Origin: a virus
Length of the DNA stretch: 36,131 bases
Reading direction: 5' to 3' (one strand)
IMG/VR virus record: IMGVR_UViG_3300011013_000004
Location: 1 to 36,131 of that record
The position numbers were made by a program, and so were the translations under genes. Below, one piece after another: positions 1 to 36,131 of the stretch. The notes beneath the pieces were generated by a model. It made no database searches, had not been told where the DNA came from, and worked only from the letters and a program-made list of their open reading frames with translations. Numbering within the stretch: position 1 is the first letter of the stretch; the number at the start of each line of letters is the position of its first letter.

Positions 1-123
1 AACACCGACATTATCTAATAACTTTTTAATTGGTGAGTATGATGTTTCAGCAGGTTACTTTTTAGAGGGCAAAGTAGATGAATTAAGCATCTGGAGTACG
101 GCTCTAACTGATGCAAATATTTC
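1..123. repeat. Terminal overlap copy A, identical to 36009-36131. Indicates circular closure or a permuted assembly with a 36,008-bp unit.
   Basis: Direct comparison: the first 123 bases (aacaccgacattatctaataac...ctgatgcaaatatttc) recur base-for-base as the last 123 bases of the window. Confidence 0.95.
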
Positions 124-991
124 TACACTATGGAATGATGGTACACCAAACAATCTAAATACTGCTTTAGCAACTACGCCAGTAAATTGGTATCGTTGTG
201 GAGATTCTGGCACGTTCTTTAACTCAAATTGGGAGATTCCAGAGCAAACGAAGATAAATAATTGGTCAAGTCATTCATTTGCTTTTGATGGGGTTAGTAG
301 TTATATAGATTTAGGTTCAGATACATCATTAGAACCTGCATCAGCATTAAGTGTTTCAGCTTGGGTGAAAAGAGATGCAAGTATGGTGAATTATAGCGGG
401 ATAGTAGAAAGTCCAAAAGACACTTATAGTGATGGATGGGTTATGGTAGGCACGTCTACTAATAAAGTTAGATTCTATTTATGGACTACATTGGGAACTC
501 CTTTTGCAGAAATAGATAGTGCTATTACAATAGATACTTGGTATCATATACTTGGTACTTGGGATGGCAGTACAATACGTATATATGTTAATGGAGTATT
601 ACAATCTACAACAGGGGTTGCAGCAGATATTGTTTATGCATCACCATCAAATAAACCAGCGACTATCGGTCATTATGCTCTAAATGAATTTCCTGGCAAT
701 ATAGATGATGTTTCCATATATAGTACAGACAAATCAAGTTCTGCATCAGCCATATATAATTCAGGAGTCCCAAAAGATGAAAGTGCAACTTCTGGACTTG
801 TTGGATATTGGACTTTTGACGATGCAACCTTTTCAACAAATTGGAATGTGCCTGATAATTCAAGTAATTCCAACAATGGCACAAGTAGTGGAATGGCAAT
901 AGACGACAAAGTAAATAACGCACCAGACAACATTAATCAGGGATTAACCTCTGGAATGGTTGAAGGAGATAGAGTAGAAGATACACCATAA
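2..991 (+). CDS. 3' part of the tandem LamG (concanavalin-A-like lectin) domain protein, a putative tail adhesin / receptor-binding protein. The 5' part is 35542-36131.
   Basis: This frame is open from base 2; there is no stop before the Met at 365 used by the ORF track. Collapsing the 123-bp overlap gives one ORF, 35542..36008 + 1..991 = 1458 nt (485 aa). This half carries a LamG-like repeat: FAFDGVSSYIDLG...WYHILGTWDGSTIRIYVNG...GNIDDVSIYS. Confidence 0.75.
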   Translation, partial: TPTLSNNFLIGEYDVSAGYFLEGKVDELSIWSTALTDANISTLWNDGTPNNLNTALATTPVNWYRCGDSGTFFNSNWEIPEQTKINNWSSHSFAFDGVSSYIDLGSDTSLEPASALSVSAWVKRDASMVNYSGIVESPKDTYSDGWVMVGTSTNKVRFYLWTTLGTPFAEIDSAITIDTWYHILGTWDGSTIRIYVNGVLQSTTGVAADIVYASPSNKPATIGHYALNEFPGNIDDVSIYSTDKSSSASAIYNSGVPKDESATSGLVGYWTFDDATFSTNWNVPDNSSNSNNGTSSGMAIDDKVNNAPDNINQGLTSGMVEGDRVEDTP

Positions 992-1002
992 ATTAAAACA
1001 AA

Positions 1003-1257
1003 ATGAAATCATATATAACAATTAAGACAAGTGCTATTGATATAGTAAATTTTGCAGAAGTAATAGAGAGCCGAGAGAATTTAAGATACTCTTTAGATGG
1101 TTCTGAGTTTGTGTGTAAGTGGATATATGGTTCACCACATATCCCTTCAAGTATAGAGAGTGTACCAGAATCAGACAGAAGTGCTATTTTAACACACGCT
1201 GAAGCATTGACATTAATGGCAACGGCTGAATGGTCAGACCCTAATCCTCCAGTATAA
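1003..1257 (+). CDS. Hypothetical protein (84 aa)
   Basis: ATG ORF packed between neighbours; its TAA stop overlaps the next ATG (TAATG at 1255-1259). No recognisable motif. Confidence 0.55.
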   Translation: MKSYITIKTSAIDIVNFAEVIESRENLRYSLDGSEFVCKWIYGSPHIPSSIESVPESDRSAILTHAEALTLMATAEWSDPNPPV

Positions 1258-1463
1258 TGGACTATAAACAAATGGCAAAGAATCCAGTACAATACCTTTT
1301 TGGATTGGCAATCGTGGGATTGGCATATATGCATACTCAGGCGATGGATTCTATGCAATTACAAATAGATCGACAATCAGACCAAATTACACTATTAAGA
1401 GCAGAAAACAAAGAACTCCAAAACAAATACATTGAACTGGCTAAAAGTATTGGTAATAGGTAG
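1257..1463 (+). CDS. Small membrane protein with one TM segment plus a coiled coil (holin or i-spanin-like)
   Basis: Hydrophobic stretch VQYLFGLAIVGLAYM followed by a heptad-like QLQIDRQSDQITLLRAENKELQNKYIELAK. Lies directly upstream of lipoprotein ORFs and the endolysin. Confidence 0.5.
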   Translation: MDYKQMAKNPVQYLFGLAIVGLAYMHTQAMDSMQLQIDRQSDQITLLRAENKELQNKYIELAKSIGNR

Positions 1464-1803
1464 CATCTTTATAGGATGTAATAATGTTTCTCAAACAGAG
1501 AGCTGCGAATATAAAGTAAATTACGACTCTTTGTTTGGGATTGGAGATTCTATTCTAAGTGACCATTATACGCAGGAGGCAATAGAAAGAATGTATCAAG
1601 ATAGTTTAAAAGGTGAAGTGTCCTCATATCAAATCAGATTAAACCAAAAACAAATTAAAGAAGAAAGAGAACGGATAATATATAAAGACACAATAATATA
1701 TCGTAAAAAGACGATAACAGACACAATATATAATAAGGTCTATCTAACAGACACAATAAGAGATACAATTTATTTAACTAAAAAAGAATTAAAAAGAAAA
1801 TGA
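1432..1803 (+). CDS. Putative lipoprotein (o-spanin-like position), TTG start
   Basis: N-terminus MNWLKVLVIGSIFIGC has a signal peptide plus a lipobox-like FIGC. Overlaps the 3' end of the preceding TM/coiled-coil ORF, as embedded or overlapping spanin pairs do. There is no ATG in the signal region, so the start is TTG 1432. Confidence 0.45.
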   Translation: MNWLKVLVIGSIFIGCNNVSQTESCEYKVNYDSLFGIGDSILSDHYTQEAIERMYQDSLKGEVSSYQIRLNQKQIKEERERIIYKDTIIYRKKTITDTIYNKVYLTDTIRDTIYLTKKELKRK

Positions 1804-1955
1804 GATTTTATAGATGGTTTGATTTTTACAAGTGGGATTTACTTATCGTAATATCAGGGCTTACGTTATTCACTTTAATAGTATCTTGTAAACCGGAATA
1901 CACAGACGTTCAGTTTAAGGAAATTAAAAGAGATTCAGTTGAAACTAACAAATAA
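1800..1955 (+). CDS. Small putative lipoprotein (51 aa), below the ORF-track length cutoff
   Basis: My own translation: MRFYRWFDFYKWDLLIVISGLTLFTLIVSCKPEYTDVQFKEIKRDSVETNK. ATG 1800 overlaps the upstream TGA (ATGA). Hydrophobic segment ends in the lipobox-like LIVSC. Confidence 0.35.
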   Translation: MRFYRWFDFYKWDLLIVISGLTLFTLIVSCKPEYTDVQFKEIKRDSVETNK

Positions 1956-2361
1956 TTTCAGTTTACAGGAGTTTATAGACCCAGATACCTATAAGAGATT
2001 TGGCAGTTCAAGTGTTTGGTTTATTGACCCTAAGATAGTGACGTTAGCACAATTCATAAGAGAACGCTTAGGAAAGCCGTGTACGATAAATAACTGGGCA
2101 AGTGGGGGTTCTTATCAATACTCAGGTTTTCGTCCTCCTAAATGCAGCGTAGGAGCATCTATGAGTCAGCATAGATTCGGCAGGGCTATTGACTTGAAAG
2201 TAAAAGGAATGAAAGCTGACGAAGTGCGAGAAGATATAATTAAGAATTTTGACATATATAAAAAGGCAGGTTTAACGACGATAGAGGATGGTGCTTATGC
2301 ACCTACTTGGTGTCATATAGACATCAGAGATACGGAAGGACTGCTAATTGTTAAGCCGTAA
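1939..2361 (+). CDS. Endolysin, zinc peptidase M15 family (D-Ala-D-Ala carboxypeptidase / L-Ala-D-Glu peptidase fold)
   Basis: Motifs SQHRFGRAIDL (H-x6-D) and WCHIDIRD (second His) match the M15 zinc-binding signature. N-terminal NFSLQEF is typical of the family. The only available start is TTG 1939; the frame opens at 1882 and has no ATG or GTG. Confidence 0.8.
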   Translation: MKLTNNFSLQEFIDPDTYKRFGSSSVWFIDPKIVTLAQFIRERLGKPCTINNWASGGSYQYSGFRPPKCSVGASMSQHRFGRAIDLKVKGMKADEVREDIIKNFDIYKKAGLTTIEDGAYAPTWCHIDIRDTEGLLIVKP

Positions 2362-2363
2362 AA

Positions 2364-3245
2364 GTGAAAATAGAAAGAAACGCCAGTAATAGTATAACTA
2401 TTCATATTCCTTATAAAGCAAAGGGAGGATGGGAACAATGGTTTCTTTTGTCTTCTGATAGACACCACGACAACCCAAAGACAGACCAAAAATTAGAAAA
2501 GAAACACTTAGACCAAGCTTTAGAAAAGGATGCTTTAATTATGGACTTTGGAGATCTGTTTTGTGCTATGCAGGGTAAGTATGACCCCAGAGGAAACAAA
2601 GCAGACATAAGACCAGAGCATCAATGTTTGAATTATTTTGACGCTTTAGTTGATTCTTCTGTAGAATTTTATAAACCCTATGCGAAAAATGTCGTACTTT
2701 TGGGTAAAGGTAATCACGAAACAAGCATCTTAAAAAGACAAGAAATAGACCTTAATCAGCGATTGATTTATGGTCTAAATAAAGAAACAGGAAGTAGCAT
2801 TTTTTCTGGTGGGTATTCTGGATGGGTGCAGGTTAGATTTAGAGATTCAAGAAAAGGCGGAGGTACAGGAGGTGGAGAAACTTATAATCTTTGGTATCAT
2901 CATGGTGCTGGTGGTTCCGGACCAGTAACAAAGGGAGTTATACAAGCTAATAGAAGGGCTACTTTTTTACCTGATGCACATATAATTGTAGGTGGACACA
3001 TACACGAAGAATGGAGAGTTACTTACCAAAGAGCAAGATTAACGATTAAAGGAAAGCCATATCAAGACGAACAGATACACGTATGCCTACCTACTTATAA
3101 AGATGAATATAGAAACGGAGAAGGGGGATGGCATATAGAAAAAGGCAGACCACCTAAACCATTAGGTGCAGCGTGGTTGCGGTTTTATTACGAGTACACA
3201 AAAGGAAAGAAATGCATTAAATATGAACTAATACGAGCAAAATGA
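2364..3245 (+). CDS. Calcineurin-like metallophosphoesterase
   Basis: Ordered motif set: SDRHHD (DxH), FGDLF (GD), GKGNHE (GNHE), WYHHGAGG (H), GGHIHEEW (GHxH). GTG start lies 2 nt after the endolysin stop. Confidence 0.8.
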   Translation: MKIERNASNSITIHIPYKAKGGWEQWFLLSSDRHHDNPKTDQKLEKKHLDQALEKDALIMDFGDLFCAMQGKYDPRGNKADIRPEHQCLNYFDALVDSSVEFYKPYAKNVVLLGKGNHETSILKRQEIDLNQRLIYGLNKETGSSIFSGGYSGWVQVRFRDSRKGGGTGGGETYNLWYHHGAGGSGPVTKGVIQANRRATFLPDAHIIVGGHIHEEWRVTYQRARLTIKGKPYQDEQIHVCLPTYKDEYRNGEGGWHIEKGRPPKPLGAAWLRFYYEYTKGKKCIKYELIRAK

Positions 3246-3472
3246 AGATACCCATAAATTTAATTAAGTCAGTAATTGTTAGCGGATTGAAACCTTTGCC
3301 GCTTTCTGGAATAGTAAAAGAGGTTAAGGAATTAAAACAATCTAAGTTCGACAAGGAGAAGGTGCTGAAGTTAGCTTTCTATTTAATAGGCGGTTCAGTA
3401 GTATGGGCGGTTATTCTTGGGAAGATAGATATGGAAACGGCAGCAGAGCTATTAACCTTGTTAGGATTTTAG
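3242..3472 (+). CDS. Small membrane protein (76 aa), possible holin
   Basis: ATGA overlap with the upstream gene. Hydrophobic segments VIVSGLKPLPLSGIV and LAFYLIGGSVVWAVILG. Last gene before a strong terminator. Confidence 0.55.
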   Translation: MKIPINLIKSVIVSGLKPLPLSGIVKEVKELKQSKFDKEKVLKLAFYLIGGSVVWAVILGKIDMETAAELLTLLGF

Positions 3473-3500
3473 TATATTTGTAGTTTATAGATTGGGTTTT

Positions 3501-3535
3501 AACCCCTCAGGTCTTAGGATTTGGGGGGTTTTTTT
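3501..3535 (+). terminator. Rho-independent terminator ending the late/lysis operon
   Basis: aacccc (3501-3506) pairs with ggggtt (3525-3530) and is followed by a T-run to 3535. Lies immediately after the stop at 3472. Confidence 0.7.
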
Positions 3536-3578
3536 ATGTCTTTTTCTTATTTTTAATTATTTTTTTTATTTTTTTTCT

Positions 3579-3589
3579 ATCTGGTAGAG
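3579..3589 (+). promoter_or_regulatory. Conserved upstream element ATCTGGTAGAG, copy 1 (41 nt upstream of the -33 box)
   Basis: The same 11-mer, flanked by T6 upstream and a T7-8/A5+ tract downstream, recurs at 5878-5888 at the same distance from a second promoter. Confidence 0.55.
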
Positions 3590-3619
3590 AAAGTTTTTTT
3601 AAAAATAATTACTTTTTTA

Positions 3620-3651
3620 TTTGGTATTCCTTTAAAAGTGTATTATATTTG
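3620..3651 (+). promoter_or_regulatory. Bacteroidota-type promoter P1 (-33 TTTG / -7 TAnnTTTG)
   Basis: TTTG at 3620-3623, a 20-nt spacer, TAtaTTTG at 3644-3651, then GTACTAA. Located in a 217-bp non-coding gap upstream of the first early gene. Confidence 0.6.
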
Positions 3652-3689
3652 TACTAACAAAATTAAAACAATAACCAAAACCCAAGAAA

Positions 3690-4262
3690 ATGAGCACAAG
3701 AGCAACATATAAAATCACAGATTACAATAGAGAAATGACCTTTTACATACACCACGACGGATATAAGGAAGGTGCTGCACACTATTTTTATAATATGATA
3801 GAAACCCGCACAGGAACTGGTGAGGGATATAAAACCAATAGCAAGGGCGGTAATATAGAAGCGTTCCTTCGAGCAAACTATAACGCTGAAATTACAGAAA
3901 GCCATAATGCACACGGAGATACTGAGTATCGATACACCTTAAACGCTTACAATACTTTAGAAGTGTCAGAAGTTAGTTGGAATGGAGATAATACTGACAC
4001 GAATACTGAAACCTTTAATTTGATTGACTTTATAAACAAGTACCACGATGAAAAGGTTATGGAGATAGAAGGTGAGTATGGATATAAGGAGATTCACACA
4101 CAGAACACGCTTAAAGCACTAATTAAAAAAGAAAGTGACCTACTTGATATTTGGACTAAGAATGGTCATACAAACTCAGCCAACTATAAAAGTTTAGAGA
4201 AAAGAATATCAAGTTATTTAGAGCAGCAAAAGAAATTTAATAACGTAATGCAAATTGTATAA
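3690..4262 (+). CDS. Early protein, unknown function (190 aa)
   Basis: First ORF after P1, preceded by AAAACCCAAGAAAATG. No motif recognised. Confidence 0.65.
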   Translation: MSTRATYKITDYNREMTFYIHHDGYKEGAAHYFYNMIETRTGTGEGYKTNSKGGNIEAFLRANYNAEITESHNAHGDTEYRYTLNAYNTLEVSEVSWNGDNTDTNTETFNLIDFINKYHDEKVMEIEGEYGYKEIHTQNTLKALIKKESDLLDIWTKNGHTNSANYKSLEKRISSYLEQQKKFNNVMQIV

Positions 4263-4280
4263 TTTTTAAAACCTAAGAAA

Positions 4281-4544
4281 ATGACAACAATAGAAATCCC
4301 AACCTTGACCTTTACGCAGCAAGATTACAATAAGGGTAATAATGAAATTGTAATAAACTTGAATACGGAGAGAGAGTTTGATAATTTAATTAATGACTAC
4401 CAAAGAAGTCATAGGCGACTTTTTCCGCAGATAAATTTACTTTCTCCAACTCAGACGATGGCGAATTTTGTCTATCCGAGATTAGATGGATGGGAAATTG
4501 TTTACGAGGGCAAAAATTGTAACGTAAGATTAACATATAAATAA
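4281..4544 (+). CDS. Early protein, unknown function (87 aa)
   Basis: ATG preceded by AAAACCTAAGAAAATG. No motif recognised. Confidence 0.6.
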   Translation: MTTIEIPTLTFTQQDYNKGNNEIVINLNTEREFDNLINDYQRSHRRLFPQINLLSPTQTMANFVYPRLDGWEIVYEGKNCNVRLTYK

Positions 4545-4577
4545 AATTAATTTTAACAAAACCTAAAACCTAAAAAA

Positions 4578-5048
4578 ATGAAAGCAAGACAATATTTTTT
4601 ATTAAAAACACCGATTCTTTTACAGGATGAAGGCATTACTATATTAGGGGGATTTCCTAAATATACTGGTATAATAGGCAGAATGTCCGAAAGCCAAGTT
4701 CCTACTAAAATATTCAAATCAATATGCTATAAAATCCTTGATATTATAGGACATTTATTAATGGGTATGAATAAATATATTTTAATAATCAGAGATTCAG
4801 ATAATAATATTTATGCTTTACAATCTTATGATGGTAAATATTTTTTATCTAAAGATGCTCCAATTTTAGATTATGATACAGGCGAATATTTAGGCTCTGC
4901 TCATATTCTCTCTGACTTAAACGACCAAAACAAGGAACAATATCATAATGTCTTTAAAAAATTAGAAATAGTTTTAATAGATGACAAACACCAGAAGATT
5001 TGGAGGGGATTTGGAGATACAGAAGGTATAGAAAAACTCAATAAATAA
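4578..5048 (+). CDS. Early protein, unknown function (156 aa)
   Basis: ATG preceded by a doubled AAAACCTAAAACCTAA leader. No motif recognised. Confidence 0.6.
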   Translation: MKARQYFLLKTPILLQDEGITILGGFPKYTGIIGRMSESQVPTKIFKSICYKILDIIGHLLMGMNKYILIIRDSDNNIYALQSYDGKYFLSKDAPILDYDTGEYLGSAHILSDLNDQNKEQYHNVFKKLEIVLIDDKHQKIWRGFGDTEGIEKLNK

Positions 5049-5060
5049 AACCTAAACGAA

Positions 5061-5309
5061 ATGGAAAAGACAATTAAAATAGACCTCATAATGGAACAAG
5101 AAGAACTCGACTTGTGGGGTGATGAAGCTGAAATCGAAGTCACTTATGAAGATCGGATAGTAACTGAAATGACCTACAAAGGAAAGGACATTATTCACTT
5201 ATTAGACAGATATTCTTTTGACATCTTTGAAGCAATTTTTAACCACGAAAGTAATATGCCACAAATAGAGCGTGACGAAAATGATTACTTCGACTTAAAC
5301 ACTAACTAA
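5061..5309 (+). CDS. Small, strongly acidic early protein (82 aa)
   Basis: By my count 23 D/E versus 7 K/R. Preceded by the AAAACCTAA leader. Confidence 0.6.
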   Translation: MEKTIKIDLIMEQEELDLWGDEAEIEVTYEDRIVTEMTYKGKDIIHLLDRYSFDIFEAIFNHESNMPQIERDENDYFDLNTN

Positions 5310-5470
5310 TGGAAACACTCGTAACACCCAAAACCTTCGCTAAAATGACTGGCTTAAGTCCAGTAGAAGTATATCAAATGTTAAAGCCACAAAGGATAGT
5401 ACCAACCTATATAGATGGTAAGCCCTTTATTGACTTAGATAAACACAACCCTAAAAACTTTAAGAAATGA
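5309..5470 (+). CDS. Small HTH-like protein (53 aa), below the ORF-track cutoff
   Basis: My own translation: METLVTPKTFAKMTGLSPVEVYQMLKPQRIVPTYIDGKPFIDLDKHNPKNFKK. It has an excisionase/MerR-like pattern (TPKTFAKMTGLSPVEVYQML). TAATG and ATGA overlaps on both sides. Confidence 0.4.
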   Translation: METLVTPKTFAKMTGLSPVEVYQMLKPQRIVPTYIDGKPFIDLDKHNPKNFKK

Positions 5471-5655
5471 GAGAGAGAACCACAACCGACGTAGAGAAAG
5501 CAGTATTTAAGTATCTGGATATTCTTCACGCTGAGAACAGAATCGGAATACGTGCCTTGCAAAGAAAGTGGGGATTCGATACAGAAACGGCAATCTTTTT
5601 AATTAATCTCTGGAATAAGAATAGGGGACAAGATTATAAAATAATCAAGCTATGA
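5467..5655 (+). CDS. Small protein with a possible FtsK-gamma-like winged helix (62 aa)
   Basis: IRALQRKWGFDTETAIFLINLW loosely resembles the LQRxxxIGYxRAxxLI motif of FtsK gamma domains. Weak similarity, from memory. Confidence 0.45.
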   Translation: MRERTTTDVEKAVFKYLDILHAENRIGIRALQRKWGFDTETAIFLINLWNKNRGQDYKIIKL

Positions 5656-5867
5656 AAAAGGAACTGGAAACCTTAGAGCAATTACTTCTATTAATCAGCT
5701 TGGAAGAAGCACGTATTAAAGACACCCGTATATTCATTTTAAAGCTATCTAAGATACTTTATTCCGATAAGCTATATCATAGATTAGAGATACAACAAAA
5801 TGCCTTAAAACGCCTTAAAATACGCTATAATAAACAAGCATATAAACTAAAATTATTTAAAATATAA
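5652..5867 (+). CDS. Early protein, unknown function (71 aa)
   Basis: ATGA-coupled ORF, the last gene of the first early operon. Confidence 0.5.
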   Translation: MKKELETLEQLLLLISLEEARIKDTRIFILKLSKILYSDKLYHRLEIQQNALKRLKIRYNKQAYKLKLFKI

Positions 5868-5877
5868 ATTTTTTTTA

Positions 5878-5888
5878 ATCTGGTAGAG
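5878..5888 (+). promoter_or_regulatory. Conserved upstream element ATCTGGTAGAG, copy 2 (42 nt upstream of the -33 box)
   Basis: Identical 11-mer and flanking T/A tracts as at 3579-3589. Confidence 0.55.
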
Positions 5889-5919
5889 TGATTTTTTTTA
5901 AAAAAAAAGTAAGAAAAAG

Positions 5920-5950
5920 TTTGGTTATTAAAATAATTACTTTAAATTTG
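5920..5950 (+). promoter_or_regulatory. Bacteroidota-type promoter P2 (-33 TTTG / -7 TAnnTTTG)
   Basis: TTTG at 5920-5923, a 19-nt spacer, TAaaTTTG at 5943-5950, then the same GTACTAA as P1. Confidence 0.6.
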
Positions 5951-5982
5951 TACTAAGAATTTAAAATTGTTCTTTAAGTATT

Positions 5983-6070
5983 GGGGGGTGAGTCAGGCAA
6001 CATAATAGGATGACAAGCTCGATTCTTGTAAAACTGGATAACTCTGAAAAATGATTGGATGACACCCCTT
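5983..6070 (+). other. Structured 5' leader or possible small RNA downstream of P2
   Basis: ggggggtgagtca (5983-5995) can pair with tgacacccctt (6060-6070), leaving a 2-nt bulge and enclosing about 64 nt. Three GGATRAC direct repeats lie at 6008, 6036 and 6057. No ORF of 15 codons or more. Confidence 0.3.
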
Positions 6071-6112
6071 AATATTTAAACCAAATAAAATCAATAATTA
6101 AAACCTAATATT

Positions 6113-6301
6113 ATGAAAAAGGAACTAATAAGACAAGCAATAGAACTAATATCTGAAGCACAAAATTTAGTAGATGAAGCAGTAAGCGGAACTTCACAAG
6201 AAGCAAATTATAACGCTTATGGAAAGTATGGATTCAGCCAACTATTAGGCAACGGAAATCCTTATGACCCCAGTTTAGAGGACTTACTTGAAAATGAATA
6301 A
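6113..6301 (+). CDS. Small acidic early protein (62 aa)
   Basis: ATG preceded by AAAACCTAATATTATG. No motif recognised. Confidence 0.55.
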   Translation: MKKELIRQAIELISEAQNLVDEAVSGTSQEANYNAYGKYGFSQLLGNGNPYDPSLEDLLENE

Positions 6302-6312
6302 AACCTAATATT

Positions 6313-6492
6313 ATGAACCTAAAGAACAGATTATCAGTAATGATTCAGCACACTTCTAAGGAGCATCTGGATAAACTGGAGAACCTTTATAAAGGAGAAC
6401 ATCTTTACGAGAAAACAAGTGCAGCTTTCGAATGGCATCTTAAAGAGTGTCACGAATTACTAAAAGAATGCTTAAATGAATTAAATAAATAA
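6313..6492 (+). CDS. Small early protein (59 aa), below the ORF-track cutoff
   Basis: My own translation: MNLKNRLSVMIQHTSKEHLDKLENLYKGEHLYEKTSAAFEWHLKECHELLKECLNELNK. Preceded by the same 17-nt AAAACCTAATATTATGA as the gene 200 bp upstream. Confidence 0.45.
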   Translation: MNLKNRLSVMIQHTSKEHLDKLENLYKGEHLYEKTSAAFEWHLKECHELLKECLNELNK

Positions 6493-6502
6493 TAATTAAA
6501 AC

Positions 6503-6574
6503 CCAATCAAAATGAAAAAACCAATCAAAATGAAAAAACCAATGAAAAAGAAAAAACCAATGAAAAAGAAAGTA
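6503..6574 (+). repeat. Four tandem 18-bp units spanning the leader and start of the ERF gene
   Basis: ccaatcaaaatgaaaaaa occurs twice (6503-6520, 6521-6538), then ccaatgaaaaagaaaaaa (6539-6556) and ccaatgaaaaagaaagta (6557-6574). This gives in-frame ATGs at 6512, 6530, 6542 and 6560. Confidence 0.85.
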
Positions 6575-7078
6575 AGTGTATCTGACTTGCAACAAAAGTT
6601 AAAAGCACCAAAGAACCAGTTTAATAAGTTCGGTGGATTTGCTTACAGAAGTTACGAGGATATACTTGAAGCTATAAAGCCATTGTTAGGAACGGCATAT
6701 ATTAACACTACCTATCAACCAATCTGTATAGGTGACAGATATTATATTGAAGCAGTCGTTTCTTTAATAGACGATGGCGAAGTCCTTGCAATGTCTAAGG
6801 GGTTTGCAAGAGAGCCGGAATCAAAAAAGGGAATGGACGATAGTCAGCTAACAGGCAGTTGTTCGAGTTATGCAGCCAAGTATGCAATCTCTGGACTTCT
6901 TGCAATAGACGACACGAAAGACGCTGATACGAAAGAAGAAAAGCCAGAACTATCTCCAAAGCACGAAAAATGGCAGGGTGCAAAAGTATCATTGTCAAAC
7001 GGAGAAGTGGCAATAACGGATATTAAAAAACATTTCAAGCTAACGCCTAAAAACGAAAAACTATTATGTTTAAAATAA
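6512..7078 (+). CDS. erf: ERF-family single-strand annealing recombinase
   Basis: NQFNKFGGFAYRSYEDILEAIKPLL and TGSCSSYAAKYAISGLLAID match the conserved Erf-family blocks (xFxYxxLEDILxAxxP and GSxxTYAxRYxLxxLLGI). Lys-rich repeat at the N-terminus. Confidence 0.8.
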   Translation: MKKPIKMKKPMKKKKPMKKKVSVSDLQQKLKAPKNQFNKFGGFAYRSYEDILEAIKPLLGTAYINTTYQPICIGDRYYIEAVVSLIDDGEVLAMSKGFAREPESKKGMDDSQLTGSCSSYAAKYAISGLLAIDDTKDADTKEEKPELSPKHEKWQGAKVSLSNGEVAITDIKKHFKLTPKNEKLLCLK

Positions 7079-7731
7079 GAGCAAGTGCCTGTGGTAAGAT
7101 AATGACCAACGCACGTAAAAAAGGAGAACTTTCTAAGACCTGCACCTCATACCTTGAACAATGGGTCAAGGAGCAGATATACGGCAGACAGAAAGAGATA
7201 TCAAGCAAGTATATGGAAAAGGGTTTAATAATGGAAGATGAATCTATTGACTTTGTTAATCGGTATTTAGGTTTTGATGGTCTGATGTTGAAAAACGAGA
7301 AACATTTTAAGGACGACTTTATGACTGGAACGCCGGATGTTATTACTAAAAAGTTTATAGTTGATGTCAAAAATAGTTGGGATTTTAGCACGTTTCCACT
7401 TTTTGGAGGAAAGCCAAATACGGATTATTATTGGCAAGGTCAGGTTTATATGCACCTTACTGGCGTAAATCATTTCAAGTTAATATATACCCTAATGGAC
7501 ACACCAGAGCATCTAATAGAAAGAGAGGCGTTTAGCTATGCGAAAAGATGGGGTTATGAGAAACTGACAGACGAGATTTACAACAAGTTTCTTCATAAAA
7601 TGACTTATAAGGATATTGAAGAAAAGCACAAAATAAAGGTGTTCGATATTCCTAAAGATGATGAAGCTATTGAACAGATTAAACAAAGAGTAAAAGAATG
7701 TCAAGATTATATTAACCAACTAAACTATTAA
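7066..7731 (+). CDS. PD-(D/E)xK recombination exonuclease (YqaJ / lambda-exo-like)
   Basis: N-terminal RASACGKIMT resembles the YqaJ motif. GTPDVI...FIVDVKNS supplies D...(D/E)xK. Overlaps the erf stop, the usual SSAP-exonuclease pairing. Confidence 0.65.
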   Translation: MFKIRASACGKIMTNARKKGELSKTCTSYLEQWVKEQIYGRQKEISSKYMEKGLIMEDESIDFVNRYLGFDGLMLKNEKHFKDDFMTGTPDVITKKFIVDVKNSWDFSTFPLFGGKPNTDYYWQGQVYMHLTGVNHFKLIYTLMDTPEHLIEREAFSYAKRWGYEKLTDEIYNKFLHKMTYKDIEEKHKIKVFDIPKDDEAIEQIKQRVKECQDYINQLNY

Positions 7732-7733
7732 AA

Positions 7734-7994
7734 ATGGAAAAGAAAAAAGCATACTGCGGAAGTGGTAAAAAACAAAGCGACACGTGGATGAAAGCCACAA
7801 TTAATGTTGATAAAATTAAAGACCATATTCAAGAATTTAAGGGTTCGAGATTTGTGAAAATAAATATCAACTTAAAAGAAGAAGATCAATACGGAAAAGA
7901 TGTCAGTATTTCTATTGATACGTGGAAACCAGAAAAGCCAACGCAAAAGAAAGAGGACAAACCAGAGGACAAGTCAGAGGGTTTACCATTTTAA
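7734..7994 (+). CDS. Small protein with an SSB-like C-terminal tip (putative ssDNA-binding or recombination accessory protein)
   Basis: Sits in the position an SSB normally occupies after the SSAP/exonuclease pair. Has a Lys/Glu/Pro-rich tail ending in SEGLPF (compare the D-I/L-P-F tip of bacterial SSBs). I could not verify an OB fold. Confidence 0.4.
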   Translation: MEKKKAYCGSGKKQSDTWMKATINVDKIKDHIQEFKGSRFVKININLKEEDQYGKDVSISIDTWKPEKPTQKKEDKPEDKSEGLPF

Positions 7995-7995
7995 A

Positions 7996-8205
7996 ATGAA
8001 AAGAACTAAATGTCCAGTTTGCGGTAAGAAGCGAATGCATTTTCTTTTGTTCTTCAAAGGCATCTGTGCAGAGCATAGAAGATGGTACGAGGAGTGGCGT
8101 AAAAGTTTTAAGATGCAGCTTTATACTGAACAACAAACTAAAAAGGAACACACCCCTGCTGAGTTAAAAGCATTTGAAGAAATTAAAAGAGTATTACTAA
8201 AATGA
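7996..8205 (+). CDS. Small zinc-ribbon-like protein (69 aa)
   Basis: The ATG at 7996 follows the upstream stop by 1 nt. Sequence contains CPVCGKK...CAEH. The track ORF 7900-8205 is an upstream extension overlapping the previous gene. Confidence 0.45.
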   Translation: MKRTKCPVCGKKRMHFLLFFKGICAEHRRWYEEWRKSFKMQLYTEQQTKKEHTPAELKAFEEIKRVLLK

Positions 8206-8230
8206 CGAAACTATTACTAAATTAACGAAA

Positions 8231-8455
8231 ATGGAAATATATAAACTAACACCACAAGGTAAAAAATTACCCAAAGAAATTAAGAATAAGTCCTTCTATT
8301 TAAAGGAACAGAAAACGGCTGAAGCAGTTGCTAATTTCCTCAGTAAAGTAATAGGGAAAGACCTTAAATGGAAAGCGGAAATAGTTTACGTTATGAGCCA
8401 CGATGAAGCGTTTAATCAGCTTGAAAAAGCAATAGATACTTTCAGTGAAAATTAA
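8231..8455 (+). CDS. Hypothetical protein (74 aa)
   Basis: ATG ORF filling the gap between neighbours. No motif recognised. Confidence 0.5.
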   Translation: MEIYKLTPQGKKLPKEIKNKSFYLKEQKTAEAVANFLSKVIGKDLKWKAEIVYVMSHDEAFNQLEKAIDTFSEN

Positions 8456-8456
8456 T

Positions 8457-8864
8457 ATGTATAAAAGTTTAGGAGGGTTGAAACCTCTCAATTCAGAGGA
8501 TGAAGAAAAACTTAAATCTTTGCCTTTGGACTGGGATGGAATCGCAACTTTAAAACACCCCAGAAACTACGAGTTTCATAAGAAGTATTTTGCTTTGATT
8601 AAGTTAGGGTTTGAGAATCAGGAAAGGTACAAAAACAAAGACCATTATAGATATGTGATGCAGATGAAAGCGGGGTTTTATGAGAGCATAGAAACGGACA
8701 AAGGTACTATATGGTTGCCTAAAAGTATATCTTTTGGCTCAATGGAGAGCCACGAATTTAACGACCTTTACGAAAAAGTATTAAACGAAATAGCTGACGA
8801 CTTAGGACTTGGAACAGATGAACTGAGCCAAGAAGTTGAATGTGAACTTAATGGATTTTATTAA
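8457..8864 (+). CDS. DUF1367-like protein (lambdoid nin-region type)
   Basis: RNYEFHKKYFALIKLGFENQ resembles the RNxxFHRKFFALL block of DUF1367 (from memory). ATG 8457 lies 1 nt after the upstream stop and is preferred to GTG 8445. Confidence 0.5.
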   Translation: MYKSLGGLKPLNSEDEEKLKSLPLDWDGIATLKHPRNYEFHKKYFALIKLGFENQERYKNKDHYRYVMQMKAGFYESIETDKGTIWLPKSISFGSMESHEFNDLYEKVLNEIADDLGLGTDELSQEVECELNGFY

Positions 8865-8971
8865 TGAAAAAGCTGAAACAATTTAACAACTGGTTTAACA
8901 GAAAATTTGGATGGTTCTTTACCAATGGAAGAAAGCAATATATTATAGATAATTTACCTGACAGAAAATGA
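8864..8971 (+). CDS. Possible micro-ORF (35 aa)
   Basis: My own translation: MKKLKQFNNWFNRKFGWFFTNGRKQYIIDNLPDRK. TAATG and ATGA coupling on both sides is the only support. Confidence 0.2.
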   Translation: MKKLKQFNNWFNRKFGWFFTNGRKQYIIDNLPDRK

Positions 8972-9102
8972 GAAAACTAATAACGATAAAAAACTACTCT
9001 TTAAAAGTAAAGAAAACACCCCAGAGAATCTATCAAATGGCAGCAGAGGGAAAGATTAAGATGGTAGAAATAGATAAGGTGAAGTTTATTTTGGAAGAAT
9101 AA
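8968..9102 (+). CDS. Small excisionase/AlpA-like HTH protein (44 aa)
   Basis: My own translation: MRKLITIKNYSLKVKKTPQRIYQMAAEGKIKMVEIDKVKFILEE. The pattern TPQRIYQMAAEGKI...KVKFI is typical of Xis/AlpA-type HTH proteins. Confidence 0.4.
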   Translation: MRKLITIKNYSLKVKKTPQRIYQMAAEGKIKMVEIDKVKFILEE

Positions 9103-9160
9103 AAAATTTTATTAATTTTATCGCAGCTTAACATTCTAAATAGAGTAAAATGAAAATATA

Positions 9161-9227
9161 CCCCAACACCAGAGATAGTAGGTAGCTCTATACCTGTTAA
9201 GCACTATTTTTGTGAGGGGTTTTTTTT
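9161..9227 (+). terminator. Probable terminator ending the second early operon
   Basis: cccc..cac (9161-9169) pairs with gtg.gggg (9212-9219), enclosing a branched interior. Followed by T8 (9220-9227). The stem is imperfect. Confidence 0.45.
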
Positions 9228-9233
9228 ATTAAG

Positions 9234-9899
9234 ATGTCAAAACAATTACCATATTATCAATTTGAACCAGCCGAACATCTTGCGGGGGATATACAAATGT
9301 GTTCTTTAGCTGCTCAAGGATTATTTGAAAATATAAAATGTATTTATTGGATTAAAGGTTGCGAATTAACTTTAAAGCAATTAAAGGGTAGATTCAATGA
9401 ACCAGAATTAATTAAGGAATTGACCGAAAACAATATCTTAAAAATACAAGACCAAGAAATATGTATCGACTTTCTGGATATACAATTCAATGAAATAACA
9501 AAACGTAAAAAGGTACTTTCTGATGCAGGGAAGAAAGGATGGTTAAAGAAGAAGAAACAAGCCACCCTTAAGCCACCCTTAAGCGAGGTTAAAGCACCCC
9601 TTAAGCAATTAGATAAGATAAGAGAAGATAATAATAGTATATATACGGCTGATTTTATTGAGTTTTGGACTAAATACCCTAAAAAGACAGGAAAGGGTGC
9701 TGCGTTCAGTTCGTGGAAGAAACTTAGTAAGACAGAGAAAGATAAAATATCAGATGCGTTAGATTGGCAAATTCTTAGTGACCAATGGACTAAAGATAAT
9801 GGTCAGTTTATACCTAATCCTCAAACCTATCTAAATCAAAAGCGGTGGGATGACGAGCCACAAAAAGCAAGAAAAATGAAAAATCAAGTTTATAACTAA
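9234..9899 (+). CDS. Replication initiator/organiser: DUF1376-like N-terminal domain plus lambda-O/DnaD-like C-terminal domain
   Basis: N-terminal YYQFEPAEHLAGD...LAAQGLFENIKCIYW fits DUF1376. C-terminal FWTKYPKKTGKGAAFSSWKKL...IPNPQTYLNQKRWDDE is the common phage replication-protein tail. A low-complexity linker carries DNA-level repeats. Confidence 0.6.
   Translation: MSKQLPYYQFEPAEHLAGDIQMCSLAAQGLFENIKCIYWIKGCELTLKQLKGRFNEPELIKELTENNILKIQDQEICIDFLDIQFNEITKRKKVLSDAGKKGWLKKKKQATLKPPLSEVKAPLKQLDKIREDNNSIYTADFIEFWTKYPKKTGKGAAFSSWKKLSKTEKDKISDALDWQILSDQWTKDNGQFIPNPQTYLNQKRWDDEPQKARKMKNQVYN
9561..9604 (+). repeat. Four phased 11-bp direct repeats (iteron-like) inside the initiator gene
   Basis: gccacccttaa (9561-9571), gccacccttaa (9572-9582), gcgaggttaaa (9583-9593), gcaccccttaa (9594-9604). 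GC recurs every 11 bp, again at 9605. An AT-rich tract follows at 9607-9646. Confidence 0.8.
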
Positions 9900-10762
9900 T
9901 GGAAGGATTTACTAAAGCAGAAGAACATTACAACGAAGCCCTAAAGCTAAGATCTGAAGGAATTAATGAAGGGCAACGCTTAGAGCTTGGAAAGTTAGAT
10001 GACATTTATCGAGTTAAGCAGGGATGCACTACTTACATAACAGGCATACCGGGACACGGAAAGACAGAGTTTCACTTTGAGATTTTAATACGATTGACTA
10101 AATTATATGGATGGAAACATCTTATAGAATCGCCAGAAACAGGAACATCAGCAAGGATAGTTTACGAACTACAAAGAAAGCTATTAAATAAGCCAGAACA
10201 AGATGCTACTGAGAAGGACTGGGAGTTAGCCTTTCATCAAGTAAATGAACATTTTTTTCTGTTAGATTCAGACAAGAAGGATTTAGATACTATCCACGAA
10301 TGTATTGATAACACCCTACTTGAAACAAGAATAAATACTTTCTCGATAGACCCTTGGAATGAATTAGAACATAACTTTGAAGCATACGGAGGACGGCAAG
10401 ATATATACTTAGCTTATCAACTTGGCAAAATAAGAAAGAAAGCAGAGAAATATAAATTGCATATCTTTATAGTAATACATCCGCATCAGTTAAAAAAGAA
10501 TACATCTGGCACTTATGACGCACCAACGATTTACAACTTAGCAGGGGGTGCTGAGTGGGCAAATAAAGCTCAGACGATAATATGTTGTTATCGTGAAAAA
10601 ATCGTAGATGAAGATGGAAATATAAATAATGAAATGAAAGTAATAATTCAAAAAGCAAAACCAAAAGAAGTAGGATTGAGGGGTGAAGAAAGTATTTTTT
10701 ACGACAAAGATATTCAAAGATTTTACCACAAGGATTCGTTTAATAAAACTATATACCAATGA
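9899..10762 (+). CDS. SF4 (DnaB / T7 gp4-like) replicative helicase ATPase domain
   Basis: Walker A GIPGHGKTEF, Walker B-like FSIDPWNELEH, then HIFIVIHPHQLKK and NLAGGAEWANKAQTIICCYRE, which resemble helicase motifs H3/H4. Confidence 0.7.
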   Translation: MEGFTKAEEHYNEALKLRSEGINEGQRLELGKLDDIYRVKQGCTTYITGIPGHGKTEFHFEILIRLTKLYGWKHLIESPETGTSARIVYELQRKLLNKPEQDATEKDWELAFHQVNEHFFLLDSDKKDLDTIHECIDNTLLETRINTFSIDPWNELEHNFEAYGGRQDIYLAYQLGKIRKKAEKYKLHIFIVIHPHQLKKNTSGTYDAPTIYNLAGGAEWANKAQTIICCYREKIVDEDGNINNEMKVIIQKAKPKEVGLRGEESIFYDKDIQRFYHKDSFNKTIYQ

Positions 10763-10989
10763 ATTTATTTTTTAAAAGACAGGCAATTACTTCAGCGATT
10801 GAAAGCGTCATTGCTGACTTAGAGATAAGACACCAAGCTATTAAGGGAGATTCACAAGCCGTTAAGGTGTTAGCAAAAGAGTCAAGAAGTGAAAAGAAGG
10901 AAATCTTAACACAACATTGTAAGAATTTAAACGAAGTACATAAATTTATAAATGAACAATTTGAATTAATAACTGAACTATCTAAATAG
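10759..10989 (+). CDS. Hypothetical protein (76 aa)
   Basis: ATGA-coupled to the helicase gene. No motif recognised. Confidence 0.5.
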   Translation: MNLFFKRQAITSAIESVIADLEIRHQAIKGDSQAVKVLAKESRSEKKEILTQHCKNLNEVHKFINEQFELITELSK

Positions 10990-11073
10990 CCCTAAAACAC
11001 GTTCTAACGGCTTTTAAAGGGCTTTTAATAGCAAAGTGGTATAATACCCTACAATGACAATAAAACGTCTTAG

Positions 11074-11550
11074 ATGAAAGAAAAAGAAAGGGAAATATTA
11101 AACCGAATAAATGATTATTATAAATTGGACTTAAAAGAATCTAATTATCAGTATAGTCATTTTGACGCTTATAACAAGAATTATATAATGGAGATTAAAT
11201 ATAGAAACATATATTATCCTGATATGATGATTGAATTTAGTAAGTACACTTTTAACCGAGAGTATGCCAAGATGACGAACCGAGATTTTATTTATGTAGT
11301 GGGAACAGAAGATGATTTGTGTTTGTTTAATATTACTTCGTTAGACAATTTAGGTTATGAATATTACTGGCAGTGGAAGATTATGCGAAAACAAACAGAG
11401 TTCAGCGAGAGGGAAGAAATACACAAATTTATTGGATATATTAACGCATTGTATAAGGTGCGTTTTAATGCACTTTATACGTTGTTGAGCGTAGTATTAC
11501 TTACAACGCATTGTATAAGGTGCGTTTTAATGCACTTTATACGTTGTTAG
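11074..11550 (+). CDS. Putative PD-(D/E)xK nuclease-fold protein; the 3' end runs through a DNA repeat
   Basis: HFDAYNKNYIMEIKYRN supplies D-x8-E-x-K. The last 36 or so codons (from 11443) are read from a 62-bp tandem DNA repeat in two different frames, so the true C-terminus is uncertain. Confidence 0.45.
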   Translation: MKEKEREILNRINDYYKLDLKESNYQYSHFDAYNKNYIMEIKYRNIYYPDMMIEFSKYTFNREYAKMTNRDFIYVVGTEDDLCLFNITSLDNLGYEYYWQWKIMRKQTEFSEREEIHKFIGYINALYKVRFNALYTLLSVVLLTTHCIRCVLMHFIRC

Positions 11551-11560
11551 GTGTAGTATG
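11443..11560. repeat. Two tandem 62-bp units, each containing a 30-bp imperfect palindrome
   Basis: aacgcattgtataaggtgcgttttaatgcactttatacgttgtt is identical at 11443-11486 and 11505-11548. Arms gtataaggtgcgtt (11451-11464) and aatgcactttatac (11467-11480) are 12/14 complementary, and the same holds at 11513-11526 / 11529-11542. Confidence 0.9.
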
Positions 11561-11582
11561 AACGGATTAAAAAATCAAAGTT

Positions 11583-11870
11583 ATGAATGAATTAAATAAA
11601 ATAAAAATAGATGTTCAAAGGGAACTGGATATTACATTGATAATGAAACCAACCAGGACAAAGGACCAATCAGAGGCAAAGAAATTATTTATCGCATTGG
11701 CTATTAAAAAAACGGATGTAAAATTAAAACCATTAGCGGATTATCTGGGATATAAAAACCATACATCAGTACATTCGCATTTAATTAATCCATCAAAAGG
11801 TCGAATCAGATTAGATGATTATTTGCAGCAAGATCAAAAATTATGGAATATTTATAATAAACTAAAATAA
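11583..11870 (+). CDS. Stand-alone DnaA domain-IV-like HTH DNA-binding protein (95 aa)
   Basis: KPTRTKDQSEAKKLFIALAIKKTDVKLKPLADYLGYKNHTSVHSHLIN parallels the DnaA C-terminal block (R..R...AR..AMxLxxxLTxxSLxxIGxxFGxRDHTTVxHA). Confidence 0.55.
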   Translation: MNELNKIKIDVQRELDITLIMKPTRTKDQSEAKKLFIALAIKKTDVKLKPLADYLGYKNHTSVHSHLINPSKGRIRLDDYLQQDQKLWNIYNKLK

Positions 11871-11876
11871 ATTAAA

Positions 11877-13244
11877 ATGAAGTATAGTGAATTTTTAGAG
11901 AGTAAAAAACATACAGCCAATAATTACGGATTCAATCCAAATATTATTAATGATGATATGTTTGATTTTCAAAAATATGTATTAGAATATGCCGTAAAAA
12001 AAGGCAGATGTGCCGTATTTTTAGATACTGGATTAGGCAAAACAATTATTGAGTTAATGGTTGCCAGAAACTACACATGGAAAACAAATAAACCTGTATT
12101 GATAATAACACCTTTGGCAGTAGCTTTTCAATTTATAAAAGAGGCGGAAAAATTTGACATAGGTAGTATTGAATATTCAAAAGATGGAAATTATAAATCT
12201 GATATTGTTATATGTAATTATGAGAGGTTAGATAAATTTAATTCTAATGATTTTGATTGTGTAATATTAGATGAAAGCAGCATATTGAAAAATTTTCAGG
12301 GTGCATTTAGGGAACAAATTACATCATTTTTAAAAAGGGTAAAATATAGATATTTATTTACAGCAACACCCAGCCCTAATGATTTTATTGAATTAGGTAC
12401 AAGCTCTGAGGCGTTGGGATATATGGGATATACTGATATGCTAACGAAATTTTTTACAAATAATGAGGACACTATAAATCCGATGAATATAGGAACTAAA
12501 TGGATATTAAAAGGACACGCAAAAAAGAGTTTTTTTGATTGGGTTAGTGGATGGTCAATCTCAATGAGAAAACCATCTGATTTAGGATTTGATGATAGTA
12601 AACATAAATTGCCAGAATTAATTACAAATTATCATTCTATAAAAAATGAAGAAAATTTAGTAGTAAATGGACAAGTGCAATTATTTAATCAGATAGCTCG
12701 CCGTTTAACAGAGGTTAGGGATGAACAGAGATTGACAATTAAACAAAGATGTGAGAAAGCGTTTGAACTTTCAAGCAACCATAATTATTCTGTTTATTGG
12801 TGCAATCTAAATAAGGAAAGCGAATTGATAAACCAAATGGATAAAGATGTACACGAAATAAAAGGAAGTATGAACATAGATAAAAAAGAGGAAATCTTAT
12901 TAGCTTTTTATAATGGAGAAATAAATAAATTAGTTACAAAGCCAAAAATGACAGCATTCGGATTAAATTGGCAACATTGTAATCATACTACATTTTTTCC
13001 AACATTTTCCTATGAGCAATATTATCAATCAATTAGACGATTCTGGAGGTTCGGACAAACATCAGATGTAATTGTTGATCTTATATTTTCAGATGGTCAA
13101 AAAAGGGTATTAGATGGATTATTAGCAAAAGCAGATAAAGCTAATGAACTATTTAATAAATTAAATGCATCCTTAAATTCAAATTATATTGACAATAAAA
13201 AAGAATTCGATAAATCAATAGAAATACCTAATTTTTTAAACTAA
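11877..13244 (+). CDS. SNF2-family (SF2) helicase/ATPase
   Basis: Motif I LDTGLGKT, motif II ILDESS, motif III FTATPSPN, motif VI QSIRRFWRFGQ. Confidence 0.85.
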   Translation: MKYSEFLESKKHTANNYGFNPNIINDDMFDFQKYVLEYAVKKGRCAVFLDTGLGKTIIELMVARNYTWKTNKPVLIITPLAVAFQFIKEAEKFDIGSIEYSKDGNYKSDIVICNYERLDKFNSNDFDCVILDESSILKNFQGAFREQITSFLKRVKYRYLFTATPSPNDFIELGTSSEALGYMGYTDMLTKFFTNNEDTINPMNIGTKWILKGHAKKSFFDWVSGWSISMRKPSDLGFDDSKHKLPELITNYHSIKNEENLVVNGQVQLFNQIARRLTEVRDEQRLTIKQRCEKAFELSSNHNYSVYWCNLNKESELINQMDKDVHEIKGSMNIDKKEEILLAFYNGEINKLVTKPKMTAFGLNWQHCNHTTFFPTFSYEQYYQSIRRFWRFGQTSDVIVDLIFSDGQKRVLDGLLAKADKANELFNKLNASLNSNYIDNKKEFDKSIEIPNFLN

Positions 13245-13250
13245 GAAACA

Positions 13251-14228
13251 ATGACAAAAGACCAATTAATTACAGATAAATTTGCAATCTATAATAGTGA
13301 TTGTATGCACGTTTTGCCAACATTAGATAATGATAGCATAGATTTTAGCGTGTATTCACCACCATTTGCAGGGTTATATAATTATTCCAGCTCAGAAAAT
13401 GATTTTTCTAATTGTGAAACAAAAGATCAATTTTTGCAACAATATGAGTACCTAATAAAAGAGGTTGCAAGGGTAACAAAACCAGGCAGGATTACAGCCG
13501 TTCATTGTACGGATATAATGAATTCCAAGTCAGGGCAATTATGGGATTTTCCAAATGAGATAATAAAATTGCACGAAAAATTTGATTTTAGATATAGGAA
13601 TAAAATAACGATCTGGAAAGAGCCACTAAAAGTCAGGATGCGTACAATGGTAAGATCTTTAATGCATAAATTAATCGTAGAGGATTCTACTGAATGTTTT
13701 ACGGCTATGCCTGATTATATTCTAATATTCAAAATGAAAGGAGAAAATGAAACTCCTGTAACGCATCCAGAGGGATTCAAATATTATGCAGGTGCAAATC
13801 CGATATTGCCTGAAATGGTTGAAAAATATGGTTCTCTTGATGATTTAAAAAAGAAATACAAAGACCATCAAGATCCAAAAACTAATAAACTAAGTCATAT
13901 TATATGGCAAAGATATGCATCCAGCGTATGGGATGATATTAGAATAGATGAGGTTTTAAAATTTAAAGAGGGTAAAGATGAAGATGACGAAAAGCACGTA
14001 CACCCACTGCAATTAGATGTTATTGATAGATTGGTGGAATTATACACTAATAAAAATGAAATAGTATTAACGCCTTTTATGGGCGTTGGTAGTGAGGTTT
14101 ATAGTCCTGTTTCATTAGGTCGTAAAGCTATTGGAATTGAATTAAAAGATAGCTATTATAAACAAGCAATAAAAAACTTAAAAGAGGTTGAATATAGATA
14201 TGCTGAAAATCAATTAACATTACTTTGA
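13251..14228 (+). CDS. Beta-class amino DNA methyltransferase (N4-cytosine or N6-adenine; SPPF type)
   Basis: Catalytic motif IV SPPF (13356-13367) precedes the SAM motif I VLTPFMGVGSE near the C-terminus. HPLQLDVIDRLV matches the HPxxKP block of the N6_N4 MTase family. Confidence 0.85.
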   Translation: MTKDQLITDKFAIYNSDCMHVLPTLDNDSIDFSVYSPPFAGLYNYSSSENDFSNCETKDQFLQQYEYLIKEVARVTKPGRITAVHCTDIMNSKSGQLWDFPNEIIKLHEKFDFRYRNKITIWKEPLKVRMRTMVRSLMHKLIVEDSTECFTAMPDYILIFKMKGENETPVTHPEGFKYYAGANPILPEMVEKYGSLDDLKKKYKDHQDPKTNKLSHIIWQRYASSVWDDIRIDEVLKFKEGKDEDDEKHVHPLQLDVIDRLVELYTNKNEIVLTPFMGVGSEVYSPVSLGRKAIGIELKDSYYKQAIKNLKEVEYRYAENQLTLL

Positions 14229-14232
14229 TATA

Positions 14233-14634
14233 ATGAAAAAGAAGAGTACCTTAACAACCTCAAAACTAAAAAAGAAATTAGACCGATTATTCTCGAAGTT
14301 TATCAAGCTAAGGGATGGAGGACAAGAGTTTTTTAAATGTATATCTTGCCAAAAGACAAAACCTCTAAGTCAGTTCAACGCAGGTCACTATTGGAGCAGA
14401 AGATATATGTCTGTAAGGTATGATGAAAAGAACGTCAATGGACAATGTATCTATTGTAATATGCACCTATCTGGAAATATACAAGGTTATAGAGAAGGAT
14501 TAATTAAAAAGTACGGAGAGGAAATATTACAACACTTAGATATTAAAAAGAATAACATTTCTAAGATGGGAAGATTTGAGTTTGAAGTGTTAATAAATGA
14601 GTATAACGATAAGATTAAGGTTTTAAAAAAATAA
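14233..14634 (+). CDS. ninG: NinG/Rap-like recombination endonuclease
   Basis: FIKLRDGG...CISCQK...NAGHYWSRR...VRYDEKNVNGQCIYCNMHLSGNIQGYREGLIKKYG aligns block by block with lambda NinG as I remember it (FIRERDRDLPCISCG...DAGHY...[34 protein letters not shown]). Confidence 0.85.
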   Translation: MKKKSTLTTSKLKKKLDRLFSKFIKLRDGGQEFFKCISCQKTKPLSQFNAGHYWSRRYMSVRYDEKNVNGQCIYCNMHLSGNIQGYREGLIKKYGEEILQHLDIKKNNISKMGRFEFEVLINEYNDKIKVLKK

Positions 14635-14635
14635 C

Positions 14636-14643
14636 TATCTTTG
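14636..14643 (+). promoter_or_regulatory. -7 box TAtcTTTG placed 4 nt before the ATG of the ParB-like gene (possible leaderless transcript)
   Basis: TATCTTTGTCAAATG at 14636-14650. No clear -33 TTTG at the expected distance. Confidence 0.35.
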
Positions 14644-14647
14644 TCAA

Positions 14648-15226
14648 ATGAAGATAAAAGATAGACCCATCAGCGAACTTATATTTGCTGAATATAACCC
14701 CAGAGAACTAACCCCAGACCAACACCAGCAGCTTAAAGATTCTTTGACAAGATTCGGAATAGTTGACCCTGTAATAGTAAACACCCACAAAGACAGAAAA
14801 GATATTATCGTAGGTGGACACCAAAGGACAAAGGTCTGGAAGGAAATGGGTAATAAAGAAATCCCTACAATAGAAGTTAATCTTAACCCAGAAAAAGAAA
14901 GGGAATTAAATATACGACTAAACAAAAACTCTGGTCAATGGGACTGGGCTGCACTTACAGAACATTTTGATTCTACCGACCTTGTGAAGTGGGGTTTTGA
15001 GGAATGGAATTTTCCAGAGAATGTTGATTATTCAATACTTGACGATACTGATTTAGGCGAAGAACTAACAGGTATGGAAAATGGAGTTAAAAAAGCAATA
15101 CAGATTGAATTTGAACCTGCTGACTATGAACAAGCCGTAGAAATGGTATCAAAATACAGAAAAGCAGGTGCGTATATTGGGGGGATTTTATTGCAACACT
15201 TATTAGACAATCAAAAGGAATTATAG
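14648..15226 (+). CDS. ParB-like nuclease domain (ParB/Srx fold) protein
   Basis: ISELIFAEYNPRELT and IIVGGHQRTKVW are the ParB N-terminal domain boxes (NPR and GxHR). Confidence 0.8.
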   Translation: MKIKDRPISELIFAEYNPRELTPDQHQQLKDSLTRFGIVDPVIVNTHKDRKDIIVGGHQRTKVWKEMGNKEIPTIEVNLNPEKERELNIRLNKNSGQWDWAALTEHFDSTDLVKWGFEEWNFPENVDYSILDDTDLGEELTGMENGVKKAIQIEFEPADYEQAVEMVSKYRKAGAYIGGILLQHLLDNQKEL

Positions 15227-15906
15227 TGCAAATAGAGAAATTTAAACATAAAGAAATTAATTTTTTAGCAAGAAGTGGAACATCAGATAAAAAGACCTTT
15301 GATGAAGTAATTATAAGGAATGTTTATGAAAAAAGATACTTTAAAATAAACTCTGGTGAACACTGGTTAGATTTAGGTGGTAACGTGGGTGCATTTGCAT
15401 TAAATGTATTAAATAAAGGTAGTTCTGTCGATATATATGAGCCAGACCCCTTTAATTGCAGAATGATAGAAAAGAATTTGAAAGCAAATAATTACAATGC
15501 CAATATACACCAAAAAGCTATTGTTGCAACGACCAGAAAAAAGATGGTAATGTATGTTGGAAATAATATGCAAGTTTGGAGGAATAGCTTATATAAGAAC
15601 TGGGGAAACCAAAAATTCAATGTAGATTGTATTCACTTTGAAGAAGTTATTAAAACTGATTCATTAGTTAAAATGGATATAGAGGGTGCAGAAATGGATA
15701 TATTAGAAAACCTTGCTATCTATCCTAAAAGGATGGTATTTGAATGGAGTTTTGACGTAGATGAAAGCTTAACAAGATACAGGAATATAGTCAAAAAGCT
15801 GAAAAAGGTCTATAAAAATGTAAAAGCACCAAATTATAACGACGCTTATGTCATTTGGCAGAAATCGTGGTTTCCTCCCTGTGCAAATGTTTATTGTTAT
15901 GATTAA
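15226..15906 (+). CDS. FkbM-family SAM-dependent methyltransferase
   Basis: LDLGGNVGAFAL (SAM motif I), VDIYEPDPFNCRMIEKNLKAN and DSLVKMDIEGAEMDILENL are FkbM (Methyltransf_21) hallmarks. GTG start shares 1 nt with the upstream TAG. Confidence 0.8.
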   Translation: MQIEKFKHKEINFLARSGTSDKKTFDEVIIRNVYEKRYFKINSGEHWLDLGGNVGAFALNVLNKGSSVDIYEPDPFNCRMIEKNLKANNYNANIHQKAIVATTRKKMVMYVGNNMQVWRNSLYKNWGNQKFNVDCIHFEEVIKTDSLVKMDIEGAEMDILENLAIYPKRMVFEWSFDVDESLTRYRNIVKKLKKVYKNVKAPNYNDAYVIWQKSWFPPCANVYCYD

Positions 15907-16723
15907 AGTAAATTTAATAGAAAAAGAACATAAAATAAAAATAGGTCAAAAGTGCCAAGATATTGAGCCGAACGTAAAAGAGGATTGTATATTTATGGCA
16001 GATGGAAAGCCAATAGGGTTCTTTATTAGGAAAATAAAGGGAAATTTAAAACAATATATTGAGATTGCAAACAATGAGTTTAAGAGTGATAATGTACCTA
16101 AAAGCAAAATGGCAAGGGCAGGAAAATTAAGGGCTTTGCAAATGGGTAAAAGTTTAAAAGAGGCAATGTCTATTGATGTTGAACAAATGAGTTGTATTTT
16201 GGGTGCAATTCCTCCAAAACAATTAATGCGAAGACCTTACCCAAACATATCAAGCGTTCATAGTGTAAAAACTGCAAGGACTTTTATTAAAGCTATGCTA
16301 TTAGCAAGTGCAGAAAGCGAAAAATTGATTAAAGAGATACTACCAGAACAATATAAGAAACAAAAAGAAATTTTATTAAAAACACCAAAAGAATTTAGAT
16401 TTGGAAACCTCTTTACAAGCAGCATTTCAAATTATAACATATCAGCACCTTTCCATAGAGACGCAGGAAACCTAAAAGAAACGATAAATGTAATAATAAC
16501 AAAACGCAAGTATTCAACTGGTGGTAATCTTTATATCCCTGACTATGATGTTTGTATAGACCAGTGCGACAACTCTATATTAGTTTACCCCGCTTGGAGG
16601 AACGTACACGGAGTAACACCAATTAAACAAGAGAACGAAAAAGGACATAGAAACTCTTTAATATTCTATCCCTTGAAAGCATTTGAGAAATATAATAAAG
16701 AGGAATTAATAGTAACAAAATAG
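15899..16723 (+). CDS. TET/JBP-family 2-oxoglutarate/Fe(II) dioxygenase (putative DNA base oxygenase)
   Basis: FHRDAGNLKETINVIIT (HRD at 16454-16462), NSILVYPAWRNVHGVTP (His at 16607-16609) and GHRNSLIFYPL (Arg at 16649-16651) parallel the TET core blocks HRDxHNxxxGxTVVCTLT, GSILIECAKxELHATTP and RxSLVFYQH. ATG 15899 overlaps the FkbM stop (ATGATTAA); ATG 15887 is an alternative start. Confidence 0.7.
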   Translation: MIKVNLIEKEHKIKIGQKCQDIEPNVKEDCIFMADGKPIGFFIRKIKGNLKQYIEIANNEFKSDNVPKSKMARAGKLRALQMGKSLKEAMSIDVEQMSCILGAIPPKQLMRRPYPNISSVHSVKTARTFIKAMLLASAESEKLIKEILPEQYKKQKEILLKTPKEFRFGNLFTSSISNYNISAPFHRDAGNLKETINVIITKRKYSTGGNLYIPDYDVCIDQCDNSILVYPAWRNVHGVTPIKQENEKGHRNSLIFYPLKAFEKYNKEELIVTK

Positions 16724-16759
16724 CAACCAAATAGATTAATTTGCGTTTAAATTAGTTAT

Positions 16760-17113
16760 ATGAAAACCAACAAAATCCAACAAACTAAAAAAGCACTTCT
16801 GGTAGCACTGGAAAAAACGCTTGGAATTGTGACCACTGCCTGTAAGATAGTAGACATTGATAGAAGCACCTTTTATAAATACTTCAATGAAGATAAGGAC
16901 TTTGCAAAAGCAGTTAAAGACGTTGATAACGTAGTTCTTGACTTCGCTGAATCTCAGCTACACCAACAAATCAAGGATAGCAATACGGCATCTACTATCT
17001 TTTACTTAAAGACAAAAGGAAAGAACAGGGGATATGTAGAACGTCAGGAGATTACAGGAAAGGATGGGGATGCAATAGAAATAACCGGTTTTAATTATGT
17101 CAAGCCAGAGTGA
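16760..17113 (+). CDS. terS: Terminase small subunit (HTH type)
   Basis: KALLVALEKTLGIVTTACKIVDIDRSTFYKYFNEDKDF...FAESQL...STIFYLKTKG is the usual HTH small-terminase pattern. Overlaps terL (GTGA). Confidence 0.7.
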   Translation: MKTNKIQQTKKALLVALEKTLGIVTTACKIVDIDRSTFYKYFNEDKDFAKAVKDVDNVVLDFAESQLHQQIKDSNTASTIFYLKTKGKNRGYVERQEITGKDGDAIEITGFNYVKPE

Positions 17114-18450
17114 AAGTCACCCCGACAATAAGACCAACGCTAAAACAGGACTTAGCATATCAAAAGCTATTAGACGACACGACGAAGTATATCCTATTTG
17201 GTGGCGGTGCAGGGGGTGGGAAATCTTGGTTAGGGTGTGAATGGTTAATAACAAGGTGTTACTTTTATCCAGAAACAAGATGGTTCATAGGCAGGGAAGA
17301 ACTAAAACGATTAAGGGATTCAACCTTCGTTACTTTCTTCAAAGTTTTTAAATATATGTTTGACCCTTTTGGAGTAACGTCAGGTCAGATGTTTAAGTAT
17401 AACGGCTCAGACCACTACTTTGATTTCTTTAATGGTTCAAGGGTTGATTTATTAGACCTCAAATACCTACCCTCAGACCCTTTATACGAAAGATACGGCT
17501 CAGTAGAATACACAGGAGGATGGATAGAAGAAGGTGGAGAGGTGGACTTTGGTGCGTTTGATATTCTAAAGACGAGAATAGGCAGACACTTAAACGACAA
17601 ATATGATACTCTGGGGAAGATTCTCATAACCTCAAACCCTAAAAAGAATTGGATTTATCATACCTTCTATAAGCCAGACAAGGAAAACATCTTACCTAAA
17701 GACCACGCCTTTATTAAGGCACTTGTTCAAGACAATCAATACATTGAGAGCAGGTATTTAGAATCCTTACAAGGACTTAAAGACCAAAATAAAAAGGAAA
17801 GATTACTATACGGAAACTGGGAGTATGACGACGACCCGGCAAAGCTGATGGACTACGACGCAATAACAGACCTATTCACTAATCAAGCCAACGGACAAGG
17901 AAACTATTTAACGGCTGATATAGCACGTTTTGGCAAGGATAAGACGATTCTAATGGCTTGGCAAGGGTATAGGGTTATTGAGGTACAAAGTGTCTTACAA
18001 TCGAGCATAACGGATTCAGCTACTTTAATAAAAGAAATGAGCAAAAGACATAACATACCACGCAGTAAGATAGTAGTAGATGAAGATGGGTTAGGTGGTG
18101 GAGTTAAAGACATACTTCGATGTAAGGGATTTGTTAATAATAGCACCCCTCATAAGGTCAAAGGAGAGAGAGAAAACTACCAAAACTTAAAGGCACAATG
18201 TTATTTTCGTCTTGCTGAACGAGTAAATCAAAGGACAATAGCAGTAGAATGTGATAGTGAAACAAGGGAGAGAATTACCGAAGAACTGGAAGTTATAAAG
18301 CAGAAAGACCCAGACCGAGATAATAAAGTGAACGTAATCCCTAAAGAAAAGATAAAAGATTTGTTAGGGCGTTCACCTGATTACGCTGATACGTTAATGA
18401 TGCGAATGTATTTTGATGTTAATAAAAAACGTATCTCGGTTTCGATTTAA
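17110..18450 (+). CDS. terL: Terminase large subunit
   Basis: Walker A GGGAGGGKSW and Walker B-like GGWIEEGGE. A C-terminal nuclease-type region follows (ADIARFGKDKT...VVDEDGLGGG...SPDYADTLMM). Confidence 0.9.
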   Translation: MKVTPTIRPTLKQDLAYQKLLDDTTKYILFGGGAGGGKSWLGCEWLITRCYFYPETRWFIGREELKRLRDSTFVTFFKVFKYMFDPFGVTSGQMFKYNGSDHYFDFFNGSRVDLLDLKYLPSDPLYERYGSVEYTGGWIEEGGEVDFGAFDILKTRIGRHLNDKYDTLGKILITSNPKKNWIYHTFYKPDKENILPKDHAFIKALVQDNQYIESRYLESLQGLKDQNKKERLLYGNWEYDDDPAKLMDYDAITDLFTNQANGQGNYLTADIARFGKDKTILMAWQGYRVIEVQSVLQSSITDSATLIKEMSKRHNIPRSKIVVDEDGLGGGVKDILRCKGFVNNSTPHKVKGERENYQNLKAQCYFRLAERVNQRTIAVECDSETRERITEELEVIKQKDPDRDNKVNVIPKEKIKDLLGRSPDYADTLMMRMYFDVNKKRISVSI

Positions 18451-18463
18451 AAAATATTTGTAT

Positions 18464-18471
18464 TAATTTTG
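18464..18471 (+). promoter_or_regulatory. Possible -7 box TAatTTTG downstream of terL
   Basis: TAATTTTG at 18464-18471, 20 nt before ATG 18492. At -33 there is only a TTTC (18440-18443). Confidence 0.25.
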
Positions 18472-18491
18472 AAAAACTAAAAAAATTTATT

Positions 18492-18689
18492 ATGGCTAAG
18501 AAAAAAGCAGAGAAAAAAGCAGAACCAAAGGTAATAGGCAGAGAAGGTATCTTTGCAGATGCACACAAGGAACTAAGCGGATTAGCAGCTAAGTATAAAG
18601 CACAAGCTATTTCACAATCAGGAGGAACGGCACAAAGATTAAACAAAGCGTCTATTGACATTGCACGATTAGCGAAGTTGTTTGTATGA
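18492..18689 (+). CDS. Small basic protein (65 aa)
   Basis: Lys-rich N-terminus MAKKKAEKKAEPK. ATGA-coupled to the next gene. Confidence 0.5.
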   Translation: MAKKKAEKKAEPKVIGREGIFADAHKELSGLAAKYKAQAISQSGGTAQRLNKASIDIARLAKLFV

Positions 18690-19411
18690 AGATTGAACTG
18701 GATGGTAAGGAGTTTGATATGCCTATACACTGGCAGGACGTTACTTTAGGACAAATCATAGAGAGTGATAAACTCTTAAATGATATGCCGGAGAAGTTAC
18801 GTTTAGTCACCTTTGAGAATAAGGAACAGGAATACACAGACGACGACCAGATAGATAATTGGAAGTTTTATAGAAAGTGGATAGGTTACTGGATTAAGAT
18901 ACCTGACAACTATGAACTTAAGATTGACGACGTTAAGATGTTATACCAAGCAACTCAAATCTTTATGGGTTCAGCGTCAGAAGATGACATCTTTATAGAG
19001 CCGACAATAACTTTCAAGGGCGTGGAGTATGGTTTGCCTGAAGCAGAGAAACTACTTAACGGACAGACAAAAGAAATGGCTAAAAGTAGTTACGGAGAGT
19101 TCATAGAATCAGCACAACTCACGACTAAGATTAATCAATTAAAATCAGGCGACCTCACGGCTTTACCATTACTCACGGCAATACTTTACAGACCAATCAA
19201 AGAGAGTGGCTTTTTGTGGTGGAAAAAGCGTAGGGTTTCTGATTACATTGAGGAAGAAGTTATGCAAAGGGTAGAAGTATTTAAAGACCTACCTATGGAC
19301 AAGGTTTGGGGTGCTTATTTTTTTTTAACCGAGCATCTGGGAAAGTATGTAAATGGTTTGGCGACCTCTTTAAAGGGGGAGGACAAGGTACGAGATATGG
19401 TTGGTACATAA
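18686..19411 (+). CDS. Hypothetical virion-module protein (241 aa); contains a T9 slippery tract near its 3' end
   Basis: Long ATG ORF. T-run at 19318-19326, with an ORF open in the -1 frame from 19306 to 19566. Confidence 0.6.
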   Translation: MKIELDGKEFDMPIHWQDVTLGQIIESDKLLNDMPEKLRLVTFENKEQEYTDDDQIDNWKFYRKWIGYWIKIPDNYELKIDDVKMLYQATQIFMGSASEDDIFIEPTITFKGVEYGLPEAEKLLNGQTKEMAKSSYGEFIESAQLTTKINQLKSGDLTALPLLTAILYRPIKESGFLWWKKRRVSDYIEEEVMQRVEVFKDLPMDKVWGAYFFLTEHLGKYVNGLATSLKGEDKVRDMVGT

Positions 19412-19566
19412 TGACCAAAAACATAGCTAAGTCAGGGGTGTTTGGTAGGAGTATTAAGGACGTAGAGAGGTCAAATTTATACGAGGTTTTTTACTTTGCA
19501 ATGGCAGAAAAGGTAGAAACAGATTTACAGAATGAGCATATTAGTAGCAGCACCAACAAGCGATAA
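19411..19566 (+). CDS. Either a small ORF (51 aa) or the -1 frameshift extension of the 241-aa protein
   Basis: ATG 19411 overlaps the upstream TAA (TAATG). The same frame is open back through the T9 tract. Overlaps the glycosyltransferase start by 35 nt. Confidence 0.3.
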   Translation: MTKNIAKSGVFGRSIKDVERSNLYEVFYFAMAEKVETDLQNEHISSSTNKR

Positions 19567-20242
19567 AAAGGATTATTGTATTTCCTTATATGCTCGACAA
19601 GTCCAGTCCTTTACATATCACAACTACGACAACTTTATTGTCGATACTTCTAAGGATAAAAACCACGTTCAAAGATTGTGGAAGTTAGGATTAAACGCAG
19701 AGAGAATAGAGCCATACGGAACGCCTACTGAGTACATAACAAGAAGTCAGAACCTAATTAGGGAGAAGGTTTTAATTGATGGTTACGAATGGTTGTTTTT
19801 ATTAGAAACAGATGTTTTTGTTCCGCTTAACATATTAGAGTATTTAATGTCTTTTGAGAATCCGGTACACGCCTTTTCTTACTTCATAACAGAGGACAAA
19901 GCAAAAGGATTATGTTTACAAGGACTAACAGAGAATGACGACAAAAGAGGAATGAGATTAAACCCAACTACTGGAGATAGTTTATTTAGTGGAGAGATAA
20001 AAGAAAGCTACGGGGTTGATTTTGATGTATATGCAACAGGGATGGGATGCGTATTAATACATAGGCACGTCTTAGAGGAACTCGATTTTAGAACAGACCC
20101 TAAATATCCAAACACGTTTAGTGATTCGTATTTCTTTGAGGACGTTAAAAGTTTAGGAATTAAGGCAGTATTAGACACAACAATAGTACCTGCTCATTAT
20201 ATGAATGATAGTTACGTAACCGACTTAAAAGTTTACCAATGA
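19532..20242 (+). CDS. GT-A fold (family-2-like) glycosyltransferase
   Basis: ILVAAPTSDKKDY...NFIVDTSKD (Rossmann start), RSQNLIREKVLIDGYEWLFLLETDVFVP (DxD-type ETD) and GMGCVLIHRHVLEELDF...FFEDVKSLGIK follow the GT2 pattern. Confidence 0.7.
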   Translation: MSILVAAPTSDKKDYCISLYARQVQSFTYHNYDNFIVDTSKDKNHVQRLWKLGLNAERIEPYGTPTEYITRSQNLIREKVLIDGYEWLFLLETDVFVPLNILEYLMSFENPVHAFSYFITEDKAKGLCLQGLTENDDKRGMRLNPTTGDSLFSGEIKESYGVDFDVYATGMGCVLIHRHVLEELDFRTDPKYPNTFSDSYFFEDVKSLGIKAVLDTTIVPAHYMNDSYVTDLKVYQ

Positions 20243-20718
20243 ACATACAAGGAATAATAGATGAACTCAGCACAATAGCGACGGCTTTTACTTCAGTTAG
20301 TAGCTTTAACTTTGGATTGCTAAGTGATATAAATGCCGACCAAGAAAAGAGCTATCCAATGGTTCAACTGAACTCAGAACTAACTTCTTCTAATATCCAT
20401 ACGTTTAATAATTACCTGCCAAAAGAAAAGACGTATTCTATTGATTTGATTGTGTGGGATATATACAAAATAAGTGAGAAGAAAACAAAGACATTACAAA
20501 ATAAATATTCAGATATTGAGATAATTGCCGACCAATACATTGCAGAAGTTTTGCGAAGAACAATAGGACTTGGCGGTGCTTTTACGTTAATGAATGACAC
20601 AGAGTTGGGTGGAACGTATGTAAGCAATTCTCATAACGATAAACTGGTAGGGATTAAGTATAGTTTAATATTCAGGTCAAGCAACGTCGGTTGTACGCTT
20701 GGCACATTTTCTTATTAA
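20239..20718 (+). CDS. Putative virion (neck / tail-completion) protein
   Basis: ATGA- and TAATG-coupled within the structural block. No firm motif. Confidence 0.5.
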   Translation: MNIQGIIDELSTIATAFTSVSSFNFGLLSDINADQEKSYPMVQLNSELTSSNIHTFNNYLPKEKTYSIDLIVWDIYKISEKKTKTLQNKYSDIEIIADQYIAEVLRRTIGLGGAFTLMNDTELGGTYVSNSHNDKLVGIKYSLIFRSSNVGCTLGTFSY

Positions 20719-21227
20719 TGAAGGATAGATTAATAAAAATTTTAATAGCTGCTTTGTCAGAGGAATTAATAAATCAAGGACACAAGAATACTGGTTCATT
20801 GATTAAGAGTTTTGAAGGTAGATTAATGGCAGACGGATTAGGTGTGGAGATATGGGGAAATAAATATGCTCACTATTTAGATAAGGGCGTTAAATGGCAC
20901 AAGAAAAGCAAAAGACCACCAGTCAAGCCGTTAATAGAATACTTCAGACAAAAGGGATCACCAGACCCAAAGGCAGCAGCATTTGCAACGATAGCAGTAT
21001 GGAAGAAAGGCGGTATGCCGACTGCAAATAGTTTTAAAAAATCAAAGACAGGAAAGAGAAAAGGTTTCATAAAAGAAGCGTTAAAAAGAAACAATAAAAA
21101 AATAGAGAAAGAAATGTTTTCCGACGCTACAAGGAAAATGAATAAACAAATTAGTAAAATCTTCAACCAATTAGAAACACACGGAGGTGGTAGCGGTTTT
21201 GGTGGTGGGGGAGTATGGGTATTTTAA
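20718..21227 (+). CDS. HK97 gp10-like head-tail/tail component
   Basis: NTGSLIKSFEG...GVEIWGNKYAHYLDKGV fits the gp10-family pattern (tGxLxxS...YAxyxExG). ATG 20718 (TAATG) is preferred to the track start at 20691. Confidence 0.55.
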   Translation: MKDRLIKILIAALSEELINQGHKNTGSLIKSFEGRLMADGLGVEIWGNKYAHYLDKGVKWHKKSKRPPVKPLIEYFRQKGSPDPKAAAFATIAVWKKGGMPTANSFKKSKTGKRKGFIKEALKRNNKKIEKEMFSDATRKMNKQISKIFNQLETHGGGSGFGGGGVWVF

Positions 21228-21230
21228 ATT

Positions 21231-22376
21231 ATGGCACTAAGTATAACAACAAGTCCTTACACTATTATTCCTGCATATAATCCTATTGTCTGGACAATAG
21301 ATTCAAGCAGTCCAACAATAGTAAGGGTAATAGCAGACGTATATGTTGATGGAACAAAGAGGGCAAGTATAGACAAAGACCCACGATTCGGAACAACTGC
21401 GACGTTTGATTTTGATATTCAGAGTGTTTGTCAGGATTACTTAACGGAAAATCTGGAATCAATTACAGGAAACTCAACGATAGATGCAGACAATTCAGAA
21501 GTAAAGATTAAGTTAGAATTATACGAAGTAGTTTTGACTGCCGGGTTATTGGTTACTGCTTGGGAAGAAGATGGAACAGGAACACCAGACCTTACAACCT
21601 CTTTTCACTGGGCGGTAAATGCTGCACTTCAGCACGAAGAAACACAAAATATCAATGCATACGTTCTTAGTTCGGCAACTCAATTATTCTTAACGCACTC
21701 ACCGAGAACGCTAAACTTAGAAAGAACAGAAACGGCACAATTACATTTTCTGAGCCACGAGGTAACTTTAACAACAAGGATTGCTTCTTATGATAGTTCA
21801 GATGTATTAGTGGCAACGACAACGGCAGCTTCATCACCAACAGACAAAGCGTCAATTACTTTAATAGATGGCAGTACGTTCACTGCATCTACGGCTTACA
21901 TTTTGGTCTATGTTGTGGATTCTCTTGCAGCAACAATATCAGAAACCCTACGCTATAATATAATAGATAATAATTGCAACGATAACGCTTTAAGGTTAAA
22001 GTGGGTTAATCCTTTGGGTGGAATAGATGCTTATACCTTCAATGCTGAAAGACGAGAAGAATTAAGATTTACTTCAAGGACATACGAAAAAGTAATTGAG
22101 CAAGGATATGCCGTACAAGATAGGGGAGATACAATACTAAAAACAACAGGCAAGGACTCTATTGAGATATTTTCTAAGGTTCTAACAAAGGCAGAATTAG
22201 AGTGGCTCAGTCAGATAGGAATATCTAACAACGTATGGATAGACGAAGGGGATAATGTTTTTGTACCAGTTATTGTAACGTCAAGAAAAGTCAAGACGTT
22301 AAATTCAAGCAATAAAATCTTCCAAGCAAACTTTAAGCTGATAAAAGCAAATGAACGCATAACACACAAAGGGTGA
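21231..22376 (+). CDS. Tail/baseplate structural protein (381 aa), family unknown
   Basis: Large ORF coupled (GTGA) to the 949-aa tail protein. Thr/Ser-rich, beta-type composition. Confidence 0.55.
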   Translation: MALSITTSPYTIIPAYNPIVWTIDSSSPTIVRVIADVYVDGTKRASIDKDPRFGTTATFDFDIQSVCQDYLTENLESITGNSTIDADNSEVKIKLELYEVVLTAGLLVTAWEEDGTGTPDLTTSFHWAVNAALQHEETQNINAYVLSSATQLFLTHSPRTLNLERTETAQLHFLSHEVTLTTRIASYDSSDVLVATTTAASSPTDKASITLIDGSTFTASTAYILVYVVDSLAATISETLRYNIIDNNCNDNALRLKWVNPLGGIDAYTFNAERREELRFTSRTYEKVIEQGYAVQDRGDTILKTTGKDSIEIFSKVLTKAELEWLSQIGISNNVWIDEGDNVFVPVIVTSRKVKTLNSSNKIFQANFKLIKANERITHKG

Positions 22377-25222
22377 GGACTAAGTTAGAAATAAGAGATA
22401 CGGATAATGATATTCTGGGAACGATAGACATAGGCAAAGACGAGGATTTTCCTTTTACGCTTACCAAAAGATTAGCCAGTTTGAACAATATTTCTAAGCG
22501 TGGCGGTGCTTATTCAAAGACGTTTAAAGTGCCTTCTACGAAAGAAAATAATCAGTTACTACATTACCTATACTCAACCAACCAAAAGGTCGTAGATGGC
22601 TTTAGAGAACGCAAGACGGCTAATGTATTAGTAGATGACATTATAATAGAAAGAGGTTATGTAAAGATAACAGATATTGAAGTTAAGAATAAGACGGAAT
22701 ATTATGTTATGACTTTCTTCGGTGATAACGTCCAATGGATGACCGACCTTGCAGAAACTCAATTACCTGACTTGGATTATAATTATCCATTTGCTTCTGT
22801 TGTTTATAGTGATACAAATATTGCTAATAGTTGGTCACAAACTTATGACGATGGATGGGATATTATTTACCCTTGGATTTGTTACGGAGAATATGAAAAT
22901 GGAACAACCCTAACGACAGAAGATTTTTATCCTGCGTTACGTTACAGAGCAATAGTGGAAAGGGCTTTAAATAAGGTAGGATATAATTTAAGTTCTGCGT
23001 TTATGGACACGGCAGATTTCAAGCAGTTAATCTTTCCGTTTGTAGGTGAGAAGTTCGAATTATCTCAGGCAGTAGTTGATGACAAACTATTCAGAGCATC
23101 TTTCAGTTCGTCAGGTTCAGTAACGACTTATTATTGCGACCTCGACACAAACAATTTAGGACAACAGGGACTGGTTTCTTTATTGGCTTTTGATGACGAT
23201 TCCACTGGTGATAATTTTGATACTGGTGGGAATTATGACACTACTAACAATGAATACACAATCTCTAAGAAAGGAAAGTATAGGTTTAGAATTACCTTAG
23301 ACCCCTATCAATCAAGCACACCAAATGTTCAGTTGGGAGTATTCTTATATAAAAATGGTTCAGCGTTAGATACTATTTATCCGTATTCTATTATAACAGG
23401 AAAAGAAGTAAGGGAATCAGGATATTATGAATTTAATAATGGTGACAAAGTACAAGCAAGAATAGGTTTATTAGGCAGACCACCAGTAATAAAAGTAACA
23501 AATAGTACAGGAAATTTTATAGATGGAGAAACCATAACTGGAGGAACAACGGGGTTTCAGGCAGAGGTAGTATTAAATGTAACTGCAAGGGATAATTTAA
23601 CCCCTACGACAGACCAGATATTACGACTTAAGATTAAGCATACTGGAACACCAGACCCTGAATTTGATTGGTTCGACGTGGCGTTTGGACCAGAAACAAT
23701 TACTGGTTCTATCTCAGGAGTAACAGGACAAGCAGCACACTATTATTATAGTCAAAACGACTATACGCCAGACCCCTTAAGTTATGACTATATAAAATTC
23801 AAACCTTTTGGTTCTTATTTCGAACTAATAGATATGAATAAACAAATTCTCGAAGGTGAGGAATATGTGATAGCAGATGTAGTGCCTGATATTAACGTAC
23901 TGGATTTGTTTGCAGATATTACTAAAATATTCAATCTTTATTGGTACACGGATAACAAGACAAAAACAATATACGTAGAGGAAAGGGATAGTTTCTTTCA
24001 AGCAATAACAACTGGCGTAGATTGGACTAAGAAGTTAGCTATTGACAAGGAAGAAAAGATTAAGTTTATAACCGACTATAAAAGGGATTTATTATTTAAG
24101 TATGCAGAAGATTCTAACGATAAATTCTTAGCAGAGAGGAACGAACAGAAGGTATATTCTAATAACTTATATTGTTCTTATAAACATACGTTTCCTGACA
24201 GATTTCCAAAAGGACAAGACAACTTAGAAACAAGCGTAATAGCACCTACTTATATAATCCACGATGACAGAGCAGTAGCAAATCCAAACACAACAAACTA
24301 CGGAATTACTGCGAGAATGTGGAATGAATCGACGTTAGGACACCCCCCCAAGTCACTTGCTTTTCAGCCGAGAATACTAAACTTCCAACACGGAACACAG
24401 ACAATAGATGGAGATACGCTTTATATTAATGTAGATGGAGTAAACTACTCAAATATTCCTTCAGCTTTGCCTATTGAGGTATTCGGAAACTCAGTACCTT
24501 ATTCATTGAGTTTTGCACAGGACGATGGCTTGTTTAAGACCTATTACGATAGGACAATGACCATAATAGAAGATGGTATTCAATTACAAGCATATTTTGA
24601 TCTAAGTCCTAACGATTATCAGACGTTAGACATACGTAAACCGATATACTTAAACAACCCAGAAGAAGTACAAGGGTATTGGATTATTGACACAATAAGT
24701 GATTATAGTCCTTTTAAACCACTAACAAAGGTGACGTTATTGAAATATCATAATCAAGACGACACAGAAACAAAGATAGTTATAGATACTGGCTGGAGTC
24801 CACCACCTTTTCCAGACCCAACGGGCGGTGACTTTCCACAAGAACGCAGACAGATAGTAAGCGAAGGAACAAGCACAGACGGAACAACCCCCAACGGAAG
24901 TAACCCTGAGAAAATGGGTATGGTAGTAAACAATGGAACAGGCAACAAAGCTGCAAAAGGTTCTGGTTCTTTGGCACTTGGTCAGGGATGCGTTGCGAAA
25001 TATAGCAATCAAACTTTCTTAGGAAGTTATCCAGAAATAACAGACGATAAAATTGCAATAGGAGTAGGCACAGAGAACGAAAGAGTAACAGGATTAAGAG
25101 TAGATTCAGAGGGCGACTTAACATTGTATGGTGGAGAAGTTTACATCATAAATACAAGCGGAGAAAGAGTACCAGTAACTATTGAATCAAACGAAAAAGT
25201 TAAAAAAATATATCTTAAGTAA
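22373..25222 (+). CDS. Large tail protein (949 aa), putative distal-tail or host-specificity protein
   Basis: Size, position next to the tape measure, and GTGA/TAATG coupling. No catalytic motif recognised. Confidence 0.6.
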   Translation: MRTKLEIRDTDNDILGTIDIGKDEDFPFTLTKRLASLNNISKRGGAYSKTFKVPSTKENNQLLHYLYSTNQKVVDGFRERKTANVLVDDIIIERGYVKITDIEVKNKTEYYVMTFFGDNVQWMTDLAETQLPDLDYNYPFASVVYSDTNIANSWSQTYDDGWDIIYPWICYGEYENGTTLTTEDFYPALRYRAIVERALNKVGYNLSSAFMDTADFKQLIFPFVGEKFELSQAVVDDKLFRASFSSSGSVTTYYCDLDTNNLGQQGLVSLLAFDDDSTGDNFDTGGNYDTTNNEYTISKKGKYRFRITLDPYQSSTPNVQLGVFLYKNGSALDTIYPYSIITGKEVRESGYYEFNNGDKVQARIGLLGRPPVIKVTNSTGNFIDGETITGGTTGFQAEVVLNVTARDNLTPTTDQILRLKIKHTGTPDPEFDWFDVAFGPETITGSISGVTGQAAHYYYSQNDYTPDPLSYDYIKFKPFGSYFELIDMNKQILEGEEYVIADVVPDINVLDLFADITKIFNLYWYTDNKTKTIYVEERDSFFQAITTGVDWTKKLAIDKEEKIKFITDYKRDLLFKYAEDSNDKFLAERNEQKVYSNNLYCSYKHTFPDRFPKGQDNLETSVIAPTYIIHDDRAVANPNTTNYGITARMWNESTLGHPPKSLAFQPRILNFQHGTQTIDGDTLYINVDGVNYSNIPSALPIEVFGNSVPYSLSFAQDDGLFKTYYDRTMTIIEDGIQLQAYFDLSPNDYQTLDIRKPIYLNNPEEVQGYWIIDTISDYSPFKPLTKVTLLKYHNQDDTETKIVIDTGWSPPPFPDPTGGDFPQERRQIVSEGTSTDGTTPNGSNPEKMGMVVNNGTGNKAAKGSGSLALGQGCVAKYSNQTFLGSYPEITDDKIAIGVGTENERVTGLRVDSEGDLTLYGGEVYIINTSGERVPVTIESNEKVKKIYLK

Positions 25223-28092
25223 TGGCAGAATCAGTTAAAGTATTAGGTGTAAGAGTAGATGTAGGTCAGGCACGGCAACGGCTTGGAGAATTGACTAACG
25301 CTATGGGGGTTCTAAAGAACCAGAAATCAAAGTTAGACAAACAGATGCGTCAGGGTAAACAACTTACCAGAGCACAACAGATGGAATATGCCAAACTAAC
25401 AGGGCAAATCCAAAAGACAAAAGTTCAGACCAAACAATACTCTAACGCACTTGCAATCCAAAATGGAACAATGGCAAAGACCTCTGGCTTTGTTATGGGA
25501 ATCAGAAAAGCACTTACTGGAATGGCAGGTCAGTTTCTTGGAGTAATGGCAGCGTTTATGTTAGTCAAGAATGTAATAGGAGTGTTTAAAGATTTTGAAC
25601 AAGCCAACGCAGATTTAGCAGCCGTATTAGGAAAGACAAGTGACGAAATAACAGACCTTTCAGAAGATGCAAAAAGATTAGGTGCAAGTACGGCTTTTAC
25701 GGCAACAGAAGTCAGTCAATTACAAAAAGAGTTTGCGAAGTTGGGATTTAGTACAAATGAAATATTAAACGCAACAGAAGCCACGCTTAACCTTGCAGCA
25801 GCGACAGGAACAGATTTAGCAAGGGCAGCCGAAGTTGCCGGTTCAACTACGAGAGCATTTGGTTTAAGTGCTAAAGAAACCCAAAGAGTAACGGACGTAA
25901 TGGCAAAGTCCTTTTCTTCAAGTGCTTTAGATATGGAGAAATTTGCTACTTCAATGAGGGCAGTCGCACCAGTAGCAAAGAACGCAGGGTTAAATATAGA
26001 ACAAACTACTTCAATGTTGGGCGTTTTAGTTGATAGGGGAGTAGATGCTTCAACGGCAGGTACATCATTGAGAAACGTCTTTTTAGAACTAAGTAAACAA
26101 GGATTGACGTTTGAGGAAGCTATGGAAAAGATAAACACCTCAACCGATAAGAACAAAACTGCTTTAGAGTTGTTTGGAAAGAGGGGTGCAGTCGTGGGAA
26201 CTATCCTTGCTGAAACTGGCGAAGATGCAGCTATTTTAGAGGAAAAATTAAACAATGCGGGGGGTGCTGCAAAGAAAATGGCAGACACTCAGTTAAACAC
26301 TTTGCAAGGTGCTTTGACATTATTAAATTCAGCTTGGGAGGGATTTATTTTAAGCATAGAAGATGGACAAGGAGTTATAGGTGGAACACTACGGGGTATA
26401 ATAGATATAACTACGAATCTATTATCTATGATGGCAGCAACCGATAAGGCGAAAGAATCAACTCAGGTTCTATTTAAAGAAAATACTAAAAATATATCAA
26501 AGGCAAATGATTTAAAATCCGAATACGAGTCCCTTGCCGAAAAAACAAATTTAACCACCGAAGAAAGCAGAAGATTATCAACAATTACTGGTGAACTTTC
26601 TGATATGTTTGGAACGTCGGTTGTTAATATAGACAAGGAAACTGGTGCTTTATCTTTAAATACAACAGAACTTGTTAAACAAATAGCAATAAGACAAGCA
26701 CTACAAAGTGAACAGGCGAAAGAATTACTTGCCGACAAGCTAAGGTTTGAAACCCAACTATCAAGAATTGAGAGTAACAAGGAATGGTTAAAACAACTAA
26801 AACAATCAAAGGACGTTTCCTTAACTATTTTAGATATTCTGAAGGATGAAGCAGGTGCAATAGGAATGAGCACAACCCAAACGGGCAATCTTTCTTATGA
26901 AGTAACTAAATTAAGTGACGCAGAACAATTATTAGTAGAAAGAATAAGAAAGGCACAAGCAAGTATATCAGCCGAAACAATAGCTAAACAACAATTAGCA
27001 AATGTAAACGAAACATTATTGGAAAGTGGGATTGATTTAGAAGCTATTGCCTTACAGGAAATTGAAACCTCAAATAACAAAACTACCACAATAGTAGAAA
27101 ATACTGAACAAGAGGGAAAAGCAAAAGAGAAAGCAGCAAACGATTTATTAAAACTTACGGCACAATTATTAAACGAGATTGACCAGTTAGAAATTGATGC
27201 TATCCAAAATAAACAAGAAAGAGAAGAAACACAAGCACTATTTGACTTTGAAAATAAGTTAAATAAAATAGAGGGGGAGAGTGAATTAGAAAATCAATTA
27301 CGCACGGCTTTAGAGGAACAATTAGAATTAGACCTACAAGCAATTAGGGATAAATATGCCGACATTGAAAGTGAAAAGGAAAAGAAAGAAACAGAAGAAT
27401 CATTAAAAAGACAAGAAGAATCCTTTAAGAAAAAAGAAGCACTTGCTATGGGATTTGCCAATGACGTTGGAAGGGTATTAGGTGAAGCCATTGCAGGTGG
27501 TGAAGATGCACAAAGAAACTTTGGCAGGTCACTTGCTTTGTCTGGATTAAAAACCTTAGAAAATGTAATCAATCTGGCTATTGCTGAAGCTACTGCAAGG
27601 TCGTTAGCAAGTGCGGAAAGTGTTGCGACATTTGGTGCTGCTGGAGTAGCAAAGTCAGCACTATTGGCTACCTTAATAAAAGCAGCTTTTACGGCAGCGA
27701 AAGTAGGAATAAGTGCTAAAATGGAACGAGGTGGAGTATTACAAGGCAAGAGCCACGCAAGAGGTGGAATACCTACCATTGACGGACAATACGAGTTCGA
27801 GGGTGGGGAAGCCGTTATAAACAAGCGTAGCACGGCTAAATATGGTGCTTTGTTAAGTAGCATAAATCAAGCAGGGGGTGGAGTAGCTTTCTCAAATGGA
27901 GGAATAACAAAATTTCAGCAAGGAGGAATACCCGCACCTATTAGTTTTCCAGAAAGTCCGACAGATATTTCTGGCACTACTGAGCAATTTGTTTCACAGA
28001 TGGACACTATAAAAGTAGTTAATGTAGTGACTGATACAACCGAGCAACAGGCAAGTGTATTGAACGTAACAAACGAAGCAGAAATAGGATAA
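25222..28092 (+). CDS. Tail tape measure protein (TP901-family core)
   Basis: Core block AKSFSSSALDMEKFATSMRAVAPVAKNAGLNIEQTTSMLGVLVDRGVDASTAGTSLRNVFLEL. Long coiled-coil middle section. Gly-rich C-terminus GKSHARGGIP...EGGEAVIN. Confidence 0.9.
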   Translation: MAESVKVLGVRVDVGQARQRLGELTNAMGVLKNQKSKLDKQMRQGKQLTRAQQMEYAKLTGQIQKTKVQTKQYSNALAIQNGTMAKTSGFVMGIRKALTGMAGQFLGVMAAFMLVKNVIGVFKDFEQANADLAAVLGKTSDEITDLSEDAKRLGASTAFTATEVSQLQKEFAKLGFSTNEILNATEATLNLAAATGTDLARAAEVAGSTTRAFGLSAKETQRVTDVMAKSFSSSALDMEKFATSMRAVAPVAKNAGLNIEQTTSMLGVLVDRGVDASTAGTSLRNVFLELSKQGLTFEEAMEKINTSTDKNKTALELFGKRGAVVGTILAETGEDAAILEEKLNNAGGAAKKMADTQLNTLQGALTLLNSAWEGFILSIEDGQGVIGGTLRGIIDITTNLLSMMAATDKAKESTQVLFKENTKNISKANDLKSEYESLAEKTNLTTEESRRLSTITGELSDMFGTSVVNIDKETGALSLNTTELVKQIAIRQALQSEQAKELLADKLRFETQLSRIESNKEWLKQLKQSKDVSLTILDILKDEAGAIGMSTTQTGNLSYEVTKLSDAEQLLVERIRKAQASISAETIAKQQLANVNETLLESGIDLEAIALQEIETSNNKTTTIVENTEQEGKAKEKAANDLLKLTAQLLNEIDQLEIDAIQNKQEREETQALFDFENKLNKIEGESELENQLRTALEEQLELDLQAIRDKYADIESEKEKKETEESLKRQEESFKKKEALAMGFANDVGRVLGEAIAGGEDAQRNFGRSLALSGLKTLENVINLAIAEATARSLASAESVATFGAAGVAKSALLATLIKAAFTAAKVGISAKMERGGVLQGKSHARGGIPTIDGQYEFEGGEAVINKRSTAKYGALLSSINQAGGGVAFSNGGITKFQQGGIPAPISFPESPTDISGTTEQFVSQMDTIKVVNVVTDTTEQQASVLNVTNEAEIG

Positions 28093-28098
28093 GATCTT

Positions 28099-28284
28099 AT
28101 GGATAGTTTATTTACTAATAAAGCCGAGAAGAAAAGAAGATACGACATTTGCAAGGAATGTATGTTTTTTAGGGAAGGTTACGAGTTTTTAGGATTTACT
28201 TTAAAGGTCGAAAAGTGTAACGATTGCGGATGTCCTATTGCTAATAAAATAACTATTAAAAGTCCAAAATGCCAACTACATTAG
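28099..28284 (+). CDS. Small Cys-rich (zinc-ribbon-like) protein (61 aa)
   Basis: CKEC...CNDCGC...C pattern. Confidence 0.45.
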   Translation: MDSLFTNKAEKKRRYDICKECMFFREGYEFLGFTLKVEKCNDCGCPIANKITIKSPKCQLH

Positions 28285-28505
28285 AAGAAAGAGCCGACCT
28301 AATAAGCGACGAAGAAAAGAGAGAAATATTACACTCTTATAAGAAAGTAAAAGGTAAGATGTACGCAGACAGGACGGAACTTGAAACCCTATTTAATAAG
28401 TTTGATAAATACATTGAACCCTATCCACTTAAAAATATGTCTTGTAATGATTGCAGGGTGATGATATTAAGATTCTGGAAACGAGCAATAGAACTATGGA
28501 AGTAA
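28269..28505 (+). CDS. Small protein (78 aa), unknown function
   Basis: ATG ORF overlapping its neighbour by 16 nt. Single CNDC pair. Confidence 0.45.
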   Translation: MPTTLEERADLISDEEKREILHSYKKVKGKMYADRTELETLFNKFDKYIEPYPLKNMSCNDCRVMILRFWKRAIELWK

Positions 28506-28510
28506 CTTAT

Positions 28511-28750
28511 ATGGACTTAATAAAAGAATACGCTAAACAATTTGAAGATAATATCTCAGAGAAAGTTATCTATCAAATGGCAAAGGATAATCTAATCGAC
28601 AAAAAAGCCATAAGAAACAAAGCTATTATTGGAGATTATGACAAGATGCTTGTAGGTGGAAAAATGAGTATGACTGATATATACGACGACCTTTCTTTTA
28701 AGTATAATCTTTCCTTAAGAATGATACAGGAAATAGTATGGAAGAAATAA
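28511..28750 (+). CDS. Mor / sigma-region-4-like HTH protein (putative late regulator, 79 aa)
   Basis: IRNKAIIGDYDKML...MTDIYDDLSFKYNLSLRMIQEIV follows the Mor-type pattern RNxxIxxxF/Y...LAxKYxLSxRxIxxI. ATG 28511 is preferred to the track start at 28451. Confidence 0.4.
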   Translation: MDLIKEYAKQFEDNISEKVIYQMAKDNLIDKKAIRNKAIIGDYDKMLVGGKMSMTDIYDDLSFKYNLSLRMIQEIVWKK

Positions 28751-28753
28751 AGT

Positions 28754-28766
28754 GCAATGTCATTGC
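28754..28766. promoter_or_regulatory. Perfect palindrome GCAATGtCATTGC (operator-like)
   Basis: gcaatg (28754-28759), t, cattgc (28761-28766), in the 51-bp gap upstream of the protease gene. Confidence 0.4.
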
Positions 28767-28789
28767 GTAGAAATTAAAATTCCTTAAAC

Positions 28790-28797
28790 TATTTTTG
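28790..28797 (+). promoter_or_regulatory. -7 box TAttTTTG placed 4 nt before the ATG of the protease gene (possible leaderless transcript)
   Basis: TATTTTTGTCCTATG at 28790-28804, the same architecture as 14636-14650. The only TTG upstream is at 28763-28765, giving a 24-nt spacer that is slightly long. Confidence 0.35.
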
Positions 28798-28801
28798 TCC
28801 T

Positions 28802-29791
28802 ATGCGACATTTTGAGATTAAAGCATCTTCAGACCTCACAGAAATTGACATCTTTGGACAGATTGGTGATTCTTTCTTTGACGAGGGAAACACTTTAGAG
28901 TCAGTTAAATCAGAACTCGAAAACACACAAACAGAGCTTGTAGTAAACATTGCATCTTTAGGCGGTAGTGCTTTTGAGGGTTTGGCAATCCACGACTTAA
29001 TCGCTTCACACCCTTTTAATACGAAAGTAAATATAATAGGAGCAACGGCTTCGGCAGGTGCAGTTATATCAATGGCAGGGGATGAAGTAGAGATTAGCGA
29101 AAACTCACTTTTTTTAATTCATAACTCTCACACCTTAGCACAAGGAAATGCAGAAGATTTTGAAAGCGTTGCAGACGATATGCGTAAGATTGATAACCGA
29201 ATGGTATCTATCTTTACTAAAAAGACAGGACAAAGCGAAGAAACAATCCGAGATATAATGAACGAAGATAAATTTCTAAGTCCTGAGGAGGCAAAGGAAC
29301 TGGGTTTTGTAAGTAATATAAAAGCACCAGTAAAGATTGCAGCAAAGATTAATAAAGAAAAGATAATTAATAGTTTTTTAACAAACAAACAAAAAGAACA
29401 AATACTTAACGATATGGACTTGAACCCACTAACGGCTCAGTTGAAAGACCTTACAGAAAAGGTGACCAACTTTATATCTGCAAACAAAGAAGTAAAGATT
29501 GCAGACGAAAACGAAATAACAAACGAAATTTCTGAGATAGCTACAACGCTTGACACTTTAGGAACAGAGAATCAGGAATTAGCAGAAACATTGACTTCAT
29601 TGAACGGAGAAAAAGAAACTCTTGTTGAAGCCAACAAAGCATTGTCGGAAGAACTTTCTAAGTACAAAGCAACACCAGTTGAAGTAGCACCAAAGGTGGA
29701 CACAGAGCCAACAGAGGAAACTGAAACTACTGAAGGAGTATTTGGAAACACTTTAAAGGCGATAATTTCAGCAAGATTAAAAGGATATTAA
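28802..29791 (+). CDS. ClpP-like (S14) prohead protease fused to a coiled-coil, acidic scaffold-like C-terminus
   Basis: LGGSAFEGLAIHDLI, IIGATASAGAVISMAGD (Ser nucleophile) and SLFLIHNSH (His) form the protease part. The C-terminal 130 or so residues are Glu/Lys/Thr-rich and heptad-like. Confidence 0.85.
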   Translation: MRHFEIKASSDLTEIDIFGQIGDSFFDEGNTLESVKSELENTQTELVVNIASLGGSAFEGLAIHDLIASHPFNTKVNIIGATASAGAVISMAGDEVEISENSLFLIHNSHTLAQGNAEDFESVADDMRKIDNRMVSIFTKKTGQSEETIRDIMNEDKFLSPEEAKELGFVSNIKAPVKIAAKINKEKIINSFLTNKQKEQILNDMDLNPLTAQLKDLTEKVTNFISANKEVKIADENEITNEISEIATTLDTLGTENQELAETLTSLNGEKETLVEANKALSEELSKYKATPVEVAPKVDTEPTEETETTEGVFGNTLKAIISARLKGY

Positions 29792-29810
29792 TTAATAATA
29801 AAAAAACAAA

Positions 29811-30818
29811 ATGGCAAATTCAGTTACAACAAGTTTTTCTCACACCTATAACGGAAGGGAATTTCTAACCGAGTTATTCTATAAGCCACAAGAAGGTGGT
29901 CAAGATGTATTCGGAATTTATAAAGTGATGCAAGTAGTGGACAAAACTAACTTGTACATACCGGGCAACCTTAGTAAGATTCTACGTAAGTACACAACTT
30001 GCGGATTCTCTCAGCAGGGTTCTTTGGCAATTTCAGACAGAACAATCTCAACGGCAAAAGTTAAGAGCAACTTAGAAGAATGTGAAGACGCTTTTGATGG
30101 CACTATCTTTGAAGAGGCAATTAAGCTTGGAGTTGATATTGACGACCTACAAGGAACAATCGTAGAGGACATTTTAAGAACGTCTTTAATGCGAGGACTT
30201 GAAAGCGATATTCCAAGAATTACTTGGTTTGCAGATGCAGCAGCAGGTTCTTCAGATTACGACCAGTTCGACGGATGGGTAGAGTTAATCCAAGATTCTT
30301 CAGCAAGTGTTGGTCAGTATTTGGATATGAACACAGATTCAAACATTGAGGTAGCTGGTGCAATGGTTGCTGATGGTGCAATTACACTATTCAGAAATAT
30401 GTACGAGAACCAAGCTAAGACCCTAAGAGCAGTTGATAGAGGTGCTAAGAAATTTTATGTTACTTCTTCCATAATGGACAACTATCTTACTACGTTAGAA
30501 GATACTCAAAACGAAAGAGGTCAGCTAAACTTAGAGGACGGCTCAACTATTGTTAAGTTTAGAGGAATCGAAGTAGTAGAGGTCAAAGGATGGGACACCC
30601 ACTTAGCAGACGTAGATAACCCACAAGCAGCAGCAGTAGGCGTTAATATGTGCGTTCTTACAACACCAGAAAACTTAATTGTTGGTGCTGATGTTATGAG
30701 TCCATCTAACGAAGTTAAAACTTGGTACTCTGACGACGACGAGGTAATCCGAATGAAAGTGAAATTTAAGTTAGGTGCTCAAATCTTGCACCCAGAGTTA
30801 ATCAGTTTCGCATACTAA
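29811..30818 (+). CDS. Major capsid protein (HK97-fold type, by position and pattern)
   Basis: 335-aa ORF directly after the protease-scaffold gene, with no overlap. The motif pattern (LEECEDAFDGT...DIDDLQGT...RITWFADA) resembles capsid proteins of Bacteroidota phages, from memory. Confidence 0.65.
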   Translation: MANSVTTSFSHTYNGREFLTELFYKPQEGGQDVFGIYKVMQVVDKTNLYIPGNLSKILRKYTTCGFSQQGSLAISDRTISTAKVKSNLEECEDAFDGTIFEEAIKLGVDIDDLQGTIVEDILRTSLMRGLESDIPRITWFADAAAGSSDYDQFDGWVELIQDSSASVGQYLDMNTDSNIEVAGAMVADGAITLFRNMYENQAKTLRAVDRGAKKFYVTSSIMDNYLTTLEDTQNERGQLNLEDGSTIVKFRGIEVVEVKGWDTHLADVDNPQAAAVGVNMCVLTTPENLIVGADVMSPSNEVKTWYSDDDEVIRMKVKFKLGAQILHPELISFAY

Positions 30819-30837
30819 TTTTTAAAACTAAGTAATA

Positions 30838-31392
30838 ATGGGAATTTCAAATGATTTAATTCTGGCTTGTAACGAGCAAAACAGAGCAGCTTTAGCGAGA
30901 ATTTTCCTCATTGAAACTTGCAACATTGATTCTTTTACGGCAGGGAGTTTACAGGACTTCACGGCAGTAACAACAGGAGTTGGTGATGTATGGTACGAAT
31001 ACGAGGGAGAATTTAAAACTAAGAGTTTCAACTCTGAGGGTACTAACGAAAACGGAACGGCTACTTTCACGAACACGATTGAGTTCAAAGTACGTGGAGT
31101 GGATAAGACCAAAGGTAAGAGATTACAAGAGGTTGTGGACGCCAGAGAGGTTACGGCAGTAATAGAAGGAACAAACTCTACTGGAACGTATCTAAGGGCG
31201 TTTGTTGTCGGTTGGGATAACATTATCGGAAAAGAGGCAAGTTGTATGGCTAATGTCAATACGGCTATTGAAGGCGAACTTTCTGGTGCTAATGAATACA
31301 CCATAACCCTAACGGCTGAACACGCAGAGATAGTACGAGAATACGTTGGTTCAATAACTGCCAACTCTGGAACTATAAACTTTGGTTCGTAA
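30838..31392 (+). CDS. Putative major tail (tube) protein
   Basis: 184-aa beta-rich ORF following the capsid gene and followed by a strong terminator, which suggests a highly expressed gene. Call rests on position and composition only. Confidence 0.45.
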   Translation: MGISNDLILACNEQNRAALARIFLIETCNIDSFTAGSLQDFTAVTTGVGDVWYEYEGEFKTKSFNSEGTNENGTATFTNTIEFKVRGVDKTKGKRLQEVVDAREVTAVIEGTNSTGTYLRAFVVGWDNIIGKEASCMANVNTAIEGELSGANEYTITLTAEHAEIVREYVGSITANSGTINFGS

Positions 31393-31410
31393 TTTATTTT
31401 AACTAACTTT

Positions 31411-31446
31411 GAGGGGTGGATGGTGGATGCTATTCACCCCTTTTTT
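31411..31446 (+). terminator. Rho-independent terminator after the capsid/tube genes
   Basis: aggggtg (31412-31418) pairs with cacccct (31435-31441); the stem can extend to about 12 bp around a 6-nt loop. T6 at 31441-31446. Confidence 0.75.
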
Positions 31447-31455
31447 GTAGAAATT

Positions 31456-31614
31456 ATGAAGTATAAAGTATTAGACAAGTATGTAGATTGTGCTATCAGC
31501 GATTCAGATGGTCAGCACATCTTATCAAAGGCAACGCAAAGCGAACTAAAAAAACTATACGAGAGTGGACATAAAGACAAAATCCAACGGACAGAGGAAA
31601 AGTCCAAGAAATAG
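31456..31614 (+). CDS. Small ORF (52 aa) overlapping the portal start
   Basis: ATG 31456 lies just after the terminator. The track start at 31420 sits inside the terminator stem. Overlaps the portal ORF by 50 nt in another frame. Confidence 0.3.
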   Translation: MKYKVLDKYVDCAISDSDGQHILSKATQSELKKLYESGHKDKIQRTEEKSKK

Positions 31615-32827
31615 GATTCTTGCCAGTGTCACAGGAGTACAGACGCCAAATGTTACCAGAGAGAACATAAACCAAACAAAGACGAGGTCTAAATGGATTC
31701 CTTTCTTTGAGGGTTCGAATAATGTTTGGATAAATGATTTAGCGTTAAGAAAGCGACGTTCCTCAACTAATGGTGCAGTTTTAGAAAGTAAAGTTGTTTA
31801 TTCAGTAGGCAGTAAATTGCTTTATTCTGAGGACTTAACAGACCCCCAAATTGATTACGCTGAAGCCATAAACTCAAACGATGAAACCTTATATGAGGTT
31901 TATAAGAAAATCCAGAGTGATTACATTGTCTTTGGCAACGCTTATATAGAAGTCGTAAAAGAGGGTGATAGAGTTAATCTATTTCATAGGGATGCTACTA
32001 CTATACGACTTTCACAAGATGGAGAGAGGGCGTATATTTCTAATTTCTGGCGGGATATAGGAACAGACACAACCTACCCTAATAAACAATTTCCTATAAG
32101 CGAGATTGACTTAACTGGAACAGAGAGTAACTACTTAATACACGTTAAAAACTACGAACCAGAATACCAAACTTATGGAGTGCCAGATTACTCAGGTGCT
32201 TTAAAAGACGCAGACATAGAGTATAAAATTTCCACGTTTAATCTTGATAAATTAGATAACGGATTCTTCCCAAGTGTTTTGCTTCAACTTTTTGGAGAGC
32301 CACCAGACGGCAAAGACCCTGAGCAATACATAAAAGATATTGTAAAAAAATACACAGGAGAGGGTAATTCAAGAAAGGTAGTTGCTGAACTCTTAGACGA
32401 CAAAGAACAGGCAGCCAATATACACGAATTTACCACCCCGCAGACAGGAGAGTTTTTACAACTTAAACAACTTGCAAAAGAAGGAATTATAGAAGGTCAC
32501 AGATGGCACTCAGCTTTAATGATGCAAGTAAGTGGAAAGTTGGCAAATTCAAGTGATATAAGGACGGCTTTTGAAATGGTAAACAACTCAGTAATTCCAT
32601 CATATCGAAAACCTATTTTAACGGCTTTTGAGGACGTTTTAGTCGATACTATATTAGGAGGTCTAAAAATAAGAATAATGCCTATACGACCCGTGTCAAG
32701 TGCTGATAGGGTTACTCTTACTGATGTTTGGACAATCAATGAACTAAGAGAGGAAACAGGCAAAGAACCAATCGAAGATTTGGAAGGTGAGTTTGTAAAA
32801 AAGGAAACAAAAGAAAATGGCGTTTAA
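31565..32827 (+). CDS. Portal protein
   Basis: 420 aa. YGVPDYSGALKDADIEYKISTFNLDKLDNGFFPSVLLQLFG fits the portal-family core. The frame opens at 31550 and has no ATG before residue 330 or so, so the start is GTG 31565. Confidence 0.65.
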   Translation: MDIKTKSNGQRKSPRNRILASVTGVQTPNVTRENINQTKTRSKWIPFFEGSNNVWINDLALRKRRSSTNGAVLESKVVYSVGSKLLYSEDLTDPQIDYAEAINSNDETLYEVYKKIQSDYIVFGNAYIEVVKEGDRVNLFHRDATTIRLSQDGERAYISNFWRDIGTDTTYPNKQFPISEIDLTGTESNYLIHVKNYEPEYQTYGVPDYSGALKDADIEYKISTFNLDKLDNGFFPSVLLQLFGEPPDGKDPEQYIKDIVKKYTGEGNSRKVVAELLDDKEQAANIHEFTTPQTGEFLQLKQLAKEGIIEGHRWHSALMMQVSGKLANSSDIRTAFEMVNNSVIPSYRKPILTAFEDVLVDTILGGLKIRIMPIRPVSSADRVTLTDVWTINELREETGKEPIEDLEGEFVKKETKENGV

Positions 32828-33317
32828 TACTAAGATAGTTTTAACTTCAGATATAGTCACAGAATGTGTGCCAGATGCTTCATTTGACGAGGAAGTGTTT
32901 ACTAATTATATCTTACCTGCACAGAGATCTTATTTAAGGGATTTACTTGGCGAGGATTATTATAATACAATCCTAACGAGTGTAGAAACGACAACGTGGG
33001 TGACTGAAGATGAAACCTTATATGATAATTTTATTAAGTCAATGATGTGTTGGTACGTTTTATATGACGCTTTGCCACAAGTGAGGAATCATATTACGAG
33101 TCAGGGAATAATGGTTAATAATACGGAGTTTTCTCAGCAGAGTTCAAGGACTGACTACGGAGCATTGAGAAACTCTATTTTAGCACAAGCCGAGAGGTGG
33201 AAGAAAGACCTAAAACAATACATAAAAGATATTCAAGAAGATAATTCAAGTGCTTATCCTGATTATGACGATGGAAAGGACGAGAGCAGTAATAAGTATG
33301 GGTTTATACTAATATGA
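32817..33317 (+). CDS. Putative head-tail connector/adaptor protein
   Basis: Immediately follows the portal gene with an 11-nt overlap. ILPAQRSYLRDLLGEDYYNTIL is a pattern common in gp6-like adaptors. Weak evidence. Confidence 0.45.
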   Translation: MAFNTKIVLTSDIVTECVPDASFDEEVFTNYILPAQRSYLRDLLGEDYYNTILTSVETTTWVTEDETLYDNFIKSMMCWYVLYDALPQVRNHITSQGIMVNNTEFSQQSSRTDYGALRNSILAQAERWKKDLKQYIKDIQEDNSSAYPDYDDGKDESSNKYGFILI

Positions 33318-33661
33318 TAATAGTAGGTGGATATGACTTGTCAGGGGGTAATAATAACTGGACTTCTACAAAGTTAGACCAGTATTCCTTTTTCTATTTA
33401 GATTTATTCTGGAGAAACGGCACAGGAACGCCAGTAATAACAATACGACAAAGTGATACCGACGTTTGGGAAACGATAGAAACCATTACTTTGAGTGGAG
33501 AATTTACAGAAGTTAATAACATAAATCAAAGCAAAAAATATATGAATATTCAATTTACTGGAACGGCAACAGGAAAGTTCTCAGCAGAGCTAACACCTAA
33601 ACAAAGTGCCTTACAAGTAGTTGAAGAAAACGCCAAAAGATATACTTTATTAAATGCCTGA
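33314..33661 (+). CDS. Hypothetical virion protein (115 aa)
   Basis: ATGA-coupled ORF in the structural block. Confidence 0.5.
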   Translation: MIIVGGYDLSGGNNNWTSTKLDQYSFFYLDLFWRNGTGTPVITIRQSDTDVWETIETITLSGEFTEVNNINQSKKYMNIQFTGTATGKFSAELTPKQSALQVVEENAKRYTLLNA

Positions 33662-34418
33662 GAGTTTACATATAGACATACCTAACGCACAAATCCACCC
33701 GCCAAAGGATTTCACGACTGCGTCAAAGAACGCACAGATTCTTAAAAGCGAGAAAGGTTCTTTAAGTTGGGAGCAAAGAACGTCATTACCACCAGTTAAT
33801 CAATTCATTGACGCTACGTCAGGAGCAGCAGCAGAGGTTGACCAAGACGCCTACATTTTAGTTGGCACACCTTCATCAGATTGGGATGGTGCTTTAGAAA
33901 ATGACTTTGTAAGGTATGATTCAAGTTTAGACACTTGGTTTGCTATAACACCCACCGAAGGGATGCGAGTATATGACAAGTTATATGATGGGTTCTGGAC
34001 TTATGTTTCAGATTTAGGAGTTAGCAAATGGACAGGAACTTTTCAGAAGTCAGTCACTATTAATTCAACTCAGGCAAAAGCGTTATTCACTACACCGATT
34101 CAGATAGTTGCAGCACCAGTAGGAAAGAGTATTACTTTAATAGATTGGACAATAGAAACCGACTTCACTACACCCGCTTATTCCGCAGAAGATACGTTAT
34201 GGTTAAAAACTGAAACGGCTACAATCCCACAAGGAGTAGATACGACAAGTTTATTAAGTAGTGTTTCAAGGATTAAGAAAGGGGAACTTTATAGCGGTTC
34301 GTGGTTGGCTACTGACACTCAAATTATAGAAGCTAAGAAGTTAGAATTAACAACAGATTCAGCAGACCCGACTTTAGGGAACTCATCTTATATAGTAACG
34401 GCTAATTTTTGGCTATGA
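33654..34418 (+). CDS. DUF2793-like tail-associated protein (254 aa)
   Basis: VGTPSSDWDGALENDFVRYDSSLDTWFAITPTEGMRVYD resembles the W...W.F..P..G motif of DUF2793 (from memory). Confidence 0.45.
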   Translation: MPESLHIDIPNAQIHPPKDFTTASKNAQILKSEKGSLSWEQRTSLPPVNQFIDATSGAAAEVDQDAYILVGTPSSDWDGALENDFVRYDSSLDTWFAITPTEGMRVYDKLYDGFWTYVSDLGVSKWTGTFQKSVTINSTQAKALFTTPIQIVAAPVGKSITLIDWTIETDFTTPAYSAEDTLWLKTETATIPQGVDTTSLLSSVSRIKKGELYSGSWLATDTQIIEAKKLELTTDSADPTLGNSSYIVTANFWL

Positions 34419-34735
34419 TTCAGGAGAAGTTATTAGGACAATTAAGACCATCAAGCACAAGTGCTGAGGTGGTTTACTCTGTACCTTCTGAAACGACTGC
34501 GATTGTTAAAACTATAACTATTGCGAATACCTCTAATAGTGCGGTTAAGTATAGTATTTTTGTAAGTGAGGGAACTACCTATGATGAAACTACTGCGATT
34601 ATATGGGAAGTAAGTTTAGCAAAAAATAATAGTGACGTTTTAAATATGTTTATTGCCTTAACGGGAAATGTAGCGTTTGAAATTGATGGTGCTAATGATG
34701 CCACGATAACATTATTCGGTGCAGAAATAACGTAG
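34415..34735 (+). CDS. Hypothetical small beta-rich protein (106 aa)
   Basis: ATG 34415 forms an ATGA overlap with the upstream stop and is preferred to TTG 34409. Confidence 0.5.
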   Translation: MIQEKLLGQLRPSSTSAEVVYSVPSETTAIVKTITIANTSNSAVKYSIFVSEGTTYDETTAIIWEVSLAKNNSDVLNMFIALTGNVAFEIDGANDATITLFGAEIT

Positions 34736-34736
34736 A

Positions 34737-35054
34737 ATGAGAATAGGGAGCAACATAGCAGAATTAGAGCAGAAGGATTTCGACACGAATACTAATGAAT
34801 CAACCGATTTGTTAAAATTGGACAATCAGAGGTTGGTTGGTTTTTACATCAATCCAGAAAGCGGAACGCATAATAATCATATTTTAATGCTGCAAGTAAG
34901 TAGTAATGGCGTAGATTTTTACGACACATCAGCATCCTTAACAGGGTGCGGTGCTATGCCTGACCAATGGTTTTCGGCTAATTATGTTCGACTAAAAATA
35001 ACAACCCCAGAAGGTTCAGAATCAAAAGTAACAATTAATATAATAGCAAAATGA
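34737..35054 (+). CDS. Hypothetical small protein (105 aa)
   Basis: ATG lies 1 nt after the upstream stop. ATGA-coupled downstream. Confidence 0.5.
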   Translation: MRIGSNIAELEQKDFDTNTNESTDLLKLDNQRLVGFYINPESGTHNNHILMLQVSSNGVDFYDTSASLTGCGAMPDQWFSANYVRLKITTPEGSESKVTINIIAK

Positions 35055-35542
35055 GAAAGAGTACAATAGTAGAAACTGCGGTAGGCAGAACAAAAGTAAT
35101 AAACATAACAGGAGCATCAGTAGGAGCAACGGCAACCACTTACGCAGATGGTGATTTAATAGGAAACAAGATAACCCTAACAGACGCAGCGTTAGAGGCA
35201 GGGTCAGAATCAACTTTAGTAAATGTTACTTTAGGAGATTTAGACAAACAAGACATTGCGTTAGATTTGGTTATCTTTAACGCAGACCCAACTGGAACAA
35301 CCTTTACAGACGATTCAGCTTTAACGATAGCTGACGCAGATATTCCAAAGATTTGCGGAGTGACAAGCATAGATACTTATTATGACTTTGCAGACAACTC
35401 AGTAGCCACTAAACCCAATATCGGGATAGTATGCGAAGCAAGTGGAAGTGACGACCTTTACGCTTGTTTAATTTCAAGGGGTGCGGGAACATATACTGCA
35501 AACTCTTTGAGTTTAATTTTAACCTTTTATCAGGACTTTTAA
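35051..35542 (+). CDS. Hypothetical tail-associated protein (163 aa)
   Basis: Coupled (TAATG) to the LamG adhesin gene. Thr/Asp/Ala-rich, beta-type composition. Confidence 0.5.
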   Translation: MRKSTIVETAVGRTKVINITGASVGATATTYADGDLIGNKITLTDAALEAGSESTLVNVTLGDLDKQDIALDLVIFNADPTGTTFTDDSALTIADADIPKICGVTSIDTYYDFADNSVATKPNIGIVCEASGSDDLYACLISRGAGTYTANSLSLILTFYQDF

Positions 35543-36131
35543 TGCGACAGAAAAAGCGTCTTATGTTATGGAGAGGTGAGGGAATAACCCCTGCACCCTC
35601 ATTTGCAAATACTTATTCTCTGGACTTTGACGGGGTGAATGATTATGTAGATTGTGGAGATATAGATGCACTTGATAATGTAAGCACTTTCACAATTTCA
35701 GTTTGGTTCAAATTAGATGGTACAGGCAACAATGATACTATCTTTGCAAAAACCACAGATGCAAACAATCGGATAGACATTATTAAACACTCAAACGGAA
35801 TTTTATACTTCCAACTCCACTCAGGGGGAAATGGTTATTTAGGAGTAAATTTTTCAGATTTAGGATGGAATCACGTAGCAATGGTATTTGATGGTAGTCA
35901 AGGGGGTACGATTCCAGCAGCACCATATTATCAAGCAGGATTACAATGTTACTTAAATGGTTCAAAGATTACGACTTTTAATGTAGGAAGTGGAACAATC
36001 CCTACAACAACACCGACATTATCTAATAACTTTTTAATTGGTGAGTATGATGTTTCAGCAGGTTACTTTTTAGAGGGCAAAGTAGATGAATTAAGCATCT
36101 GGAGTACGGCTCTAACTGATGCAAATATTTC
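35542..36131 (+). CDS. 5' part of the tandem LamG-domain adhesin gene (continues at base 2 after collapsing the overlap)
   Basis: ATG 35542 overlaps the upstream TAA. First LamG repeat: YSLDFDGVNDYVDCG...FTISVWFKL...WNHVAMVFDG...GYFLEGKVDELSIWSTAL. No stop before the window end. Confidence 0.75.
   Translation, partial: MRQKKRLMLWRGEGITPAPSFANTYSLDFDGVNDYVDCGDIDALDNVSTFTISVWFKLDGTGNNDTIFAKTTDANNRIDIIKHSNGILYFQLHSGGNGYLGVNFSDLGWNHVAMVFDGSQGGTIPAAPYYQAGLQCYLNGSKITTFNVGSGTIPTTTPTLSNNFLIGEYDVSAGYFLEGKVDELSIWSTALTDANI
36009..36131. repeat. Terminal overlap copy B (identical to 1-123)
   Basis: See copy A. Confidence 0.95.

Follow-up and report, generated by a model that had tools for sequence, protein, structure and literature searches.

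The window, which is the whole 36,131-nucleotide stretch of DNA analyzed here, is a complete 36.0-kb marine phage genome carrying a conserved DNA base-modification cassette that lacks a C5-cytosine methyltransferase (C5-MTase). The cassette encodes a ParB-like protein, an FkbM-type methyltransferase and a TET/JBP dioxygenase (ParB, FkbM and TET below), and the three ORFs almost certainly represent a real functional unit. The evidence leans slightly toward a module in which thymine is converted to 5-hydroxymethyluracil (5hmU) and the product is then modified by FkbM. The class to which the oxidation belongs was described in 2025-26; the methylation is a prediction beyond it.

Components of the cassette

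The original prediction had described three ORFs chained by overlaps of 1 and 8 nt, a box in front of the first ATG and a set of peptide motifs. All of them were located in the window: the ORFs (Table 1), every quoted motif, the 1-nt TAG/GTG overlap at the ParB-FkbM junction (15224-15228), the 8-nt overlap ATGATTAA at the FkbM-TET junction (15899-15906), and the box, with a gap of 4 nt to the ATG. The TerS-like and TerL genes are conserved neighbors 3' of the cassette and lie outside the enzymes of the pathway. TerL was found within 6 kb of the cassette in 47 of 80 FkbM loci, and the cassette-terminase layout of the window also occurs in Prochlorococcus phage MED4-184 and mycobacteriophage Acadian. 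In Pelagibacter phage HTVC112P, the cassette is followed by eight small ORFs and then by TerL, ~1.8 kb 3' of the cassette.

Table 1. Positions of the cassette genes, the upstream box and the terminase genes in the window
Feature	Positions	Strand	Description
TATCTTTG box	14636-14643	+	4 nt 5' of the ParB-like ATG (14648); possible but uncertain Bacteroidota-type -7 promoter element
ParB-like protein	14648-15226	+	192 aa; N-terminal ParB/Srx nucleotide-binding domain, acidic linker, conserved C-terminal segment
FkbM-family (Methyltransf_21) SAM-dependent methyltransferase	15226-15906	+	226 aa; GTG start; PF05050, TIGR01444
TET/JBP-family Fe(II)/2-oxoglutarate dioxygenase (5mYOX)	15899-16723	+	274 aa from ATG 15899; Tet_JBP
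TerS-like	16760-17113	+	PHROG matches
TerL	17110-18450	+	Pfam Terminase_3

The TET ORF matched the Pfam family Tet_JBP (PF12851) with 48.1 bits (cut-off of 34.9, E = 9.8e-13). The HxD...H iron ligands and the 2OG-binding arginine were present, and H186, D188, H237 and R251 were invariant in 60 homologs as well as in a 12-sequence alignment including the Acadian and HTVC112P proteins. The TET/JBP assignment and its H/D/H/R residues, as originally proposed, are thus upheld. The protein shares 47% identity with its counterpart in MED4-184, and the N-termini of the homologs favor a start at 15899 over that chosen by the gene callers (15848). Its C-terminus is short, with ~17 residues following FYPLKAF and no cysteine among them, whereas the TETs of Acadian, HTVC112P and loci L050 and L032 carry a C-terminal cysteine, and the Acadian tail extends to ~45 residues.

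The FkbM ORF scored above the cut-offs of both PF05050 (36.3 bits against 22.7, E = 8e-9) and TIGR01444 (55.1 bits against 37.7, E = 1.1e-14), and also matched PHROG 28597 (8.5e-52), to which no function is assigned. Its AF2 model (pLDDT of 92) found FkbM family members as the top matches among viral structures (BFVD), with a TM score of 0.71. The FkbM call of the original prediction therefore held at both the profile and the structure level, and the ORF is a true member of the family with the class-I methyltransferase fold and SAM motifs. A Foldseek search of the PDB with the same model returned only generic class-I methyltransferases (fibrillarin, TrmA and TYW2) at TM scores of ~0.5 and did not name an acceptor. 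Sequence searches of the PDB with FkbM and TET gave nothing significant (best E = 0.11; TET2, E = 0.37 over the H...R region).

The alignment of the FkbM subfamily showed no variation in motif I, motif II, WRNS, KMDIEGAE and EWSFD, including the SAM-motif residues D49, G51, G55, E72 and D74. Two cysteines, C135 and C224, were also invariant. D151/E153 are found in the motif IV loop and E173/S175/D177 in the motif VI loop; neither loop has a cysteine, and hence neither shows Pro-Cys or Thr-Cys. FkbM itself is the 31-O-methyltransferase of FK506 biosynthesis; the window enzyme shares its fold and its SAM-binding and acidic active-site motifs, but differs in the predicted acceptor, a DNA base, for which a literature search found no member of the family. 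No paper pairing FkbM with TET, ParB or phage was retrieved in that search, and FkbM was absent from the top-ranked matches for phage DNA modification. A scan of bacterial genomes for prophage copies of the subfamily yielded relatives of no more than 32% identity, all of them remote and with no TET or ParB nearby. The subfamily, PHROG 28597, is restricted to viruses.

ParB_N was detected at residues 3-83 of the ParB-like protein with 31.5 bits (Pfam cut-off of 26.3, E = 1.9e-7), together with matches to PHROG 620 and 498. The homolog alignment showed an invariant G57 and R60 in the GGHQR box and, toward the C-terminus, a conserved KKAIQIEFEP segment and conservation over residues 148-185. With 192 residues, the protein is too short to hold a canonical HTH domain beside the nucleotide-binding domain (NBD).

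We searched the window for a C5-MTase, the lack of which had been pointed out in the original prediction. PF00145 gave no match in the 29 ORFs scanned, and none of the six-frame segments of at least 120 aa combined the C5-MTase motifs. The motif filter caught a single ORF, of 159 aa, which has one PC[QT] match and neither ENV nor xGxG. The first 123 nt of the window are identical to its last 123 nt; since the genome is closed, the absence of a C5-MTase is genome-wide, confirming the earlier observation.

Linkage of the cassette genes and the slot between ParB and TET

The FkbM subfamily is encoded on 257 IMG/VR contigs, from which 80 FkbM loci were taken for the linkage counts. TET adjoined FkbM in 80/80 loci, showing that the FkbM-TET adjacency of the window is conserved. 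ParB was present in 75-78 of the 80, nearly always abutting as ParB-FkbM-TET, and the linkage of the cassette genes is far above chance. The triad was also found in Prochlorococcus phages MED4-117 and MED4-184 (P-HS2), and in HTVC112P the order is ParB-TET-FkbM. FkbM proteins of 51-53% identity were paired with a TET subclade that is only 22-23% identical (L032 and L050), indicating that FkbM follows the product and not one particular dioxygenase. Prochlorococcus and SAR11 are among the hosts of phages with the cassette, and a further host may belong to the Bacteroidota. A DNA-level search for the cassette in 50,697 phage records gave no match, and the informative searches were those at the protein level.

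The slot between ParB and TET was surveyed in 76 loci with a TET 56-66% identical to that of the window. It contained FkbM in 17 loci, TAGT (PF20691) in 33, and AADT (PF18724), GATase and P-loop kinase-like genes in ~5-6, and was empty in 9. TAGT, AADT, GATase, kinase and a 301-aa protein without known function were found in none of the 80 FkbM loci. FkbM-partnered TETs were up to 90% identical to TAGT-partnered ones and up to 82% identical to those partnered with AADT/kinase; the median identities were 61-64% between partner classes and 62% within a class. This exchange of partners beside a nearly unchanged TET and the mutual exclusivity of the partners suggest that FkbM is one of several interchangeable enzymes that tailor the TET product, and we consider it reasonably likely that FkbM acts on that product. 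The AADT/kinase machinery constitutes a known 5hmU-based pathway of thymidine hypermodification (PMC8989533, PMC13229309).

Proposed pathway and alternatives

The three translationally coupled genes would make up a post-replicative thymine-modification module. In step 1, the ParB-like protein would activate its cognate TET/JBP dioxygenase on double-stranded DNA, and the dioxygenase would hydroxylate the C5-methyl group of some thymines in the phage DNA to give 5hmU. Homology, genomic context and the published biochemistry of the class point to this step, and the enzyme, a predicted thymine dioxygenase making 5hmU, probably acts on T. In step 2, the FkbM SAM methyltransferase, a predicted tailoring enzyme, would modify 5hmU, most likely by O-methylation of the new hydroxyl to 5-methoxymethyluracil. 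We infer this step solely from the equivalence of the slot and the chemistry of the family. A glycosyltransferase or a kinase/amino-acid-transferase pathway takes the capping role in other phages. The module would be expressed just before the terminase genes, so that modification would precede packaging, and its likely purpose would be escape from host nucleases and glycosylases.

Our proposal that FkbM O-methylates 5hmU in DNA, with carrier phages thus holding 5-methoxymethyluracil, is tentative, and 5-methoxymethyluracil as the specific product is a predicted possibility. To our knowledge, this base has been reported in no natural DNA, and no nucleobase-modifying enzyme is known to us in the FkbM family. 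The literature search likewise found no paper pairing methoxymethyl with hydroxymethyluracil in phage. Three routes had been suggested originally, among which JBP-like action on thymine together with O-methylation of the hydroxymethyl base is the best-supported reading. O-methylation of an attached sugar, suggested alongside the latter, found no support: TAGT and the other slot genes are absent from the FkbM loci, and a GT1-family glycosyltransferase occurs in only 7/80 of them, 3' of TerL.

The modified group need not be the hydroxymethyl. If the dioxygenase oxidized thymine iteratively to 5-carboxyuracil, FkbM could methyl-esterify the carboxylate to form 5-methoxycarbonyluracil, which we regard as rather unlikely. 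The linkage evidence fits this chemistry too, and a capping step would be useful because 5fU and 5caU are excised in E. coli. However, the characterized FkbM-family members known to us methylate hydroxyls and not carboxylates, and TAGT and kinase/AADT, which take the place of FkbM in the slot, all work at the hydroxymethyl stage. Iterative oxidation itself is on record for phage T-dioxygenases in vitro (PMC13229309). FkbM might also have a target other than the dioxygenase product, such as another position in DNA or RNA, one of its partner proteins (ParB, TET) or a molecule of the host, and travel with the cassette for regulatory or selfish-cassette reasons. A structure search that leaves the acceptor undefined, with RNA methyltransferases (fibrillarin, TrmA) among the top PDB neighbors, is compatible with such a role, as are the two invariant cysteines to which no role is assigned. 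We nevertheless consider it unlikely, given the constant adjacency to TET (80/80) across two TET subclades 22-23% identical and two gene orders, the strict exclusivity between FkbM and other tailoring enzymes in the slot, and the cellular relatives, none of which exceeds 32% identity or lies beside a TET.

The remaining alternatives place the methyl group before the oxidation. FkbM could be a non-canonical DNA methyltransferase, e.g., at cytosine C5, whose methyl group is oxidized by TET from 5mC to 5hmC, as one of the original suggestions had it. The lack of a C5-MTase in the genome and the unfailing TET neighbor of FkbM would agree with this role, and one might in principle see nucleophiles in the invariant C135 and C224, but the motif IV and VI loops show the residues given above instead of Pro-Cys or Thr-Cys. 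Moreover, TETs 56-66% identical to that of the window are paired with no methyltransferase at all (ParB-TET alone or with TAGT) or with 5hmU-specific AADT/kinase. The near identity of TAGT-partnered and FkbM-partnered TETs means that the substrate must already be in the DNA. ParB-associated 5mYOXs also make 5hmU in E. coli without an added methylase, and we find a methyl-supplying FkbM quite improbable. Still less probable, in our estimate, is that TET oxidizes 5mC made by a Dcm-like methylase of the host, with FkbM capping the resulting 5hmC. Some phage 5mYOXs also oxidize 5mC (PMC13229309). However, the cassette is distributed across Prochlorococcus, SAR11 and possibly Bacteroidota phages, which makes a single host methylase unlikely, and the AADT/kinase partners of near-identical TETs indicate thymine as the substrate.

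Related systems and other sequences in the window

The ParB and TET of the window match the ParB-dependent phage thymine dioxygenases of 5mYOX clade C1 (clade E in the preprint, with 5mYOX176/ParB176 as an example; O'Toole et al., PNAS 2026, PMC13229309), which produce 5hmU in E. coli only with ParB and have no neighboring C5-MTase. Both have a TET/JBP protein beside a short ParB-like protein (NBD and C-terminal segment, no obvious DNA-binding domain), no adjacent C5-MTase, frequent terminase neighbors and tailoring enzymes in the cassette. The ParB proteins of the published subclass are described as an NBD joined to a C-terminal dimerization domain, without a DNA-binding domain, and NTR is the preferred context of the published ParB-dependent enzyme. 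By analogy with that clade, the ParB-like protein is a predicted activator of the dioxygenase, and ParB dependence of the window TET is likewise predicted. The tailoring gene differs, being of the FkbM type, which that paper merely counts: Methyltransf_21 is on 6.2-7.0% of the 5mYOX contigs in its mining table, with no function given. The window TET also lacks the conserved cysteine and the long C-terminal extension beyond it that are described for the subclass, in a comparison with the reference 5mYOX176 that is indirect and by description. The original statement that such a pathway would be unusual has been overtaken by these publications of 2025-26, which cover ParB-dependent phage T-dioxygenases and include the FkbM co-occurrence (PMC13229309).

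Mycobacteriophage Acadian (cluster B) encodes ParB, TET, TAGT, PIG-L, TerS and TerL as gp1-gp6. The architecture is the same as that of the window, with ParB, TET and product-tailoring genes directly 5' of the terminase genes, but the tailoring is by TAGT glycosylation and a de-N-acetylase, and the TET identity is ~20-29%. In the base J pathway of trypanosomatids, the thymine hydroxylase JBP1/2 is followed by the glucosyltransferase JGT. Here, too, a TET/JBP enzyme turns T in DNA into 5hmU, whose hydroxyl then receives a cap, glucose in base J and, as predicted, methyl in the window; a ParB activator stands in place of the JBP DNA-binding and SNF2 domains, the SNF2 gene of the window being unlinked to the cassette. 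The phage clusters of C5-MTase, TET and glycosyltransferase (clades A/B) share with the window a TET/JBP enzyme whose oxidation opens the post-replicative hypermodification, but require the adjacent C5-MTase, which the window genome lacks, and make 5hmC (Burke et al., PNAS 2021, PMC8256090). The 5hmdU kinase/AADT system (Lee et al., NAR 2021, PMC8989533) also uses 5hmU in DNA as the handle; it differs in that the classic 5hmU comes from nucleotide-level synthesis and is processed by phosphorylation and substitution, not methyl transfer.

If the proposed pathway is correct, a further base would be known from natural DNA and a new class of acceptors from FkbM methyltransferases, and methyl capping would join glycosylation and amino-acid/polyamine substitution as the third way in which 5hmU is tailored. 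ParB-TET cassettes would then be plug-and-play systems that combine an almost constant dioxygenase with exchangeable caps, be it a sugar, an amino acid, a methyl group or no cap. Hundreds of marine viral contigs would carry the base, as would cultured phages of Prochlorococcus and SAR11. With these two major marine hosts concerned, the modification could affect host-range barriers, the study of marine viromes by nanopore or restriction-based methods, and enzyme tools for 5hmU mapping. The cassette offers a direct test system for the role of the many uncharacterized T-dioxygenase partners, a question left open in the 2026 paper (PMC13229309).

Three further genes, for an SNF2 ATPase, an N6/N4 MTase and a GT-A enzyme, accompany the triad in 0/80 loci. 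The SNF2 and N6/N4 MTase genes jointly match a fusion family (PHROG 16). A JBP2-like role of SNF2, which had been placed in the pathway, was thus discarded, and the N6/N4 MTase was ruled out as a pathway component as well. The ORF at 19532-20242 had no Pfam or PHROG match, and its AF2 model (pLDDT of 78) matched GT-A enzymes (E = 6e-9, TM score of 0.55-0.62), with D38 and D94 invariant. The GT-A fold proposed for it therefore stood but its pathway role did not, since the gene does not accompany the triad and is kept, at 51% identity, in a syntenic relative (L089) without FkbM and any homolog of the window TET.

A scan of positions 13200-17300 for sigma-70 promoters and terminators found no plus-strand terminator, and all signals were at the background level. 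The box motif TANNTTTG occurred 52 times in the window against 51 expected, i.e., without enrichment, and was dropped as a window-wide signal. An enrichment remained in the intergenic DNA of the plus strand, where 9 of the 25 matches were located against an expectation of 10.3% (p = 6e-4).

A three-gene cassette in a closed genome

The three overlapping ORFs of the original prediction were found where it had placed them. The ParB-like and FkbM-type ORFs share 1 nt (TAGTG, 15224-15228), and the FkbM-type and TET ORFs share 8 nt (ATGATTAA, 15899-15906). Gene callers choose an upstream ATG (15848) for the TET ORF; in the alignment, the N-termini of homologs line up with 15899. The domain identities also held, since all three proteins exceeded the curated cut-offs: 31.5 bits against 26.3 for ParB_N, 48.1 bits against 34.9 for Tet_JBP, and 36.3 bits against 22.7 for Methyltransf_21/FkbM, with 55.1 against 37.7 for TIGR01444. 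The methyltransferase matched PHROG 28597, a function-less family (8.5e-52), and the dioxygenase matched PHROG 6059 (1.6e-49). The TET-like residue set proposed for the third ORF showed no variation among homologs; H186, D188 and H237 are its iron ligands, and R251 binds 2OG. A terminator scan found no + strand terminator inside the cassette, which fits its co-transcription.

Features of the window and of relative loci (window coordinates unless a locus is named)
Feature	Position	Strand	Description
SNF2/DEAD helicase	11877-13244		PHROG 16 profile positions 267-609
SPPF-motif N6/N4 methylase	13251-14228		PHROG 16 profile positions 663-920
ParB-like ORF	14648-15226	+	192 aa; ParB_N
FkbM-type methyltransferase ORF	15226-15906	+	226 aa, GTG start; Methyltransf_21/TIGR01444
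TET/JBP dioxygenase ORF	15899-16723	+	274 aa; Tet_JBP
GT-A candidate ORF	19532-20242
L032, FkbM-TET pair	5105-6666
L050, FkbM-TET pair	2207-3816
L089, NinG-TerS slot	1731-6205		ParB, 264-aa protein, PAPS reductase, GATase_6, PAPS reductase/DUF3440, second ParB

Nucleotides 1-123 of the window are identical to 36009-36131, so the genome is complete and closes into a circle of 36,008 bp. The sequence also corresponds to ENA contig ERZ27251151 k141_95291 (34,979 bp). The claimed absence of a C5-cytosine methyltransferase was borne out: a Pfam scan found no DNA (cytosine-5) methylase domain in any of 29 ORFs scanned, and the sole hit in a motif scan of six-frame segments of at least 120 aa, an ORF of 159 aa, had a single PC[QT] match but lacked both ENV and xGxG. 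The sole classical DNA methylase in the genome is the N6_N4 enzyme (1.5e-24).

The promoter-like box TANNTTTG was not enriched window-wide (52 matches, 51 expected); in the intergenic DNA of the + strand it was over-represented, with 9 of 25 matches versus 10.3% expected (p = 6e-4). This excess and the GC content of 35% are compatible with a Bacteroidota host and are no proof of one. Two boxes end 4 nt upstream of an ATG (14636-14643 before 14648, and 28790-28797 before 28802). Should these be Bacteroidota -7 elements, the transcripts would have almost no leader.

Conserved linkage and the slot between ParB and TET

Relatives of the FkbM-type protein were found on 257 IMG/VR contigs, and 80 loci were retrieved for neighborhood analysis. 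The predicted FkbM-TET linkage proved conserved: TET adjoins FkbM in all 80 loci, ParB is also encoded in 75-78, and in almost all of them the genes abut in the order ParB-FkbM-TET. The only other recurrent neighbors are terminase subunits (TerL in 47 of 80, plus several TerS-like clusters). The Prochlorococcus siphophages MED4-117 and MED4-184 (P-HS2) carry ParB, FkbM, TET, a small ORF and then TerL, and the order in Pelagibacter phage HTVC112P is ParB, TET (gp18, Tet_JBP 1.1e-29), FkbM. At two relative loci, L032 and L050, an FkbM protein 51-53% identical to that of the window is paired with a TET subclade only 22-23% identical to the window's, which fits an enzyme recognizing a common product, not a particular protein partner. 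No ParB was detected at these two pairs, which may be ParB-independent. In 185,579 species genomes the best relatives of the FkbM subfamily reached no more than 32% identity, and neither TET nor ParB lay near any of these 80 cellular loci. Judged from these comparisons, the TET-linked FkbM subfamily is virus-restricted.

A reciprocal alignment query with TET retrieved at least 569 viral contigs, and the best 76 loci, with TETs 56-66% identical to the window's, were examined. FkbM was present in 17 of the 66 with enough upstream DNA. Among these best 76 loci, the ParB-TET slot held a TET-associated glycosyltransferase (TAGT, PF20691) in 33, FkbM in 17, an amino-acid:DNA transferase (AADT, PF18724) with GATase_6 and P-loop kinase-like genes in about 5-6, a 301-aa protein without known function in 4 and a GNAT in 1; in 9 it was empty, with ParB abutting TET. 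Alternative slot genes occurred in none of the 80 FkbM loci. TETs of FkbM cassettes were up to 90% identical to those of TAGT cassettes and up to 82% identical to those of AADT/kinase cassettes, and the median identity was 61-64% between cassette classes and 62% within the FkbM class. These identities indicate that the same dioxygenase serves in all of these cassettes and that the neighboring gene is an interchangeable tailoring step. At greater distance, mycobacteriophage Acadian shows an equivalent architecture (ParB, TET, TAGT, PIG-L, TerS, TerL).

Predicted chemistry of the cassette

Phage thymine dioxygenases (5mYOX) have been divided into two subclasses (O'Toole et al., PNAS 2026, PMC13229309; preprint 10.1101/2025.08.14.668559), one of which requires a cognate ParB-like activator to convert T to 5hmU on dsDNA. 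The ParB-dependent enzymes have no adjacent C5-MT, are frequently near terminase genes and carry an extended C-terminus after a conserved Cys (PMC13229309). The ParB and TET pair of the window is a member of this described class. Judged against the paper's description, however, the window TET ends 17 aa past the conserved core without the Cys, whereas the TETs of Acadian, HTVC112P, L050 and L032 have it. ParB dependence is thus not to be assumed for the window's subclade, although ParB nearly always adjoins TET even there. The FkbM partner has previously been counted and not studied: in the mining table of the preprint, the entry 'O-methyltransferase (FkbM), Methyltransf_21' stands at 6.2-7.0% of 5mYOX contigs, compared with 5.6-6.3% for C5-MT (10.1101/2025.08.14.668559), and neither paper nor preprint gives the methyltransferase a function (PMC13229309; 10.1101/2025.08.14.668559). 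Our literature searches found no paper connecting FkbM with TET, ParB and phage, none for methoxymethyl and hydroxymethyluracil in phage, and, in a looser search for FkbM and phage DNA modification, no mention of FkbM among the top-ranked papers. The cassette as a whole is real and belongs to a class described in 2025-26; its novelty is the FkbM step.

Elaboration of 5hmU in DNA is the established function of AADT, P-loop kinase and GATase (PMC13229309; also reported in PMC8989533), so the common product of these TETs, as judged from their gene neighbors, is most likely 5hmU. The original prediction had offered three roles, namely FkbM supplying the methyl group, FkbM O-methylating the hydroxymethyl base or a sugar, and a JBP-like dioxygenase acting on thymine; the last two together, with the base as the methyl acceptor, give the best reading. 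The AF2 model of FkbM (pLDDT 92.2) had FkbM-family methyltransferases as top viral structural matches (TM up to 0.71) and, among solved structures, matched generic class-I methyltransferases only (TM about 0.5). The SAM-binding motifs (D49, G51, G55; E72, D74, P75) and an acidic loop resembling motif IV (K149, D151, E153, G154, E156) are conserved, as are W118-R119-N120-S121 and W174, S175 and D177, with E173 at 90% or more. Pro-Cys and Thr-Cys are absent from the catalytic loops, which argues against C5-pyrimidine methylation chemistry. C135 and C224, invariant in the TET-linked subfamily even in the HTVC112P protein at 28% identity, sit in beta-strands outside the motif IV/VI loops. FkbM would O-methylate the hydroxymethyl group of 5hmU and so cap it, and we tentatively propose 5-methoxymethyluracil as a possible product. 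The main chemical alternative, a methyl ester of 5-carboxyuracil, arises because thymine dioxygenases of this class are reported to be capable of iterative oxidation in vitro (PMC13229309); we regard it as improbable. If 5-methoxymethyluracil is the product, it would add a new base to those of natural DNA. The prediction is directly testable in cultured marine phages.

Neighboring genes and public annotations

The SNF2 ATPase had also been suggested to fit a multi-step base-modification system, and this part of the prediction failed: none of the 80 FkbM triad loci encodes a homolog of the SNF2 helicase, the N6/N4 methylase or the GT candidate. From their profile positions, the helicase and the methylase look like a split helicase-methylase unit of the PHROG 16 fusion family, unrelated to the TET cassette. 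The GT candidate had no Pfam or PHROG match; its model showed the predicted GT-A fold (pLDDT 78, Foldseek E = 6e-9, TM 0.55-0.62), matching COLGALT1 (collagen hydroxylysine galactosyltransferase), Mimivirus R699 and LH3 best and also WrtF and TarP. L089, a Tara Oceans locus syntenic with the window (identities of 73% for NinG, 62% for TerS, 76% for TerL, 51% for GT and about 50% for tail genes), retains the GT-A gene at the equivalent position, and no FkbM or homolog of the window TET was found in it. The GT thus lies in a structural module independent of the TET cassette, and its proposed role in base modification is not supported. It may glycosylate a virion protein, not DNA. The late-gene order is unusual (17110-32827): TerL, tail genes (tape measure 25222-28092), a ClpP-type protease (28802), a putative capsid and the portal (31565).

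The 264-aa protein in the L089 slot had no Pfam match. This cassette, flanked by two ParB-like genes and lying in the slot that holds the TET cassette in the window, probably represents a further, IbrA/IbrB-like DNA-modification system and marks the NinG-TerS slot as a likely hotspot of cassettes linked to ParB.

Several public records (NC_020847, MN698246 and NC_023701; loci L001, L002 and L086) are misannotated. The TET/JBP genes of MED4-184 and Acadian, and PHROG 6059, are wrongly named 'queuine tRNA-ribosyltransferase', gp18 of HTVC112P is misnamed 'DnaJ chaperone/putative SNF2 DNA repair protein', and the ParB-like gene of MED4-184 is misnamed 'DNA methylase'.
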